A DNA stretch of 57,071 nucleotides. Source: a virus. Lineage: Duplodnaviria; Caudoviricetes. Under the pieces are notes generated by a model. That model ran no database searches. It worked only from the letters and a program-made list of their open reading frames with translations, and had not been told where the DNA came from. The stretch is from positions 1 to 57,071 of the IMG/VR virus record IMGVR_UViG_3300021959_007110, one strand, 5' to 3'. A program made the position numbers and the translations under genes. Of the stretch, positions 1 to 57,071 are shown one piece after another. Every line of letters starts with the position of its first letter. The first letter of the stretch is position 1.

Positions 1-644
1 TCTTTACCAGCAAAATGAATAAACGAGTTAGGAATAGGATAATTATTGGTTCTATCCCAATACCCACAACCAAAAGGTTTATAGTTTAGAGTTTCTGAAA
101 TTTCTGTGATGAGATCATTATTGTAGTGCGCCCAAACATTGAATAAAAACTCATCAGGTTCTCCGCGATCAAAAGACTTAGAAAGCGAACTCAAATTATT
201 AATAGATTTATACTTCTTAGTCCAAGCTGCTTGATCCTTTAAGAAAAAATCATAGAAAAAATGCAAGAAATGAAAAATAAATTTACTATTTTCAACTATA
301 ATTACGCCACAATCATAATAAGTAGAAAAAGTTTTAGGGTATAAAGGCTTATAGTAAGAAACTAATCCTAGTCCTTTAGTATTTGGAATGATTGGATTGT
401 AAAAAGGTAAAATGTCAGAATCAAGATGGATTATTCTATCATAATCATGTCGTAGATTATAAAAAGACTGAAATTTTTGGAAGTTGTAGGGAAGGCGGGG
501 AAATCTTGCAGCCCACGAGGACAATGTGTCAACGCAAACATAGTCATAACCGTTTGACTCTGACCACTCTTTCACTTTAGAAGTGCAAAAATTGATTAGA
601 GGACGATCATCATCAATATTAACTTGAAGAATACACGTTTTCAT
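1..644 (-). CDS. GT-A fold glycosyltransferase (GT8/GT34-like), runs off the left edge
   Basis: Not in the ORF track; translated by hand from ATG at 644: MKTCILQVNID...YDRIIHLDSDILP...YDCGVII...DEFLFN...FIHFAGK. Has a DxD motif, a GV motif and the C-terminal IHFAG motif. Confidence 0.75.
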   Translation of the reverse strand, partial: MKTCILQVNIDDDRPLINFCTSKVKEWSESNGYDYVCVDTLSSWAARFPRLPYNFQKFQSFYNLRHDYDRIIHLDSDILPFYNPIIPNTKGLGLVSYYKPLYPKTFSTYYDCGVIIVENSKFIFHFLHFFYDFFLKDQAAWTKKYKSINNLSSLSKSFDRGEPDEFLFNVWAHYNNDLITEISETLNYKPFGCGYWDRTNNYPIPNSFIHFAGK

Positions 645-837
645 TTGACGAGTTAGAAGATATAGAGATATTGCTGTGTAGTTCTATTAATGTATAAATA
701 AAATCTGCGGGTTCATATAATTGTGAACATTTTCGACATTCTACAATATCAAGAGGCTCTATTTTACCATTCATGAACCATACTTCTTCGTCAGAAGAAC
801 AGACGGGACATAAACTTCTAGCTCTGTATGTACCCAT
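619..837 (-). CDS. small zinc-ribbon protein
   Basis: Start moved to MGTYRAR (837). Two Cys pairs, CPVC and CRKC. Confidence 0.6.
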   Translation of the reverse strand: MGTYRARSLCPVCSSDEEVWFMNGKIEPLDIVECRKCSQLYEPADFIYTLIELHSNISISSNSSNENVYSSS

Positions 838-1564
838 TATAAATTTTGCGGTGATATAAATCCATTGAATGATCGCGTGCTCCATCAAAGAATTCGCGTT
901 TTTTCCAAGCGGCCAGACGACCACGCCATTGATCTTTGATTCGTTGCCAAACAGTCATATTACGAATATTTCCGTAATGATTTATATAAACAAGCTCTCC
1001 GTGGTGACGGTACACAATAGGAGGAGGTACACGAGTCACAATATCATTGTTGTTAACAAAGCGATAATGCTTTATTTTATCTGTATTCATTTCTTTGACG
1101 AAGCGTCTATCACCTACGCGGGGGGAACCAAAAGTGTAAAGTTCGTTGGCGTCTAACCGACTTGCCATGATAGTAGCTAATGCAGCTCCGAGTGAATGAC
1201 CCGTACACGTGATTCGACAATCATCATCAAATTGTTGAGCATCTAAATACTCAACAATCTCACTATACACAAGATTTAGTGCATTAGCAAACCCAGAATG
1301 AACACGACCTTTTTCTTGGGCTCTTTTAGGCCATGCACGTAAATCAGCTAAAAGATCAGATAATTCAGTAGGCTCAGTACCCCTGAAGCAAATTATAACA
1401 GTATTAGATTCTTTATCCCAAGCAACAAAGCATTGAGTACCGCCTTTATCAAACCATTTAAACTTTTCATACCCAAAGGTATCGCATGAAGAACGCACCA
1501 TAGGCTCACCTGAGTATACTAGTTTACTCAGGTAAGCCGCGCGAACTGCTATGTGCATTTTCAT
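818..1564 (-). CDS. lipase class 3 (alpha/beta hydrolase)
   Basis: FRGT oxyanion motif, VHSGF, TGHSLGAA nucleophile elbow, YTFGSPRVG, NNNDIVTRVP and C-terminal DHSM. Confidence 0.92.
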   Translation of the reverse strand: MKMHIAVRAAYLSKLVYSGEPMVRSSCDTFGYEKFKWFDKGGTQCFVAWDKESNTVIICFRGTEPTELSDLLADLRAWPKRAQEKGRVHSGFANALNLVYSEIVEYLDAQQFDDDCRITCTGHSLGAALATIMASRLDANELYTFGSPRVGDRRFVKEMNTDKIKHYRFVNNNDIVTRVPPPIVYRHHGELVYINHYGNIRNMTVWQRIKDQWRGRLAAWKKREFFDGARDHSMDLYHRKIYNGYIQS

Positions 1565-1677
1565 TACTTACTTTTCATTTTCTTTAGGATTGCTGCTTGA
1601 AGTGCTGGCGGTAACTTCTTTTGTGCAGGTGTAAGACCATCTGTCTTGCGTTGCATTTTCATAGGTTCTTTTTTCAT
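1564..1677 (-). CDS. small basic protein (37 aa)
   Basis: Hand-translated MKKEPMKMQRKTDGLTPAQKKLPPALQAAILKKMKSK. AAGGAG RBS; stop overlaps the lipase start. Confidence 0.7.
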   Translation of the reverse strand: MKKEPMKMQRKTDGLTPAQKKLPPALQAAILKKMKSK

Positions 1678-1776
1678 TTTCGTAATTCTCCTTTATTTAC
1701 TTATAGCTTACTACAAGTTAATAGTATCTTAACATAGTAATACTAATTTAAGAAATCAAAATTTTTTAGAGTATGT

Positions 1777-2445
1777 TTATTGGGATACATATAAATTAAG
1801 CTTATCTTTTACATAAAAATCTATTTCATTATAGTTTGAGATGATAGATGGGTAATCTATAGAAATATTTATATCAGGAGTTTTTACGTTAAGAGGCATA
1901 TTATTTTTCTTTAAATATAAAGGAATACTATTATACTCTAAAGGTGTGAAATTGATATTATTATGTTTAAAAAACTTTTTAAAAGATAAAATTGTTTGTG
2001 TGTCTTTAATTAAAACATTTGATAAACTAATAAAATAGTCTTTAGGTATTGATATACCAGAAGTACAATTAATTGGGTTTATTCCTCGATTTGTATACTC
2101 TAATAAAATATATAAACTACATAATCTATTAGTGTGATTTTTTCTATAGGTGAGAAATATTTGATCAAATCCACTAAAGGGTATATTTTTAAAATAGGTA
2201 CATAAAGATTCTGAGGGAAAATATTTAAAATATCTGGAATACAGTTTACTTATACCCTTACTTTTATAAACAAGATAATTAATACCCTGTAAATACTGAT
2301 ATTCAGTTATTTCTTTTTGGGCTAAAGCTGATTGAAGTCTATTAAAAAGAATAGGACCTTCATATTTTATACCATACTTAGCACTGATAGAATTAATTAA
2401 TAACTCACTTCTTGAGCGAGGATTACAACAAACAAGAATTCGCAA
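1777..2445 (-). CDS. sulfotransferase-like protein
   Basis: N-terminal PRSRS (degenerate PAPS-binding loop), YRKN..RLCS segment and a YNSI/YE-like motif. Very AT-rich. Confidence 0.5.
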   Translation of the reverse strand: MRILVCCNPRSRSELLINSISAKYGIKYEGPILFNRLQSALAQKEITEYQYLQGINYLVYKSKGISKLYSRYFKYFPSESLCTYFKNIPFSGFDQIFLTYRKNHTNRLCSLYILLEYTNRGINPINCTSGISIPKDYFISLSNVLIKDTQTILSFKKFFKHNNINFTPLEYNSIPLYLKKNNMPLNVKTPDINISIDYPSIISNYNEIDFYVKDKLNLYVSQ

Positions 2446-2447
2446 TT

Positions 2448-2621
2448 TTACGACTTGCCTCTACGTCCTAAATCTATCTTTTTACCTTTATGGGGTCCTG
2501 ATTTTCGTGGTAACATGCCACGAGCTACAAGTCTGGCTCGGTTTGTAGAACCGATTGAGCGTCCAGACTTATGTTTGCGTAGTAGCGCAGCATAGTTAAT
2601 CTTCGGTTTTTTGTTCGCCAT
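2448..2621 (-). CDS. small basic protein (57 aa)
   Basis: Hand-translated MANKKPKINYAALLRKHKSGRSIGSTNRARLVARGMLPRKSGPHKGKKIDLGRRGKS. Fills the gap between neighbouring genes. Confidence 0.7.
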   Translation of the reverse strand: MANKKPKINYAALLRKHKSGRSIGSTNRARLVARGMLPRKSGPHKGKKIDLGRRGKS

Positions 2622-2841
2622 CATTCATCATCTTTCGTAAATGAGCGTGTTTCTTCATATCATTGTAAATATCTATAACACCACGCGCAGCATGCGTTTT
2701 AAACACAAAAGGAAAAAATGCATGAATAGTACTAGTAATTAGTATTTTGACTAGTCTATAACTATTATAAAGACTGTGCGAAAAATGTGCCCAGTAGCTC
2801 ATACGGCTATTTTTTAAATGCTCTATAGAATTCTTAATCAT
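2596..2841 (-). CDS. conserved small protein (HL...SY..H...IHA.FPF motif)
   Basis: Motif pattern EHL-x4-MSYWAH...IHAFFPFVF. Co-directional with neighbours. Confidence 0.7.
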   Translation of the reverse strand: MIKNSIEHLKNSRMSYWAHFSHSLYNSYRLVKILITSTIHAFFPFVFKTHAARGVIDIYNDMKKHAHLRKMMNDGEQKTED

Positions 2842-2849
2842 AAAGTATG

Positions 2850-3395
2850 TTACCTATTTGCCAGAGGGTTGTCCAAAGATTTTTGTAACTTTCTATCCAA
2901 ATCTTCCTCTAAGGAGTTTAGTTCTCTTTTGACAAAACCTTCCATACCAGATACTTTATCATTGAAACGATTATTAGCATCTTCAATCATAGATCTTGCA
3001 TCTGATTTAGTTCTGTCCATAAGTGCCTGTGCTTCATCTTCTACCTTATCAATATCGTTCTCAACTTTGTCTAGTATTTTTTCCATACGAACTAAGTCTG
3101 CTCGCAAGTCATGCTTTGTATCACGCATAAAATCAACCTGTTCACCGATTGCATCACGAATAATGATAACCTCTTCTCTAGTTACTTGCATCTCTTCTTT
3201 GAGCACTGCAAGGTTCTTATCAAACTCTGATAGGTCAGGTGCTACATAGTTTTGGATCTGTTCTTTCATATCCATATAATCTTTGTAGAACTCAAAGCCT
3301 CCCCAAAGTCCTCCACCTAGTGTTCCAATGAGTGGTAATACTAATAGAAGTTTGCTTCCCCCTACTTTGATTCCGCCGTATTCTATTTCTGCCAT
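2850..3395 (-). CDS. membrane-anchored coiled-coil protein
   Basis: N-terminal TM segment (LLLVLPLIGTLGGGLWGG) followed by long heptad-like charged helices. GGAGAGAG RBS. Confidence 0.85.
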   Translation of the reverse strand: MAEIEYGGIKVGGSKLLLVLPLIGTLGGGLWGGFEFYKDYMDMKEQIQNYVAPDLSEFDKNLAVLKEEMQVTREEVIIIRDAIGEQVDFMRDTKHDLRADLVRMEKILDKVENDIDKVEDEAQALMDRTKSDARSMIEDANNRFNDKVSGMEGFVKRELNSLEEDLDRKLQKSLDNPLANR

Positions 3396-3404
3396 TTCTC
3401 TCTC

Positions 3405-5297
3405 CTATTTAAAGTTATATTGTAAATCTTCCATTGCTCCGAAGTTAGGGTCATTTAAAAACCATCTTGCATATGCGTGGTCTACTGTTGGTTTTGGTGG
3501 GTAAAAATTTGCTAAATCTATATTTTCTTCTTTTCCGTAGTCGTTAAAATCTGGTACAAAACTTATAAGTGCTAATAACCTACGTTGAATATCCATTTGT
3601 TGTTCTAAAGTCACAGCTGCTTCTAATTCTTTTACAGTCTCTATTGCTTTCATAGCTATTAGAAGTCTCATCTTCTCTCTTTTTGAATCCACAGGATTAA
3701 CTTTAGGCATTGCTTTACCAGGAATATTCTCCACATAGTCGGGTTTAGAATTCTCAAGTGCTGCTAGTTCTTTTTCAATATTATCTTCTTGATTGGCGCC
3801 GCCTTGCCTAGCATCAAGCGGTCCTCCTCCAGACGCTTCTTCAGATGAATTTTCTAAAGCGGCTATCTCAGAGTCAATGTCGTCTTCCATAGTAGCCTCA
3901 CCATCTAATGATTCAAGTTCTGCTATCTCAACTTCAATGCTATCATCTATGGTTTGAAATCCTGTTTTTTGTTGTACTTCTTCGGTAGGAGCTTCTACAA
4001 CATCATTAGAAAAAGTGGGGCTTGTAGCAGTGATCTCAGGCTGATAAAAATCAGGCTGACCAGTAGCTAAATCTGTATCAATAGAAAGAACATCTTCAAC
4101 TACAGGGTCTAAGACTGCAAAATTATTATCATTACCCGATAAATCGACGTAACCTGGGCACGTTTGACTGTACTGAGCATCTAAACTACATTGTTCATCA
4201 AAATATGCAATATCGTACCCAGTACATCCTCTGTCAAAAAGAGGATTCTCTTCACATTTTGCAACGTAGTAGTCGGGACAAGCAGGATCCGAAGTTGGAT
4301 TATTTGTACAAGTATTATTGAATAAAGCTAGTGAGTAACCATTACACTGAGAGTCGTAGAGAGGATTCAGACTGCATTGCTGATTTAAATATGCAGTAGC
4401 GTAACCTGGACATTGACTATCATATAGAGGATTTAGCTTACATTGCTGGTTATAGTAAGCAGCTGAATAACCTGGGCATGTTGGGTCAATTAAAGGGTTA
4501 GCCGCACACTGCATAGATAACCATGCCGCCTGATATCCGGGACATCCTGGATCATATAATGGGCTTGCTACACATTGCTGATTGTATAGAGCTTGTGCAT
4601 AGCCAGGACAGGCGGGATCATATGTTTGATTATTATAGCAAGGATCAGCTGAATAATTTACATATAGTCCAGATTCATCAGCTCTAAACTCAGGACCCCA
4701 ATAACCAGCCTGGTTTGCAATGTCTTGTGCAGTTACTTCTACAACAACATTACCAAAGTAAGTAGGGTCTAATCCTATAGCGCCAAAAAGCTCTGTACCT
4801 GTTTTGGTTGTCCAGTTATAAAACTGATTGCCATAATCATATTTGTAACTTTTATATAGGTTACTGTTAGAGTCATAGACATTAACAACAATCTCAAAAG
4901 GATCTACTGCGCCACCACCTGTCTGACCAGAAAAAGTATTCGCATTACCGTTTTTAAACACCCACTCATAGTCGAATCCATCAATTTGAATACCTACTGC
5001 TTGTAAAGCTGTATTTAGTGCAATAGTGTTAGTGAGAGTTTGTTGTGTGCCACTCCAATAATATGTAGTACCGTTGCCCGTATTCTGTGCTTCGTGAATA
5101 TCACCAGTATCAGTACTTCCAGCCCAACAGTCTACATAGTGTGTACATGGACTTATAGTGCCTGTCCATCCATTTCCTAATACAATGATATCACCGGTTT
5201 GACCCCTAGTTGTTGCTTGTTGTGCGTTAGAGTAAGAGGAGCAACAGACCAAGACTAATGCCGCCAGCAGCGATTGCACCATTCCTTTTTTGAACAT
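3405..5297 (-). CDS. secreted protein with Cys-rich tandem repeats and an acidic linker
   Basis: Signal peptide-like N-terminus, beta-rich domain, 8 CxxNPLYDxxCPGY repeats and an E/D-rich region. Confidence 0.85.
   Translation of the reverse strand: MFKKGMVQSLLAALVLVCCSSYSNAQQATTRGQTGDIIVLGNGWTGTISPCTHYVDCWAGSTDTGDIHEAQNTGNGTTYYWSGTQQTLTNTIALNTALQAVGIQIDGFDYEWVFKNGNANTFSGQTGGGAVDPFEIVVNVYDSNSNLYKSYKYDYGNQFYNWTTKTGTELFGAIGLDPTYFGNVVVEVTAQDIANQAGYWGPEFRADESGLYVNYSADPCYNNQTYDPACPGYAQALYNQQCVASPLYDPGCPGYQAAWLSMQCAANPLIDPTCPGYSAAYYNQQCKLNPLYDSQCPGYATAYLNQQCSLNPLYDSQCNGYSLALFNNTCTNNPTSDPACPDYYVAKCEENPLFDRGCTGYDIAYFDEQCSLDAQYSQTCPGYVDLSGNDNNFAVLDPVVEDVLSIDTDLATGQPDFYQPEITATSPTFSNDVVEAPTEEVQQKTGFQTIDDSIEVEIAELESLDGEATMEDDIDSEIAALENSSEEASGGGPLDARQGGANQEDNIEKELAALENSKPDYVENIPGKAMPKVNPVDSKREKMRLLIAMKAIETVKELEAAVTLEQQMDIQRRLLALISFVPDFNDYGKEENIDLANFYPPKPTVDHAYARWFLNDPNFGAMEDLQYNFK
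4149..4640 (-). repeat. intragenic 22-aa (66-nt) tandem repeat, 8 units
   Basis: Units such as CVASPLYDPGCPGYQAAWLSMQ, CKLNPLYDSQCPGYATAYLNQQ and CSLNPLYDSQCNGYSLALFNNT. One unit is 18 aa and the last is partial. Confidence 0.9.
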
Positions 5298-5793
5298 CTG
5301 ATTTTGTCTCCATTTCTTCTACAGTTGGAATTCTACCAGCATTTTCAGGAGCCTCCCATTTTGCAGTCGCCTTGTCCCCAATATCACCTAAGAATGGACA
5401 AGGTGTCCCCGCCATATTCATTGCATCCCATACTCTACGGTCTTGACATAAAACAGAGACAGCTGCAACTTTCATTCCCATATCATAAAGAGTTTTACTT
5501 ATCTTCAATCGTTCACAATTTGGGTCTCTTACAGTTTCTCCAGAAGATATACCAAGAATTTGAGTCTGCACAGCCCCTGCCACACCAACAGTACAAAGAT
5601 CTGAAGAAGATGAACTAACTGAAGGAGTTATAGCCGATGGAGGTGGAGAAATCACAAAAGTACGTGAGTCAGCATCAGTGCTTACTGTCGAATTTGATTT
5701 CGAATCAGTTACTACTGTGCTTGTTGTCTGCGCAAAAGCGGCCCCGCTTGTAATAAGCAGGGCCAAAGTTGTTAATAATCTTATTGTTTTCAA
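5227..5793 (-). CDS. exported protein with a C-terminal membrane anchor
   Basis: Signal peptide ending AFA, PPPSA..P motif, four Cys and a hydrophobic C-terminal tail. Confidence 0.85.
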   Translation of the reverse strand: MKTIRLLTTLALLITSGAAFAQTTSTVVTDSKSNSTVSTDADSRTFVISPPPSAITPSVSSSSSDLCTVGVAGAVQTQILGISSGETVRDPNCERLKISKTLYDMGMKVAAVSVLCQDRRVWDAMNMAGTPCPFLGDIGDKATAKWEAPENAGRIPTVEEMETKSDVQKRNGAIAAGGISLGLLLLLL

Positions 5794-5810
5794 GAGAGTT
5801 TCCTAACTTT

Positions 5811-5975
5811 CTAGTTGTCTTTTTTTATCATATTCCATAAGCCCCAGGCAAGACCTGCCCAAACAACAATGTCTAGTAAGGCCATGCCACCCCAGATAAC
5901 TGCGACTGCAGCAACTGCGACGATTACACCGTTGTGAGTGGAACGTTCTTTGATTCTATCTGTAATCCAGCTCAT
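5811..5975 (-). CDS. small two-TM membrane protein (54 aa)
   Basis: Hand-translated MSWITDRIKERSTHNGVIVAVAAVAVIWGGMALLDIVVWAGLAWGLWNMIKKDN. AAGGAG RBS. Confidence 0.75.
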   Translation of the reverse strand: MSWITDRIKERSTHNGVIVAVAAVAVIWGGMALLDIVVWAGLAWGLWNMIKKDN

Positions 5976-5996
5976 CCACCACTCCTTTCTGTGTTG

Positions 5997-6137
5997 CTAT
6001 TTTTTGCTCTTATTTTTATTTCTTTTAGGCAAAGGAGATGCTAAAACTTTACGTAGCATCTTTGACTGTTTTGCGTGAGCTTTTGAAGCTCCAGCTAACA
6101 AGTCAGCAACTTTTTTAATAGTTTTATCGTTATGCAC
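5997..6137 (-). CDS. small basic protein
   Basis: GTG start at 6137 with AGGAG RBS. Sequence includes LAGASKAHAKQS and a K-rich tail. Confidence 0.6.
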   Translation of the reverse strand: MHNDKTIKKVADLLAGASKAHAKQSKMLRKVLASPLPKRNKNKSKK

Positions 6138-6432
6138 TTTTTCTCCTTTTTGCAGTAATCTTTTTCTGAGCGTTAATAAATTTTCTATAAACACCCGCTG
6201 CCGAGACCTTTCCCATCTCTCTTGCTCGTTGTTCCATAGCAATAGCTGCTTGTGTCTTATGAGCGTGAGATTTTCCTGATCTTTTAATTTTATTTACAGA
6301 GGTTTGTGCAGATTTAACTGTGGCGAAACCTAGCCCTTTTATAGTACCTTTTGGATTCTCATCAGTGTACAAATCACTATGTTTAGTAGAGTTAGCACGT
6401 TGACCTTTTTTCCTAGGGATACGTGGTGCCAT
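6130..6432 (-). CDS. small basic phage protein
   Basis: K/R-rich, contains HSDLYTDENPKGTIKGLGF. Stop/start coupled with neighbours. Confidence 0.8.
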   Translation of the reverse strand: MAPRIPRKKGQRANSTKHSDLYTDENPKGTIKGLGFATVKSAQTSVNKIKRSGKSHAHKTQAAIAMEQRAREMGKVSAAGVYRKFINAQKKITAKRRKSA

Positions 6433-6710
6433 TACTTTTTATTTCTTTTCTTCATGGTGCTTACCATAGTAGGTTTACCACCTGGATTACCTGCTGCACG
6501 TTTGCGTTGTACTGCGCTGCGAATCTGTGCAGCAGTCATGCTATTAGCTTTTGAGCGAGGTACGCACTTCGGATATTTGCCACCATCACCAGCAGACTTT
6601 CTACCACAAGGTTGCCATTTACCATTCTTTTTAGGTGCACCAATGTTTACCCAATCACCTTTTTTACCTTTGCCAAACCATGCGGTAAGGCCGCCTCTAG
6701 GTTTAGCCAT
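6432..6710 (-). CDS. small basic phage protein
   Basis: GGLTAWF...WVNI...CGRK...YPKCVP. TAATG coupling on both sides. Confidence 0.8.
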   Translation of the reverse strand: MAKPRGGLTAWFGKGKKGDWVNIGAPKKNGKWQPCGRKSAGDGGKYPKCVPRSKANSMTAAQIRSAVQRKRAAGNPGGKPTMVSTMKKRNKK

Positions 6711-6865
6711 TATCTGTACCCGCCGCCACGTTGTTTATAGGTTCTAACTAACCAACCATTAGCATAAGCTGATGGATAAACGTTAAATTTTCTTTTAGCC
6801 TCGGCCTTAACTCGTGCATATAGTTTTGGATTTGTGGGTTTTGCGCCCTTTTTCTTAACTGCCAT
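6710..6865 (-). CDS. small basic phage protein (51 aa)
   Basis: Hand-translated MAVKKKGAKPTNPKLYARVKAEAKRKFNVYPSAYANGWLVRTYKQRGGGYR. TAATG coupling on both sides. Confidence 0.8.
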   Translation of the reverse strand: MAVKKKGAKPTNPKLYARVKAEAKRKFNVYPSAYANGWLVRTYKQRGGGYR

Positions 6866-7296
6866 TATATAATCCTTTCACTAATATTATATTTACCTGT
6901 ATATATTCGTTTCACTAATGTTATAGTTACCTTTTGGCTAACATCATCTACGTAGTATCTTTTAAAAAAATTTTTAAACTCAATTGGACGATCTTTGGAA
7001 TTATCAAAAAGAGGTATGTATTCAATTTTAGAATATTTCTTAGATGGGTATTTGTAGTCTCTTAAAACAAACCCTAAAACAAAATCCCAAGTATCTTTTC
7101 CGTCATATAAAACTGAATGCGCATTACTATTGATAACGTAAACCTTACTTCTGCTATACAAAAACATCTGTGCTGCTACTGCTGATACGATCTGACAATG
7201 AGAAAATAAATTATATTCTTGTTTCAGCTCTTTGTGGAGTAACTCACTAAGTTTAGTAACAATATGACTATCTACAGAGATAGATTTTAATCTCAC
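6865..7296 (-). CDS. putative transglutaminase/papain-like protein (paralog of 8062..8472)
   Basis: HCQIVS...SNAHSVLYDGKDTWD, a Cys-His-Asp pattern shared with the paralog. Confidence 0.5.
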   Translation of the reverse strand: MRLKSISVDSHIVTKLSELLHKELKQEYNLFSHCQIVSAVAAQMFLYSRSKVYVINSNAHSVLYDGKDTWDFVLGFVLRDYKYPSKKYSKIEYIPLFDNSKDRPIEFKNFFKRYYVDDVSQKVTITLVKRIYTGKYNISERII

Positions 7297-7315
7297 ATAT
7301 CTTTCCTTTAAGTTT

Positions 7316-8053
7316 TTAAACTTCTTTAACGTATTTAATCATAATTGATTGTTTTTTGATTGTAGGAAATTTTTTAAGCCAATTTTGCTCTTTTGCAATA
7401 GAAGTATCTTTTAGAGGATGCATTCTACGATTAATAGTATCATTTTTAAACCCAACTCCCATTAAAAGAATTGGATGTTTATTTGTACCTAAAATTTCTT
7501 TTAATTTATCATAATTCATTACACAAGAACAACAACCTGTTTCATAGCCTAAGAGAGTAGCAGTCATATTTACATATCCTGCAGCTACCCCCACTGCAAC
7601 ATGTCTATCAAGATTTATAATACGACTTGTTTCTTCTATATTGATTCCAGCATTTGATTCATTAGCCTCTTTGTGAGATCCATCCGCTACATCTTTCTCA
7701 ACAAATACTAAAAGTAGATTGCCTAAAACTTGCGGATTAGAAAGAGTTTCATATCCCGTATTATCTTTGTCATTTAGCATTAAATTAGTTGTAGTTTCAT
7801 AAATACTATCTATTACTTTCTTATTTTCAATCACGTAAAGATCATAAAAAGCTACATTTTGTTTACTAGGACACTGTGTAGCAGCAGTTATAATTGTTTT
7901 TAAATCATCCATAGGAATCTTTTTTGTTCTATCGAAGTTTCTTTGTGCATGCTGACTTCTATGAATAGCTTTAATTATATCAGTATTTTCCCATTTCGTT
8001 CTTGCCTCTTTGGGAAAAGGGGCAGAAGTCATAAAATTTTCTACGTGTATCAT
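7316..8053 (-). CDS. nitroreductase family protein
   Basis: SQHAQRNFD...IITAATQCPSKQN, GYVNMTATLLGYETGCC and LLMGVGF. Confidence 0.8.
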   Translation of the reverse strand: MIHVENFMTSAPFPKEARTKWENTDIIKAIHRSQHAQRNFDRTKKIPMDDLKTIITAATQCPSKQNVAFYDLYVIENKKVIDSIYETTTNLMLNDKDNTGYETLSNPQVLGNLLLVFVEKDVADGSHKEANESNAGINIEETSRIINLDRHVAVGVAAGYVNMTATLLGYETGCCSCVMNYDKLKEILGTNKHPILLMGVGFKNDTINRRMHPLKDTSIAKEQNWLKKFPTIKKQSIMIKYVKEV

Positions 8054-8061
8054 TTGATCTC

Positions 8062-8472
8062 CTATTTATAATATTTTAACCTTGATATATTAACATGATT
8101 AGAACGAGCCACTTCTAACACTTCTTTAGAATAAAACTCTTCAATAAATTTCTTAGGTCTTATAGCATCATGTAAATATTCAACTTTGTCTAAACTGAAG
8201 TCATCTCTTGGATAACGAAAGTTTCTTACAACAAACCCAGACTTCAAGTCCCAGGTATCAATACCGTCATAAGCTACTGCGTGACTATTGCTCTCTATTA
8301 GATAACAAAAGTTTTTAATTTTAGCAATCTCATAAGCAGTATATGAAGCCATCGCATAACATGGATATATATAAAACCATAACTTCTCATTTGTATCAGT
8401 GTTAGTAAAAAATCCTTTTTTAAAAGGAACGAGAGATGGATGATCAATAGGAATATGACCATCAAATTTCAT
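8062..8472 (-). CDS. putative transglutaminase/papain-like protein (paralog of 6865..7296)
   Basis: PCYAMA...SNSHAVAYDGIDTWD. Confidence 0.5.
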   Translation of the reverse strand: MKFDGHIPIDHPSLVPFKKGFFTNTDTNEKLWFYIYPCYAMASYTAYEIAKIKNFCYLIESNSHAVAYDGIDTWDLKSGFVVRNFRYPRDDFSLDKVEYLHDAIRPKKFIEEFYSKEVLEVARSNHVNISRLKYYK

Positions 8473-8693
8473 TAATAACTCCTAATAACTCTACCTTTAA
8501 ATGCCGTTTTATCAGCGCACCAATCTTCTGGATGCATGTGCCTAGGTCGTTTTCCTGCAGGTTTACTTACCATACGTCCCATAGGAGTATAAAAAGCACA
8601 CCATTCTTGTTGTGGTCGACGTTTAACAGAGGAACTCATTGATTCCCAAGCTTTTGTACCATTAGATGATTTAGTTAATTTACGAACTGCCAT
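8472..8693 (-). CDS. small basic protein
   Basis: GGAG RBS, K/R-rich, lies downstream of a promoter. Confidence 0.7.
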   Translation of the reverse strand: MAVRKLTKSSNGTKAWESMSSSVKRRPQQEWCAFYTPMGRMVSKPAGKRPRHMHPEDWCADKTAFKGRVIRSY

Positions 8694-8705
8694 GATTACT
8701 CCAAT

Positions 8706-8760
8706 AAAAAAGGGTATATTTCTATACCCTCATTGTTACACTTTGAGATTTGTATGTCAA
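8706..8760 (-). promoter_or_regulatory. sigma70-like promoter overlapping an intrinsic terminator hairpin
   Basis: Minus strand: TTGACA-N17-AACAAT, then AGGGTAT-AGAAAT-ATACCCT-TTTTT. Confidence 0.6.
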
Positions 8761-8767
8761 AAAGAAA

Positions 8768-9841
8768 TTATAATCTTTTAGTGATTACACTCTCTCCACT
8801 GAAATCTTCCTCTGATTTGATGAATTCGTAGAATCCTTGAACTGCAACTTCTTTATGCTTCGCTTCAATATCAAAATCTGCATATTCAAGCATTGGTACA
8901 TGATTTGCCATTAGATGCTCATCCCAGTAAGTTTCTGAATGAGCATTAGGTTTCATCCAGTAATCTCGATTATCGGGGTGGAAGGATTGTGATTTGTGGA
9001 ACAACGGGCGTACGCCTCTCCATGACTTGACAGCTTCCACGAAGTAGTCACTTGTGTGGGTGATGTGATCCACGTCTCTAATTTTCCGATTGACCGTTTT
9101 CTCTCCAATTTTAACTCTCTCAGCCTCAACCATTCGATGGCAGGCATAGTGGTGTGTGTCGAGGGTGCAGCGGATAGGGATCCGTTGGGCAAGTTCAAGT
9201 GTGTGGTGGATGTCATATCCATTGGGTTTATCTTCATTTTCGACGGATAAGCAGCCTTGGGCATAGTCTGAAAGGTAGGGGAAGTGTGCGGCAAAGCGTT
9301 TAATACCATCTTCGTGTTTTCCTCCATATAGTCCTTGTAAGTGAATGTTCATTGAAAAATCTTCGGCAGGTAATCCCATCAATGAACCGTATAGGGCATG
9401 ATACTCTAAATCTTCAATAGATTTAGTTACTACATCTGGTTTATTAGAAGCGAGAACTGTATACTGACCAGGATGCACAGAAAGACGAACAGAGTGTCGT
9501 TTTGCAGCCTCACCAGCTTGAGCCAGTATAGTTTCAATCTCCTCCCAAATTTCTTTATACCAGTCTTGAGTAAATTCAAGAGTGTAGCAAGGAAACATCT
9601 CAGAAGAGATCCGAAAGCTTCTAAGATTAAAAGGTTGAGTTGGGAAATAAGTAGTAAGAGCGTCGAGAAGTTTTTTACAGTTCCCAATAGCCTTTGTTTG
9701 AACTTTCTCTTTTCCGCCCTCTTTAAGAGCATAGGTCTTGGTAGTGGTTCCAAAGTTATACCTTTTAGCAAGCGTTTTATCATGCCATTGGCAGCATTGC
9801 GAAATGCGCCAATCAGTTTGTTTTTGATTGAAATATTCCAT
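8768..9841 (-). CDS. uvsE: UV damage endonuclease
   Basis: FRISSEMFP, RLSVHPGQYTVLAS, SVENEDK, LDTHHY and DIEAKHKE motifs. Confidence 0.92.
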   Translation of the reverse strand: MEYFNQKQTDWRISQCCQWHDKTLAKRYNFGTTTKTYALKEGGKEKVQTKAIGNCKKLLDALTTYFPTQPFNLRSFRISSEMFPCYTLEFTQDWYKEIWEEIETILAQAGEAAKRHSVRLSVHPGQYTVLASNKPDVVTKSIEDLEYHALYGSLMGLPAEDFSMNIHLQGLYGGKHEDGIKRFAAHFPYLSDYAQGCLSVENEDKPNGYDIHHTLELAQRIPIRCTLDTHHYACHRMVEAERVKIGEKTVNRKIRDVDHITHTSDYFVEAVKSWRGVRPLFHKSQSFHPDNRDYWMKPNAHSETYWDEHLMANHVPMLEYADFDIEAKHKEVAVQGFYEFIKSEEDFSGESVITKRL

Positions 9842-9945
9842 AGAATCTCCGTTGATTTTCTATAGTATATATAAAGTTGTAAGGACTCTGCAAAGATTTA
9901 TTAGAGTCTTAATCTACCACAAGGTTTAATCACGCCATTAAAAAA

Positions 9946-10272
9946 TTACTTACTTTTACCAAGGTTTTGAGTACCAAAAAAAGCAGCAACAATAGCTGCA
10001 ACTGAAACAAAATACACAGAGGCCATGTCTCCAAGAATTTTACTTGCTTGATCTAACCCAATAAGAACTGCTAGTACAACAGCAAAAGGATATAATAACA
10101 TACCAAATAAGGCAAACCATGCCATTTTACGTTGTGCATCTCGCATCGCGTCTGCATCCTCTAGAGCTTTACGTTTAAATTCTAAATCCATCTCTAACTC
10201 TTCTTTAGATAAATGCCCATCACCGTTAATATCTTTAGCGGCTACTTCTGGATCAACCGTTTTCGTTTCCAT
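9946..10272 (-). CDS. EF-hand-like two-TM membrane protein (holin candidate)
   Basis: DINGDGHLSKEE EF-hand loop followed by two hydrophobic segments. Confidence 0.7.
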   Translation of the reverse strand: METKTVDPEVAAKDINGDGHLSKEELEMDLEFKRKALEDADAMRDAQRKMAWFALFGMLLYPFAVVLAVLIGLDQASKILGDMASVYFVSVAAIVAAFFGTQNLGKSK

Positions 10273-10594
10273 TAATCATCTCCCAAGGAATATAATTCAT
10301 AATATCCTCTTGATAAAAATATGCACCTAATACAGCAGCTACAAGCACTAGTATCCAAAGTGGTTTTTTAGAGGTTTGCGTTGAAATAGACTGAGCTACT
10401 TCATCTGCAAATTGAGAAGCTTCACGCTCTGTATGCATACGCTCCCAAAGAGCTTTTTGACCTTCTATTCTACGTAAAGAAGCACCTTTTACTTTAAGTA
10501 AAGTTTCAGCTTCTTCCCAAGTAAGAAGTGTTTTAATATCATCATCCATTTTATCGTCCTTTAAAAGTCGATTTCTCGACCATCTTTTTCCCAA
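10253..10594 (-). CDS. hypothetical protein with a C-terminal TM segment
   Basis: ORF track; hydrophobic segment LWILVLVAAVLGAYFY. Confidence 0.6.
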   Translation of the reverse strand: MGKRWSRNRLLKDDKMDDDIKTLLTWEEAETLLKVKGASLRRIEGQKALWERMHTEREASQFADEVAQSISTQTSKKPLWILVLVAAVLGAYFYQEDIMNYIPWEMINGNENG

Positions 10595-10603
10595 GTGTTA
10601 AAT

Positions 10604-10885
10604 CTAGTCCTGATAGTTGCCACTTGAGTTTCTGTTAGTTGTTGTTTGTTCGAGTATTCGGATACGAGCTTCGATACTGTCGAGTCGTTTGGCGAGTTCG
10701 GGGAATTTAGCCATTCGCTTTCGTTCATCTGTGAGCATTTTAATTCCGTACCTTTTTGAAGCCCAAGTGTAGAGCGAATCCAATTTAGCATATGTCCATA
10801 CTCCTAATTTTGTATCTCTAAACCACGATTCTGTAGCGGAACCTACAATAGAACCTGCTATAGATTTTAATAAGAAAAACCACAC
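10604..10885 (-). CDS. hypothetical protein
   Basis: ORF track; GTG start coupled to the upstream stop. Confidence 0.6.
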   Translation of the reverse strand: MWFFLLKSIAGSIVGSATESWFRDTKLGVWTYAKLDSLYTWASKRYGIKMLTDERKRMAKFPELAKRLDSIEARIRILEQTTTNRNSSGNYQD

Positions 10886-11643
10886 TATGAAACTCCTGTT
10901 CCTGGAACAATAGTATCTGCTCCATCAATAAGTACCATGTCAAAGATTGCACCTGCTTCAGTAGTAGCACCTGCTTTTACTTGTACTTGTATGTCAGTAT
11001 TAGCGCTAAATTTTAATGGATAATCGTAAGTATAATCTACAGGTACGCCAAAAGAACCAAAACGTCCTTTTTCGTTAAAAGCGGTTCCCGCATCATTATC
11101 TCTTGCTAATATTCTAAATATTACCTCTTTTTGTTTATCAATTGAACCTTGAAAATAATGTAGATAACCTGTTTTTCCTGCAGGAACTGTGTAGACTGCC
11201 ATCAGTGTTTGACCTGCCCCAGCTGTAATTAAAGCAGCTATCTCCCCACCCTGTCTGATTTCAATTGAATTTGAATTAGTAGTACTTGTGTTTGCTGAAA
11301 CAACAATAGCACGATTTATACGAGAGTATGAATTGGCTGATGCAGATCCGTCAACTGTAATTAAATCTGTAGCAGGAAGAAAATTTGCATCAAGTCCTGA
11401 TATTCTAACAGTTGATGCAGAGTCATCAGCATCTGTTGTAGAAACAGCGGTTGCTGTACCAGAACTTTGATAAGTGTACACATTTGAACCGTCCCACACT
11501 GTTTCAAAACTGCCTCCTACAGAAGAATTCCAACCAAATTTATTGATAGCAGAATGGTTAGAAACGTGTCCACGAGCTACTTGAAGATTAAATGATTCAG
11601 TTTTACGAGTAGCGGTAGCAGATGGATTTTGAAAATTACTCAT
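10885..11643 (-). CDS. beta-rich phage protein, probably virion-associated
   Basis: INKFGWN...ETVWDG, ISGLDANF and GQTLMAVYTVPAGKTGY. T/S/A/G-rich. Confidence 0.65.
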   Translation of the reverse strand: MSNFQNPSATATRKTESFNLQVARGHVSNHSAINKFGWNSSVGGSFETVWDGSNVYTYQSSGTATAVSTTDADDSASTVRISGLDANFLPATDLITVDGSASANSYSRINRAIVVSANTSTTNSNSIEIRQGGEIAALITAGAGQTLMAVYTVPAGKTGYLHYFQGSIDKQKEVIFRILARDNDAGTAFNEKGRFGSFGVPVDYTYDYPLKFSANTDIQVQVKAGATTEAGAIFDMVLIDGADTIVPGTGVS

Positions 11644-11845
11644 TACACATTTCCATATAGCAATTATGAGTAGGTTTTGCTAACATCTGTCTAGTCCAAT
11701 CTAATTCTTGAATCAATCGGTTATACCACGCCTGATCCATTGGATCATGTGCTTTTGCCATATCTTCTTTTAATTGCCCAATTCTTACGTTAATATATTT
11801 TTCTGCCTTACTCATCGCACCATCCTTTTTTAGCTCCGCCATCAT
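11636..11845 (-). CDS. hypothetical protein
   Basis: ORF track; contains WYNRLIQELDW. True start may be MSKAEKY. Confidence 0.6.
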   Translation of the reverse strand: MMAELKKDGAMSKAEKYINVRIGQLKEDMAKAHDPMDQAWYNRLIQELDWTRQMLAKPTHNCYMEMCNE

Positions 11846-12269
11846 AAGAACGAGCTAAACCTTTATCAATTAAAATGTCAGAATAAAGAAGACCGTCTAG
11901 ATACACATTTGAAAGTATACGTCCTCCATATTTATCCCATTTGAGATCTTTAAACTCAATAGTTTTCGCAGCGCGAAATAACTTGTTAGCAGTTTGTCTA
12001 CCAATGAGAGCTAGTTCTTTTTCTTTTTCACACTTGCCTTTTATCTCAGGAGTATCAATACCAAGTACTCTAACACTCATTCTACTTAGTTTGCCAGGAA
12101 GTACGGGTGCAGAAACATAACAAGTGTCTCCATCATAACAAACATTGCCACGATACTCACGCATCTGTAAAAAATCAGAAGCAAACGCTAAGTTTGCAAA
12201 TAAAATTACAGCTATACCAAAAGAAAATCCAGCTAATAATTCCAATCCGAATTTATCAATTTTTTTCAT
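11808..12269 (-). CDS. thermonuclease (SNase-like) with signal peptide
   Basis: YDGDT, VRVLGIDTPE, DKYGGRIL and GLARSY motifs; signal peptide ends AFA. Confidence 0.9.
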   Translation of the reverse strand: MKKIDKFGLELLAGFSFGIAVILFANLAFASDFLQMREYRGNVCYDGDTCYVSAPVLPGKLSRMSVRVLGIDTPEIKGKCEKEKELALIGRQTANKLFRAAKTIEFKDLKWDKYGGRILSNVYLDGLLYSDILIDKGLARSYDGGAKKGWCDE

Positions 12270-12371
12270 TTTTACTCCTAATCATCATGTATTCTATAAT
12301 ACCAGTCTATCATATAGCAAATAAAAAAGATTACAACTACAAGGAAAATACAGAATAAGATAGCAAGTGCG

Positions 12372-12554
12372 TTATTCATATACACGAATCTTTGCAGGAT
12401 CAGCTAATGTTGGTTTACAAATAGCACTATAATTTCTCTGTTTGCCTAGCCTTTCAGCAAAGTATAAGCATCTATTTATATCATAAAAATACATTGAAGA
12501 TCCTCTTTGTTCTGTCCCATTTATCATTAATATTAACATAAAAACATGAATCAT
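12372..12554 (-). CDS. small exported two-Cys protein
   Basis: Hydrophobic N-terminus, then MYF.DINRC..FA...AICKP. ATGA overlap with the upstream gene. Confidence 0.65.
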   Translation of the reverse strand: MIHVFMLILMINGTEQRGSSMYFYDINRCLYFAERLGKQRNYSAICKPTLADPAKIRVYE

Positions 12555-13027
12555 AAAATTACCGCGAATAAAAAGATAAACAAAACAATCGCTGCTCCTA
12601 CTACTGCCGCAATAATACCAAATTGCTTTAAAGTCTCTTCAAATTCTTTTTCTTTTGCTCTTTTTTCGCGTTTAATTTGTGCGACTCGTTCTCTCTCTTC
12701 TTGTATTCTTTTAGCTCTCGTATCAACTATAGTTTGCCAAGTATCTGGACCAAAACGCAAATTAATCATGTTTTTCATTTCTTGCATTTTTTCTTGAGCT
12801 ATTTTTGCATCGATTACTTCTTGAGCTACAGTTTTGATTCCTAGTTGGTCGCCAATCCCAACACCTGCTTTTTTACTGCGTTTATGTTCAATCTCTTCCT
12901 GACCACGGAAGAGTCCGTCTACAGCGCCCGCAATCTCACCTATGTCTTTTGCTGTGTCTATGTTTGACTTTATAAATTCTACACTTGCTTTTACAAGTGC
13001 GATTCCTGCCATTGCTTCCGCTAACAT
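12551..13027 (-). CDS. membrane-anchored coiled-coil protein
   Basis: Start moved to MLAEAMAG (GGGAG RBS). C-terminal TM segment. Confidence 0.75.
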   Translation of the reverse strand: MLAEAMAGIALVKASVEFIKSNIDTAKDIGEIAGAVDGLFRGQEEIEHKRSKKAGVGIGDQLGIKTVAQEVIDAKIAQEKMQEMKNMINLRFGPDTWQTIVDTRAKRIQEERERVAQIKREKRAKEKEFEETLKQFGIIAAVVGAAIVLFIFLFAVIL

Positions 13028-13108
13028 GTCTTTCTCCCACGGTTTATAAACCGTAAAACGTAATTCCCTCAACTAAATTATAGCTGAAACAGAAAAGTAG
13101 TCCAATTG

Positions 13109-13139
13109 AAAAACCACACCTCAAAATAGAAGTGTGGTT
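13109..13139 (-). terminator. intrinsic terminator after the transporter gene
   Basis: Minus strand AACCACACTTC-TATTTT-GAGGTGTGGTT-TTT. Confidence 0.65.
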
Positions 13140-13159
13140 ATAGGTAGATTTTAATATTT

Positions 13160-14119
13160 CTAAAGACCGTTTGGTACAATCACGTAATGGATAGCCAATA
13201 CTACCCCAACAGAAGCAGCAAGTCCGACCATCATTTTTAAAAAGTCTTTTCCTATTAGGGGGAATACAACTTTAAACTTTTCCTTGCCTGTCATAGTTGC
13301 CATAGCAAGTTCACGTCCACATAGTAATCCAACGAACACCCAAGTTGTTGACATAGGTATATCGTTAAGCTCTTTAAAGAAGAATAAGATAACCCAATAT
13401 ACGGCATCAATAATTGTAGCAGAACGAACATAACGAGTATTATGCTTCTCTAAAACAATATTTTGAATCTTACCTCCACCTTCTCTGAACATAAACCAAA
13501 GCCCGCCTACAAAGATAGCAGAAATTGCAAACATCATGTCAGCAGGAATTTGTCTTGGTAAAAACACCGCAATATTTGCGATATCATGAGATAACCAAGT
13601 CCACCATAAAAAGCCAGTAGTAACCCATTGTCCAATTCTCCACCAGCGTTTATGTTCTTCTTTAACTGGTCTAGATTCGTCTAAAATTTTAGTTACACAA
13701 ATCCAAATAACATAAGCAGCTACAGCAGCAACAGCATATCCCATCATAGATTTCATCAACATTTTTTCTAAAATAAAAGTAGAAGCAAAAGCTGAAAGTA
13801 CTAAAAATGATGTGCTTACAGGCACACCGATCCGCGTTAGTAAAAGTAGAAGTCCAGGGGCTAACGCGTGATACCACTGAATTTCTTGAAAGGGTATTTT
13901 ATTCAGTCTTCCATAGGAGATGTCTCCCCCATAAGTAAACCATCCGTACCATAATGCCCATAACAAAACAGACGAAGCAGCAAGCCACATCGTCCTCCAA
14001 TGAAATCGTTCGTTGTTAGAAGCAATCCAAGTACCGAGAGTTTGTACTGAATCATTTGCTATAACTGAATACGCAGCAAATAAAAAACCAACACCCATCC
14101 AAAGAGTTAAAAGTTCCAT
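13160..14119 (-). CDS. PiT-related inorganic phosphate (anion) transporter
   Basis: Multi-TM protein with ANDSVQTLG, GVPVSTS, HDIANIA and IPMSTTW, matching the duplicated PiT signature pattern. A Pho box lies upstream. Confidence 0.75.
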   Translation of the reverse strand: MELLTLWMGVGFLFAAYSVIANDSVQTLGTWIASNNERFHWRTMWLAASSVLLWALWYGWFTYGGDISYGRLNKIPFQEIQWYHALAPGLLLLLTRIGVPVSTSFLVLSAFASTFILEKMLMKSMMGYAVAAVAAYVIWICVTKILDESRPVKEEHKRWWRIGQWVTTGFLWWTWLSHDIANIAVFLPRQIPADMMFAISAIFVGGLWFMFREGGGKIQNIVLEKHNTRYVRSATIIDAVYWVILFFFKELNDIPMSTTWVFVGLLCGRELAMATMTGKEKFKVVFPLIGKDFLKMMVGLAASVGVVLAIHYVIVPNGL

Positions 14120-14141
14120 TTTAATTTCTCCTTAGAAAAGT

Positions 14142-14167
14142 AATAAGAGGCCACTAGACCTCTTATT
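14142..14167 (-). terminator. hairpin between the tRNA and the transporter gene
   Basis: Minus strand AATAAGAGGTC-TAGT-GGCCTCTTATT followed by ACTTTT. Confidence 0.55.
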
Positions 14168-14170
14168 TTC

Positions 14171-14204
14171 ATTATATTACAAAATTGTTACAGTTTTGTG
14201 AAAT
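14171..14204 (-). promoter_or_regulatory. Pho box (PhoB-binding site) plus -10 element
   Basis: Minus strand ATTTCAC-AAAA-CTGTAAC-AATTTTGTAA-TATAAT. Direct repeats with 11-bp period lie exactly 10 bp upstream of TATAAT. Confidence 0.7.
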
Positions 14205-14219
14205 TTGAAAAATTAAAAT

Positions 14220-14304
14220 TGGCTGTGGAGGATGGAGTCGAACCATCACGCCTTTCGGCACACGAGAAACAGTCGTGCGTGTCTACCAGTTTCACCACCC
14301 CACA
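14220..14304 (-). tRNA. tRNA-Asn(GUU), 85 nt, long variable arm, encoded CCA
   Basis: TGTGGGG-TG-GTGAAACTGGTAGACAC-G-CACGA-CTGTTTC-TCGTG-TGCCGAAAGGCGT-GATGG-TTCGACT-CCATC-CTCCACA-G-CCA folds into a cloverleaf with U1-A72 and G73. Confidence 0.9.
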
Positions 14305-14309
14305 ATAAA

Positions 14310-15140
14310 TTATGCTGCGAGTTGAAGCTGGGTATCTAGCGCCGCTATCATACGGGTCATACCGATACCCCCACCTACGCGAGGGAAAAAGTCAAACTTT
14401 AAAAATTCCTCAAGTTCAGCCTCTACACGTTCTTTGCCAAACAGTTCAAAGAGTAGATTTGCGTAGGCTCCCTCAGTGATAGTATGAAAAGTGTCACGCA
14501 TCATCTCAACGTCACAAGAACGTTCAGCTGAACCAATAGTTTCCATGCCGCCAAGAATTACATCAATTTTTTTAGAGTGAATTCCATCTTCATAACGGCT
14601 CATGTTCCAGAACGGAGAAGTAAACTCAGGGAAGTCAGTAATCATAGCAGTACTAAAATCATTAAACATTGCGGTTTCATGCACTGCTTCAAGTTCTCCA
14701 TCAACCTTATAGTGCTTTTGCCATGCCTCATAGGTCTTCTCAATCGGTCGATCAAAGCCAAGATAATCTACAAGTTCATATTCCATCTTTTTAAGGTCTA
14801 CAATGTCACCGGGCATTTCAAATTCAAACATTGGGAAGATAATATCATGCCTACCAGGAATAGCGTTAGGTTCTTGTCTGTATGAAGTTGAGACACAAAA
14901 AAAGCCCTTTTCATTGGGCTGAGAGAGTAATTCATGTTCTAACCACATCTGACCAGTTTGTGGAAGAGGCCAAACTTGACCAGCATAGTTATAAGTAGCA
15001 ACGTTAAACGGATCTTCGCAAGCTGCAAGGATAGAAAGACGATTCTGTGTGTGAACTTCTTTAAAACCTTTATCTAAAAAAAATGACCTTAAAAGGCCAA
15101 CAGTGTGAGTAAATTTTGTAGGAGAGATTAGTTGAGTCAT
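14310..15140 (-). CDS. class IIb aaRS catalytic-domain protein (AsnRS/asparagine synthetase-like) lacking the anticodon-binding domain
   Basis: Start moved to MTQLISP (GAAAGG RBS). Motif 1 LRSFFLDKGFKEV, LPQTGQMWLE, motif 2 SYRQE...RH...FPMFEFE, ETIGSAER, motif 3 GGGIGMTRM. No N-terminal OB fold. Confidence 0.85.
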   Translation of the reverse strand: MTQLISPTKFTHTVGLLRSFFLDKGFKEVHTQNRLSILAACEDPFNVATYNYAGQVWPLPQTGQMWLEHELLSQPNEKGFFCVSTSYRQEPNAIPGRHDIIFPMFEFEMPGDIVDLKKMEYELVDYLGFDRPIEKTYEAWQKHYKVDGELEAVHETAMFNDFSTAMITDFPEFTSPFWNMSRYEDGIHSKKIDVILGGMETIGSAERSCDVEMMRDTFHTITEGAYANLLFELFGKERVEAELEEFLKFDFFPRVGGGIGMTRMIAALDTQLQLAA

Positions 15141-15161
15141 TATTATACCTTTCTTGTATAT

Positions 15162-15231
15162 AAAAAGACGCGCAGATTTAAAACCTGCGCTCAAATTAAC
15201 CAATTATATAAGAAGTATAACCAGTGAGCAA
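15162..15231 (-). promoter_or_regulatory. sigma70-like promoter followed by a terminator-like leader hairpin
   Basis: TTGCTC-N17-TATAAT, then GCGCAGG-TTTTAAA-TCTGCGC-GTC-TTTTT ahead of the aaRS-like gene. Confidence 0.6.
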
Positions 15232-15249
15232 TATCAAATTATATTTTTA

Positions 15250-15693
15250 TTAAGATATTGCTCTCATTCTTGTTACGAGTCGATCAGCACGCTTAGTAAC
15301 TTGTCGGTACCAACGGGAATCTACCATTTCAGTAGCTGCAGCCATCCAGTCACGCGCATCTACCCCACGCTTCATTCCCTTAAATTTCGATAAGCGAGGG
15401 CGACCCATATTGAACATCATGTTAGCGATTATTCTTTTAGCTTCTTCTGGCAAATCGTCAAAGTCTGGGTATAGTTCGTAGCAGTCAGACACGACTGTTT
15501 TGATATCTTCGTTGAAGGCTTCAACACACCTATCATTACTGACGGCTGTGCCGACTTCCCATCCATGTTCTGGATCGGATTCTCTAACGAGATGACCAAT
15601 ACCAAAAGTAGGCAGACCGAGATGATCCAAATAGATTTCTTCCACATTTCCTTCATCATACTCAATCTCTTCTCTTAATTTTTCAATATTCAT
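15250..15693 (-). CDS. endolysin, GH24/T4-type lysozyme
   Basis: DEG...YLDHLGLPTFGIGH (E-x8-D-x5-T triad), NMMFNMG and DSRWYRQV..RA.RL. Confidence 0.92.
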   Translation of the reverse strand: MNIEKLREEIEYDEGNVEEIYLDHLGLPTFGIGHLVRESDPEHGWEVGTAVSNDRCVEAFNEDIKTVVSDCYELYPDFDDLPEEAKRIIANMMFNMGRPRLSKFKGMKRGVDARDWMAAATEMVDSRWYRQVTKRADRLVTRMRAIS

Positions 15694-15816
15694 AAAATTT
15701 TCCTTTTTAAATAAATTTCTGTACAAACCTAATTGATTATAGTATTTAAATTTGTACGTTTTTTAAAAATAAACAAGATTAATATAGAACTCTACATCTT
15801 ACTTTTTTATTTTATG

Positions 15817-16527
15817 TTAATCATAACTCTTTTTTACATGAGCATGATTTTTATACCAATCTTCTCTATCTTTTTGCATTTCTTCGCGCTTCTTTTTTGT
15901 TTTACGAAGTTCTTGTTTATCTAACCATGTAACTTTTGAATCCCACGTATCACGTCGGACAGGGATAATTTGACATATAGGAGTTCCTGCAGGTATCATA
16001 ATTTCTGAACCCCCTGGCTCAAGCATTGAGTGAATAAAAGGTATATTTACTATATTATCAAAAGTATCAGTATCTACAAGTCCTGTAAGAGGGATAATAG
16101 GACTATCAAGTCTGTTTAAAGGCGGTAAAAATAACAATGAATAGTCTTTTGGTGTTTCTATACGCCAAGGATTCATCCATTTAAGAACTGTAAAAGATTC
16201 CATAGGAGAACCTGGCATCTGTCGCATAGGATGAGTCTGGATTGGGGGCCATTTAGAGATGAGCGCTTTGTGTTTTTCATCAATGAAGTCTAGTTTTAAG
16301 GACATATCAGAAAGTTGTCTAATGACAATATCAACATGGTTGAGAAGCATATAGCCAGCTGTTATAGCATCTAAAAACGGAACACATTTTTTAACTGTCT
16401 GATCACCTTCGTTCCACGCCGGAGTCTTCTTAAACCAGTCAGGGACTGTACGCTTGGAGGGAATTGGAGGAAGTACGATTTGATCAGGAAAATCCTGCAT
16501 TAGATGAAATTTAATTTGTTTTTTCAT
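15817..16527 (-). CDS. conserved phage protein (dUTPase-like beta-clip fold suspected)
   Basis: TVKKCVPFLDAITAGY, NPWRIETPKDYS, GLVDTD and IPAGTPICQIIP. Confidence 0.7.
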   Translation of the reverse strand: MKKQIKFHLMQDFPDQIVLPPIPSKRTVPDWFKKTPAWNEGDQTVKKCVPFLDAITAGYMLLNHVDIVIRQLSDMSLKLDFIDEKHKALISKWPPIQTHPMRQMPGSPMESFTVLKWMNPWRIETPKDYSLLFLPPLNRLDSPIIPLTGLVDTDTFDNIVNIPFIHSMLEPGGSEIMIPAGTPICQIIPVRRDTWDSKVTWLDKQELRKTKKKREEMQKDREDWYKNHAHVKKSYD

Positions 16528-16685
16528 GCAGAGGCAACATTAGTTGGAGTAAAAAAAGTAGAAGGAACTTCTTCAGATATAGTACCACAATCGCAAATAT
16601 CACAACCACAAGCACCATTCTCGCAAGAATCCCACTTACAATGACAGCTGCATCCACATTTATTGCAATTCTTAGTTTCGGTCAT
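16524..16685 (-). CDS. metallothionein-like Cys-rich protein (53 aa)
   Basis: Hand-translated MTETKNCNKCGCSCHCKWDSCENGACGCDICDCGTISEEVPSTFFTPTNVASA. 10 Cys in 27 residues; ATGA overlaps at both ends. Confidence 0.8.
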   Translation of the reverse strand: MTETKNCNKCGCSCHCKWDSCENGACGCDICDCGTISEEVPSTFFTPTNVASA

Positions 16686-17770
16686 GCAGCTAAACTTTCG
16701 GGTAAATGGGCTAGTGGATTAGAAGGGTTGACACCTAAAAACTTACCCCACTCTGCATAGTAGTGGCGCATTCCAACTTCATCATGAATTGTAGAATTTT
16801 CATGGCGTCCGTGTAGGATGTTTCTCGATTCGGTACCTTCTCTCATGGTAGTACCTTGACCAGCAACACCAATTAAGTCTTCATGTAAATTGCGACCGAA
16901 TGGTCCCCAGATAGAATTGTGGTGTTTGATTCTTGTTTGTCTTTCTTCTGGAGTATCGCACCTAAGCCCATAACCACGAAACTCTATAAGAACTTTGTTG
17001 GGTCCGAGAGGTGTTACTGAGTCTGAACGATAGGCGGAACCCCGTAGGTTGAAATTAAACCCTGGGAAGAGGTCGACCATGTACCACTGGTTGGGCGGCA
17101 GATTGGGAAAAGATAACTCCCCTCTATCCTCAAAGCCGTCATACTCAGTATAGTTAACAGTAAAGCTAGACACGTTAACATGACCATTATCAAAAGGAAT
17201 ATTTTTTCTAGCAAAGTATTCATCGTTAAATCCTGACACACGATTAAAGTAGTGCATAAAGTCATGATAAAATTCTGAATTAGTATCATGCCATAGCTTG
17301 TAGTTTGTATCAATTACTGCCTTGTGGTAATGAAACACTTCCATTTCTTCAGTATCAATTGCATCAGCAATACAATCAAATGCTCCAGCAGTCCATTCAT
17401 CCACACTCTGTGTAGGGTTAGGATCAAGTGTGACCCAGACCATTCCACCATGTTTTACTTCGCAGTGTAGTTGTGGTTCAACGGTTACAATCGGTGCAGC
17501 TACTGTACCAGAAGGGTAATTGAACCCATGATTACGGTACGCCTTAATACCATCTTTAGTATTTACTGCAATTACGTTCTGCCCAGCAATTTGTGTTGTT
17601 CTATAGTTACCTTCATTATACATTTCTGAGATATGGCACATAGGAATCCAAACCTTTGAAAAGATTTGTTCTTGTTCTGCTTTATATACTTCATAACTAT
17701 TATAACAATCACTGTTAATATATTCGACTTTTGGTGAACTAATCCAGTTTTTATGGTTTCTTGGTGCCAT
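16682..17770 (-). CDS. ring-hydroxylating oxygenase alpha subunit, MsmA (methanesulfonate monooxygenase)-like, lacking the Rieske ligands
   Basis: EQEQIFSKVW..MCH.SE, NYKLWHDTNSEFYHDFMH (mononuclear Fe His pair), LFPGF and HEDL. No CxH...CxxH motif. Confidence 0.8.
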   Translation of the reverse strand: MAPRNHKNWISSPKVEYINSDCYNSYEVYKAEQEQIFSKVWIPMCHISEMYNEGNYRTTQIAGQNVIAVNTKDGIKAYRNHGFNYPSGTVAAPIVTVEPQLHCEVKHGGMVWVTLDPNPTQSVDEWTAGAFDCIADAIDTEEMEVFHYHKAVIDTNYKLWHDTNSEFYHDFMHYFNRVSGFNDEYFARKNIPFDNGHVNVSSFTVNYTEYDGFEDRGELSFPNLPPNQWYMVDLFPGFNFNLRGSAYRSDSVTPLGPNKVLIEFRGYGLRCDTPEERQTRIKHHNSIWGPFGRNLHEDLIGVAGQGTTMREGTESRNILHGRHENSTIHDEVGMRHYYAEWGKFLGVNPSNPLAHLPESLAA

Positions 17771-18152
17771 CTTCGTCTCCTTCTTTCATTGCTGATTCAT
17801 AATAAATTATAATTTCATTTTGTTGATCGATAAAACGTTTAATGTCTGCTATATTAAGTGCTAAATTTTCATAATCTTTAATAGCTAAAGCGACATAAGC
17901 TAACTCACCATTTTCTTCTGTAAAATCTTTTACAAATTGTTCGTAGTTATCTTTATTAACCACATAAACTCTAGTATCAACTAGCTGGAGTGGTTTGGGT
18001 CTCGCTACTACTGGTACTGTTACTTTCTGAGTCTGAGTTACTATCTTGACTTCCTGTTCGGGGATCAGACTGCAACCAGTTAGGAAGAGGCTTATTATTG
18101 CTACTACCAGTGCTCTCCATAAAATCTCTCCAAAGTTTAGCTGTTGCTCCAT
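17751..18152 (-). CDS. o-spanin (Rz1-like lipoprotein)
   Basis: Lipobox LTGC after a hydrophobic stretch, Pro-rich linker, overlaps the 3' end of the upstream TM coiled-coil gene. Confidence 0.75.
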   Translation of the reverse strand: MEQQLNFGEILWRALVVAIISLFLTGCSLIPEQEVKIVTQTQKVTVPVVARPKPLQLVDTRVYVVNKDNYEQFVKDFTEENGELAYVALAIKDYENLALNIADIKRFIDQQNEIIIYYESAMKEGDEDGTKKP

Positions 18153-18468
18153 TCATTCTACCTTCTAAATTTGCTGCATCCTTAAGTGCGTCTGCGAGTA
18201 AATCTAATTCTCTTAGTTTTTGACGAAGATTATCTCCGTATGCTTCAGCCTTTTGTAAGTCAGTCTGAAGCTGGATAGTAAGTTGTTGATTTTTCTCTGC
18301 TTGTTGCGTAAGTGTTTTAATGCTTTGTTCACTAATCATAGCAGCTGTCTCTAATTTAGCATTATTTTCAGTTAAAATACTAATACGAGTTTGAGTAGTA
18401 GTATAATACCAATAGCCCATGCCTAATATCGCTATTAAAATGCCAATTAGAACTTTACTGAGCATCAA
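17977..18468 (-). CDS. i-spanin (Rz-like)
   Basis: N-terminal TM segment plus long coiled coil; overlaps the lipoprotein gene by 176 nt. Confidence 0.75.
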   Translation of the reverse strand: MMLSKVLIGILIAILGMGYWYYTTTQTRISILTENNAKLETAAMISEQSIKTLTQQAEKNQQLTIQLQTDLQKAEAYGDNLRQKLRELDLLADALKDAANLEGRMNGATAKLWRDFMESTGSSNNKPLPNWLQSDPRTGSQDSNSDSESNSTSSSETQTTPAS

Positions 18469-18810
18469 TTAGCCTTTTCTATGTTTCTGACCTTTTGGAG
18501 GCGACTTTTTAGATCCTGAAGGTCCAGCCCAATAGACTTTATTAGCCCAGTAAGCTGCTGACATTTTTCCTTTGGCGATATTGCGGGCGTGGCGTGCTTT
18601 AAAAGATTTTCGTGCCTCTGGAGAGTAGTTATGCCCCATTGAAGAGTCTCCAAAATGTATGACTCGCACTTTATCTCCTTCTTTTGCCAAGACCATGCCT
18701 TTTTTCTCTGCTCTGTCTGATCTTCGTGGTTTGTTGAATCCATCAAATGTTTTCCCTCTATAATTAATTTTTCCGCTAGGAGTCCGTTTTAATCCTGGAA
18801 TCTTTGCCAT
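18469..18810 (-). CDS. small basic phage protein
   Basis: GFNKPRR...KKGMVLAK...IHFGD...RKSFKARH...SAAYWANK. Very K/R-rich. Confidence 0.8.
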   Translation of the reverse strand: MAKIPGLKRTPSGKINYRGKTFDGFNKPRRSDRAEKKGMVLAKEGDKVRVIHFGDSSMGHNYSPEARKSFKARHARNIAKGKMSAAYWANKVYWAGPSGSKKSPPKGQKHRKG

Positions 18811-18976
18811 CTTTATATCTCTTTTCTATCTCACAAATAATTTGCCACTGACGATGTGTCAATTGGGGATACTTTGTCTGAGCATTTATACAACCTAATA
18901 TAAAGGATTTTTCAGCATCGGTCAATGACTGATTATCTAAAAAGTCCTTTAGTGGTTTCTTAATTCTTCTTATCAT
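18776..18976 (-). CDS. hypothetical protein
   Basis: Start moved to MIRRIKK. Confidence 0.55.
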   Translation of the reverse strand: MIRRIKKPLKDFLDNQSLTDAEKSFILGCINAQTKYPQLTHRQWQIICEIEKRYKDGKDSRIKTDS

Positions 18977-19091
18977 CTTTTGGGATATCATAAATAAAAG
19001 GGTCAAGCTTCATTATCTCTTTTTTCTTCTTTTCAAACTCACGATCAAACTTCCACATATGATACCTATCAAGCAACCATTTTAACAACAT
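18960..19091 (-). CDS. small protein (43 aa, ...KLDPFIY)
   Basis: Hand-translated MLLKWLLDRYHMWKFDREFEKKKKEIMKLDPFIYDIPKDDKKN. GGAGG RBS. Confidence 0.6.
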   Translation of the reverse strand: MLLKWLLDRYHMWKFDREFEKKKKEIMKLDPFIYDIPKDDKKN

Positions 19092-19581
19092 GATCATTTA
19101 CCTCCGGGGTTACGCAAAGAGTTAATCTTGGCTCTTCGTCTAGATTGAATATGCGATGCTCAACACCGCTCTTAATTATATAACTCATGCCTTCTTTATA
19201 AGTATATTTTTTATCATCTTTAAATTCAATAAAACTATTATCAGTTTTAATAGAAGTAATAAAAGAAGGGCTAAAAGTATCTGTATCAGACTTATCAACA
19301 TGCCAAGGTATTTGATTTTTACCACTTAGTATTGATAAGTACATAGTATTAATTTTTCCTATTTTATTTTGTCTTTTGATAGTCTCAAGCCATTTTTCTA
19401 TTGTAGGAAAGTGTTTTAACATAGGCGAAGCTACTGAATCATGAATTAAGTCAAAAGATTTCCAATGAGGCACAAAGTACCTTTCTGCAAAAAGATGATT
19501 TCCAAGTTTATAGAAATACATCACTCGCTGTACATCAACTCCTTCAAGTTTATGAATCTTGAGCTCTTTGCAGTTTATCAA
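19069..19581 (-). CDS. 2OG-Fe(II) / Asp-Asn beta-hydroxylase-like oxygenase
   Basis: IPWHVD (HxD), distal EHRIFN and PRLTL. Confidence 0.8.
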   Translation of the reverse strand: MINCKELKIHKLEGVDVQRVMYFYKLGNHLFAERYFVPHWKSFDLIHDSVASPMLKHFPTIEKWLETIKRQNKIGKINTMYLSILSGKNQIPWHVDKSDTDTFSPSFITSIKTDNSFIEFKDDKKYTYKEGMSYIIKSGVEHRIFNLDEEPRLTLCVTPEVNDHVVKMVA

Positions 19582-20224
19582 ACTCTGCTCTCCTATTCTT
19601 TAACAAGGGTAAAAAAGGTATAGCACTTTTTTCAAAAACAATCGGATCATCTCCATCAATAGTCATGATAATAGCCACATCTTGAATTCCAGTACCGTAC
19701 ATCTCATTATGTGCGACAGCGTACGCACAGCCTTGAATATAATAGTCAGTGATTTGTTTCTGGTTCTTTTTCTTTTTTGATGTTTTAAAATCAATAATTG
19801 TAGGTTTACCTTTCCAAATACCGACCATATCAGTTCTACCTGCGTACCTATATTTATTAGACCAAAGAACTTGTTCTTGTCCCCAAATCTCTTCAACTCC
19901 ACGCTCTGTGGCTCTAATTAAATCACGACTCATTTGTCTTACGTCTAGCCTCTGATGTGTTAATTCGTCCCATACGTCTTCCCCGTTGAAATGACGTTCT
20001 GCAAATTCGTGAACTAAAGTGCCTCGATCTGTCGCTTCTTTGGAAACCCGTGCGGCTTCTTCTTCTCCTACTCGTTCTTTCCATTTCTGTAACCAAGTTT
20101 GATCTGAGGTTTTACCTAGAATAGTAGTAATAGATGGATAAGATCCATCAGGTGTATGATAAGTTCTTCCACTAGGTAGAGTATCAGTATCTACCTCAGT
20201 TATGTATTTGAACTTCTCTTTCAT
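19550..20224 (-). CDS. PD-(D/E)XK exonuclease
   Basis: YPSITTIL, RGTLVH, YAGRTD, IIDFKTS and QGCAYA. Confidence 0.9.
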   Translation of the reverse strand: MKEKFKYITEVDTDTLPSGRTYHTPDGSYPSITTILGKTSDQTWLQKWKERVGEEEAARVSKEATDRGTLVHEFAERHFNGEDVWDELTHQRLDVRQMSRDLIRATERGVEEIWGQEQVLWSNKYRYAGRTDMVGIWKGKPTIIDFKTSKKKKNQKQITDYYIQGCAYAVAHNEMYGTGIQDVAIIMTIDGDDPIVFEKSAIPFLPLLKNRRAEFDKLQRAQDS

Positions 20225-21563
20225 AATCTTCAACGGTATTGACAATCGGTTTTCCTTTCGCATTTAAGCTTGTATTAATTAGTATAGGATAACCATGTTG
20301 TCTTGTTATCTCTAATATTCTCCAAATATATGCATTCTTATTACGACTTATTATTTGAAGACGAGCTGATTTATCGTGAGTATTAAAGTTACCTCCAATA
20401 ATATCAGCAACAAACAACATATCATAACTAGGCTGATAAATTTTAAACCACGTATCAGCTTCTTCTTCTTGGCATATAGGCGCATAAGGTCTCCACGAAT
20501 CTGTATCACGCTTTTTAATTTGATTTAGCTTTTCTATGTTATCATCTGTGGGGATACATAGCAAGCTTCGATTTCCAAGCGCGCGAGGACCAAACTCTGC
20601 TCTGCCTTGAATAACTGGGACAATTTCCCCCTTAAGTAACCTAGCCGCTACTTCGTCAGTAGTAATTCCGTTATTAGCGCTTACCCCTAGATAAGCATTT
20701 TCCCAATTAGGTCTACAAATCAAAGCAGCAGCACCTAGAGCGCATCCAGCATCTCCTGCAGCAGGTTGTATCGCAATAGATTCAAATCCTGAATGTTTTT
20801 TAATATTAGTATTAGCTACACAATTGAGGGCGACACCTCCTGCATAAGCTAAATTTTTCATCCCAGTTTCTTCTTGTAGCCAAGTAGCTAAAGACAAAAG
20901 TACGTTTTCAGTTACACGTTGAACTGACGCTGCTACGTCCCAATCCAAAACGCCATAACCAACGCCGCGTTCAAAATTATGCAAGACAGTATAATCTCCA
21001 TCTGCGTTCCAGTCTATAATTTTTTGATTTATCCAAGGCAGCCACTTAGGTTCTCCATAAGCAGCTGCTGCCATCACTTGAGACTCGTCAGAAAGAGGTT
21101 TAAGTCCCAAGAAACGAGTAGCACTAGAGTAAAATAAACCAATAGAGTTTGGATAAAGAAATCTTTTAATCCATTCAATTTTGCCTCCACGATAAACTCC
21201 TAAAGATGTTGAATATTTATTTCCGACAGTATCTACTACCATTACCGCGCACTCATACCAATCAGTCATAAGAATAGAACTCATAGCGTGGGCTTCATGA
21301 TGATCTACTAGAATAGGTTGTGCTTTCGTTATTTTTTTAATCTCTGATTTAAAATCAGAATATGTAGATTCTTCATAAAAAGCAGCAAATTCAAAATCTT
21401 CCCACGCATTCTGTAACCACGATATAGTATTGATTGGAAATGAATTATCATATTTTTTACGAGTAAAGCGTTCTTCGTGAGAAGCTCCTAAAATATGAGT
21501 ATCTTTTAATGCTGCTGCGGCACTATCGTGGTGATAGCAGCTGACTCCTAGTATGTTCATCAA
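20196..21563 (-). CDS. carbamoyltransferase (NodU/CmcH family)
   Basis: HDSAAA, EERFTRKK, HHEAHA, AGGVALNCVAN, QPAAGDAG, EFGPRALGNRS and NTSLN. Confidence 0.93.
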   Translation of the reverse strand: MMNILGVSCYHHDSAAAALKDTHILGASHEERFTRKKYDNSFPINTISWLQNAWEDFEFAAFYEESTYSDFKSEIKKITKAQPILVDHHEAHAMSSILMTDWYECAVMVVDTVGNKYSTSLGVYRGGKIEWIKRFLYPNSIGLFYSSATRFLGLKPLSDESQVMAAAAYGEPKWLPWINQKIIDWNADGDYTVLHNFERGVGYGVLDWDVAASVQRVTENVLLSLATWLQEETGMKNLAYAGGVALNCVANTNIKKHSGFESIAIQPAAGDAGCALGAAALICRPNWENAYLGVSANNGITTDEVAARLLKGEIVPVIQGRAEFGPRALGNRSLLCIPTDDNIEKLNQIKKRDTDSWRPYAPICQEEEADTWFKIYQPSYDMLFVADIIGGNFNTHDKSARLQIISRNKNAYIWRILEITRQHGYPILINTSLNAKGKPIVNTVEDYEREVQIHN

Positions 21564-22098
21564 AGTACCTATTAAATATTGAGGTTAAATCTTTTTTAGT
21601 TTTACCTAAGTAGTTAGGAGAGCTTACAAAATCCACAAAAGCCCATCTGTAATTATCCACTACCGGCTGAATTCTATGAACCATAAAACAAGGAAAATAC
21701 ATGGTTTTGCCTGGTTTAGGGTATATTCTAGCTATTATCTTATCGGGTTCTGGTGCAGAAAAGTCTGTCTGTAAAACTCTCTCATTTTTCGGATTCCAAG
21801 TACCTATTTCAAAAGGCTTACCCTCAGTAAGATAAACAATATGCGTCCAAAAACGACTTGCTCTAGAAGAAGTAAGTCTCCCATGAGAATAATCTAGGTT
21901 ATCAAAATGCCACTCATAACCTTCTCCTGGTTTTAATAAAATTGCAACTTTATCGGCTACATCACATCTCCACTGATGCCCGTACCTAGTATAGTTTTTA
22001 GAGCAATAGTCTACTAACTTTGTAGAACTCTTAGCTATTGATTCTGAGAACCCGACAGTAACTGCGTCGGCCCATTCTGGGTCAATGTAATCTTCCAT
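21523..22098 (-). CDS. 2OG-Fe(II) oxygenase
   Basis: WHFD, IVYL, PKPG..YFP and HRIQPV...RW. Confidence 0.85.
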   Translation of the reverse strand: MEDYIDPEWADAVTVGFSESIAKSSTKLVDYCSKNYTRYGHQWRCDVADKVAILLKPGEGYEWHFDNLDYSHGRLTSSRASRFWTHIVYLTEGKPFEIGTWNPKNERVLQTDFSAPEPDKIIARIYPKPGKTMYFPCFMVHRIQPVVDNYRWAFVDFVSSPNYLGKTKKDLTSIFNRYFDEHTRSQLLSPR

Positions 22099-22670
22099 CT
22101 ATCATAAACCTCTTTAGCAAGTAAGGGTGCAAATGCAAAATGCCCTTTTTGATTCATATGACCTGCATATCCAGCATACTCACCCTCTTTCTTTGCAAAA
22201 TCTCTTAAATATTGATTCCATATGCAAGGATGCCCTTGTATCAACGGATCTTCTATAACACAGGGGCGATAAATAGGAACAATCATAAGATTGTCTGGAG
22301 TACAAGTGTTTAAAACGGATAATACAAATAATACATGAGTACGCCAGTACCATTTTAGTTTGGTAAACTTTTTAAACCAAAGTTTCCTAGTCAAGTCCCC
22401 CCAAGGGTCTTCTGAACCATACGGATAGGGTAATAAATATTTATGCTCACCTGTAGGGTCTGCTCTGTGGTGATGCCCCACTAACCAGATAACCTTAAAA
22501 TCCTTGACAAGTTCGTTTCGTATGATAAAATCAGCTTGAACATCTATACTGGCTCCAGTTTCTTCCCAGCGATTTTTTAAGCCTAGTATGTCAAATACCG
22601 TAAAGTTGGCCTCATCATTTTGCATAGACCAAGAATTACCCATAACAAAGATTTCATTATTAATGTACAT
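22035..22670 (-). CDS. SGNH/GDSL-like hydrolase (degenerate)
   Basis: VMGNSWS block I, GAS block II and GHMNQKGH block V-like motif. Confidence 0.65.
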   Translation of the reverse strand: MYINNEIFVMGNSWSMQNDEANFTVFDILGLKNRWEETGASIDVQADFIIRNELVKDFKVIWLVGHHHRADPTGEHKYLLPYPYGSEDPWGDLTRKLWFKKFTKLKWYWRTHVLFVLSVLNTCTPDNLMIVPIYRPCVIEDPLIQGHPCIWNQYLRDFAKKEGEYAGYAGHMNQKGHFAFAPLLAKEVYDRWKITLTQNGPTQLLSGSQNQ

Positions 22671-23325
22671 AGTAACCTGCGGAGATAGTTTTACAAAAGG
22701 CGAAGGCCTTGAGAATAGTTCTCAAGCATATCCTTACCAACTTCAAAAGTTATTAAAATCTGATAAATTAACTAATCTTTCTCAAAGTGGTGCATCTGAA
22801 TACCTTATTACAGCACAAGTTGAGGAAGCTGTCAAGTTAAAACCTGATTTGATTGTAGTCGGCCATACAAGCGAATATAGGTGGCAAGTATGGGACGTAA
22901 GAAACAACATAACTCAAGGATTCATAGTCGCGAACCATGTGATTAAAAATGAAAAGTACTATAGAAACTGGATACTCTCTGAACAAATTTTAGCTAATCG
23001 TAGGTCAGAAGATAAAAAGCACCAAGCCGCGTGGCACGCAGCTGGAATGTTATATTACTCGGATGAAGAGTTAGTAAGAAGGCTATGGAGTGGGGCAGTA
23101 GCGAAACAAATATTATTGTGTCAACGAGCCAATATACCAATGATACATCATTGTTGTTTTCCCCACCTACACCCGCTTCTAGAAGAACTAACCGATGACT
23201 ATGTAAAATTTCATCTAGACTTAGAAAAGCACGACGACTTTGCCCCCGATAACTCTCATGCAGGGGCAATTAGTCATATGAAATTAGCAACACTGCTTAT
23301 GAGCAAGCATCTACCCACTCTTTAA
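22663..23325 (+). CDS. SGNH/GDSL-like hydrolase
   Basis: Start moved to MYIVTCGDSFTKG; NLSQSGAS and DNSHAG (DxxH). Confidence 0.8.
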   Translation: MYIVTCGDSFTKGEGLENSSQAYPYQLQKLLKSDKLTNLSQSGASEYLITAQVEEAVKLKPDLIVVGHTSEYRWQVWDVRNNITQGFIVANHVIKNEKYYRNWILSEQILANRRSEDKKHQAAWHAAGMLYYSDEELVRRLWSGAVAKQILLCQRANIPMIHHCCFPHLHPLLEELTDDYVKFHLDLEKHDDFAPDNSHAGAISHMKLATLLMSKHLPTL

Positions 23326-23533
23326 TTTCATCCCATTTTTCCTCTTCTTCTTCAAGAGAATTTTTGCGAACAATAGTGGCTACTTTAGTGATAGTAGCGA
23401 CAGGTAAGCCATATTCAGTTTTAATGTCCTTTTTTAGCTCTGCAATAGATTCTCGAATAGATTCTGCTTGAATCATCAAGTCTACGATGCGTGAAATTTC
23501 TTTACGTACTTCTTGTTTTAGTGCTGGTTCCAT
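23297..23533 (-). CDS. dsDNA-binding protein (T4 DsbA/GapR-like)
   Basis: Short helical protein: EISRIVDL..AESIRESIAELKKDIK.EYGL...ITKVA. GAGG RBS. Confidence 0.6.
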   Translation of the reverse strand: MEPALKQEVRKEISRIVDLMIQAESIRESIAELKKDIKTEYGLPVATITKVATIVRKNSLEEEEEKWDEIKEWVDACS

Positions 23534-23534
23534 T

Positions 23535-24167
23535 TTATTCCTCAAAGTTAAAAAGGTTGAAGTCTGTCCAATAGCGATCTGCTATTAAACTTTTTTGACT
23601 ACGACTGAGAGATATTTCCATGTTAGAAACATTAGCTCTTTCTAATGTACAACCATGAGTTTTTAGCAAATGTGTTAGGCTAAATAAATCTTCGTCAAAG
23701 TCATATATTAATTTAGGTATTATAATAAAATTATCAGAACATAAGAAGCGATAAATGGGTTGAAAATGGTGATTACAGTCTTCTAAATCACGCTCATCGA
23801 GTAAATAATGTAAAAAATAATTTAGATTATGAACTCTCGATAAATTTATATTAGGATCTAATTCTAAACAGCGTTCAGTGTCCCGGAGAGCAAAATGTTT
23901 ATATAAGGCTAACAACCTGCGATAAGGAGAGCGAACAACTGAAATATTAAAGTTACCGTTAACTTCTGCATAACTCGGTGTTATGTAAGTTAAGTTTAAG
24001 TTGTGATGTATGTAGTAGTAATCAGTAGAAGACTCATCAAATATTTTTTGCTTTGCAAGTGCAGCTTTTACAGCCGTACAACCACATTTAGGAACTGCCC
24101 AATAGTTTAATTTGTAGTCTGTAAATTGAGTTATATTAAAGAATTTACTTTTATCATACTTTTTCAT
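23535..24167 (-). CDS. carbohydrate sulfotransferase (family 2)
   Basis: VPKCGCTAVK (5'-PSB), VRSPYRRL.ALY (3'-PB) and HHFQP. Confidence 0.85.
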   Translation of the reverse strand: MKKYDKSKFFNITQFTDYKLNYWAVPKCGCTAVKAALAKQKIFDESSTDYYYIHHNLNLTYITPSYAEVNGNFNISVVRSPYRRLLALYKHFALRDTERCLELDPNINLSRVHNLNYFLHYLLDERDLEDCNHHFQPIYRFLCSDNFIIIPKLIYDFDEDLFSLTHLLKTHGCTLERANVSNMEISLSRSQKSLIADRYWTDFNLFNFEE

Positions 24168-25422
24168 CCAAAAACTCCCTCAAGTCTAAGACTCTATTTT
24201 CAAAGTTTTTTTGATTATGTAAAAATATAGGCTCACAGTCGTCTAACAAAGATTTCATTTCAGAACTACTTGATTCAATTACTTTTTTAGCCTCTATAAA
24301 AGCTCTCATAAAACGTTCATAGTCACTAGAAGTTTGATCATAAGTTTCATTAATCATTGGATGAAATGATTGATAACCTAGTTGATTGAACCATTTAAGT
24401 GTGTCTTTTTGTCCAATAACAACAAAGGGCTTTTTACAAGCTATATTTCGCCATATTTTTTCAGTTATTAAAGGCCAATCTATAACGTTATCCGAAAAAT
24501 ACGCTTCTATAACTAAGTTAAAATCTATCGCATCCATTGCTTTAGAAATAACTAAAAAATCGTCTGTAGTATAATGTTTGCCAGAAGTAAGTGGTTCAAT
24601 ATTTAAATCTTTTAGTCGTGAATCATTACAATCATTTTGTAGAGCTTTGTATGTCTCAGGAAGAAACTCTCCTTGAAAGTCAACACTTACTAAACCTTTT
24701 TTTAATAAGTCATTTTGCTCCAATAAAGTATTAATGAGTACAGCACCAATATGTTTATCTGTACGCTTATTAAGTAGTAAAAATCTTTTTTTAGGGTAAT
24801 CAGGATCAACATTTTCTGGAATACCAGGCCATTCGTAATCTAAAGGAATATTGAATCTCAAATGTTTATTCTTACCTTTAGTTTCTAAAGTAAAAGTATT
24901 ATGAGGGTCATACATATGCCTAGCACAGAAATGAAGTTCTAAAAAGCTAGGAAAACAGTGAATTCGATTATGATCTACAAATCGTTGATCACTAATATTT
25001 ATATGTAATCTGTCGTTAGGAACTTGAGTGCAGTCATCTAAAGATGCAATAAGCTGTTCAAAGTCATAACGATTAGGAGGCTCCATAGAGGCATCAATTA
25101 TTACCCGTCCTTTTCCCTGTTTTAAAGAATTAATTACACGCTCATCTATATAAGACCAAAAACCAAAGTCTTCGTGGTGGTTATTGATAAGAGTTCTGAC
25201 TTGAAGGTAAGGTTCTTGCATTAACACGGGATATATAAATGAATCAACTGTATCAATTTCGTCAGGTGAGATTATACGAATGTCAGGGAGAAAAAACTGA
25301 AACATCCACGGAATTTGTCTTTTATATTTAGGACAATAGTGAATATCGTTTTCAAGATACCCAGTAAGATTAGGGAACCAGATGTTTGGTTTCCATTCAT
25401 GTTCATATACAAGATTTATCAT
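24154..25422 (-). CDS. GT-B-like hypothetical protein
   Basis: FNLVIE...ITEKIWR.I..KKPF..IG...LGYQSF..INETYD C-terminal block. Confidence 0.6.
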   Translation of the reverse strand: MINLVYEHEWKPNIWFPNLTGYLENDIHYCPKYKRQIPWMFQFFLPDIRIISPDEIDTVDSFIYPVLMQEPYLQVRTLINNHHEDFGFWSYIDERVINSLKQGKGRVIIDASMEPPNRYDFEQLIASLDDCTQVPNDRLHINISDQRFVDHNRIHCFPSFLELHFCARHMYDPHNTFTLETKGKNKHLRFNIPLDYEWPGIPENVDPDYPKKRFLLLNKRTDKHIGAVLINTLLEQNDLLKKGLVSVDFQGEFLPETYKALQNDCNDSRLKDLNIEPLTSGKHYTTDDFLVISKAMDAIDFNLVIEAYFSDNVIDWPLITEKIWRNIACKKPFVVIGQKDTLKWFNQLGYQSFHPMINETYDQTSSDYERFMRAFIEAKKVIESSSSEMKSLLDDCEPIFLHNQKNFENRVLDLREFLDEKV

Positions 25423-25841
25423 TGTACAATTTTAAAAGTTTCTCTTACTTTTTCAGGGCGTTTACGGATAAGTTTTTGTTCCTGAAGACTGCTCATGACT
25501 TCTGAAAATAATTCTAAGCTTTGGTCGCCGGAAGGTACGTACTGGTTATTAACAGCACTTTTGATAATTAGTTTTTGATGAAGAATATTAAGGGCAGTGA
25601 CTAGATTAGCTGAACCAATGATGCGAGAACCTGTAAAGTCTCCTTCAGTGCGAGATCTTACAAGTTCCCAAGTATCGTTTTCCCAGATTTCTCCAGAATC
25701 ATCGTCAAACACTTCAATCGGCATGCCTTGGATAATTTTCCAGACTAATCCTGAAGCTTCAGATAGCTGCATAGGCTTGCTCCCTACGGTCGCAGATTCG
25801 AGACACACGCTTTGCGTGGACTTATGAGGCGACCCAATCAT
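25419..25841 (-). CDS. hypothetical protein
   Basis: ORF track; ATGA coupling to the downstream gene. Confidence 0.7.
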   Translation of the reverse strand: MIGSPHKSTQSVCLESATVGSKPMQLSEASGLVWKIIQGMPIEVFDDDSGEIWENDTWELVRSRTEGDFTGSRIIGSANLVTALNILHQKLIIKSAVNNQYVPSGDQSLELFSEVMSSLQEQKLIRKRPEKVRETFKIVQ

Positions 25842-26193
25842 CGCGATGTGGTTGTTGATAGAACCAAGCTAGTGCAACTCCTACACCACGGCAGACGCTC
25901 TGCGAGCGTAGCGCTAAAACAAACTCACGTTTGAACTGTAGCCAAGGATTGCGACAGTCTTTAACCGGCTGGAGTTGAGCTATATCACGCTGGTTCCAAT
26001 GCTGACAACGCTGTGCATACGCTGCCTCAACGTTAAGTGAACGTGTAGACTCATCGAGTCTTTTTTCTAACAGAGTGAACAGCTCTTGAAAAGCTTCGCT
26101 TTTCTCGCTATCACTTAGCTGTGAGATGCTAATGCGACGTGCGTTTCTAACTAAATCACGATATGCGTTCTTCGACACAAGCTTAAAATACAT
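25822..26193 (-). CDS. hypothetical (early-type) protein
   Basis: ORF track; AAAGG RBS and TTGCAC-N17-TATTAA promoter upstream. Confidence 0.7.
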   Translation of the reverse strand: MYFKLVSKNAYRDLVRNARRISISQLSDSEKSEAFQELFTLLEKRLDESTRSLNVEAAYAQRCQHWNQRDIAQLQPVKDCRNPWLQFKREFVLALRSQSVCRGVGVALAWFYQQPHRDDWVAS

Positions 26194-26256
26194 TTTTTAT
26201 ACCTTTATTAATAGCATGGTTTATGGGTAAGTGCAATTCAAAAAATATTATAATAA

Positions 26257-26571
26257 CTACTCATCATAAAGCGGTTCTAACATCTTAGGCGGTAGCGAAA
26301 ATTTTCCTTTGCTCCAGAACTCTTTCTGAGAATAATAGTAGTTTGAAGTAATTGATCGCCAGTAAGCATTAATACGATGCACTGCACGATTATATTGATC
26401 ATGAAATGGCGCGGTATAGATGTCTAACCGATTATGGGCTTGCTCCATCCATTCATGAGCCAGCCACGGATTCCAACGAGCTACATTTTCCGCTTCATGG
26501 ATAGTACGTCTCACTGACCAGTCTGCATAGCCTACATCAGTTCCAAAGGGTACGGGTTTAGCGCGTGCCAT
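26257..26571 (-). CDS. hypothetical (early-type) protein
   Basis: ORF track; AGGAG RBS. Confidence 0.7.
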   Translation of the reverse strand: MARAKPVPFGTDVGYADWSVRRTIHEAENVARWNPWLAHEWMEQAHNRLDIYTAPFHDQYNRAVHRINAYWRSITSNYYYSQKEFWSKGKFSLPPKMLEPLYDE

Positions 26572-26749
26572 ATTTAACAGTCTCCTGTACGTTATTTAAA
26601 TGGTTATAGTGGTCAACAATGTCTACAACAAATCGAGCTGCAAAGAACTCGCCATGAGTATTAAATAGATCTGTATACTCTTGCATAATGTCGGGGGCAT
26701 GTTGATTAAGAAAAGTTTTAGCTTCTGAGAGGGTTGGTCTTTTGTGCAT
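26558..26749 (-). CDS. hypothetical (early-type) protein
   Basis: ORF track; AAGGGA RBS. First gene after the divergent promoter. Confidence 0.7.
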   Translation of the reverse strand: MHKRPTLSEAKTFLNQHAPDIMQEYTDLFNTHGEFFAARFVVDIVDHYNHLNNVQETVKYGTR

Positions 26750-26769
26750 AGTAGTCCCTTTTTATTGTT

Positions 26770-26870
26770 ATAATGTATTTTATATAAAATTTTGCCAAAT
26801 AGCAAGGCAAAGATTAGGTTAAAACGTGAAAGTTGTTGACTTGACATAAAATTATTGATACAGTATTGCT
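26770..26870. promoter_or_regulatory. divergent sigma70-like promoters at the strand switch
   Basis: Minus strand: TTGCTA-N17-TAAAAT. Plus strand: tandem TTGACT/TTGACA followed by TGaTACAGT. Confidence 0.6.
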
Positions 26871-27059
26871 ATGTATGTAACTGAAAAAACACTCAAGATG
26901 GAAATGAGAGAAATGCAATCTACTATTAACGAGGTTGCTAACGATCTTGGAGGAGATATTCGCTATCTTCACCAAGAAATTACTGACCTTCGCAATGAAC
27001 TATCTATGCTAAGAATTGATGTAGATGAATTAAAGGAAAAATTGAATGCCAACATATAA
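26871..27059 (+). CDS. small coiled-coil protein
   Basis: Heptad pattern. No obvious RBS, possibly leaderless. Confidence 0.65.
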   Translation: MYVTEKTLKMEMREMQSTINEVANDLGGDIRYLHQEITDLRNELSMLRIDVDELKEKLNANI

Positions 27060-27330
27060 AATAGTGTTATTTGCAGATGATTCTCAACCAACACAAGTAC
27101 AATACATGAAAAATCAGAAAAAAGCAATAGAAGATGCAATTCCTGACCTTGTAGTTGAGGAAGCTAATCAAAATGATGCTAGACTTAAGAGACACTCTAA
27201 ACAGGCCCGTGCAAATCGTCTACCTGCTATACTAGTGCTAAAAGATGATTTTAAAGTGCAGATAAAAAATTTCAAACTAGATAATTCTCAAGTTATCGCT
27301 TGGATCAAAGGAATTATGGGAATCTCCTAA
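27046..27330 (+). CDS. thioredoxin-fold-like protein without CxxC
   Basis: RLPAILVLKD cis-Pro-like motif; size and beta/alpha pattern fit the fold. Confidence 0.5.
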   Translation: MPTYKIVLFADDSQPTQVQYMKNQKKAIEDAIPDLVVEEANQNDARLKRHSKQARANRLPAILVLKDDFKVQIKNFKLDNSQVIAWIKGIMGIS

Positions 27331-28422
27331 ATGCCCAAGGCTGTTGCCTTCATACCTCATAAACGAAGAATAGAACGTCATCGAGTAGACTATCTTCGTG
27401 CTATCTCAGATAATATGGATGATCCTTATCAAACAGAAGATGGTAGAGAGATGCGAGGAGTACAGCTTGCTCTTGCAAATAAGTGTACTGAACTAAGCGA
27501 TGTTACTCACTGGCAATTTACAGACTGTTGTACAGATGCTCTTCAAATTTCAATTGCCGCTCTCACAAAACCTAATGACACAGTAATCGTTCCATCTTAT
27601 GGTTGGCGAGCATTTGCTAATGCAGTGGTATTTATGAATCGTCGTATTCGTTTCTGTGATATAGATGCCACAGGTAATATAGATTTAAACCAACTTGAAA
27701 CCTTAATTAAAACAACACAAGCTGCTGCAGTGGTCATAGTTCATAACTTTGGGACAGTTGCACGAGTAGATCAGATAGTTAAAGTTTGTGAAACCTACGG
27801 AACTCACATCATTGAAGACGCAGCTCCAGCATTTTATATGGGAGAGCCGTACTCATATGTTCCCGGCTCTATGAGTTCTACCGCGTGTTTTTCTTTTGAT
27901 TTTACAAAGTATCCAGGAACGCTCGGATCTGGTGGGGCTATCTGTACTAACTCTGATGAAATTGCTAATCGAATCTATGAAATATCAGCACACGGCAGAG
28001 GAAAAGATAAGGAAATACATTGTGTAGGTACAAAATCATACATGGACATGACATCATGCGCAGTTCTTCTAAAAGAAATAGAATTGTTTGAGCAAAACCA
28101 GTATAGAGAGCGTCGAAGACAGATTGCTACTTGGTATAAAGACAATCTTCCCTATGGAAATATACCTGGAGAAAATTATGTTTGGGAGAGATATACAATG
28201 AGTGTACCTTCCTTTGAAGTAGATGAGGTGATTCAAAAACTTAACTCTGTAAAGTGTCTTGCTAGAACATTTTTTAAAGAACCTCTTCATTTGCTACCGT
28301 GGCTTAATCCTGAAAAGGATGATTGTCCAAAAACAGTGGAGTTTTGCTCTTCTACTGTTCATCTACCTTCTCATCATTATTTAACTGATGAGGAACTTGA
28401 AAGAATAAAGTCTGTGCTATGA
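27331..28422 (+). CDS. DegT/DnrJ/EryC1/StrS PLP-dependent aminotransferase
   Basis: CTDALQI, IIEDAA and CFSFDFTK..G..GSGG. Confidence 0.92.
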   Translation: MPKAVAFIPHKRRIERHRVDYLRAISDNMDDPYQTEDGREMRGVQLALANKCTELSDVTHWQFTDCCTDALQISIAALTKPNDTVIVPSYGWRAFANAVVFMNRRIRFCDIDATGNIDLNQLETLIKTTQAAAVVIVHNFGTVARVDQIVKVCETYGTHIIEDAAPAFYMGEPYSYVPGSMSSTACFSFDFTKYPGTLGSGGAICTNSDEIANRIYEISAHGRGKDKEIHCVGTKSYMDMTSCAVLLKEIELFEQNQYRERRRQIATWYKDNLPYGNIPGENYVWERYTMSVPSFEVDEVIQKLNSVKCLARTFFKEPLHLLPWLNPEKDDCPKTVEFCSSTVHLPSHHYLTDEELERIKSVL

Positions 28423-29354
28423 AGATACTAATAACAGGAGGGATGGGTTTTATAGGAGCACATCTAGTAGCAGAATTAGGACGGACTCATGACGTAGATA
28501 TACTTGACGGATTTACCGATGAGTATGTAGGCTATAAATATATTCATCGAGGTACAAAAGGTTTACAAGAAACTAATGAGATTGAGAAACGTCATAGAAA
28601 ACTCAATCTAAAGTATAGAATTGATTTAGTAAAAGGTAAATTCAATCAATACTATAAAAAATGGAGTTTTGAAGATATTCCAAGAGCAAACTATGATTTA
28701 GTACTTAACTTTGGAGCTTTGTCAGAAGCTATCCTATCACAACATTTTCCAAAATTTACTTCAGATTCTATAGTACAAGGATTAAGTTTAATTAAATTGT
28801 ACCTTCCTAAAACACCTGTTCTACATATAAGTAGTAGCATGGTTTACGGCACTTGGGAAGGAGTAATTGACGAGCAGTACTCTTTAGGAGCTGTGGACCA
28901 TTACGGGGACAGTAAAATAAAGGCAGAAACTATCTGCGGAGAGAATGATGTAATTTTGCGACCCATACATGTTTATGGTATGGGAGATGGTAAATTTTCA
29001 ATCTGGATGAATATAGAAAGACAGATTGCAGCTGCAAAACCTGTTATGGTTGAGAGAGCTGGTTGTATCTACATAGACGATTTCGTTTTAGCAATCAAAA
29101 ATATTTTAGACAGCTGGTGTCCTGGCATTTATAATATTTCATACGCATTTACGAGAAACGCGGAAGCACTGGCTAATATATATCCAGAGCCCTTTGATGT
29201 TCAGTATAAATCAGGACCAACGGGTAAACCAAGAGGGCTGCTAGATAATAGCAAACTAATAAATACATTTGATGTAAACTTTAAATTTACAAATTATGAT
29301 GATACAGTGAGAGACTACTATAGAAAATATGAAAATTTTTGTAAGAAACAATGA
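28419..29354 (+). CDS. NAD-dependent epimerase/dehydratase
   Basis: ITGGMGFIG, SSSMVYG and YGDSK. Confidence 0.9.
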   Translation: MKILITGGMGFIGAHLVAELGRTHDVDILDGFTDEYVGYKYIHRGTKGLQETNEIEKRHRKLNLKYRIDLVKGKFNQYYKKWSFEDIPRANYDLVLNFGALSEAILSQHFPKFTSDSIVQGLSLIKLYLPKTPVLHISSSMVYGTWEGVIDEQYSLGAVDHYGDSKIKAETICGENDVILRPIHVYGMGDGKFSIWMNIERQIAAAKPVMVERAGCIYIDDFVLAIKNILDSWCPGIYNISYAFTRNAEALANIYPEPFDVQYKSGPTGKPRGLLDNSKLINTFDVNFKFTNYDDTVRDYYRKYENFCKKQ

Positions 29355-29646
29355 TGTTGGAAAAGCGCTTCGCATCTTAAAGAAAAAACTACATAATGAA
29401 GGTGTTATGAAAGAAGTGCGTGATAGGCGACATTTCATTTCTAGAGGTGAAAAATCAAGGTTAGCGGCTAAAGCAGGAGCAAAACGTTGGCAGAAGAAGA
29501 GACAAGATCTAGAAAAACAGTTCATTCGCGAAGAGCGAAATATGCTGCGAAATAGCAGGAAAAATAAACGCAATGTTCAAAGACCTAACAAAGGTTCAAA
29601 TCAACAGCGAACGCAACGTTACTCTGGCAATCAGAATAAACGATAA
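29329..29646 (+). CDS. rpsU: ribosomal protein bS21 with a C-terminal extension
   Basis: MKIFVRNNDVGKALRILKKKL..EGVMKEVRDRRHF....EK.R. Confidence 0.9.
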   Translation: MKIFVRNNDVGKALRILKKKLHNEGVMKEVRDRRHFISRGEKSRLAAKAGAKRWQKKRQDLEKQFIREERNMLRNSRKNKRNVQRPNKGSNQQRTQRYSGNQNKR

Positions 29647-29878
29647 TCATGTTCATAATTTAGTTTTTACTATTCAAACTTTTACCCATTTAATGAGAAA
29701 AGATATAAATAGTTGGTATGGCCCCATACATTCAAGAAATTGGTATCTACAAAAGTTTTCAGATCGTGTTAAACTATTCTCAGAATCTTATGAGTACATC
29801 TATAGATTTACACTAGAAGAGTGGAATACAGTAGTACAACAATATATAGCAGCTTTGCGTAAAAACAATCTTGCATAG
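29573..29878 (+). CDS. hypothetical protein
   Basis: ORF track; AGGA RBS; overlaps the 3' end of rpsU. Confidence 0.6.
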   Translation: MFKDLTKVQINSERNVTLAIRINDNHVHNLVFTIQTFTHLMRKDINSWYGPIHSRNWYLQKFSDRVKLFSESYEYIYRFTLEEWNTVVQQYIAALRKNNLA

Positions 29879-29900
29879 TCCTAAGTAGTTTTATTATAAT
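29871..29900 (+). promoter_or_regulatory. sigma70-like promoter
   Basis: TTGCAT-N18-TATAAT, followed by a TAAGGAGG RBS. Confidence 0.65.
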
Positions 29901-29923
29901 ACTTTATAAATAAGGAGGATTAT

Positions 29924-30172
29924 ATGAAAGCTTACAAAGGCACATTTAAAAAGAAAAATGGTGAGTCTCGTGATATGGTTTTTGCAAGACTATATGATTT
30001 ACCAGAGAAGTTCCTTGATGAAAAAGTACAAGGAGCAGGTTCTGAGCAAAAATATCCAGAAGGTATGGAACTCGTTTGGGATCTAGAAGCAGATAATTTT
30101 AGAATTTTTAATTGGAAATCTGTAGATAACGACCCGAAAGAATTTGATATTGACGAAACTCTTTTTAGATAA
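29924..30172 (+). CDS. Sm/SH3-like beta-barrel phage protein (WYL_2/DUF2693-like)
   Basis: TFKKKNGE.RDM...VWDLE...FR.FN. Confidence 0.7.
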   Translation: MKAYKGTFKKKNGESRDMVFARLYDLPEKFLDEKVQGAGSEQKYPEGMELVWDLEADNFRIFNWKSVDNDPKEFDIDETLFR

Positions 30173-30461
30173 TGAACCTTTTATTCTTGTAGAAACAGAA
30201 ATTATAAATTTTGAAGAACTTAAAGCAGGTAATATTAATTTAATGTACTACATTATTGAAATACATAATACAGAAAATGATGAAATAGGAGTAGTGACAG
30301 AAGAGATTGATGGTGAACAGACTATCAAAAAATTTGATACCTGGTCTAAAGCAAAGGCTATGTCTGGAACACTAAATAGAGATACCCCTGAAAATCTCTC
30401 TACTCACATAGTAACCATTAATGAAACTGCTACAAAAGATAAAGAAGTGGATAACGATTGA
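30144..30461 (+). CDS. hypothetical protein
   Basis: ORF track; true start uncertain (possibly MYYIIE at 30243). Confidence 0.55.
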   Translation: MILTKLFLDNEPFILVETEIINFEELKAGNINLMYYIIEIHNTENDEIGVVTEEIDGEQTIKKFDTWSKAKAMSGTLNRDTPENLSTHIVTINETATKDKEVDND

Positions 30462-30807
30462 CCATTGTGTTGATCTTGTCGTTGATATATTATTAATTAT
30501 ATGGGAAGTTATCAGTAGTCCAATACTTATAGCTATGCGTCTTATAAGACACTTTGTAGGTGAGTGGTTTACTGAAAAAATTAAAGCATGTGTGCGTTGG
30601 ATAGTACATTGGTTTGCTCATAAACGTGCAGTTAGACTTGAAAAGGGACATGGAATATTCCGTACCTATTGGTACCTAATACTGCCGAGTCCTTTTATTA
30701 TTATCGCAATTTGGATGATTACAATGGTCAGCATTGGTATAGGGCAAGGTTATAATGAACTTAAAACAACTAAACCAGACAGCACATTGTTACAAATTTT
30801 TGAATAG
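30421..30807 (+). CDS. membrane protein
   Basis: Two hydrophobic segments. Confidence 0.65.
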   Translation: MKLLQKIKKWITIDHCVDLVVDILLIIWEVISSPILIAMRLIRHFVGEWFTEKIKACVRWIVHWFAHKRAVRLEKGHGIFRTYWYLILPSPFIIIAIWMITMVSIGIGQGYNELKTTKPDSTLLQIFE

Positions 30808-30811
30808 AACT

Positions 30812-31162
30812 AGTGCTTCGTTTGAGGAGTAGTAAAATAGACGGGCTGGACTCGGGGGCAGTACCCGACGCCTCCACCATAAACACTTGGAGTAGAAAAT
30901 GGATGAAGTAGTAACTTATTTGCTATTGAGATTTGTACAATATGGATTAATAGCATTGTCAATTGGATCATTGCTTGAAGTGTTTATGATGGGGGCGAAC
31001 TAGGATCGACAGACGTAATAAAAACAATGCCGAGAAGCAGGTGCGCAAGCGACCTCAACCGCAAGAAAACAAACAATTGCAAATGATAATTTCGCAATCG
31101 AGGATTACCGCATAGCGGCATAATCTCACGGGGTATGGTTCCACCTAGCAACAGAAAGGGCC
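30812..31162 (+). ncRNA. ssrA: circularly permuted two-piece tmRNA, alphaproteobacterial type
   Basis: The acceptor piece ends TCGGG-GGCAGTA-CCCGA-CGCCTCC-A-CCA (30879). The coding piece starts GGGGGCGAACTAGGATCGAC (30991). The acceptor stem has G3.U70. Tag frame 31079-31123 reads ANDNFAIEDYRIAA*. Outer ends are approximate. Confidence 0.95.
30899..31003 (+). CDS. putative 34-aa single-TM peptide in the tmRNA intervening segment
   Basis: GGAG-tagaaa-ATG; translation MDEVVTYLLLRFVQYGLIALSIGSLLEVFMMGAN*. Confidence 0.45.
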   Translation: MDEVVTYLLLRFVQYGLIALSIGSLLEVFMMGAN

Positions 31163-31185
31163 TTTACAACTCTTATGAGGTTTTA

Positions 31186-32328
31186 ATGTTTAATTTTAAT
31201 ACAACTCCCCGTCTCGTAATCGGCGAAAACAGATTACAGTTCTTAGGCAGAATCCTGTCTGACCTCAATGTTAGAAATCCCTTAATCGTAACTGGACCAA
31301 ACTTAGTAAAAACAGATATTGTTATTGAAGCACAGAAATGGTCTTGGGCAGAACACGTATTTTACGATTTAGTACAAGACCCAACTACTCAAAATGTATT
31401 AGATTGTGTTGAGTATGGAGTAAGTAAAGAGGTAGATGGCGTTATAGGTATCGGAGGTGGATCATCTCTTGACGTAGCAAAAGTTGCTGCTGTTCTCTTA
31501 AAACAAGAAACCTCACTTGATAATATCTGGGGTGTTGACAACATCTATAGTTCAAGATTACCTTTAGTTCTTATACCTACTACAGCTGGTTCAGGATCAG
31601 AGGTAACACCTGTCTCAATTATTACTACAGGTGAGACAACAAAAATGGGAATTGTCTCTCATAAAATCATTCCTGATGCCGCAATTTTAGATCCTCTCCT
31701 TACAGTCTCGTGTGGTCCTCGGCTTACAGCGTATAGCGCAATTGATGCAATGGTTCATGCTATTGAGTCTTTTACTTCCACAAATCTTAATAATAATCCG
31801 TACTCAAAAATGTTAGCGCTCGAAGCATGTCGTTGGTTAGGTAAATCAACAAAAACTGCTATTTTAGAGCCAGAGAATATTGAGGCAAGAGCTAATGTAC
31901 AATATGGCGCAATGTTAGCTGGGCAGGCTTTTGGTAACTCACCAGTCGCAGCTGTACATGCTCTTGCGTACCCTCTTGGTGGACATTTTAAACTACCACA
32001 TGGTTTAACAAATACCTTGGTTCTTCCTGGTGTTTTATCATATAATCAAGAAGTTACAGATTATTCTTCTTTAGCTTTAGCCCTATTCCCTCATGATGCA
32101 GGAGAGATTAACTACTACAAAAGTGATGTTGTTGAAATTATGTGTAGAAATATCAAAGAACTAGCAGAATTAGCTGACATCAATACACAAATGAGTTACT
32201 ACGGAATTACTAGTAAGGATATCCCGGCTCTAGCAAAAGAAGCAATGAAACAAGCAAGGCTTTTGGTTAATAACCCAAGAGAAATTACACAAGAAATAGC
32301 TGAAGATATTTATCAGAAAGTTTTATGA
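31186..32328 (+). CDS. iron-containing alcohol dehydrogenase
   Basis: GIGGGSSLDVAK, IPTTAGSGSEVT, DAMVHAIE and HALAYPLGGHFKLPHG. GAGG RBS before MFNFN. Confidence 0.93.
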   Translation: MFNFNTTPRLVIGENRLQFLGRILSDLNVRNPLIVTGPNLVKTDIVIEAQKWSWAEHVFYDLVQDPTTQNVLDCVEYGVSKEVDGVIGIGGGSSLDVAKVAAVLLKQETSLDNIWGVDNIYSSRLPLVLIPTTAGSGSEVTPVSIITTGETTKMGIVSHKIIPDAAILDPLLTVSCGPRLTAYSAIDAMVHAIESFTSTNLNNNPYSKMLALEACRWLGKSTKTAILEPENIEARANVQYGAMLAGQAFGNSPVAAVHALAYPLGGHFKLPHGLTNTLVLPGVLSYNQEVTDYSSLALALFPHDAGEINYYKSDVVEIMCRNIKELAELADINTQMSYYGITSKDIPALAKEAMKQARLLVNNPREITQEIAEDIYQKVL

Positions 32329-32957
32329 TGTATAAAACATATATACTAGGTAATGGTGGTTATGCCCAAGAATGCTTTGAGCAATTTGTACTAGGCAGAG
32401 TTATAGAAGATTTTGGAGGATTTATTATCTTAAAGGAAGGTAAAGCAGTCCTTATTAACGACGAAGGTATTAATAATTTTACTTATCCTAAAGAATCTGC
32501 ATTCGTTCTAGGGACTGGTCACCGTAAGTGGCGTAAAGTATTCTTAGAACATTTATTTGGTTATTATGATCAGAATATTAATCATTTTCCAAACATGGTA
32601 GCTAATGAAGCACACTTATCACAAACTTCTATCCTAGGTATAGGTAATGTGCTTAATTGCTTTGCTATGACAAATGCAAATGCTTCTCTAGGTGATTTTA
32701 ATCTTTTAAATTGCTATGCTTCAGTACATCATGACGTTAAAATGGGAAGTCATAATATTTTTACTACGTATGCTACTATCCTAGGATACTGTAACGTAGG
32801 AGATGATAATTGGTTAGGTAATGCAGTCACTGTTACTTCTAACACTAATATTGGTGACGATAACACTCTCAGTTCTGGAGAACATTTATTTGAAGATATG
32901 AGTACTCGTCAGTTCTTTAAACACGGTATCATCACGGAGAAACCAAAAAAACAATGA
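32325..32957 (+). CDS. sugar O/N-acetyltransferase (PglD/NeuD-like hexapeptide repeat)
   Basis: ILGNGGYA, VHHD and hexapeptide repeats. Confidence 0.85.
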   Translation: MMYKTYILGNGGYAQECFEQFVLGRVIEDFGGFIILKEGKAVLINDEGINNFTYPKESAFVLGTGHRKWRKVFLEHLFGYYDQNINHFPNMVANEAHLSQTSILGIGNVLNCFAMTNANASLGDFNLLNCYASVHHDVKMGSHNIFTTYATILGYCNVGDDNWLGNAVTVTSNTNIGDDNTLSSGEHLFEDMSTRQFFKHGIITEKPKKQ

Positions 32958-33724
32958 TTATTTTCTTTAGAAGTTGTGAAGCAAATTTAAAAGCAGGGTC
33001 TCTTGGTGATGAAGTTACCGGTGACGGTATTCGGTGGGACGGAAAACACAAGTTAGAAATTATTAGAAAGTGTTATATGTCTATTCAGCATAGTCTCGAT
33101 GAACGTGATTTAATTGTAGTAATTGATGATAGAACTACTCCAGAAACACTTGATTGGATGAGAAACAATACCAGCGCCCAGTTTAGGGTACATCCTATAA
33201 CACCGTTACCAGAACTAAGGGCCAAAGATCCTTATCCTAATTATCACCCTGTTATGGCTAACTCCTGTCCAGAACTAATGGAACATCTTGTTGCCGTTGC
33301 AGAATCAAATCCTGATGAAATTATTTATATATGTGAAGATGACTATCTACATCTTTCTCACGCTATACCTGCTCTAAAAGCTTTATTTGACACAGGTTAC
33401 AACGGCTTTTATGCCCCACAAGATTATCCAGATAGGTATACTCTAGATTCTAGCAGAATTTGCGAGGTTCATATGGGACCGTATGGGCATCTTAGATCTA
33501 TCCCTAGCGCGACTTTAACAGTCGCGGCTAAAGGTTCTACGTGGCTACAATATAAGTATGAGCTACTACGGGCGGGAGCTTTTGCAGATGATACTTGGAC
33601 ATGGAAAGCCTTTAAACAAGTTGGGTGCTTATGCCCAATCCCAGGACACTCTACCCATTTACAAGAAGGATGTCTTACTCCTGTTGTAAATTGGAAGTCA
33701 CTTTACGAGTCTGTTAACATATGA
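32954..33724 (+). CDS. glycosyltransferase (GT-A)
   Basis: IYICEDDYLH DxD-like motif and PIPGHSTH. Confidence 0.75.
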   Translation: MIIFFRSCEANLKAGSLGDEVTGDGIRWDGKHKLEIIRKCYMSIQHSLDERDLIVVIDDRTTPETLDWMRNNTSAQFRVHPITPLPELRAKDPYPNYHPVMANSCPELMEHLVAVAESNPDEIIYICEDDYLHLSHAIPALKALFDTGYNGFYAPQDYPDRYTLDSSRICEVHMGPYGHLRSIPSATLTVAAKGSTWLQYKYELLRAGAFADDTWTWKAFKQVGCLCPIPGHSTHLQEGCLTPVVNWKSLYESVNI

Positions 33725-34698
33725 CTTTTATTCTCAAAAAATATCTCGATATAGACTTATTCCAAAAATACTTAATTCCTGCACAAGAAAGTAATCAATT
33801 TTCTAATTATGGAAACGCTGTAAAAATGCTGGAAGAGAGAGCACGTGAAATGCTTAAGATTGATGATTCTAAGGCAGTTATTGCGACCTCTAGCGGCTCG
33901 TCAGCTATCTCTGGTATTATTTACGCTATTGACAGAAAAGCAGGAGAGGGATCAAAAGTAGCTACACAATCTTTTACTTTTCCTTCTAACGTGCAGGGAG
34001 GAGCCATAGGGTCATTACCTGTAGATTTTGATGTTTCTTTGAATATTGATGTAACTAATCCTCACTTAATTGAATATTCTGACTTAGTTATTGTAACTAA
34101 TTGTTTTGGTCATTTACAAGATATTGATCTTATCTTACAAACACTAAGCGACAAAAATGTAGTATTTGATAATGCTGCAAGTCCTTATTCATTTTGGAAG
34201 GGTACTAACAGTTGTAATTTAGGGATCGCTTCTTACATTTCTTTACACCATACAAAACCAATTGGGTTTGGAGAAGGTGGCTTAATTATTATAGATAAAA
34301 AATACGAAAAATATGCAAGGGCAAGTATTAATTTTGGTCTTATGGATGACGAACCTATTAATGACAGGGGAGGGAACTTTAAAATGAGTGAGGTTTCAGC
34401 AGCTGCAATTCTTCAATGGTGGGATCAGTTTAATATAGATGATCTACAACAAAAATACTTAGATAATTATTACAATAAAAGATATGAATTTGGGCAGGTA
34501 GAAGGAGATCTTTATCCTCACAGAGCAGATGAAGATGACATATTTTTTCCAAATTGTTTTCCCTTTATTCATCAGGAACCAATGACGGCGGCAAATGATG
34601 AGTTTGAGAGAAAATACTATAAACCAGTATCCTCTCAACCAGTTACAGATGCTTTGTATGATAGAATAGTATGCTATGGAATAAGTCCTAATGATTAA
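33721..34698 (+). CDS. DegT/DnrJ PLP-dependent aminotransferase
   Basis: SSGSSA, VFDNAAS, SLHHTKPIGFGEGG and NFKMSE. Confidence 0.9.
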   Translation: MTFILKKYLDIDLFQKYLIPAQESNQFSNYGNAVKMLEERAREMLKIDDSKAVIATSSGSSAISGIIYAIDRKAGEGSKVATQSFTFPSNVQGGAIGSLPVDFDVSLNIDVTNPHLIEYSDLVIVTNCFGHLQDIDLILQTLSDKNVVFDNAASPYSFWKGTNSCNLGIASYISLHHTKPIGFGEGGLIIIDKKYEKYARASINFGLMDDEPINDRGGNFKMSEVSAAAILQWWDQFNIDDLQQKYLDNYYNKRYEFGQVEGDLYPHRADEDDIFFPNCFPFIHQEPMTAANDEFERKYYKPVSSQPVTDALYDRIVCYGISPND

Positions 34699-35662
34699 GA
34701 TTGCGGTAGTCACTGGTTGTGCAAGTTTTTTAGGTACTACTTTTACAGCAAAACTTCTAGAAGAAGGGTGGTACGTATACGGTATAGATAAGCTGACTTA
34801 TGTTGCAAATGATAATATTGTAGAAGAATTACAGAATAACTATTCAAAATTTAGATTAATTGTTGAAGATATATGTGAGATCAAGTGGTTACCGGAGTGT
34901 GATGTAATATTTAATTTTGCTGCGGAGTCTGATGTTGATAACGGGAATAAAAATTGTAAAAACTTTATACGCTCTAATATTGATGGAGTGAGAAATTTAT
35001 TAGAAATAGTCAATTCTAGGATTGTTACAAAAGCTAATAAACCTCTCTTCTTTCAAATTTCTACGGACGAAGTTTATGGTGATTTAATAAGTGGAGTATT
35101 TGATGAAAATTCTGCTCTTAATCCTTCAAATCCTTATGCGGCAACTAAAGCCGCCGCTGATTTACTGATTAAAACTTGGGCTAGAACACACGGATTAGAG
35201 TATATTATTGCTAGACCTTCTAATAACTTTGGGCCTAATCAATATCCTGAAAAGCTTATTCCTCTAGCGGTTAAACAATTATCAAGAGGCAATAAAATTA
35301 AACTACACAATCAAGGAAAACCTATTAGAACATGGACTCATTCAGAAGATACAGCCAATGCTTGTTTATTACTTTATGAAAACGCAGAGAGAAATAAGGT
35401 TTATAATATATCATCTGAGTATGAACAGTCCAACTTTGATACTGTTAAAAAAATTATTAATTCATACTTTTTAGGTACTATTAAAAGAGAAGTACCTGAT
35501 GTCGAAAAACACATAGATTTTTCACACAATAGGCCTGGACAAGATGTTAGGTACGCAATATCTTGTAACCCCTTAAGAAACTTACAATGGCGACCAGATA
35601 AAGTTTTTGATATTGAGATAATTAAACTAGTAGAAAATTATAAAAAAGGATTTATATGGTAA
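34691..35662 (+). CDS. rmlB: dTDP-glucose 4,6-dehydratase
   Basis: DKLTY, NFAAESDVD, ISTDEVYG, PSNPYAATKA, NQYPEKLIP and RPGQDVRY. Confidence 0.88.
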   Translation: MIKIAVVTGCASFLGTTFTAKLLEEGWYVYGIDKLTYVANDNIVEELQNNYSKFRLIVEDICEIKWLPECDVIFNFAAESDVDNGNKNCKNFIRSNIDGVRNLLEIVNSRIVTKANKPLFFQISTDEVYGDLISGVFDENSALNPSNPYAATKAAADLLIKTWARTHGLEYIIARPSNNFGPNQYPEKLIPLAVKQLSRGNKIKLHNQGKPIRTWTHSEDTANACLLLYENAERNKVYNISSEYEQSNFDTVKKIINSYFLGTIKREVPDVEKHIDFSHNRPGQDVRYAISCNPLRNLQWRPDKVFDIEIIKLVENYKKGFIW

Positions 35663-36663
35663 TGAGAGTATATATTACAGGAATAGGCGGTTTATTAGGA
35701 AGCTGTTTAGCAAAATATTTAATAGGACAAGGTCACCACGTAGGTGGGATTGATAATATGATAGGGGGCGTAGAAGGTAACGTACCTGATGGAGTAGATT
35801 TTACACACGGTAATATCACCGACACAAAGCTAATGAAAGAATTAACCGAAGGATATGAAGTAATATTTCATGCAGCAGCTTTACCTTACGAAGGCTTAAG
35901 TGTTTTTGCTCCTGCTATAGTTACGGAATCTATAGTTTACGGAACAGTGTCAGTTGCTTCTGCGGCTATACATAATAATGTTAGATTACTAATAAATTGT
36001 TCATCTATGGCAAGATATGGAGATCAAATACCTCCTTTTACAGAAGATATGCCGGTAAATCCAGTAGATCCTTATGGATTAGCTAAAATTCAGGCAGAAC
36101 AACATCTTGAAATGTTAAAAAATATACATGAGTTAAACTATGTCACAGTAGTTCCTCATAATGTAATTGGAGTAGGGCAACGATATTTTGATCCTTTTAG
36201 AAACGTAGTCGGAATCATGATTAATCGTTGTTTACAAGGTAAGCCTATAGTGATATATGGCGACGGGGAACAACAAAGATCGTTTTCAAATGTAACAGAT
36301 TGTATTATGGCAGTATATAAAATTATACAATCAGATAGAGATATTTGTGGGCAGGTGTATAATATCGGTCCTGATGATAATGAGATATCTATCAAACAAT
36401 TAGCATATAAGGTAGGTCATCACTGTGAAAGATATCCGTCACTAGAACATTTTCCTGATAGACCGCAAGAAGTAAAAAATGCGTATTGTTCTTCTAATAA
36501 AATCAGAAGAGAATTTAATTACAATGCCTCCATAAAAATGGATCAAACTATCAAGGAGATGGTAGACTGGATTAAACCCCAAGTAAAAGACTTTGAATAT
36601 CATTTAGACTTAGAGTTTATTACAGATAAAACTCCAAAAACTTGGACAGATAGGTTAATTTAA
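35656..36663 (+). CDS. NAD-dependent sugar epimerase/dehydratase
   Basis: ITGIGGLLG, SSMARYG, PYGLAK and IYGDGEQQRSF. Confidence 0.9.
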   Translation: MVMRVYITGIGGLLGSCLAKYLIGQGHHVGGIDNMIGGVEGNVPDGVDFTHGNITDTKLMKELTEGYEVIFHAAALPYEGLSVFAPAIVTESIVYGTVSVASAAIHNNVRLLINCSSMARYGDQIPPFTEDMPVNPVDPYGLAKIQAEQHLEMLKNIHELNYVTVVPHNVIGVGQRYFDPFRNVVGIMINRCLQGKPIVIYGDGEQQRSFSNVTDCIMAVYKIIQSDRDICGQVYNIGPDDNEISIKQLAYKVGHHCERYPSLEHFPDRPQEVKNAYCSSNKIRREFNYNASIKMDQTIKEMVDWIKPQVKDFEYHLDLEFITDKTPKTWTDRLI

Positions 36664-36821
36664 TGTTGAGTAGTGCTGATTGGGCGATATTAGTAATATT
36701 TAGAAAAGAATTAGAGGCGTTGAAGGCGCTCTATATCTACCCAAGAGCAGACATACAAACAGTTATAATATATATGGAAAAAAGAATAAAAGATATAGAA
36801 ATGAAACAAAATGACAGTTAA
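36663..36821 (+). CDS. small hypothetical protein (52 aa)
   Basis: Hand-translated MLSSADWAILVIFRKELEAL...; TAATG coupling. Confidence 0.5.
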   Translation: MLSSADWAILVIFRKELEALKALYIYPRADIQTVIIYMEKRIKDIEMKQNDS

Positions 36822-37551
36822 AATTATTACTCCATACGTATTTGAAAACGAAATTAAAAATCATAAAAATATATTCTGGGAACTAGACGTACACTATGAT
36901 CGTGATGTCGCTGGTATAGGATGTGATCTAATGTTTCAAAAAATGTGGAATCAATTTCCTAACGATGACATATTTATTTTACACGCTGACATGGCACCTC
37001 ACCATGACGGGTGGTTTGAGGAGGTGCTAGATTATGTCGATAAATATCCAGAAGCAGGAATGTTTGGTTGTTTGTTATTGTACCCAGCAAAAAACGAGGA
37101 TAGCGAATATTTCGTACAGTGCGCAGGAGGAAAGTTCACAGACAATCGACCAGATCACTTCGGAAGTGGGCTCGTACTTGAAAACAGGACAGCCTTTAAG
37201 GAGCAGCTTGAAACTGATACAGGACAGTACGATTCCACGCGCTCCGTCGCCTGGACAACATTTGGAGGTTGTTACCTCAGAAGGGAATTTCTCAATTCCG
37301 TGGGCGACTTTGACCCCTCCTTTGAATGGACATACAACAGAGATGTCGATTACTGCTTGTCTGGAAGAAAAAATGGTTTCAGCATCTATCAGATTCCTGT
37401 ACGACTCTTCCATCATGAATCCAGAGATACTAAAAGATTGAAGGACGATAATAAAGCAGCTATGGAAATGAGAAACCTGGAGCGTCTACAGACGAAATGG
37501 GCAAACTCAAAATTTTACAAAACGCTGGACAAGGAGATAAAAAGTGAGTAA
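36811..37551 (+). CDS. glycosyltransferase family 2
   Basis: ILHAD, GCYLRRE...VGDFD, DVDYCL and HHES. Confidence 0.88.
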   Translation: MTVKIITPYVFENEIKNHKNIFWELDVHYDRDVAGIGCDLMFQKMWNQFPNDDIFILHADMAPHHDGWFEEVLDYVDKYPEAGMFGCLLLYPAKNEDSEYFVQCAGGKFTDNRPDHFGSGLVLENRTAFKEQLETDTGQYDSTRSVAWTTFGGCYLRREFLNSVGDFDPSFEWTYNRDVDYCLSGRKNGFSIYQIPVRLFHHESRDTKRLKDDNKAAMEMRNLERLQTKWANSKFYKTLDKEIKSE

Positions 37552-37765
37552 AGTGTTTATAAGTAAAAAAGAATTAGAAGAAGCGGTATTACGAAAAAAA
37601 AATAAAATGACTCCTTTCTTATTCATTTTTGTATGGTTTTATGCAATATTATGTTTAGTAACCTTGCTACCTGTAGTGTTTATATGGTGCGCATTTACTT
37701 TAGCAGTTATTCTTGCATATTTACCGTTTTACTTCATTGATAAAATATTGTTTGAAAAGGAATAA
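37544..37765 (+). CDS. small membrane protein
   Basis: Long hydrophobic stretch; AAGGAG RBS. Confidence 0.6.
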   Translation: MSKVFISKKELEEAVLRKKNKMTPFLFIFVWFYAILCLVTLLPVVFIWCAFTLAVILAYLPFYFIDKILFEKE

Positions 37766-37767
37766 AT

Positions 37768-38514
37768 ATGAGTAAATTAAATCACGCATGGGTTAAGGCA
37801 GCCCTTGAGCAAGCTGATAATGAAAGATCTAAAATCTCTGAGCGGGAAAGAGAATTACACGGATTATCTTCTACACGCCTGAAATGTCTTATTAATAATC
37901 TCTGCGCAGCAGAAAAAACAAACTATTTAGAAATTGGGGTATACAAAGGATCTACCATTATATCTGCGGTTATGGGTAACGACGTCAAAGCGGTAGGTGT
38001 TGATAATTTTATGTACGACGAGAGAGAGCCTAGAAAGTGGGCCCCGGAAGGTGATATTTGGTACAATGTAAAATCTCAAATGGAAGCAAATATCAAACGA
38101 TATGATCTCCATCCAGAAACCAAAATTCCAGGAGCAATAACTCTCATTGAAAAATCTTTTGAGGAAGTAGAGTGGGCCAAACAACCTAAGTTTAATGTAT
38201 GTTTATTTGATGTCTCTCCTATAAATCAAAAAGTCTATGATGATTTTTTTGAAAAAGTTATAGTGTCCTTAGCACAAGAATGTGTCGTAGTATTTACTGG
38301 GCAATCAAATGCTCAACACGCGGAGGAGCTCAATAAAACTTTAATTCGCCACCAAGATAAATTAGATATTCAATATAGTGAATTAAGAATATCTGGAGGA
38401 TTAGCTGATGCTACTAGATACTATAGTGGAGCTAGGATTATTGGTATTAAGAAAAAGTCCGGTTCATTTATTAAGAAACCTTCAGCACCAAAGGCTAATA
38501 CAACTGTAAAATGA
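37768..38514 (+). CDS. class I SAM-dependent methyltransferase
   Basis: YLEIGVYKGST and GVDNF. Confidence 0.85.
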   Translation: MSKLNHAWVKAALEQADNERSKISERERELHGLSSTRLKCLINNLCAAEKTNYLEIGVYKGSTIISAVMGNDVKAVGVDNFMYDEREPRKWAPEGDIWYNVKSQMEANIKRYDLHPETKIPGAITLIEKSFEEVEWAKQPKFNVCLFDVSPINQKVYDDFFEKVIVSLAQECVVVFTGQSNAQHAEELNKTLIRHQDKLDIQYSELRISGGLADATRYYSGARIIGIKKKSGSFIKKPSAPKANTTVK

Positions 38515-38900
38515 TATATGCCGCATACGGTACTAATCTTTGTGTAAAAAGAATGAAAAGCATATGTCCAGATGCTTTATTCTTAGGGTCGAAGATCATT
38601 AATAACTGGAAACTTGTTTTTAATAAGCTTCCAAACCTTATACCAGAAGAAGGATGTAACTGTGGTATAGGTCTTTGGGAAATAAGCTTAGAGTGTGAAA
38701 AAAATTTAGATAAATGGGAAGAAGGATACTTCAAAGATTATATTACAGACGAAAAATTTTTAATATACAGAATGAAAAAACCAGGATTATCTCTCCCTGA
38801 TAAAAAAGTTTTAAATTACGTCAAAAAAGGTTTTGAAGATTTTAACCTACCTACAGAATTACTAACAGAAGCCTTAAAAGCTTCAATCAAAGAGGATTAA
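38511..38900 (+). CDS. gamma-glutamylcyclotransferase family protein
   Basis: YAAYGTNL...RM and LDKWEEG. Confidence 0.85.
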   Translation: MIYAAYGTNLCVKRMKSICPDALFLGSKIINNWKLVFNKLPNLIPEEGCNCGIGLWEISLECEKNLDKWEEGYFKDYITDEKFLIYRMKKPGLSLPDKKVLNYVKKGFEDFNLPTELLTEALKASIKED

Positions 38901-38906
38901 CTAAAT

Positions 38907-39761
38907 ATGAAAAAGAAGTCAGCAATTAGCCTGATTAGCTATGACGCAAATCGTTTCTTAGCAGATAGTATTAAAAGATACTATGCTTATGTAGACGAAA
39001 TTGTTCTCGGTATAGATAAAGACAGAATTACTTGGAGTGGTAACAGCTTTACTATCGATGAAAATGAACTTTGGTCTCAATTACAGAAAATTGATACTGA
39101 AGGCAAAATATCTATTATTGAAGAGGATTTTCATAAATCTAAAATAGCAATTGAGAACGATAACTATGAAAGAAATTTTTTAAAAGCTCAGTGTAGCCAT
39201 GACTGGATTTTCTCATTTGATGCAGATGAGATGTTAGTTAATCCTAAAGAATTTTTCTATGAGTACTGTCCTATAGTAGAAAACTACTATAATAAAGTTG
39301 ATATTTTAATGACCTGGGCTACTCCTTATAAGACGGTAGAAGACGAGGCTGGAGAATCTTTTTGCTTATTCATTGCAAACGAAGATGATACACCATTTTT
39401 TGGGGAAAACCAAGGAGTTGTGACCTCAAAAGATAGTACTTACACATATGCTAGATGGACAGATAAATCAGCAGGAGGAACAGCTAATAGAGTACGTTCG
39501 CCTCTTGTAGCGATTCATTGGAGTCTGTGCAGGCCTGATAATGAATTACACGAAAAAATTAACAATATAGGACATTCTGACATTGTAGAAAAAGATCCTT
39601 TTTATCAAATTTGGTCTCAGGTAAATATCAATAATTATCACGAACTTCATAATTTTAAAACATCTGGGCTAGGAGAGGCTCAATGGCCTAAGTTGAGAGC
39701 CATTCCTATTGATGAAGTAGAAAATTATATTAAACAACATATTACAGGAGCTTATCAATGA
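38907..39761 (+). CDS. glycosyltransferase family 2-like
   Basis: VDEIV and ERNF...WIFSFDADE. Confidence 0.8.
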   Translation: MKKKSAISLISYDANRFLADSIKRYYAYVDEIVLGIDKDRITWSGNSFTIDENELWSQLQKIDTEGKISIIEEDFHKSKIAIENDNYERNFLKAQCSHDWIFSFDADEMLVNPKEFFYEYCPIVENYYNKVDILMTWATPYKTVEDEAGESFCLFIANEDDTPFFGENQGVVTSKDSTYTYARWTDKSAGGTANRVRSPLVAIHWSLCRPDNELHEKINNIGHSDIVEKDPFYQIWSQVNINNYHELHNFKTSGLGEAQWPKLRAIPIDEVENYIKQHITGAYQ

Positions 39762-40921
39762 GAATAGAGATAGTAGGAAAGTTCTATGATAATCATTCAC
39801 TATCAATTATCAATAGAAAATTAGCCATTGGTCTAAATATGTCAGATAATATAGATGTTTACGTTACACCACTAGATTCATTTGATCCGGCGCACAAACT
39901 TTCAAAGAGTCATACAAAAATCATAAAGAATCTTGAAGCAAAAGAGCAATCAGAACCGCCAGAAATTCAAATCAGACACTGTTATCCGCCAGTATGGACT
40001 TGGCCCGTACATGAAATGACAAAAGTTATCTATATTCAACCTTGGGAATATGCAAAAGCTCCTTTTGAGTGGCAATACAAGTTTGAAACCTTTGCGGATG
40101 CGCTAATAGTACCTAGTAATTATGTCGCATCAGTATTTAAACAAGGTGGTTTAGATCCTGATAATATTTTTGTTGTGCCTAATGGCTTTGATGATACTAT
40201 CTTCAACAAAGAAGAGGCAGATGATCATCCGTTTATAAAAAAAGATAGGTTTAATTTTGTATATGTAGGAAATACTCAGTGGAGAAAGGGCTTAGATATT
40301 ATGCTCAACTCTTGGAGTAAAGTTTTCAAAAAATATGATAAAACTACTCTCATTGTTAAAGATAATCCTGCAATTTATGGAAAAAATAATGCCATCAGCG
40401 AAATCATTAAAATGCAATATAAAACAGGATGTGCTGAAATTATATATATCGACGATGCGTTATCCGACGAAGAAATGGCGCAGATCTTTAAATTAAGTAA
40501 AGCAGTCGTGCATCCATATAGGGCCGAAGGTTTTGGTATGCATATTCAAGAAGCTTTTGCTTGTGGTTGTATTCCTATCGTATCAGCGGATGGCCCAACC
40601 GAAGATTTTATTCCTTCTGATATAGGATTTAGAATTAATGTAGAGCAAAAACCTATTGATATTATGGCAGATAGTATATTTGCTGCTAAATCGGGCGACG
40701 CTATGACAATGATGAGCAGTCACTCGTTTGCTAATGAACCTTCTGGACAACACTTAGAAAAAATTCTACAATATGTATACCATCATCATGATAAAAAAGT
40801 TATGTTAGATGCCGTAAGTGATGCTAAGTTAGAAAATACGTGGGACAATGTTATTAACCACTACATAAAGGCGATTGAAAATGTCTATTCCAGAAACAAA
40901 GTTAACAGATTCAGAAATTGA
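39758..40921 (+). CDS. glycosyltransferase family 4 (GT-B)
   Basis: VVPNG, RKGLD and PYRAEGFGMHIQEAFACG (E-x7-E). Confidence 0.9.
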   Translation: MRIEIVGKFYDNHSLSIINRKLAIGLNMSDNIDVYVTPLDSFDPAHKLSKSHTKIIKNLEAKEQSEPPEIQIRHCYPPVWTWPVHEMTKVIYIQPWEYAKAPFEWQYKFETFADALIVPSNYVASVFKQGGLDPDNIFVVPNGFDDTIFNKEEADDHPFIKKDRFNFVYVGNTQWRKGLDIMLNSWSKVFKKYDKTTLIVKDNPAIYGKNNAISEIIKMQYKTGCAEIIYIDDALSDEEMAQIFKLSKAVVHPYRAEGFGMHIQEAFACGCIPIVSADGPTEDFIPSDIGFRINVEQKPIDIMADSIFAAKSGDAMTMMSSHSFANEPSGQHLEKILQYVYHHHDKKVMLDAVSDAKLENTWDNVINHYIKAIENVYSRNKVNRFRN

Positions 40922-41423
40922 TCAGTTTTTTGCTGATCTAGAAGCTCAAGCAGATAAGGATGAGATATCTCGTCTTGCACAACAAGTGTTAAATAAACAC
41001 AAAATGCAAGAGCCTACTCTTGAAGAAAAAGTATTATCTGATTTTCACGGTCACGCACCTATAATAGAGTCAGAATACGAAGGGCAGCTTCCTAAACTCA
41101 CTGCAAAAGCTAAAATTTATATACTCTCTAATCTAGAGCCTGGACAGATGTTTAGGTTTGGGGTGTCTGGTGGTGGTTGTAGTGGTTTTAACTACCTGTT
41201 CGATGTAGCAGAAGAACTTGAAGATGATGATATTAAGTTTTGTGATGATCCCCCCTCTGTTGTTGATCCTGAAAGTATAAAGTTTTTGTATGGAAGCACC
41301 ATAGATTTAGTTACAAGTGGTATGAATAAACAATTATCAGTAGAAAACCCAGGAGCTAAAGCCTCTTGTGGGTGTGGAACTAGTTTTGCTTATGATGAAG
41401 AGCTTCTGGATATGTATACATGA
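40875..41423 (+). CDS. Fe-S cluster A-type carrier (IscA/ErpA/HesB) with an N-terminal extension
   Basis: GGGCSGFNY and NP.AKASCGCGTSF. Confidence 0.92.
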   Translation: MKMSIPETKLTDSEIDQFFADLEAQADKDEISRLAQQVLNKHKMQEPTLEEKVLSDFHGHAPIIESEYEGQLPKLTAKAKIYILSNLEPGQMFRFGVSGGGCSGFNYLFDVAEELEDDDIKFCDDPPSVVDPESIKFLYGSTIDLVTSGMNKQLSVENPGAKASCGCGTSFAYDEELLDMYT

Positions 41424-42052
41424 CAGAATATAATTGGATCACTAAAGAAAGTAAACTTCCTTGGTTGGTTTTAGATATTGATATTCCTTATAAAAAAATG
41501 CACGCAGAGGCAATCGCTCTTAAAAAAGAGTTTGTAGCTCACAGAGATCAAGACTATGGAGGTGGTTACAGACACCAAGGGTGGAGAAGTCTTTGTATTC
41601 ACGGCATAGATGCTTATAAAACTAATCATTATGATCAATACGGTTTTAAAAGTAATGACGAAGTTCCTTACTGTTGGACACATATAGCAGAACGTTGTCC
41701 GGTTACTGTAGATTTTTTTAAAAATAAGTTCCCGTATAAAAGATACCATAGATTGCGCTTTATGTTATTAGAGCCGGGGGGATTCATAACCCCTCACGAA
41801 GATACTGACAAAAATGTGTTATCTCCTGTTAACATTGCTCTCAATACTCCAAAAGATTGCATGTTTAAAATGAAGGGACATGAAGGATTCGTGCCCTTAA
41901 CTGACGGTAAGGCAGTGCTATTAGACGTGGGAAACACTCACGCCGTATATAATAAAAGTAATGAAGATAGATACCACATCATAGTTCATGGTGTTAAAAC
42001 TAAAGAGTACGAGGATTTGGTAGAACGCAGCTATGCGAAAAATGGGAATTAA
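41420..42052 (+). CDS. Asp/Asn beta-hydroxylase-like 2OG-Fe(II) oxygenase
   Basis: RLRFMLLEPGGFITPHED and HAVYN.S.EDRYHIIVH. Confidence 0.85.
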   Translation: MTEYNWITKESKLPWLVLDIDIPYKKMHAEAIALKKEFVAHRDQDYGGGYRHQGWRSLCIHGIDAYKTNHYDQYGFKSNDEVPYCWTHIAERCPVTVDFFKNKFPYKRYHRLRFMLLEPGGFITPHEDTDKNVLSPVNIALNTPKDCMFKMKGHEGFVPLTDGKAVLLDVGNTHAVYNKSNEDRYHIIVHGVKTKEYEDLVERSYAKNGN

Positions 42053-43409
42053 TAAAAACTACGTTGTAGGCATATATGATGACTCTAAGTTTAGTTTTCA
42101 CATGTCACGAGGACAAAAGTTCAAAGAAATAACTGAATTTTTTACTAGATTTAAATACTTCGGACCTATAGTCGTAGGTAAATCAGTTAATGAAGTTTTA
42201 GATAAAGCTTGTGAGCACGGTGTTGATTACTGTATAGTCCAATCTGTGGGACATATAATAAAAGATGCTTTCTTTTTTAGGCACATAGAGAAGTGGATCG
42301 ATAGACAAAACTTCTTTGTGACAGGTCACATCATGGATAAAAATTCAAAAAATATTAATAACCCAGAAGGTAAAGAGGGCTATTACGGACTCCATAAACA
42401 GTGTATTTTAGTTAACTTAGACTACTATAAAAAATTTGATCGTCCTGTTTTTGGGGATAAAAATTCTACGAAAGATGAGACAGTAGCAAAAGCTAAAAGA
42501 CATGCTAAGGATATTCATGACGATTATACTCCTTTATCTCTAGCCCCTACTCACGAGTCTACTATTTGTACTCCTCTTGTAGATGGATGGAATTTTATAA
42601 ATACTAGTCTTGAAAATGGATTAATAGTGTATAATTTTCATCCTAAAATAAGAGATCATAAACAGTACCTTTATCCTACCTCTAGTGCAGAAGAACTTTC
42701 TCAACAACTCTCTTGGATTATTAATATTGTAGAATACGCACCTACTTGCGTCTTTTTTTGGAATACAGAGAATTATAAAGATCTTAAATATGTTAAGATG
42801 GAAAAACCAATCAAAAAACTGTACTCTGTTGCAGCTAGTTTCAAACCTAACATGATTCTTAATACTTATGGATTTGAAGATGATTCAGAAGTAGTATTTT
42901 TTGATTATAGTAAACAAGCTCTTGCATTCAAAAAACTTCTTTTAACTCACTGGGACGGAGAAGATTATCCTGGATTTTTGAACTGGGCAGAACAAAAGTA
43001 TAGTATTAACGAAACTAAAGGAGCAGAAACAGAAACTAATACTCGTCAAGGTCTATGGGAACGAGAAATTAGTTGGTGGGAAAATGAAAAAGCTATCAAA
43101 GAACATTGGGATAGGTACAAAAAACTAAAACATGAGTTTATTCACGTTGATATTTGTGAAAATCCTGAGTTTGTAACTTCTCAAATTACACCTGATGATA
43201 ATTCAGTGATATGGTGGAGTAATGCATTTCATACAGTTAATGCCCAATACCTAAGAGGTTTACAAGGGGTCACAGATTGTTATAATAAATGGTTGGAACA
43301 AATAGCTAGTAAAAATGATAGTCTTTACATATTTGGCAAAGATTATTTAGACAAACCAGTAGAGGGTGGCACATTAAAGGAGTACTTAAATGGATATAGA
43401 AAGACTTAA
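42033..43409 (+). CDS. large hypothetical protein
   Basis: 458-aa ORF with no motif recognised. Confidence 0.8.
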   Translation: MRKMGINKNYVVGIYDDSKFSFHMSRGQKFKEITEFFTRFKYFGPIVVGKSVNEVLDKACEHGVDYCIVQSVGHIIKDAFFFRHIEKWIDRQNFFVTGHIMDKNSKNINNPEGKEGYYGLHKQCILVNLDYYKKFDRPVFGDKNSTKDETVAKAKRHAKDIHDDYTPLSLAPTHESTICTPLVDGWNFINTSLENGLIVYNFHPKIRDHKQYLYPTSSAEELSQQLSWIINIVEYAPTCVFFWNTENYKDLKYVKMEKPIKKLYSVAASFKPNMILNTYGFEDDSEVVFFDYSKQALAFKKLLLTHWDGEDYPGFLNWAEQKYSINETKGAETETNTRQGLWEREISWWENEKAIKEHWDRYKKLKHEFIHVDICENPEFVTSQITPDDNSVIWWSNAFHTVNAQYLRGLQGVTDCYNKWLEQIASKNDSLYIFGKDYLDKPVEGGTLKEYLNGYRKT

Positions 43410-43590
43410 ATTATTCAAAAGTGAAGAAGATATCAAGTCGTTTGCTAAAGTAAACGGTTACGGAGATAAAGGTATCGAAAAGCTTATTAATGAGTGGAAA
43501 GCGGCTCTCGTAGCCCCCACAAAAGAAATAAAAAAAGGTAAGAAAAAGTTTGGATTCTTAAGTAGTAATGATTATTCGTCCAAAGACTAA
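43390..43590 (+). CDS. hypothetical protein
   Basis: ORF track; AAGGAG RBS. Confidence 0.65.
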   Translation: MDIERLKLFKSEEDIKSFAKVNGYGDKGIEKLINEWKAALVAPTKEIKKGKKKFGFLSSNDYSSKD

Positions 43591-44161
43591 ATTACAATTT
43601 GATAACAGTTGGTTAGATACATTAAAATTTGAAGAACATTCAGATTATGATCTAGCAGGTCATGTAAGCGCTATCGCTGTCAAAAGTGAATCTGGAAAGG
43701 TATTTGATTTTTATAGATCCGACCCCTTAGAAATACCTAAAGATTTTAAGTATACTGCTTTGTATAACAAGATTGATGCAGTCAAAAAACTAACAGACTT
43801 TTTTCAAATAGAAACCACTAGAGTTAGAATACATCGACAACTACCAGGTCAGACAATCCCTATGCACACGGATGATAATAACATCAAAGCTACTGACTCG
43901 GCTCATTACAGACTAAGAATGTTAACAGCACTTTCCGAAAGTGAAGATTTTATATACAGGTTTTCGATAGACAACGAAATAGAAGAATATTCTCTTAAAA
44001 AAGGAGAAAGTATTATATTTGATCCAGATAAAGTAGCTCACGGTATGGTTAATAAGTCAAAAACAGATATTAGATACTGTTTTGTTCAGATCTTTAAAGC
44101 GTACCCAATAGCAAACTGGACAAAAAATTTTATTAATGATGAAGCAACAATAGTGCTATGA
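43568..44161 (+). CDS. Asp/Asn beta-hydroxylase-like 2OG-Fe(II) oxygenase
   Basis: RVRIHRQLPGQTIPMHTD and HGMVN.S...RY. Confidence 0.85.
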   Translation: MIIRPKTKLQFDNSWLDTLKFEEHSDYDLAGHVSAIAVKSESGKVFDFYRSDPLEIPKDFKYTALYNKIDAVKKLTDFFQIETTRVRIHRQLPGQTIPMHTDDNNIKATDSAHYRLRMLTALSESEDFIYRFSIDNEIEEYSLKKGESIIFDPDKVAHGMVNKSKTDIRYCFVQIFKAYPIANWTKNFINDEATIVL

Positions 44162-44436
44162 ATAAAGATTTTGGTACAGCCTTTCACAAACCTAATGGTA
44201 ACGCAGTAAAAGTTACAGTAAACGAATTTAGAGAAAAATTATATCTTCACATAAGAGAGTATACTATGGATGGAGATACTGGTCAGTGGTTCCCTACTAA
44301 ATCAGGTTTTTCAATACCTGCTGATGAAGTTAGTTCGCTAATACCCTTGCTAGAAGATGCGAGTGATTTAGTAGCTAAAAGGTTCATCTGGAATACACAA
44401 CTAGAATTAGAATTGGAGAATGATTATGAGTATTAA
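44158..44436 (+). CDS. PC4-like ssDNA-binding protein
   Basis: VTVNEFR..YLHIREY...G.W.PTKSG.SIP. Confidence 0.85.
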   Translation: MNKDFGTAFHKPNGNAVKVTVNEFREKLYLHIREYTMDGDTGQWFPTKSGFSIPADEVSSLIPLLEDASDLVAKRFIWNTQLELELENDYEY

Positions 44437-44734
44437 AGCTTGGAGCGATGAGCAAGAAGTTGAACTAATACATATGTATACTGAAGAAAACGAAAAAGAC
44501 GTTCATAAATTAGCGGAACACTTCTCAAAAGGTTATAGAAGTGTTATAAGTAAATTGGTTCAATTAAAAATTTATGAAAAACCAGAAATTTCAGAAGATG
44601 ATAAGTCGCAAACAGTTAAAGTTATGCTACGAGAGTTAGAAGATATTCTAGGTATTCAAGTTGAAGGAACTAATTTAAATAAAAAAGAAAACTTAAGTCA
44701 ACTTTTAGAGGCAATCAAAAAGAGGATAGAATGA
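44426..44734 (+). CDS. T5 D3-like HTH protein
   Basis: W.DE....L..MY...LA..F....RSVISKL....IY.K pattern, and its position upstream of the ligase. Confidence 0.6.
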   Translation: MSIKAWSDEQEVELIHMYTEENEKDVHKLAEHFSKGYRSVISKLVQLKIYEKPEISEDDKSQTVKVMLRELEDILGIQVEGTNLNKKENLSQLLEAIKKRIE

Positions 44735-45291
44735 ACGAAAGACATGAAGAATATATGAAACGTCGTATGAGAGAAGAAAATCAGTTAGAAGATTTAGCTC
44801 ATGATAGTAAGTATATTTATGAGTCACCAGATAACGGAAAAACTATATATCAGAGAAATATTGGAGCTACTAAGAGAAATCGCATAGTAAGATCTTGTCC
44901 AGAAGAGCAAAAAATTTATGATCATCTTGATGTAAAAATTGCACCTCAACAGAGTTCCGACGGCTACAAAACATTTACTGTTGGAGTTAGTTACGATGAG
45001 TCATTATTTCAACCAGTAAAAATAGAGTATAAATATAATGAAGATGTCTTACTTAAAGAATTTAAACAATATATTGATTCTACTTACGGTGAGCACTACT
45101 CAAAAGACAAATTTCAAGCTACTGAATTTATCGTAGATGGAGGACACGGTACAGGATTCTGTATTGGGAATGTTCTTAAGTACGCACAAAGATATGGGAA
45201 AAAGGGAACACGTGAAGACGCTCGTAAAGATTTGATGAAGGTTCTCCACTACTCCTTAATGCAACTTTATGTTCACGATTTAGAAAAATAA
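44731..45291 (+). CDS. DUF3310-like (T7 gp1.7 nucleotide kinase-related) protein
   Basis: TYGEHYS...GFCIGNVLKYAQRYGKK...KDLMK..HY. Confidence 0.75.
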   Translation: MNERHEEYMKRRMREENQLEDLAHDSKYIYESPDNGKTIYQRNIGATKRNRIVRSCPEEQKIYDHLDVKIAPQQSSDGYKTFTVGVSYDESLFQPVKIEYKYNEDVLLKEFKQYIDSTYGEHYSKDKFQATEFIVDGGHGTGFCIGNVLKYAQRYGKKGTREDARKDLMKVLHYSLMQLYVHDLEK

Positions 45292-45340
45292 AATATACTT
45301 TAAACTTTCTTAATGCTTATTTTTTCGATATTATCTTTAT

Positions 45341-47083
45341 ATGAATTATAAAGAACTCAAACAACTTATCCAAAAACATAACCTTGCTTATTATGACAAC
45401 TCAGCATCGATGATTACAGACGCTGAGTATGATCAGTTATATGATAAACTTGAAGCAATCGAAAAGGCACAAGGTTGGCGAGACCACGATTCTCCTACTA
45501 AGCATGTAGGCGGTTCTGGGGGTAAAATCACTCACCCACATAAACTCTACTCACTCCGTAAAGTATATGCTATTGAAGAAGTAGATGATTTTATGTCAGT
45601 TAAACTTCCTAAAATTGATGGAGCTAATCTAACTCTTATTTATCGTAGAGGAAAACTGCGTATGGGATTGACTCGTGGTAATGGTGAGCAAGGTACAGAC
45701 GTAACACATCTTATTGGGATGTTGATTGGCGCTCCTGTCAAGATCGACACAGAAGAACATGAAGTAGTGCTTAATGGTGAGTGTGTTACTGAGAATAATG
45801 TAGAAAACTATCGTAACTATGTAAGCGGCGCACTTGGGCTTGATAGTCCTAGCGAGTTTGCGGAACGTAATATAAAATTTATTGTTCATGATTGGTTAGG
45901 CGTCAATATGAACTTTACAACACGTATGAAAATTGTTAAGAACATGGGATTCTATACAGTTCTTGATGATGAATCTTGGAATTACCCACAAGACGGTGTG
46001 GTGTACCGTACAGATTCTTGGGAACAAGAACGTAGTTTAGGTCACACTTCAAAGTACCCTAAGTTTGCAGTAGCTCTTAAAGAGCGTGAAACTCAAACAG
46101 CAATAACTATGTTAAAAGCAGTACAATGGACTATTGGACGCACAGGGCAAGTTAGTCCAACAGGCATCATTGACCCTGTAACTCTTGACGATGCAGAGAT
46201 TAGGCGTGTAACTCTTCATAATATTGGAATTATTCAAGAGCACAATCTTGGTCTAGGTGATATGATTGAGATTGAACGTGCAGGCGGGGTGATTCCAAAG
46301 TTTCTAAGAGTTATAGAACACTCACTACACAATGAAAAGATTACAAAACTATCTGCTGAAAAGGCCATAGGAGCAACTACAAAGCGAGATGGTCCTAGAC
46401 TAGTGGTCGCAGATAAGAATAATATAAACACATCAAAAGTTTTAGAACATTTTATCAAAACTATTGATATTAAAGGATTAGGCCCAGCTTCTGTAAAGAA
46501 GTTAGGTTTAACACACCCAGTCGATCTGTTTGACGGATTTTGTGATTGGGACAAGCTTGGTGCTAATGGCATCAAAGTGGAAGCTGAGATAGAAAGAACA
46601 AAGACTAAACCTTATGAAATTGTTCTTGCATCCCTTGGCATACCTGGATTAGGGAGATCTGCTAGTAAACTTGTTGTTAGTAAGATTCCTGCGTTCAGAA
46701 ATCTAAGAGATATTGAAACCACTTATATAAAAGGTATTGGTCCATCGACGATAGAATCAGTACTGTCTTGGCTTGAAGAAAATGAAGACTGGGTGTTAAC
46801 CTTACCTCTCCAACTTGAACAGAATGTGACGGTTGAAGAAGTAGTCGGAACCCCCGCTCGTAAAGTATGTATTACAGGTAAGATGGATATGACACGAAGT
46901 CAACTGTCAGATATACTGCAAGAAAAAGGATTTAAAGTATCTTCAACAGTCACTAAAGATTGTTACGCTTTAATAACCGGTGGAGATACTACATCTTCTA
47001 AATATAAAAAAGCAGTAACTCTAGGAGTAACCATTGTGGACTATTGGTCAAGCAAAAAGGATGTGATATCTGGTGATTTTTAA
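45341..47083 (+). CDS. ligA: NAD-dependent DNA ligase (single chain)
   Basis: YY...ITDAEYDQL, KIDG, TRGNG..G.DVT, DGVV, GRTG, TLHN, ERAGGVIP and a C-terminal BRCT domain. Confidence 0.95.
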   Translation: MNYKELKQLIQKHNLAYYDNSASMITDAEYDQLYDKLEAIEKAQGWRDHDSPTKHVGGSGGKITHPHKLYSLRKVYAIEEVDDFMSVKLPKIDGANLTLIYRRGKLRMGLTRGNGEQGTDVTHLIGMLIGAPVKIDTEEHEVVLNGECVTENNVENYRNYVSGALGLDSPSEFAERNIKFIVHDWLGVNMNFTTRMKIVKNMGFYTVLDDESWNYPQDGVVYRTDSWEQERSLGHTSKYPKFAVALKERETQTAITMLKAVQWTIGRTGQVSPTGIIDPVTLDDAEIRRVTLHNIGIIQEHNLGLGDMIEIERAGGVIPKFLRVIEHSLHNEKITKLSAEKAIGATTKRDGPRLVVADKNNINTSKVLEHFIKTIDIKGLGPASVKKLGLTHPVDLFDGFCDWDKLGANGIKVEAEIERTKTKPYEIVLASLGIPGLGRSASKLVVSKIPAFRNLRDIETTYIKGIGPSTIESVLSWLEENEDWVLTLPLQLEQNVTVEEVVGTPARKVCITGKMDMTRSQLSDILQEKGFKVSSTVTKDCYALITGGDTTSSKYKKAVTLGVTIVDYWSSKKDVISGDF

Positions 47084-47127
47084 TATATTTAATAATGACC
47101 ACGAAAGCAGATACCGTCACATTTCAG

Positions 47128-47156
47128 TTGCTTCTCATAAAGTTTTTCTGTAATAT
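47128..47156 (+). promoter_or_regulatory. T5-like sigma70 promoter
   Basis: TTGCTT-N17-TAATAT. Confidence 0.7.
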
Positions 47157-47234
47157 CTATATATAAAGTCAAGAGAGACAATAATCTCTTGGAAACATTC
47201 AACAACTAACTAAATGATCGAGGGGATCAACAAT

Positions 47235-47918
47235 ATGTCAAAATTTGAATATACTGAAGATATGGTAGCCCGTATGCACGATGTAGCTGCATCAGGTGTT
47301 ACTGAAGAGTCAATCGAAGGTCTTATGACTGAATTCGATTTTCCACGTCGTTCTGTAACTGCAAAGCTTCGTAAGCTTGGTTACGACGTACCTAAGAAGC
47401 CGGGCGCAGCTCCTGTTTTCTCAGCTGATGAGACAGACGCACTTGCTTCATTCTTGAATACTAATTCAGGAAATATGACTGCTGAAGAAATTGCTGAAGG
47501 ATTTATGAGCGGCAAATTCACTGCACGTCAAATCAACGGTAAAGCACTTTCATTGGAAATGACTTCACACGTGAAGCCAGCTGAAAAGAAAGTAACTCCA
47601 CGTACTTACTCAGATGATGAAGAAGCTAAGATCAGTGATATGGTCGATGGCGGTTCTTATCTTGAAGAGATTGCAGACGCAATGGGTCGTTCAGTCAACT
47701 CAATTCGTGGTAAACTGTTGTCAATGGGTCTTAAAGCTCCACAGCGTGATAAGAAGGCTGTTAAGTCAGATCCATATGAGGGTATCGAAGATATGCTCGA
47801 CCAAACTGTTGAAGAGATTGCAGAATCATTCGACAAAACAGTACGTGGCGTAAAGACTGTTCTTACACGCCGTGGACTAAGCTGCGCAGACTACACTCCG
47901 AAAGCTGCTGGCGAGTAA
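47235..47918 (+). CDS. T5 D5-like DNA-binding transcription regulator
   Basis: RSVTAKLRKLGY, GKALSLEMT..VKP.EK, IRGKLLS and RGVKTVLTRRGL...DY resemble T5 D5 as recalled. Sits between ligase and helicase. Confidence 0.85.
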   Translation: MSKFEYTEDMVARMHDVAASGVTEESIEGLMTEFDFPRRSVTAKLRKLGYDVPKKPGAAPVFSADETDALASFLNTNSGNMTAEEIAEGFMSGKFTARQINGKALSLEMTSHVKPAEKKVTPRTYSDDEEAKISDMVDGGSYLEEIADAMGRSVNSIRGKLLSMGLKAPQRDKKAVKSDPYEGIEDMLDQTVEEIAESFDKTVRGVKTVLTRRGLSCADYTPKAAGE

Positions 47919-47943
47919 TTAATACTCACAATTGTGAATATTA

Positions 47944-47980
47944 ATAAGGGGATGGCGGCAACGTCATCCCTTATCTTTTA
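47944..47980 (+). terminator. intrinsic terminator
   Basis: ATAAGGGGATGGCG-GCAA-CGTCATCCCTTAT-CTTTT (GNRA loop). Confidence 0.8.
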
Positions 47981-48291
47981 TGACAGAGAAAACTTTTATA
48001 CTCGAAACCTTACCTGATGAAGCCTTAGATGCTATACTGTCTCTACATCCAGAGGCCAAGGACAAGTACTTTTCAAAATTAGCATCTAACCAATACCCAA
48101 AAATAAATAAAGATTCAGAGCAATTCAAAGACCTTGTAGAAACCTTTATTAGTTCATTTTATATTGAAAAACTGTATAGAACTAATCGATTCTTTAATGA
48201 GAAGTTTACCCCGGTTTACACACAGAGTGGACTTATCAGAAACATTATCGCTGATATTTATTTTACCGATGACGACTTAATCACCCACTAA
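47980..48291 (+). CDS. hypothetical protein
   Basis: ORF track. Confidence 0.65.
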   Translation: MTEKTFILETLPDEALDAILSLHPEAKDKYFSKLASNQYPKINKDSEQFKDLVETFISSFYIEKLYRTNRFFNEKFTPVYTQSGLIRNIIADIYFTDDDLITH

Positions 48292-48358
48292 TAAACAACA
48301 ATCAATTTGCACTCTTCTCTGTTTTTTGTTATTATATACAAAATAACAGGAGATATGT

Positions 48359-49123
48359 ATGGCCGAAATCACAGAAGCAAAAATTCGCCAAGCAGTCTGG
48401 ATGATCAAAGCAAAAAAGACTAAAAAGTCTATTTGTGAGCATCTAGGTATTGCTTATAATACAAAACGTTTAGATCAAATCATTACTGACTTTTTTGCTA
48501 AAGAGGAGCGCGAAAAAGATTTACGTAAAAAAGCATCTAAAAAGATTTTTACAAAAGTTGAGAAACAAGCTATCGCTGATCATTATCTAGAAGGCGAAAC
48601 TCAATCTGCAATTGCAAAACAATACTATATTACGCCCGCACGTGTTAAAAAGTTCTTAATGGAAATGAACGTGCCTATTCGTGCGCGTGGAAAAAATAAA
48701 GAAGCAAAAGTAGATCATATTGTTCAAGATCTTGAAGTACGTTTTAACAAAGGTGAACGTGTATTTCTTGCCGAAAAGAATTGCTTTGCAGAGATTCGTG
48801 AAGTATACGACGAAGACTGGTTAGACGCACATGAAAATGGGTTTCAAAAATATATAGAAACATACCCTTTTAAACCAGGACGTACAGGTAAGGCGGGTAG
48901 ATATGCAGAACCAGCACAAGGTATTCACTATGAAATATACTGGATGCTGGAAGGTGAAATTTTACCTACTCGTAAACTAGATGCCTTCTTGCGTCAGCGT
49001 GAAAAAGTAAGTAAAATAATTGAAGAAACGGGTAGAGAATCCTATTTAGTATATCGTAAAGATGACTATGGAGGATATATGAGCGTTACTCGTGATAAAC
49101 TATTTCCAGTCAAGGCTACTTAA
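48359..49123 (+). CDS. hypothetical HTH-containing protein
   Basis: KKSICEHLGIAYNTKRL and ETQSAIAKQYY HTH-like segments. Upstream TTGCAC-N17-TATTAT and AGGAG RBS. Confidence 0.75.
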   Translation: MAEITEAKIRQAVWMIKAKKTKKSICEHLGIAYNTKRLDQIITDFFAKEEREKDLRKKASKKIFTKVEKQAIADHYLEGETQSAIAKQYYITPARVKKFLMEMNVPIRARGKNKEAKVDHIVQDLEVRFNKGERVFLAEKNCFAEIREVYDEDWLDAHENGFQKYIETYPFKPGRTGKAGRYAEPAQGIHYEIYWMLEGEILPTRKLDAFLRQREKVSKIIEETGRESYLVYRKDDYGGYMSVTRDKLFPVKAT

Positions 49124-50511
49124 TGGCAATTGATTTACAAAAATTGACTCTGCGTAGATTATTAGATACGCAGAGTAACGATCTATACTCTAAATTACTG
49201 AATCAGTATTTCACAGGTATTAATTCGGTTCTATATGATAAAATCAAATCATTTTATAAAGCTAATACTCGTCTGCCTTCTACAGACGAGATTTTGACGT
49301 TGCGTAAAGATGCAGGTCTTCAAGAATATATTGAAAATCAAATATGCGCAGAAGATAATCACAACGAGCAAATTGCGGATGAATTTCTAGTAGCGCAACT
49401 TCAAGATTATTATATACGTGATGAAACTATTCATTTTATGGATAAGTTTATAGATCAGATGGATAATATGGAAAAAGTTGAAGTAGTAGATAAATTTCAA
49501 AATCATTTGTTACACCTAAATCAAGCTATTCCTCATGATGATGAGCTTTATGATGTCGCGGAACTTGAATTTTTTCCTAGCGAAGACGACTTTAAAATTT
49601 ATCCTTCAGGATTATCTAATGAATTCGACTCAGTTAATGGAGGATTCGCGACACAAGAATTAGTAATGCTAGGCGGGCGACGTGGCTCAGGTAAGTCTAT
49701 TATCTCTTTAAATCTTGCTTTAAATAGGTTCTTACAAGGAAATACAGTAGCCTTTTTTACCATTGAGATGCGCTATAAAGAAGTTTATGATAGGGTACTG
49801 TCTATTATATCTGGTGTACCCTTTCTTGATATTTTTAGAAATCAACTGACAGACGGTCAGAAGATTCAAATGGCTAAATCTAAATTTGAAAATTTCTACA
49901 AACCATCAGATAAAATAACTGAAATGATTAATGAGCTAGGATATACGAAAGATTTTAAAAACTTTGAGAAAAGAGTTAAAATTGAAAGACCAGAGCTTAA
50001 AGATAATAGATTATTTATGATTGACGATGAGTCTCTTACTCTTAACCGTATTGATCACTATTGTAATATGTTTTCATCTAAGTACCCGAACTATAATATG
50101 GCAGTGGTCGATTATGTAAATATTATTAAACATGATGATCAAAAAGATTGGAAAACACAAATTACTATTGCAGATAATCTGAAATCTTTATCAAGAAAAT
50201 ATGATCTCACTATGATATCTCCTTACCAGATAGACGCTTCTGGAGAAGCTCGGTTTGCAAAAGGTATTCTTGATGCAGCAGATCGCAGTTTTAACTTCTT
50301 TCCTCCTCCAGAAGATGCAGACAGGGAATTAGAAAGTAAAATATCAATTCATACTACTAAGATGAGAAATGGTAAGCATATGAGTTTTGATGTTCTCATG
50401 GATTGGAGTTGTGTTAAGATTAATCCAAATTCTTCTGAATTAATTAGTGAAAAACCACACAATGCTGTAAAGTTCGGAACTGATAAACAAGAAGGTGCTA
50501 AAGATTTATGA
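49123..50511 (+). CDS. replicative DnaB-like helicase
   Basis: GGRRGSGKS Walker A, FTIEM, VVDY, SPYQ and KMRN. Confidence 0.92.
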   Translation: MAIDLQKLTLRRLLDTQSNDLYSKLLNQYFTGINSVLYDKIKSFYKANTRLPSTDEILTLRKDAGLQEYIENQICAEDNHNEQIADEFLVAQLQDYYIRDETIHFMDKFIDQMDNMEKVEVVDKFQNHLLHLNQAIPHDDELYDVAELEFFPSEDDFKIYPSGLSNEFDSVNGGFATQELVMLGGRRGSGKSIISLNLALNRFLQGNTVAFFTIEMRYKEVYDRVLSIISGVPFLDIFRNQLTDGQKIQMAKSKFENFYKPSDKITEMINELGYTKDFKNFEKRVKIERPELKDNRLFMIDDESLTLNRIDHYCNMFSSKYPNYNMAVVDYVNIIKHDDQKDWKTQITIADNLKSLSRKYDLTMISPYQIDASGEARFAKGILDAADRSFNFFPPPEDADRELESKISIHTTKMRNGKHMSFDVLMDWSCVKINPNSSELISEKPHNAVKFGTDKQEGAKDL

Positions 50512-50951
50512 ACGTAGTTTTGGTAACCGGAGGATTTGATCCCTTACATTCTGGGCATATTGCTTATTTTAAGGCAGCGCAAGAACTAGGTGATGAATTA
50601 TGGGTGGGTATAAATAGTAATGAGTGGCTTATTCGTAAAAAAGGTAAGTATTTTATGCATTTACGTGAGCGAGCTATTATTATAAAAAATCTACGTATGG
50701 TTGATCGCGTTATTACAAACTTCGATGATAGTAATGATAGTGCGAGTGGTGCAATACACAAAGCCTATTCTTTAGGAGCAGAGCACATTATATTTGCTAA
50801 TGGCGGTGATAGAGGTAGTACTAACACACCAGAACAGTATGATTTTAGGCACACGCCTAACATAGAATTTGTATTCGGAGTAGGTGGAGAAGATAAGAAA
50901 AATTCATCAAGTAAAATATTAAGGGAGTGGGAAAATGACAGCAGCAGCTGA
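50508..50951 (+). CDS. cytidylyltransferase-like nucleotidyltransferase
   Basis: TGGFDPLHSGH, FANGGDR and KKNSSS. Confidence 0.9.
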   Translation: MNVVLVTGGFDPLHSGHIAYFKAAQELGDELWVGINSNEWLIRKKGKYFMHLRERAIIIKNLRMVDRVITNFDDSNDSASGAIHKAYSLGAEHIIFANGGDRGSTNTPEQYDFRHTPNIEFVFGVGGEDKKNSSSKILREWENDSSS

Positions 50952-51162
50952 AATACGAAAGAACATACTAACCGATAGAATGGATCAACTACAAGCTTTT
51001 ATGGAAGCAAATCATCACATGAAAAATGAAGCAGGTAATCAAGAAGTTTGGGATCTAATACTTAAGTTACAAAGATTTTGGGGAGCAATGGGTGACGAGG
51101 ATAAGGATTACGTAGAAGTCGCTAAAGTTGCAGTTTTGGAGAGACGTTCTTGGAACTTATAG
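50935..51162 (+). CDS. hypothetical protein
   Basis: ORF track. Confidence 0.65.
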   Translation: MTAAAEIRKNILTDRMDQLQAFMEANHHMKNEAGNQEVWDLILKLQRFWGAMGDEDKDYVEVAKVAVLERRSWNL

Positions 51163-52007
51163 AATTATTAAATCATAGAGGGATAGAGTATAGAAAAACA
51201 AATAATCCTTCAGAGATTCTAATATCGTGTACTAGTGGCGAACATATAGATAAATCTCCTAGTTTATCGTATAATTTAGATAAGAATATGTTTCACTGTT
51301 GGAGTTGTGATTTTAGCGGAGGTATAACTAAATTTATGGCTTCTATTGGAGAAACCATAGTACTGGACGTAGATAGTAAGCAACCGTATAAAATTAAAAA
51401 ACTTAAAGATAAGTTAAGAAAGATTATTGAAATTGATGACATACACTTACCAACTGAGCGCAAGATCTTTGTTGGCGAATTTAAACAAATTGATGGCAAA
51501 ACCTTAAAAGAATTTCAAGCGTTTACAACAGATCAGATGGGAATGACAGATTACATTTGCTTTCCGGTCTATCAATTTGGTAAACTTAAGTTCATAGAAG
51601 GAAGATTAGCAAAGAATATCAGCGGTAAACCTAAATATTATCGTCGCCCACAAGCTGCTGCTGTTGCAGATTGTTTATTTCCTTTAGACAAAGTTAAAAA
51701 TACTAACTACGTAATTCTAGTAGAAGGTATATTTGATATGCTTAATATGTGGCAACTCGGTTATCATAACACTCTTTGTATATTTGGTGCTACTAATTTT
51801 GGTCGTAAGAAATTAGAGATATTAGATAGAATCGGTGTTACAAGAGTAGATATATTGATGGACCCCGATGCTCCAGGGCAAATGGCGGCAGGTAAGATAG
51901 CTGACGCACTTGACTCTAAGAACATTTTCTCTAGGAATATTAAGCTACCAGTAGGTACAGACCCCGGCGATTTAAACAAAAGACAAGCGGAGAAATATTT
52001 AATATGA
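51150..52007 (+). CDS. DNA primase (zinc finger plus TOPRIM)
   Basis: C...H.D..PS...HCWSC, LVEGIFD, DPDAPG and DPGD. Confidence 0.92.
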   Translation: MELIELLNHRGIEYRKTNNPSEILISCTSGEHIDKSPSLSYNLDKNMFHCWSCDFSGGITKFMASIGETIVLDVDSKQPYKIKKLKDKLRKIIEIDDIHLPTERKIFVGEFKQIDGKTLKEFQAFTTDQMGMTDYICFPVYQFGKLKFIEGRLAKNISGKPKYYRRPQAAAVADCLFPLDKVKNTNYVILVEGIFDMLNMWQLGYHNTLCIFGATNFGRKKLEILDRIGVTRVDILMDPDAPGQMAAGKIADALDSKNIFSRNIKLPVGTDPGDLNKRQAEKYLI

Positions 52008-54259
52008 ATGATGTATGTTTTGTGTTCGCAAGCGCGACAGAAAAAGACCCAGAAAAACTAATTAATAAATATCTTAAAGGTGTAGATTATGATGTAAAGT
52101 TTCTACATTCAGGCAAGAAAGAAAAAATTCTAAAAAAAGATATTGATCTTGATTTAGAAGAATTAAAAAATTATAAAATACTTTCCCTAGTAGGTGCAGA
52201 CCCTCTTAAGTATGTTGCGGGTATGACGGGCATCCAAAAATATAATGGAGTATTTATTGAAAAGAAATACTTACCAATTATGAATCCAAATATGGTTATT
52301 TTTAAACCACAACTTGAGGATGATATTGTAAGAGCATTTAATCAAATCCCTAAACTCTTAAGCGGTGAAGGTGTCGGGGAGCAGGCCGAGAAAGATTATT
52401 GTTTTATAGAAACAGAAGAACAGTTTTTACAATATAAAGATCAGTTATCTGATGCTAATACACTTGTTGTTGATATTGAAACTACTTCTGTATCTCCACA
52501 CACAGGAACAATTCTTGGTATCGCTATTTCAACACGACCTCACCAAGGTTTATATGTATCAATTGATATTGTAGAAAAACATAAACAGTGGTTTCACGAT
52601 TTATTTAAGACTCGTAAATGTATTTTTCACAATTCAAAGTTCGATACTAACTACATGGAAACTGAACTTAATTTTGAATTTCCTGATTATGAAGATACTA
52701 TGTTACTTCATTATTGTTTAGAAGAAGCTGTCGGAACTCACGGTCTCAAGCCTTTAGCTCTACGTTTTACTGATTTAGGTGATTATGAGCGCGAACTCGA
52801 TGATTATAAAAAGTCATGGGCAAGAAAGAACAAAGTCAAGTTAGAAAACTTTAACTATGGTATGTTACCGAGCGATATTCTTGCACCCTATGCGTGTAAA
52901 GATGCTGATGCTACTTTTCAACTTTATGGTAAGTTCAAACCTTTAGTAGAAAACAGTGGAGAATTTACGAGATTATACGAAAACATTCTAAAACCTGCGA
53001 CACACGCTATGAAGCGCCTCGAAAAGAATGGAGGCCCTATTAACATTGAACAAGTTACTTGGTTAGCCGAACAATACCAAATTGATGTTGAAGAGTGTCT
53101 AGCAGAAATATCCCAACATGAAGCAGTGCAACGATTTGAGCGTGTGTATGAAAAAACATTTAACCCTAATTCGACTATGCAACTTCGTGATTTATTCTTT
53201 AATATCCTAAAACTCAAACCATCTAAGAAAACAGATACAGGGGCGTACTCTGTAGATAAAGAAGTCTTATCTAATCTAGGACATCCTCTGTCTGAAGCAA
53301 TTCTTGAACTTAGAGAAAAATCTAAAATGGCGGGGACTTATATTAATAACATTAGAAAAGGAGTAGATAAAGATGGTAGGCTTCGTTCTGGCTTTAATAT
53401 TCATGGTACTACTTCTGGGCGTCTTTCTAGCAGTGGAAACCTTAACTATCAGAATATTCCACGAGATAACAAAGACATCAAAAAATTGTTCAAAGCACGA
53501 CCAGGATACAAGATAATTCAATGTGATCTAGGAACTGCCGAGGTATATTACGCAGCTATGCTCAGTGGCGATCAATTTTTACAGAAAGCTTTTATTGATA
53601 AACTTGACTTTCACTCGTATGTAGCTAAACAAATGTTTAATCTTCCGGTAGAGGTTAATGAAGTAAAAAAACAATATGCAGCACAGAGACAGTATGCAAA
53701 AGCCATTACGTTTGGTATTATGTACCAAGCAGGTCCGGCAAAAATTGCTGAAACTGTGAACAAAGATGCAAAAGCAGGTGAAGAGATTACTTCTAACCAG
53801 TCTAAACAGTTTATTCAGAAGTATTTTAATGAAGCAAAAGCTCTTAAACGTTTTATTGATTCTTCTAATAAACAGATTGAAACTTCTGCTTATATCTATT
53901 CTTTCTTTGGCCGCAAGCGTAGACTTCCAGAAGCAAAATCTCCGAACCGTGGGGTAGCCCAGCACGCAATTCGTTCAGGAGTTAATTTTCTTGTTCAGTC
54001 TGTAGCTTCTGATATTAACATTATGGGTGTGATTGACTTGGTGAAGTGGATTGAAGATAATGACTATCTAGAGGTTATCAAACCATTTACTGTAGTTCAC
54101 GATTCAATTGTGTCAGAAGTCAGAGAAGATCTTGTTGATGACTATATCAAAAATGCTAAAGAGTGTATTCAACGAGATAGAGGACTTTCTATTCCAAATT
54201 GTCCTATTAAGGTAGATTTTGAAGTTGGTCCGAGTTGGGGTGAGTTGACAGAGCTATGA
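52004..54259 (+). CDS. DNA polymerase family A (T5-like) with 3'-5' exonuclease
   Basis: DIETT, HNSKFD, YACKDAD, TSGRLSS, NYQNIP, DLGTAE, RQYAKAITFGIMY and VHDS. Confidence 0.96.
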   Translation: MNDVCFVFASATEKDPEKLINKYLKGVDYDVKFLHSGKKEKILKKDIDLDLEELKNYKILSLVGADPLKYVAGMTGIQKYNGVFIEKKYLPIMNPNMVIFKPQLEDDIVRAFNQIPKLLSGEGVGEQAEKDYCFIETEEQFLQYKDQLSDANTLVVDIETTSVSPHTGTILGIAISTRPHQGLYVSIDIVEKHKQWFHDLFKTRKCIFHNSKFDTNYMETELNFEFPDYEDTMLLHYCLEEAVGTHGLKPLALRFTDLGDYERELDDYKKSWARKNKVKLENFNYGMLPSDILAPYACKDADATFQLYGKFKPLVENSGEFTRLYENILKPATHAMKRLEKNGGPINIEQVTWLAEQYQIDVEECLAEISQHEAVQRFERVYEKTFNPNSTMQLRDLFFNILKLKPSKKTDTGAYSVDKEVLSNLGHPLSEAILELREKSKMAGTYINNIRKGVDKDGRLRSGFNIHGTTSGRLSSSGNLNYQNIPRDNKDIKKLFKARPGYKIIQCDLGTAEVYYAAMLSGDQFLQKAFIDKLDFHSYVAKQMFNLPVEVNEVKKQYAAQRQYAKAITFGIMYQAGPAKIAETVNKDAKAGEEITSNQSKQFIQKYFNEAKALKRFIDSSNKQIETSAYIYSFFGRKRRLPEAKSPNRGVAQHAIRSGVNFLVQSVASDINIMGVIDLVKWIEDNDYLEVIKPFTVVHDSIVSEVREDLVDDYIKNAKECIQRDRGLSIPNCPIKVDFEVGPSWGELTEL

Positions 54260-54372
54260 GACACTACATCGCTTGGTTTAAAAAACTACATAAACAGTAT
54301 GGATTCTGGCAAGCTGTAATGTGTGCTCATTATAATGCTAAATATTATGATATAGAGGGAAATTATAAATGA
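54256..54372 (+). CDS. small hypothetical protein (38 aa)
   Basis: Hand-translated MRHYIAWFKKLHKQYGFWQAVMCAHYNAKYYDIEGNYK; ATGA overlaps at both ends. Confidence 0.55.
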   Translation: MRHYIAWFKKLHKQYGFWQAVMCAHYNAKYYDIEGNYK

Positions 54373-54788
54373 TAGTCGGATTTACTTGTTCTACTTTTGA
54401 TTTACTTCATGCTGGACACGTACAAATGCTCCGTGAAGCAAAAGAACACTGTGATTATCTAATTTGCGGGCTACAAATAGATCCATCTATAGACAGGTCA
54501 GAAAAGAATTCACCTATACAAACAGTCGTTGAACGATATACCCAGTTAAAAGCAGTTAGTTATGTAGATGAGATAATTCCATACGCTACAGAAGAAGATT
54601 TACAAGATATTCTCCAAATGTATCACATTAATGTAAGAATTCTTGGAGACGAATATAGAGAAAAAGACTTCACAGGAAAAGAGATCTGCAAAAGGCGAGA
54701 TATATCACTTTACTTTAACAAACGTGACCATAGATTTAGTTCGAGTGATTTAAGAAAAAGAGTTACAAAGCAATGTTCGAGCACATAA
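54369..54788 (+). CDS. tagD: glycerol-3-phosphate cytidylyltransferase-like protein
   Basis: TFDLLHAGH, YVDEIIPY and RDHRFSSS. Confidence 0.85.
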   Translation: MIVGFTCSTFDLLHAGHVQMLREAKEHCDYLICGLQIDPSIDRSEKNSPIQTVVERYTQLKAVSYVDEIIPYATEEDLQDILQMYHINVRILGDEYREKDFTGKEICKRRDISLYFNKRDHRFSSSDLRKRVTKQCSST

Positions 54789-55261
54789 AGTTTCCTTTTT
54801 TTGGGTTAAAGAAAAAACCTTATTCAGTAGAATTTACGCTGGATAAGATTTTTGTTATCAGAACTGAAGGAAGTCATAAAGAAACTGTTGATGATAAAAA
54901 TTTAGAAGGAGATTACTTTGCAAGACTTTCGCAAATGGATCTTAGGCTAGATTTTGATTGTACTTGTAAAAATATTCAACAACTAGTATATGAAAGACCT
55001 AAATGGGGTATGGATGCATGGGCTAAATCCCATGACATGTCAGACTCTTTATTTTGCAAGGCGATCAAAAGAAAAATCGTCAAGACACATGACAATCTTA
55101 TTTGGTTTAAATCTATATCTTACCCATTTAGTATACCAACAGATCAAAAATTAGATCTTGACGAAGAAATGCACGGTATTCTCATCAGTATCAATAACGA
55201 GTGGTTCATAAAAGAATTCACTCTTGATGAGGAACAAATTGATAGAAAAATAAGGATATAA
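54773..55261 (+). CDS. hypothetical protein
   Basis: ORF track. Confidence 0.7.
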   Translation: MFEHIKFPFFGLKKKPYSVEFTLDKIFVIRTEGSHKETVDDKNLEGDYFARLSQMDLRLDFDCTCKNIQQLVYERPKWGMDAWAKSHDMSDSLFCKAIKRKIVKTHDNLIWFKSISYPFSIPTDQKLDLDEEMHGILISINNEWFIKEFTLDEEQIDRKIRI

Positions 55262-55263
55262 AA

Positions 55264-55701
55264 ATGAAATATTTAGAGAAGATTACACACACAGTTATTT
55301 TAAGCGCATCTATTGGATTTTGCTCATCATTGGCTTTTGCAGACCCTATTAATGGTGATGTAGTAGATCACTATAAAACAGTTATCAATAAAACTCCATA
55401 TACTGTTGAAGTATGTGAAAATGTAGCAGTATCAGGAGATAAAACTGGTGATACTCTTATGGGAGCAATCATTGGCGGTGCTATTGGCAACAATGTTACA
55501 AAAAATGTTGATAATGGAGGGGCTGTCGGTGCTTTGTTAGGAGGAATGTTAGCACACAATAATAGTGATGCTACTGGAGGAACAAAACGAGTGTGTAAGA
55601 TGGAGACTAGATATAACGAGTCTTCTGCACAAATCTATTCCCATTCAGTTATTACGTTTTTCTCAAACGGTAAACAGTATAGTTTAAGATTTAATAAGTG
55701 A
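55264..55701 (+). CDS. exported glycine-zipper 2TM protein
   Basis: Signal peptide, then GAIIGGAIGN...GAVGALLGG flanked by Cys. Confidence 0.85.
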   Translation: MKYLEKITHTVILSASIGFCSSLAFADPINGDVVDHYKTVINKTPYTVEVCENVAVSGDKTGDTLMGAIIGGAIGNNVTKNVDNGGAVGALLGGMLAHNNSDATGGTKRVCKMETRYNESSAQIYSHSVITFFSNGKQYSLRFNK

Positions 55702-55844
55702 AAACTTGTACTAAGTGTGAGAGAGAAATAATTTTCGAACTACCCGATATTGTATGGATAGCTGTTTGTTCTGGTTGTCATAAAAGCATTTATATAATAC
55801 CAGATAATGACTGTAAACAATATAAATATGAGAGACAAGAATGA
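55698..55844 (+). CDS. small zinc-ribbon protein (48 aa)
   Basis: Hand-translated from GTG: KTCTKC...VCSGC. Overlaps both neighbours by 4 nt. Confidence 0.55.
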   Translation: MKTCTKCEREIIFELPDIVWIAVCSGCHKSIYIIPDNDCKQYKYERQE

Positions 55845-56281
55845 AAATACTAATATTTGGATTACCGGGGTCAGGAAAAACTACTCTAGCTAAACCTTTT
55901 GCTGAATTACTTAGTGGGATTCATTTAAACGGAGATGTTATCAGAGAAAAATATAATGATTGGGATTTTAGCAATAAAGGTAGACTTAGGCAAAGCCTAC
56001 GTATGAAACATTTAGCCGATGGAATAGTTATGGCAAATAAAATTGCTATAGTAGACTTTGTTTGTCCCACTCAGGTGACAAGAGACTGGTTTGAGGCTGA
56101 TTATACAGTATGGATGGATACGATTGAAAAAGGGCGCTACGATGACACAAATGCATTATTTGAAAAACCAGACACAGTTAACTATCATGTTGCTGAATGG
56201 TTTGAGGATACGCATGCTCAACTAGCAGATGTTGTCAGTAATTACATGCGCAAACAAGAAAAAAGCAAGGAGAAACTATGA
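55841..56281 (+). CDS. cysC: adenylylsulfate (APS) kinase-like protein
   Basis: GLPGSGKTT, NGD.IR, DFS..GR, DFVCP and FEKP. Confidence 0.75.
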   Translation: MKILIFGLPGSGKTTLAKPFAELLSGIHLNGDVIREKYNDWDFSNKGRLRQSLRMKHLADGIVMANKIAIVDFVCPTQVTRDWFEADYTVWMDTIEKGRYDDTNALFEKPDTVNYHVAEWFEDTHAQLADVVSNYMRKQEKSKEKL

Positions 56282-57071
56282 TTAAAAGACTAATAGCTGC
56301 GAGTGCTTTAGCACTATCTGTAGCAACAACAGCCTACGCAGAACCAGTAAAAGTGGGTTTTGTATATGTCGGACCAATTGGGGACCATGGTTGGACGTAT
56401 AGACATGATATCGGTCGTCAACAAGTAGAAGAAGCATACGGAGACAAAGTAAAAACAACTTATGTTGAAAGTGTGCCAGAAGGTCCTGACGCAGAAAGAG
56501 TTATGCGTTCAATGGTCAAAGACGGAGCAGACATCATTTTTGCAACAAGTTTTGGCTACATGCAATCGATGGCAAAAGTTGCTAAAGAGTTTCCAAACGT
56601 AAAGTTTGAACACGCAACTGGCTACAAGCAAAGTGGTAACATGGCATCATACGGACTGCGTTTGTACCAAGCAAGACATGTACAAGGTATTATTGCAGGT
56701 ATGATGACAAAGACAAACAAAATTTGTTATGTTGCTGCTTTTCCAATCCCAGAAGTCATTCGTGAGATTAACACCTACTATATGGGCGCAAAGAAAATGA
56801 ACCCAGATGTAGAAATCATGATTACTTGGGCAAACACTTGGTATGATCCAGGCAAAGAGTCACAGGCTGCTAAAGTTATGATGGCCGAAGGTTGTGACAT
56901 GGTTGCACAACACACTGATAGTCCTGCTCCATTGCAGGCTGCACAAGCAGAAGGCAAGTTGGGCTTTGGTCAAGCAAGTGACCAGATCAAGTTTGCACCT
57001 AAAGCACAATTGACAGCAACTATTGACAACTGGGGTCCTTACTATGTAAGCAAAGTTGGGCAAGTGATTGA
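56278..57071 (+). CDS. BMP-family ABC transporter substrate-binding protein (purine/nucleoside), runs off the right edge
   Basis: Not in the ORF track; hand-translated MIKRLIAASALALSVATTAYAEPVKVGFVYVGPIGDHGWTYRHDIGR...IIFATSFGY...FEHATGY...FPIPEVIR...WYDPGKE...QHTDS. Confidence 0.92.
   Translation, partial: MIKRLIAASALALSVATTAYAEPVKVGFVYVGPIGDHGWTYRHDIGRQQVEEAYGDKVKTTYVESVPEGPDAERVMRSMVKDGADIIFATSFGYMQSMAKVAKEFPNVKFEHATGYKQSGNMASYGLRLYQARHVQGIIAGMMTKTNKICYVAAFPIPEVIREINTYYMGAKKMNPDVEIMITWANTWYDPGKESQAAKVMMAEGCDMVAQHTDSPAPLQAAQAEGKLGFGQASDQIKFAPKAQLTATIDNWGPYYVSKVGQVI

Follow-up and report, generated by a model that had tools for sequence, protein, structure and literature searches.

A small synthetase-like enzyme, here denoted X, and a tRNA with the anticodon GUU that is encoded directly behind it form a dedicated unit in marine phages, and the relatives of X are tied to pyrimidine synthesis, so that X is probably a nucleotide-precursor enzyme that works with a tRNA of its own, although its chemistry is something that we infer. 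The best explanation of the available data, which as a whole has about an even chance of being correct, is that X is a new family that descended from the catalytic core of AsnRS and provides a new way into late pyrimidine synthesis, assisted in phages by a tRNA that would carry substrate and not decode.

The window analyzed here is a stretch of viral DNA of 57,071 nucleotides (Caudoviricetes; IMG/VR record IMGVR_UViG_3300021959_007110). In this window, X and the ‘captive’ tRNA lie on the minus strand, separated by 5 nt between the stop codon of X and the tRNA (14305–14309), in agreement with the earlier note on this DNA (Table 1). Terminator-like hairpins flank the pair on both sides, and none was found between X and the tRNA. 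The sole promoter-like site with 10 of 12 positions matched (15267–15238) is located upstream of the hairpin that separates X from the lysozyme gene, and the single promoter that had been assigned to the two genes is therefore not borne out. RNA-library contigs from two studies span the X/tRNA junction (X15 record 6, 14273–14355; X16 record 9 and X17 record 17, 14100–14609), which is weak evidence of transcription given that DNA may be present in such libraries.

Table 1. Features of the X–tRNA locus in the window.
Feature	Position	Strand	Basis and remarks
X, AsnRS-like catalytic-core CDS (P0001)	14310–15140	minus	ORF and translation; ATG start; 276 aa plus stop
Captive tRNA(GUU), 85 nt, U1-A72, G73, encoded CCA	14220–14304	minus	ARAGORN tRNA-Asn(GTT)
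Anticodon G34 U35 U36	14270–14268	minus	ARAGORN/Rfam alignment; GUU invariant in 82/82 family tRNAs collected
U at position 37 of the captive tRNA	14267	minus	Anticodon loop CUGUUUC
Variable arm, 10 nt (3-bp stem and GAAA loop)	14250–14259	minus	Insertion absent from the Rfam tRNA consensus
RBS-like AAGAAAGG	15148–15155	minus	Read from the sequence; 7 nt before the ATG of X
Terminator-like hairpin separating X from the upstream lysozyme gene	15170–15190	minus	9 pairs, then T-run; consensus match only
Terminator-like hairpin just downstream of the tRNA	14142–14167	minus	11 pairs; consensus match only

The description of X as a class IIb catalytic core without an OB-fold anticodon-binding domain holds. 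The only Pfam match of the protein is PF00152 (class II D/K/N core, E = 5.8e-15), which fills residues 14–268 and so leaves no room for an OB-fold domain; no such domain was detected in the Pfam scan of the 276 residues or in the AF2 model, which consists of one compact domain (pLDDT 96.4). The 120 homologues listed are 250–318 aa long and likewise contain PF00152 only, and X also matches phrog_29758 (E = 2.8e-128). The best Foldseek matches of the model are AsnRS structures (1x54, 2xti, 9sh8, 8tc8, 8h53) and yeast AspRS (1eov), with E-values of ~1e-17 to 1e-16; the fold is shared with the AsnRS catalytic domain (1x54, 2xti/2xgt, 9sh8, 8h53/8tc8) at TM 0.72–0.77 on the query, whereas the identity in the structural alignments is 14–19%. 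Together with PF00152 and the AsnRS-core fold, motifs 2 and 3 place X among the class II catalytic cores. Of the three motifs claimed previously, these two are intact, with the arginines of both retained and R88, R97-H98 and R263 conserved across the family, but motif 1 is degenerate: the family has ‘..vyvqsrl..’ where Brugia AsnRS has ‘..VAPPTL..’ in the alignment, and so lacks the class II proline. The pocket segment ‘PLPQTGQMWLE’ aligns with ‘LTQSSQLYLE’ of AsnRS (the ‘Q..Q..LE’ type), not with ‘LAQSPQLYKQ’ of AspRS, and the Glu aligned to ‘VEGG’ of AsnRS is retained. Other invariant residues are private to the X family, e.g. C41 in ‘AACEDP’, W57, W66 and ‘PFWNM’.

The curated models do not accommodate X. 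It scores 18.3 bits with the AsnRS equivalog TIGR00457 (cut-off 342.6) and 21.4 bits with NF005055, the archaeal-type ‘asparagine synthetase A’ (cut-off 389). The family profile matches AsnRS (2xti, E = 3.5e-15) and, less strongly than AsnRS and AspRS, the AS-AR enzymes (3p8t, E = 1.6e-7 over part of the profile only; 1nnh, E = 1.1e-5); AsnA is not matched at E ≤ 0.01, and the match to EpmA/PoxA, a LysRS paralogue, reaches only E = 2e-5 (3a5z), which does not place X in that group. There is no homology to CarAB, PyrB or PyrC in the Pfam search, where PF00152 is the only match. Thus, X fails all curated AsnRS, AsnA and AS-AR tests yet keeps an AsnRS-like fold and an AsnRS-type pocket.

The captive tRNA combines features of two tRNA types. 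It scores 43.8 bits with the Rfam tRNA model (gathering score 29) and 93.5 bits with R1, the covariance model of the family. Among the 58 distinct homologues, 99.7% of the cells are standard pairs, 18 of the 23 pairs show compensatory change, and the covariation score is reached by none of 500 shuffles, all of which is strong support for the cloverleaf. GUU, G73 and U1-A72 are marks of bacterial tRNA-Asn that are read by AsnRS or by ND-AspRS and GatCAB, and the captive tRNA has all three: U1-A72 and G73 are each found in 58/58 distinct tRNAs, whereas the pairs 2-71, 3-70 and 4-69 vary, and CCA is encoded in 56/58. The class I shape of bacterial tRNA-Asn, with its short variable loop, and the purine at position 37 are lacking. 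Of the 82 tRNAs collected for the family, 62 have U at position 37, 15 have A, 5 have C and none has G (43, 11, 4 and 0, respectively, among the 58 distinct ones); a pyrimidine in 47 of the 58 and never a G is odd for a tRNA retained for decoding. The body is that of a class II tRNA-Leu, which it resembles in its long variable arm, 3-bp D stem and D loop, and in each of the 8 loci fetched the best R1 match beyond the family is a tRNA-Leu (55–74 bits), but the anticodon is not that of tRNA-Leu, and G73 takes the place of A73, the tRNA-Leu discriminator. The variable arm extends from the 10 nt of the window copy to ~25 nt in the long forms, and all three pairs of its stem are preserved via compensatory changes. 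The earlier note's description of the tRNA as atypical is confirmed, the atypical features being the variable arm, the 3-bp D stem, U37 and the Leu-type body. Because of this body and the absence of a purine at position 37 of the captive tRNA, a role as a carrier is likelier than one as a decoder. The tRNAs were counted with a script and R1 instead of ARAGORN, which alone under-counts them, with the long-arm forms labelled Glu(ctc), Asp(atc), Ile(aat) or ‘???’, or missed.

The linkage between the enzyme and the tRNA is reciprocal and nearly absolute, which supports a dedicated unit. When IMG/VR is searched with the enzyme, the tRNA is found downstream of X in 78 of the 80 loci, or 79 if a contig that ends within the tRNA (L008) is counted, and only L075 lacks it. 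When the search starts from the tRNA pattern, X lies directly upstream on the same strand in 79 of the 80 loci, and in 79/79 of those that can be assessed (L264 extends just 9 bases upstream). The linkage raised in the earlier note is thus conserved both ways (79/80 and 79/79), at a fixed spacing of a few bases. The pair is also present in P-SSM7, P-SSM2 and P-SSM5, T4-like phages with a backbone unrelated to that of the PolA phage of the window, and its neighborhood differs between phages. The DNA polymerase of the window has its best isolate matches in Proteus, Enterobacter and Vibrio phages at ~40% identity, too distant to name a host.

Copies of X that lack the tRNA are found in giant-virus contigs, CPR bacteria, Bacteroidota and Alphaproteobacteria, and the captive tRNA is absent throughout the records of the megaphage copies of X (LR756501/03/08). 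The tRNA-linked (84) and tRNA-less (131) forms share ~100 positions conserved at ≥90% with the identical residue, and a single position is group-specific, besides two N-terminal residues that most tRNA-less copies lack. The association with pyrimidine synthesis is evident in fusions and in gene neighborhoods. Among the 14 longer homologues of X, 9 are PyrD+X fusions, and one fusion of X with OMP decarboxylase (PyrF) was found; two of the 14 have a homing-endonuclease domain that is fused to, or runs into, X, and the long forms that were scanned contain a GIY-YIG or LAGLIDADG endonuclease domain or no extra domain. By tblastn, pyr genes were detected in the flanks of 13 of 80 genome loci and of 6 of 80 loci retrieved with the fusion as query. 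In Aureispira (L095), X adjoins pyrE-F and a canonical pyrD (E = 2e-75) that is by far the best pyrD in the genome; pyrE-F is canonical as well, and pyrF is a single match. Two further loci (L096 and L099) have the order X, pyrF, PRTase-like, pyrD-like, and ordinary PyrD and UMP-synthase-like genes are located beside X in giant-virus loci. In CPR, the genes conserved next to X encode SerRS, Dus and DnaX instead of pyrimidine enzymes.

Among the phage contigs that bear the pair, six (L023, L030, L028, L010, L110 and L088) contain a PyrD-like and/or PRTase-like gene, and one (L237) has the order OMP decarboxylase, PEPCK, PRTase-like, X, tRNA. Of the 80 closest phage loci, just five have a pyr-like gene within flanks limited to 2.5 kb. 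In phages and Alphaproteobacteria, the PyrD-like (229–274 aa) and PRTase-like (130–135 aa) proteins are short and match their families weakly. The tblastn search of the window found no pyr-like genes, and pyrD was found in none of five viral records (the window record, P-SSM7, P-SSM2 and two megaphages), so that these phages would depend on host enzymes.

The gene content of cellular carriers was assessed in samples of 5, 41 and 61 genomes; most of the carrier genomes are MAGs, which makes absences soft. In the first sample, consisting of five carriers, pyrB and pyrC (both models) score above the curated cut-off in none, carB in one, pyrD in four and pyrF in three; in the control genomes, pyrB, carB, pyrD and pyrF are each present in 14/14. 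Among the 41 genomes of Aureispira's family, X is found in two, both without pyrB, and pyrB in 36 of the 39 that lack X (Fisher P ~0.012 by our own arithmetic, with only two positive genomes), whereas pyrD is present in 39 of the 41, both carriers included. X occurs sporadically in Saccharimonadia-type CPR (4 of 61 genomes), pyrD is found in none of the four carriers, and one of these CPR genomes, a complete 0.7-Mb chromosome (G004), has neither pyrD nor pyrF; X-carrying CPR without pyrD argue against one universal role of X. The possibility that X is the missing AsnRS of CPR was considered and rejected: 47 of the 61 class members have no AsnRS-like match (E ≤ 1e-40) and only four carry X, i.e. 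such a match is absent whether or not X is present, and the two are not complementary. AsnRS is present in the Aureispira carriers (G001 and G035) and absent from G002–G004, and GatB is present in G002–G005.

Under the preferred explanation, X would bind an asparagine-like substrate and ATP, and its product, presumably the PyrD substrate, would feed PyrD and then PyrE/PyrF, replacing carbamoyl-phosphate synthetase, aspartate transcarbamoylase and dihydroorotase. The substitution for CarAB, PyrB and PyrC is read from the genomic context of X and shares the even chance given to the explanation as a whole. In marine phages, the tRNA(GUU) transcribed right behind X may work with it as an Asn or Asp substrate carrier, and the phage would use the pair to drive pyrimidine supply via host PyrD/E/F during replication. 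Contact between X and the tRNA is putative; ordinary aminoacylation would account just as well for the intact synthetase-type active site and the invariant anticodon. In known systems, such as Asn formation on tRNA by ND-AspRS/GatCAB and the use of Glu-tRNA as a tetrapyrrole precursor, aminoacyl-tRNA is an intermediate of metabolism and not only a ribosome substrate. These systems employ ordinary decoding tRNAs, whereas here a separate, Leu-bodied tRNA is fixed to the X gene. A more specific version, which is tentative and on the whole rather unlikely, has X converting asparagine, with CO2/bicarbonate and ATP, into dihydroorotate in one step, with the tRNA handing over Asn: an alpha-amino carbamate would be adenylated and the side-chain amide would close the ring, so that a single enzyme would replace three. 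In hosts that make Asn only on tRNA, ND-AspRS would load the tRNA(GUU), GatCAB would amidate the product and Asn would pass to X. Dethiobiotin synthetase closes a ureido ring between two nitrogens with CO2 and ATP, via carbamate phosphorylation. It is a precedent for the chemistry of the asparagine-to-dihydroorotate step only; its fold is unrelated to that of X, and it phosphorylates the carbamate, in contrast to the adenylation proposed for X.

The earlier note proposed a dedicated phage Asn module, and the reciprocal linkage bears out the dedicated unit, but neither of the two forms suggested for it accounts for the pyr context. One is a private aminoacylation pair, in which a minimal AsnRS would read the captive tRNA via the acceptor end or the long variable arm, not the anticodon, and provide the Asn-tRNA that AAY codons need in hosts whose only route to it is transamidation. 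The AsnRS-type pocket with motifs 2 and 3 intact, the invariant GUU, G73 and U1-A72 with CCA mostly encoded, and the reciprocal linkage all fit such a pair, as does the precedent of catalytic-core-only PylRS enzymes, which work with their tRNA without anticodon reading. Nevertheless, this possibility appears unlikely given that the same X occurs without such a tRNA in genomes that already have AsnRS (G001, G035) or GatB (G002–G005), that there is no complementarity with AsnRS in the 61 CPR-class genomes, that position 37 is free to vary, and that the PyrD/PyrF fusions and pyr operons are left unexplained. The other form, a free asparagine synthetase (AsnA- or AS-AR-like) with an extra tRNA-Asn that would raise Asn supply and AAY decoding, is less probable still. 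AS-AR (3p8t, 1nnh) and AsnA, metabolic descendants of Asp/AsnRS, are stand-alone class II cores of ~290–330 aa without an anticodon domain, and AS-AR, with its profile match to X, as well as the weak NF005055 match, lends this option some precedent, but neither a dedicated tRNA nor a pyr-gene context accompanies those enzymes. The NF005055 score is far under its cut-off, AsnA is unmatched and AS-AR scores below AsnRS and AspRS; the pocket of X has the AsnRS-type ‘LE’, not the ‘KQ’ of AspRS, the lysine of which binds the side chain of Asp; translation could make no use of free Asn in the carriers without AsnRS (G002–G004); and neither the 79/79 linkage nor the pyr context is explained. As stated, both forms are thus unsupported, with the PyrD/PyrF fusions, the pyrD/E/F clusters, U37 and the lack of an AsnA match standing against them.

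Two further explanations were considered. X and the tRNA could make a non-standard pyrimidine-like nucleotide or a base modification for the phage, with the aminoacyl-tRNA as donor, which the short, divergent PyrD-like and PRTase-like proteins with their weak family matches would finish, and aminoacyl-tRNA-dependent steps are common in natural-product pathways; the canonical pyrD and pyrE-F beside X in Aureispira and the ordinary PyrD and UMP-synthase-like genes in the giant-virus loci make this improbable, to about the same degree as a free asparagine synthetase. Least probable is that the tRNA acts as a decoy for host anticodon nucleases that attack tRNA-Asn, or replaces what they cut, and that X is a chance passenger in a mobile cassette. 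The unusual anticodon loop and body of the tRNA, the different neighborhoods of the cassette and the homing-endonuclease domains in 2 of the 14 long homologues are compatible with this scenario, but chance hitch-hiking does not give 79/79 at a fixed spacing of a few bases, and no nuclease or repair gene is conserved near the pair.

If the pyrimidine explanation is correct, the textbook entry into pyrimidine synthesis has an unrecognized substitute that derives from a tRNA synthetase and owes its spread to phages, to giant viruses and to bacteria that are reduced or predatory; phages would carry a tRNA retained for metabolism, not decoding, and pyrimidine auxotrophy called from genomes would have to be reassessed where pyrB and pyrC are missing but X is present. 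If, instead, the enzyme and the tRNA form a private aminoacylation pair, phages would harbor a natural synthetase/tRNA pair that bypasses the anticodon-binding route, the first of its kind in phages and relevant to orthogonal translation.

No published description of X, the captive tRNA or the pathway was found in the literature; in the parts consulted, Sullivan 2010 only lists a ‘tRNA ligase’ (T4-GC 194) in two cyanophages (PMC3037559), and the portions of PMC7824862 and PMC3877843 covered contain nothing relevant to the pair. The X family is very abundant in ocean viromes, with at least 595 confirmed loci and at least 8000 protein clusters (8000/8000 scored).

The adjacency that the earlier note had reported is conserved across phage genomes, and the linkage between X, the AsnRS-like catalytic-core enzyme, and the atypical tRNA(GUU) gene directly 3' of it (the captive tRNA) is reciprocal. 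Starting from the enzyme and its 80 nearest IMG/VR loci, the captive tRNA is found about 5–190 nt downstream in 78; the contig end falls inside the captive tRNA of L008, and the tRNA is absent from L075 (1 of the 80). Starting from a tRNA-only pattern, X lies directly upstream on the same strand in 79 of 80 loci, the 80th having only 9 bases of upstream sequence; the two locus sets overlap, with several contigs common to both. The pair is also present in P-SSM7, P-SSM2 and P-SSM5 (65–66% identity). In a more distant set, the captive tRNA accompanies X in none of the 35 contigs labelled GVMAG, the IMG/VR name for giant-virus genomes, and in 20 of the 45 viral contigs not so labelled. The deposited tRNA-Asn feature of P-SSM2 (L002, NC_006883.2) is displaced, lying inside a CDS (record 164094–164179); ARAGORN places the tRNA directly 3' of the ‘tRNA ligase’ (locus 3813–3900, record 162082–162169), in agreement with the locus-tag order.

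In the window, five bases separate the stop codon of X from the captive tRNA, so that the ORF and ARAGORN calls bear out the described arrangement of a 276-aa core followed by a co-directional tRNA(GUU). Aligned to the Rfam tRNA model, the captive tRNA scores 43.8 bits (gathering score 29) and carries ~10 extra nucleotides in its variable region. The single promoter that the earlier note had assigned to both genes is not borne out as such; what the window hairpin scan found is a pair bracketed by terminator-like hairpins, with none between the genes. RNA-library contigs from three runs in two studies bridge the gene/tRNA junction, but are only a hint of co-transcription because such libraries can contain DNA.

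Features of the X–captive tRNA locus and of related loci on other contigs
Feature	Position	Strand	Basis or remark
X CDS	window 14310–15140	-	ATG-started ORF, 276 aa
Ribosome-binding-like site AAGAAAGG	7 nt 5' of X start	-	read from sequence
tRNA-Asn(GTT), 85 nt	window 14220–14304	-	ARAGORN
Terminator-like hairpin, 5' of X gene	window 15170–15190	-	consensus match only
Terminator-like hairpin, 3' of captive tRNA	window 14142–14167	-	consensus match only
SerRS-Dus-X-DnaX loci (CPR)	L116, L133, L101, L119, L139, about 6000–12000		
tmRNA-like calls	L029 3433–3778; L073 597–978; L083, L084 about 492–875		ARAGORN
Long-arm captive tRNAs mislabelled or missed	L011, L021, L024–L027, L033, L035, L036, L038, L040, L044, L049, L060, L081, others		ARAGORN

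As the earlier note had held, X is a catalytic core without an anticodon domain: the class II D/K/N core PF00152, which spans residues 14–268 (E 5.8e-15), is its sole Pfam match, and the AlphaFold model, built with 51 relatives as input, is a single domain (pLDDT 96.4, pTM 0.92). Of the three class II motifs claimed for it, the arginines of motifs 2 and 3 are conserved in the family, but the motif 1 proline is not. The structures closest to the model are AsnRS cores (1x54, 2xti, 9sh8, 8tc8, 8h53), with eukaryote/archaeal-type AspRS also among the best matches, at 14–19% identity. Among solved structures, the family profile ranks AsnRS first (2xti, E 3.5e-15), followed by archaeal AspRS (3nel, 3.8e-14), AS-AR (3p8t, 1.6e-7) and EpmA (2e-5), with no match to AsnA. 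In the printed alignment, the pocket segment ‘PLPQTGQMWLE’ pairs with AsnRS ‘LTQSSQLYLE’ and does not match AspRS ‘LAQSPQLYKQ’, the lysine of which holds the aspartate carboxylate; X also keeps the Glu aligned with AsnRS ‘VEGG’. Given this AsnRS-type pocket, the Glu and the motif arginines, the active site is AsnRS-derived, and X seems capable of binding ATP and an uncharged substrate that resembles asparagine. Judged by its sequence, X is a separate family: it misses the cut-offs of all curated NCBIfam models by a wide margin (18.3 bits against 342.6 for asnS; 21.4 against 389 for archaeal-type asparagine synthetase A), its PHROGs family, phrog_29758, is listed without function, and C41, W57, W66 and ‘PFWNM’ are among its additional invariants. 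A candidate catalytic addition is C41 (‘AACEDP’, window about 15018–15020), which is conserved in at least 90% of both tRNA-linked and tRNA-less sequences, adjoins the amino-group-binding Glu by alignment and is without an equivalent in the AsnRS segment aligned to it (‘QVEGG’).

The captive tRNA is a real tRNA under constraint, with asparagine marks and poorly suited to decoding. Among 82 copies (58 distinct), the cloverleaf of the distinct sequences shows standard pairing in 99.7% of cells, 18 of the 23 pairs show compensatory change, and the covariation score was reached by none of 500 shuffles. U1-A72 occurs in 58 of 58 distinct sequences, although acceptor pairs 2-71, 3-70 and 4-69 are variable; the anticodon G34 U35 U36 and G73 are invariant, and U33 is present in 81 of the 82 copies. 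U1-A72, G73 and GUU are identity marks of bacterial tRNA-Asn. Position 37 never carries G: 43 of the 58 distinct tRNAs have U there, 11 have A and 4 have C; CCA is encoded except in the cyanophage copies. The body, unlike the Asn-like acceptor end and anticodon, is of the Leu type: a covariance model of the family, run on two megaphages and three bacterial genomes, gave tRNA-Leu as best match in all 8 inspected loci. The family comes in a short-arm form (83–89 nt), to which the window copy belongs, and a long-arm form (99–109 nt) with a 7-bp variable stem and a conserved loop. ARAGORN misses the long-arm copies or mislabels them, so that automatic annotation hides the family; the labels given to these ~100-nt forms include tRNA-Glu(ctc), Asp(atc), Ile(aat) and ‘???’.

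An exhaustive search for the family of X yielded 685 representative clusters. The 415 confirmed loci in species genomes comprise a few phage-like contigs and then mostly CPR/Patescibacteria, other carriers being Aureispira, Moheibacter, Chitinophagales, a Flavobacteriaceae MAG, Rickettsiales and two other Alphaproteobacteria; these copies are 56–64% identical, and the captive tRNA is missing from every bacterial locus. About 100 positions hold the same residue at ≥90% conservation in 84 tRNA-linked and 131 tRNA-less sequences, which makes it very likely that the chemistry does not differ between the two groups. Once two N-terminal residues that most tRNA-less sequences lack are set aside, a single position is group-specific.

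Where the canonical first three pyrimidine enzymes are not found, X is recurrently tied to the late ones, PyrD, PyrE and PyrF. Nine of the 14 longer homologues are PyrD+X fusions (584–661 aa), and there is also a single X+OMP-decarboxylase fusion; the GVMAG contig L178 bears one fusion. The Aureispira gene is adjoined by a pyrE-pyrF fusion and pyrD; two alphaproteobacterial MAGs encode, on one strand, X, pyrF, a 134–135-aa PRTase-like gene and a pyrD-like gene, and several viral contigs, the Flavobacteriaceae MAG and Chitinophagales have the same neighbours. On some phage contigs the pair itself is part of such a module: it is flanked by a PyrD-like gene, a PRTase-like gene or both in L010, L023, L028, L030, L088 and L110, and the row in L237 reads OMP-decarboxylase, PEPCK, small ORF, PRTase-like, X, captive tRNA. 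In five carrier genomes, neither pyrB nor pyrC (by both models) passes the curated cut-off in any, carB does in one, pyrD in four and pyrF in three; pyrB, carB, pyrD and pyrF are each present in 14 of 14 control genomes. As the carriers are mostly MAGs, such absence calls are limited. In the family of Aureispira (41 genomes), both carriers of X lack pyrB, which is present in 36 of the 39 genomes without X (Fisher P ~0.012, by our own arithmetic and from two positive genomes only), and pyrD occurs in 39 of the 41, both carriers included. ATP-dependent PEP carboxykinase stands directly upstream of X in Moheibacter (L160, 7257–8825) and in the L237 row (3882–5099); these two contexts are unrelated, and the gene may hint at a supply of oxaloacetate/aspartate or CO2.

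A simple pyrimidine story is opposed by other observations. The window has no pyr-like gene, and pyrD is absent from the window, from both P-SSM7 and P-SSM2 and from two megaphages (0 of 5). Within one CPR class X is sporadic (4 of 61 genomes); pyrD is missing from all four carriers, one of which, a complete 0.7-Mb chromosome, lacks pyrF as well. The genes conserved around X in CPR are SerRS, Dus and DnaX, and the order SerRS, unknown, Dus, small ORF, X, DnaX recurs in several CPR classes; Dus, the tRNA dihydrouridine synthase, is an FMN enzyme acting on the pyrimidine ring.

With the observation confirmed, the dedicated pair of the earlier note stands, but the fusions and pyr neighbours point to a purpose likely other than those it had proposed. 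We give about even chances to a scheme in which X would use ATP to convert an asparagine-like precursor into the substrate of PyrD. The phage version would have the captive tRNA, charged by the AsnRS of the host or through ND-AspRS and GatCAB, carry the precursor to X, and replication would be supplied with pyrimidines via the late enzymes of the host. A specific chemistry, conversion of asparagine to dihydroorotate, is a good deal more doubtful, although it suits the atoms: N1, C4, C5, C6, the carboxylate and N3 are already present in asparagine, and only C2 is missing, for which CO2 is a possible source. The ATP-driven ureido ring closure would then be of the kind that dethiobiotin synthetase performs with CO2.

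A private AsnRS/tRNA pair for translation would explain why the active site is intact and the anticodon invariant; it is improbable, given that it does not fit the PyrD and OMP-decarboxylase fusions, that tRNA-less carriers already have AsnRS or GatB, that X and AsnRS show no complementarity in CPR, and that position 37 of the captive tRNA carries a pyrimidine. Less credible still is that X is a free asparagine synthetase and the tRNA its helper, since X falls outside AsnA and AS-AR and both its tRNA linkage and its genomic context would be left without account; a modified-nucleotide pathway is rated equally low. That the tRNA is an anti-nuclease decoy, with X hitch-hiking, seems highly improbable.

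The X–captive tRNA system is abundant in the sea and far from anything described. In the full-text literature searched, neither X nor the captive tRNA nor the route is described; a table of Sullivan 2010 (PMC3037559) gives just the label ‘tRNA ligase’, and no other mention came up. That table lists carbamoyltransferase in both ‘tRNA ligase’ columns and in three columns without the ligase. A NodU/CmcH-type carbamoyltransferase (PF02543 + PF16861) is encoded 5 kb from X in the window (20196–21563, minus strand), and a carbamoyl donor could be relevant to a ureido-ring pathway.

The window, a 57-kb genome fragment with an estimated completeness of 34% (CheckV), comes from an uncultivated phage of marine or estuarine waters that has no close isolate relative. 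It encodes PolA, a DnaB-like helicase, an NAD-dependent ligase and, at 27–41 kb, a large sugar-modification cluster of sugar-nucleotide/glycosyltransferase genes, along with two Asp/Asn beta-hydroxylase-like genes (PF05118; 19069–19581, minus strand, and 41420–42052, plus strand), a 2OG-Fe(II) oxygenase and a sulfotransferase. Upstream of X, the window (15250–17770, minus strand) and L010 (98–2377) share a ring-hydroxylase alpha-like protein, in which no Rieske domain was detected, DUF6065 and a phage lysozyme. The captive tRNA of L010 is followed by the PRTase-like gene; at that position the window encodes a membrane protein of 319 aa that matches no Pfam family (13160–14119). ARAGORN also calls permuted tmRNA-like genes with tag peptides near X on phage contigs, and GIY-YIG/NUMOD3 and LAGLIDADG homing-endonuclease domains are joined to or run into X in the long homologues P0287 and P0290, which suggests that mobile elements target the X gene or carry it along.

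Follow-up and report, generated by a model that had tools for sequence, protein, structure and literature searches.

A probable small-gene cassette in the intervening segment of a phage two-piece tmRNA gene

The window analysed here, a 57,071-nucleotide stretch of viral DNA (Caudoviricetes; IMG/VR record IMGVR_UViG_3300021959_007110), contains a two-piece tmRNA (ssrA) gene with an ORF in its intervening segment (IVS). It is likely, as judged by comparison with related loci, that the IVS of this phage ssrA gene is a self-contained small-gene cassette consisting of complementary end arms, a GGAG, an ATG and an ORF for a single-helix, membrane-type peptide. The tmRNA precursor is very probably an mRNA as well, because a coding signal was detected in the window's own peptide family, ORFs were general among comparable viral IVSs, and the cassettes appear to be exchanged between tmRNA genes. 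The first-pass annotation, made from the window alone, had already inferred that the precursor is also an mRNA, and this is now strongly supported by purifying selection in that family and by the presence of ORFs in nearly all long AT-rich viral IVSs.

Two Rfam covariance models matched the plus strand of the window: RF01849 (alpha_tmRNA) at 30757-31165 with 121.4 bits against a cut-off of 50, and RF04321 (tmRNA_permuted) at 30815-31123 with 105.6 bits against a cut-off of 47. The gene was called by Rfam and missed by ARAGORN. The acceptor piece with its encoded CCA is followed by the IVS and then by the coding piece (Table 1). The acceptor piece terminates in CGCCUCC-ACCA, with the CCA ending at 30879; the mature 5' end is GGGGGCGAA, with its first base at 30991; and G3 of the acceptor stem lies opposite U, which is the alanine identity pair (G.U). 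The tag frame has hydrophobic residues at its end, followed by the stop. The phage gene is a permuted (two-piece) tmRNA gene, with which the covariance models, the order of the pieces and the tag frame all agree. No sigma-70-like promoter was found on the plus strand near the tmRNA gene. The single promoter-like site in 30300-31400 lay upstream of the tmRNA gene, at 30724-30697 of the minus strand. The primary transcript probably includes upstream plus-strand genes. Six metatranscriptome runs matched parts of the stretch, and the four that were examined contained contigs of relatives with the same tmRNA ends and other IVSs; no contig in these four runs spanned the IVS of the window. A prophage junction at the tmRNA was rejected, as phage cargo was present on both flanks and the record is a virus contig. 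A glutamine riboswitch within the IVS was also rejected; it was located 3' of the tmRNA gene in phage Melnitz and in locus L061, and none was present in the window.

Table 1. Positions of the two-piece tmRNA gene and of the features of its IVS in the window
Feature	Position	Strand	Remarks and evidence
Acceptor piece: T-arm and acceptor-stem 3' strand, encoded CCA last	30815..30879	+	RF04321 and RF01849 alignments, and sequence
IVS (intervening segment), 111 nt, GC 0.30; lost on maturation, probably an exchangeable cassette	30880..30990	+	
Basal stem, 5' arm UAAACACUU	30880..30888	+	Pairs with 30978-30986
Shine-Dalgarno-like GGAG, 6 nt ahead of the ATG	30889..30892	+	
ORF of 34 codons for a hydrophobic, predicted single-helix peptide	30899..31003 (including stop)	+	Translation, selection tests, profile matches, helix prediction
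UGCUU, predicted partner of GAGUA at 30890-30894	30972..30976	+	Inside ORF codons 25-26
Basal stem, 3' arm AAGUGUUUA	30978..30986	+	Also ORF codons 27-30
Coding piece, opening with the acceptor-stem 5' strand GGGGGCG	30991..31165	+	Rfam alignment
tmRNA tag frame ANDNFAIEDYRIAA, then stop	31079..31123	+	Rfam alignment, translated by eye

Every element described for the IVS in the first-pass annotation, namely its length of 111 nt, the GGAG-N6-ATG and the 34-codon frame, was present. The ORF starts with the ATG at 30899-30901, has an in-frame TAG two codons 5' of this ATG, and is translated as MDEVVTYLLLRFVQYGLIALSIGSLLEVFMMGAN. In the window alone, its 34 codons compared with a mean of 13.5 in 500 shuffles of the interior (p = 0.016). 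The coordinates confirmed that the frame crosses the mature 5' end and stops 13 nt into the coding piece: codons 31-34 and the stop fall in the mature coding piece, and the last base of the TAG stop (31001-31003) is its position +13. Counted from the coordinates, the RNase P site lies within codon 31, between AU and G.

The TM-like core proposed for the peptide was also found, with a best 19-residue Kyte-Doolittle window of 1.72, and 2.17-2.41 in relatives. A single helix over residues 2-33 was predicted by AlphaFold2 (mean pLDDT 93.8). Searches of Pfam and PHROG yielded no family for any IVS peptide, only sub-threshold chance matches, and no nuclease domain. All scores in a protein atlas search were below 0.9, and tblastn of the peptide against GenBank phages gave no match. 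A DNA search matched eight records at conserved tmRNA ends only. Our best guess for the peptide is a small membrane protein of the phage that acts on the host's envelope, with the ssrA link serving its expression and not its function.

Members of the window's own peptide family, F1, were gathered for testing by using non-coding anchors only, and the test set comprised 15 loci with 11 distinct ORFs. A back-translated pattern also matched unrelated DNA, at 7 of 16 metagenome and 3 of 9 viral loci, and these loci were discarded. The F1 starts were set by hand because ATGAAATG, present in eight F1 loci, misleads the choice of the first ATG; the frames of the F5 and F6 loci were likewise set by hand and not by the longest ORF. 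All 11 distinct F1 ORFs started with ATG and had no internal stop. Ten were 34 codons long and one (locus L441) had 32 codons, owing to an earlier TAG in its own acceptor strand. This locus aside, length differences were 1-2 nt and confined to the leader. A GGAG was located 5-7 nt ahead of the ATG in 10 of the 11 leaders, and a GGGA was found in one.

The F1 ORFs differed in 62 non-synonymous codons, compared with 90.4 ± 4.9 in simulations (none of 5000 as low), and the replacements had a mean BLOSUM62 score of 1.23 compared with 0.01 (0/5000). A fully stop-free set was obtained in only 20 of 5000 simulations. When each distinct change was counted once (61 events), 31 changes were non-synonymous compared with 39.5 ± 2.8 expected (24/10000), and the BLOSUM score was 0.97 compared with -0.02 (0/10000). 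In a six-frame test, synonymous changes made up 0.46 of the differing codons in the proposed frame, compared with 0.08-0.31 in each of the remaining five, and the proposed frame alone was open in all 11. A moderate signal was obtained with smaller F1 sets of few sequences gathered without coding-pattern ascertainment (61/5000 and 130/5000), and three sequences over 15 codons gave 1577/5000. The variable columns numbered 18, 9 and 22 by codon position, a periodicity that is not strong alone. By these substitution patterns, purifying selection acts on the amino acids of F1, and does so in the proposed frame only.

More distant members were consistent with this result. A profile of six F1 peptides, searched against 1.84 billion representative proteins, gave eight matches with E ≤ 1e-3, four of them with E ≤ 1e-10. 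Diverged members retained the pattern TY.LL[RK].VQ.G......G.L.E; residues Y7, L10 and V13 were invariant, and T6, R11, G16 and G23 nearly so, in members down to 43% identity. The extra members obtained with peptide patterns were all within Rfam-confirmed two-piece tmRNAs, and their acceptor stems (GGGGGUG, GGGGUAG and GGGGCUG) differed in a way that altered the C-terminal tail only. The check proposed in the first-pass annotation, a comparison of the IVSs of related phage tmRNA genes, was run on F1, in which the ORF and the ribosome-binding site were conserved and a synonymous bias was present. The shuffled sequences, the antisense strand and the substitution tests together answer its caveat that T-rich sequence can give hydrophobic frames by chance.

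ORFs of at least 23 codons were present in 75 of 77 distinct AT-rich viral two-piece tmRNA IVSs of at least 95 nt. Sixty-four of these 75 ORFs started with ATG, and an SD core preceded 40 of the 75 starts, compared with 6.7% at control positions. The longest sense ATG-ORF averaged 33.1 codons among the 58 distinct IVSs with GC < 0.35, compared with 11.4 for antisense and 13.8 for shuffled sequences, and no ORF excess was seen in IVSs of higher GC. The products, of 23-77 residues, formed at least eight mutually unrelated peptide families, each of which kept its physico-chemical type; the peptides of F2, F3 and F4 were not hydrophobic. The pN/pS ratio was lowest in the proposed frame in seven of seven families (0.23-0.53 vs 0.62-2.14), with modest shifted-frame contrasts in F3, F4 and F5. 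Bacterial IVSs with the same coding-piece start had a median length of 34 nt and exceeded 100 nt in 2 of 102 sampled genomes. The cultured phage Melnitz, whose host is an OM43 methylotroph, carries a 54-codon cassette with the same leader as the window's. Coding signs in the Melnitz-type cassette were limited to conservative replacements (117/10000) and an in-frame 24-nt indel, as its 17 non-synonymous changes were not below the 18.5 expected (3139/10000).

Loci L080 and L063 agreed at 100% of positions in the 449 nt upstream, in both pieces of the tmRNA and in 1 kb downstream, whereas their IVSs were only 40% identical and encoded unrelated peptide families. Among 22 pairs whose coding pieces were identical at 95% or more of their positions, 7 had unrelated IVSs. 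The window IVS was 78-88% identical to those of relatives with tmRNA pieces only 45-61% identical and with unrelated flanks. On these comparisons, IVS cassettes are exchanged between phage tmRNA genes, probably by recombination within the tmRNA sequences that flank the IVS and are strongly conserved; metagenome assembly chimeras at the conserved tmRNA flanks could in principle give a similar picture.

The IVS was also conserved as RNA. The basal stem was universal and its arms covaried between IVS families; within F1 it was constant except for one A.C mismatch. A compensatory G-C to A-U change was found at F1 alignment columns 13/96. Over the whole F1 hairpin, 93.6% of the cells paired, 11-12 of 500 shuffles reached the observed values, and double changes occurred at three pairs, while the window IVS folded better than its shuffles (z = -2.6; 4 of 200 folded equally well). 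The hairpin itself is conserved, and part of the IVS sequence conservation is therefore at the RNA level. The last three bases of the GGAG (30890-30892) and the following UA (30893-30894) are predicted to pair with 30972-30976, and this partial pairing could keep translation low.

In the explanation that we favour, the two complementary end arms would form a basal stem that continues the acceptor stem, and translation of the peptide from the primary transcript would precede processing of the tRNA-like domain. As the acceptor-stem 5' strand contains the final four codons and the stop, we infer that translation and stem folding or RNase P cleavage are mutually exclusive on each molecule, and a full-length product would need an uncleaved RNase P site. 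Because the GGAG is partly paired with the 3' side of the hairpin, ribosomes can probably load only co-transcriptionally, while the 3' arm has yet to be made. The geometry described in the first-pass annotation was right for F1, in which cleavage would turn the IVS into a message without a stop, with the site in codon 31 and the stop downstream. A more far-reaching form of this explanation, which we consider doubtful and put forward tentatively, is that the phage two-piece IVS is a dedicated docking site for small-protein genes that are shuffled by recombination and whose translation is mechanistically coupled to the maturation of the tmRNA. A ribosome translating the cassette would then hold the acceptor stem open, so that each precursor yields either peptide or mature tmRNA, and cleaved cassettes with a stop past the RNase P site would become substrates of the tmRNA they flank. 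The phage would thereby balance ribosome rescue against membrane-active accessory peptides, using a new class of bifunctional precursor RNA.

Leader-peptide-like control, in which translation of the IVS delays stem folding or RNase P and tunes tmRNA output to ribosome availability while the peptide has no function, is unlikely. It would account for ORFs that take up nearly the entire IVS and whose ends lie past the RNase P site or within 15 nt of it, for the need of an F1 ribosome to open both the 3' arm and the strand of the acceptor stem, and for the partly sequestered GGAG; mutually unrelated peptide families are also expected if the sequence is secondary. However, amino acids were conserved far beyond the openness of the frame (BLOSUM 1.23 vs 0.01; invariant Y7, L10 and V13), each family kept its own physico-chemical type, and compact phage genomes would put coding sequence in any slot anyway.

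Stop-less mRNAs are tmRNA substrates, and the first-pass annotation had suggested a feedback sensor analogous to arfA. RNase P would make a stop-less IVS mRNA, and its 30-residue product would be tagged and destroyed, accumulating only if tmRNA is limiting. The F1 geometry fits such a sensor, with cleavage in codon 31 and the stop at +11 to +13, and the C-terminal tail appears dispensable, since the stop of L441 is at +7 and the tails vary with the acceptor stem. The stop was beyond the processing site in F1, F2, F3 and F7, but inside the IVS, at -12 to -1, in the other four of the eight families (F4, F5, F6 and F8; 28 distinct IVSs). The excised RNA of these four would therefore be a normal message, and the sensor is not a general rule. 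In F2, moreover, the stop position drifted between +13 and +59, following the sequence of the host tmRNA. The arfA mRNA shares with F1 an ORF over a hairpin-associated processing site that gives a stop-less message, as well as the link to trans-translation; it differs in that it is cut by RNase III and not RNase P, no similarity of the IVS peptides to a rescue factor was seen, and half of the IVS families do not cross the site. We consider such a sensor improbable.

It is very improbable that the IVS acts as RNA only, that is, as a structured hairpin that joins the acceptor-stem strands for processing and contains the frame as an untranslated AT-/T-rich by-product. The universal basal stem covarying between families, the moderately supported F1 hairpin, the better-than-shuffled folding of the window IVS and the partly paired GGAG are all consistent with a structural role. 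Bacterial IVSs, however, serve this structural role at a median length of 34 nt, and a by-product would not explain the synonymous excess and conservative replacements in one frame alone, the ATG in 11 of 11 ORFs that are stop-free in that frame only, the ORFs that 75 of 77 long AT-rich IVSs contain although their sequences are unrelated (antisense mean 11.4 codons), or the enriched SD cores (40/75 starts vs 6.7%). An antisense gene (minus strand 30810-30971, 53 aa) has practically no chance of being real: a 30-codon antisense ATG-ORF lies within the window IVS segment and six F1 members contain antisense stretches of 27-35 codons without a stop, but it was refuted by the six-frame counts, with stops in all three antisense frames in 7 to 11 of the 11 F1 members and synonymous fractions of 0.08-0.31 vs 0.46 in sense, and the frame would run antisense across the CCA end and T-arm.

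Permuted two-piece tmRNA genes were reportedly described in Alphaproteobacteria by Keiler, Shapiro and Williams in 2000 and by Sharkady and Williams in 2004. This alphaproteobacterial work is cited in PMC9004378 and PMC11915505, and Table S1 of the former is a list of phage tmRNAs that may include more cultured phages with long IVSs. The bacterial and phage genes share the gene order, removal of the IVS by tRNA-processing enzymes and a stem made from the IVS ends, whereas the bacterial IVS, with its median of 34 nt, is too short to code and the phage IVS has 111 nt with a conserved ORF. The IVS contents given in the accessible part of the tmRNA database paper include a tRNA-Ala gene and a repetitive element, and no ORF. 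Group I introns are known in tmRNA, according to PMC11915505. The homing-endonuclease ORFs of group I introns resemble the phage cassettes in being protein genes nested in a removed stable-RNA segment, with an insert mobile between similar hosts; the phage IVS differs in its removal by tRNA processing instead of splicing and in its products of 23-77 residues without a nuclease domain. The Rfam scan found no intron family or ribozyme in the window and yielded only the two tmRNA models there, so the phage IVS appears to be without a ribozyme. An ORF within a tmRNA IVS was nowhere mentioned in the openly accessible literature that was searched.

Functional RNA and small-peptide mRNA are combined in one transcript in the dual-function RNAs SgrS/SgrT, RNAIII/delta-haemolysin and SR1/SR1P. 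The phage case would differ, since its coding part is a discarded precursor spacer and not the mature RNA, and translation and maturation are likely exclusive. The type I toxins hok, tisB and ibs are small single-helix hydrophobic peptides with a ribosome-binding site sequestered by 5'/3' RNA pairing. The window cassette shares with them a small hydrophobic peptide and a predicted, partly sequestered ribosome-binding site, whereas the F2, F3 and F4 peptides lack the hydrophobic character; we know of no antisense RNA or toxicity for IVS cassettes. T4-type phages shuffle small accessory-gene cassettes between conserved flanking elements, and the tyrT tRNA transcript of E. coli carries the small gene tpr. 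The IVS cassettes have in common with the former short phage ORFs exchanged by recombination between conserved repeats, and with the latter a peptide gene on a tRNA precursor transcript; they differ from both in that the flanks are functional tmRNA halves and the ORF is inside the RNA gene itself.

Few bacterial RNAs have been studied as closely as tmRNA, and in its permuted form the spacer has been treated as disposable. On the sequence comparisons presented here, the window ORF is one of many interchangeable mini-genes that marine phages keep exactly in this spacer. If this is true, dozens of phage micro-proteins that lack annotation, many being of the membrane type, would gain a defined genomic address and could be found systematically. 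The tmRNA precursor would be a natural case of maturation and translation competing on one molecule, in which the co-transcriptional folding and processing of tRNA-like RNAs would become directly testable, and a cultured system is at hand in phage Melnitz on its OM43 methylotroph. The conserved halves of an essential RNA gene would also act as recombination handles for accessory cargo.

The virus record (57 kb, CheckV completeness ~34%) carried large-phage cargo on both sides of the tmRNA locus, including ribosomal protein S21, an AsnRS-like core with tRNA-Asn, lysozyme, a family A DNA polymerase (identity to cultured phages at most ~41%), DnaB, primase, NAD ligase and many sugar-modifying enzymes. 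The tRNA-Asn, the AsnRS-like core and S21 form a cluster of translation-related cargo. A permuted tmRNA gene was matched by two models in the Rfam scan and received no ARAGORN call. In the intervening segment (IVS) between its acceptor and coding pieces, the first-pass annotation had described a GGAG, six bases and an ATG opening a 34-codon frame that stops inside the coding piece, and this description was exact. Counted from the coordinates, codon 31 contains the RNase P site.

Features of the window and of compared contigs (L-numbers)
Feature	Sequence	Position	Strand	Remarks
AsnRS-like core and tRNA-Asn	window	14220-15203	minus	class II core, 297 aa, directly adjoining tRNA-Asn
Ribosomal protein S21	window	29329-29646	plus	~1.2 kb upstream of tmRNA
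128-aa ORF	window	30421-30807	plus	ends 8 nt before tmRNA model start; hydrophobic look by eye; no Pfam family
RF01849 match	window	30757-31165		121.4 bits
alpha_tmRNA model 5' extension	window	30757-30814		overlaps 3' end of 128-aa ORF
RF04321 match	window	30815-31123		105.6 bits
Acceptor piece	window	CCA end at 30879
IVS	window	30880-30990		111 nt, GC 0.30
GGAG	window	30889-30892
IVS ORF	window	ATG at 30899		TAG stop 31001-31003
Coding piece	window	begins 30991		GGGGGCGAA
Tag frame	window	31079-31123		ANDNFAIEDYRIAA
IVS frame	L424	5041-5286		162-nt IVS behind window-type leader; 82 codons, TTG start, entering tmRNA; Cys/His-rich (..KPTKCQNH..RDCTGG..KVCDACGY..); no Pfam family
IVS frame	L037	3083-3748	minus	222 codons from IVS end across mature 5' end of coding piece; weak GIY-YIG match (17.5 bits, below cut-off 27)
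Glutamine riboswitch aptamer (RF01739)	L061 (F1-bearing)	1903-1956		60.1 bits; directly 3' of tmRNA gene
Glutamine riboswitch aptamer (RF01739)	L162 (phage Melnitz)	3356-3404		52.8 bits; directly 3' of tmRNA gene

As a single sequence the window ORF was only modestly longer than expected by chance (34 codons vs. a mean of 13.5 in interior shuffles, p = 0.016), and the decisive argument against a chance ORF is the comparative one. Members of the window's peptide family (F1) were taken from a tmRNA-only scan and a leader-only anchor (CCA, 5' arm, GGAG), noncoding anchors being chosen because ascertainment by coding sequence was to be avoided. The leader anchor found 29 loci (30 including the window): 14 of the 30 carried the window-type ORF, 13 an unrelated ORF of the type found behind the same leader in the cultured phage Melnitz, and one another ORF, while two were odd. 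With L061 added, the F1 set comprised 15 loci and 11 distinct ORFs, whose length differences were confined to the leader except in L441, where the frame was stopped earlier by a TAG from its own acceptor stem.

The first-pass annotation had suggested comparing related IVSs for frame conservation and synonymous bias, and both bore the ORF out. The ATG and the open frame were kept in all 11 distinct ORFs, and the synonymous fraction was 0.46 in the proposed frame vs. 0.08-0.31 in the other five, each of which contained stops in 6-11 of the 11 sequences. When the 157 observed substitutions were randomly placed on like bases of codons 2-26, assuming position-independent mutation, 90.4 ± 4.9 nonsynonymous codons were simulated against 62 observed (reached in 0/5000), a mean of 4.75 stops against none (none in 20/5000), and a mean replacement BLOSUM62 score of 0.01 against 1.23 (0/5000). 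Shared descent was discounted by counting each distinct change once, which left 61 events with 31 nonsynonymous changes vs. 39.5 ± 2.8 (24/10000), zero stops (718/10000) and a BLOSUM score of 0.97 vs. -0.02 (0/10000); smaller F1 tests were weaker (61/5000, 130/5000 and 1577/5000). A profile of six F1 peptides searched against 1.84 billion representative proteins gave eight matches (E ≤ 1e-3), and in members down to 43% identity Y7, L10 and V13 were kept and T6, R11, G16 and G23 nearly always kept. The members with retrieved DNA all lay in Rfam-confirmed two-piece tmRNAs with differing acceptor stems. At the sequence level, these patterns demonstrate protein-coding constraint on the IVS ORF. 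One 78-aa library protein (P0005) had an F1-like N-terminal helix (MSELVTYVLLRFVQWG..) followed by an unrelated tail of ~50 residues and, unlike the F1 ORFs, does not end at a tmRNA; a longer version of the F1 module, or its use in a different context, may exist as well.

The RNA fold was also conserved. Complementary ends were present in all IVSs, with covariation between families. For F1, a long imperfect hairpin of 34 pairs received moderate support: paired cells made up 93.6% (reached by 11/500 shuffles), the covariation score was 0.180 vs. 0.146 (12/500), and three pairs had changes on both sides (75/500). Slid controls paired only 31%-47%, although the hairpin was derived from the same sequences. 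GAGUA, which contains most of the Shine-Dalgarno (SD) sequence, pairs with UGCUU near the IVS 3' end, and a change from GGAG to GGGA was compensated by CUU to UUU; the F1 fold and frame are thus under joint constraint. The alignments show a conserved predicted hairpin with a partly paired SD, moderately supported for F1, and this fold leaves the frame-specific pattern of substitutions unexplained.

Viral scans anchored on tmRNA sequence only, over two IVS length ranges, yielded 41 loci whose IVS measured 80-110 nt and at least 119 whose IVS measured 108-138 nt; pooled, they gave at least 164 loci and, among the matches listed, 120 distinct IVSs.

Longest ATG-ORF per distinct viral IVS by GC class (mean codons, among the matches listed)
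IVS GC	Distinct IVSs	Sense	Antisense	Shuffled	p ≤ 0.05 individually
<0.35	58	33.1	11.4	13.8	45/58
0.35-0.50	44	13.1	8.6	14.9	2/44
≥0.50	17	17.4	18.5	15.7	1/17

A wider viral set (256 loci, 197 distinct IVSs) included 77 AT-rich IVSs of at least 95 nt, and 75 of these carried an ORF spanning 23 codons or more; 64 of the 75 ORFs had an ATG start and 40 had an SD core 4-17 nt 5' of the start (vs. 6.7% at control positions). With an anchor free of length bias, consisting of just the coding-piece start, 112 loci were examined, the new ones plus eight known loci that recurred among 80 listed of the scan's 120 stretches; among the 93 distinct IVSs in the matches listed, the AT-rich ones were bimodal in length, short IVSs (9-70 nt) having ORFs of at most 17 codons and long ones (~96-266 nt) being nearly filled by a 27-77-codon ORF in 21 of 22. 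The same anchor found at least 120 loci in bacterial genomes, 102 with a recognizable acceptor strand; their median IVS was 34 nt, and two of 102 exceeded 100 nt among the matches listed. One of these two, in a Hyphomicrobiales MAG (L219; 132 nt, GC 0.45), held a 31-codon ATG frame vs. 14.8 in shuffles. The phenomenon is confined to viral IVSs that are both long and AT-rich.

The IVS peptides fell into at least eight recurrent families unrelated to one another, plus several pairs and singletons. Besides F1, these were F2 (..ICINNYS.., 14 distinct), F3 (..YLSG..YDGGE, reaching +42 of the coding piece; 12-13 distinct, Melnitz-type relatives included), F4 (..KYLG followed by K or L, 11 distinct), F7 (MSYQGIF.., 3 distinct) and the TM-like F5 (MDREIW.., 4 distinct), F6 (MNDTSRL.., 5 distinct) and F8 (..WSICAD.., 8 distinct). 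The lowest pN/pS fell in the proposed frame in all seven families tested (0.23-0.53 vs. 0.62-2.14), the contrast being modest in F3, F4 and F5. The closely related Melnitz-type sequences (7 distinct, 26 events) showed no deficit of nonsynonymous changes relative to expectation (3139/10000), and the only coding signs were replacement conservativeness (117/10000) and a 24-nt indel that kept the frame. No Pfam or PHROG family matched any of the eight representative peptides. The L037 frame may represent a homing-endonuclease-type insertion in the tmRNA gene. Two loci (L440 and L447) had the leader anchor and no coding-piece start in the following 320 nt; their IVS may be disrupted or much larger.

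On a tree of mature tmRNA parts the IVS families were scattered. Contigs L080 (F3) and L063 (F2) matched at 100% identity through 449 nt of upstream sequence, the two tmRNA pieces and 1 kb of downstream sequence, while having unrelated IVSs (40% identity); identity breaks just past the CCA and returns a few bases 5' of the mature 5' end, each cassette having its own arms and CTTGAGG-N6-ATG leader. Pairwise comparison of 179 fully flanked loci gave 22 pairs with coding pieces at least 95% identical, and in seven of these the IVSs were unrelated (one long vs. short, 80 and 33 nt). The window IVS was 78%-88% identical to its F1 relatives, whose tmRNA pieces were 45%-61% identical and whose 1-kb flanks were unrelated. 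The relatives compared are all metagenomic contigs, which leaves a small chance of chimeric assembly at the conserved flanks. Judged from these alignments, the comparisons show exchange of cassettes between tmRNA genes, for which recombination through the conserved tmRNA halves would be the obvious route.

In its accessible text, the Melnitz paper reports a two-piece tmRNA in the phage and a glutamine riboswitch 3' of it, and nowhere mentions the IVS ("intervening" occurs 0 times); the Melnitz GenBank record has no CDS annotated within the tmRNA. The Rfam scan found no glutamine riboswitch in the window at the gathering threshold. IVS contents named in the accessible part of the tmRNA database paper are a tRNA gene and a repeat, and the openly available main texts searched contained nothing on ORFs in tmRNA IVSs.

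The primary transcript would serve as the message for the peptide. Every gene between 27331 and the window end lies on the plus strand, and no separate promoter-like site for the ORF was found near the locus. In the four RNA runs aligned to the locus, no contig covered the window's IVS. Contigs from two RNA runs (X15 and X16; window 30600-31400) joined acceptor and coding pieces across a different IVS (e.g., 103 or 88 letters between the pieces) and represent either related tmRNA precursors before processing or DNA carryover. The ribosome would most likely load before the 3' arm is transcribed, and in F1 it would have to unwind both the 3' arm and the strand of the acceptor stem before reaching the stop, so that translation and maturation would be mutually exclusive for each molecule. 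The first-pass annotation had proposed an arfA-like sensor, in which RNase P cleavage leaves a stop-less IVS message that is itself a tmRNA substrate. Such a sensor is possible for F1 and would not be general, because the stop lies at -12 to -1 in four families and drifts in F2. The F1 product is predicted to fold as one helix with a hydrophobic core, and our best guess is a small membrane protein. The IVS ORF can be likened to dual-function RNAs and to genes nested in the removed segments of stable-RNA precursors.
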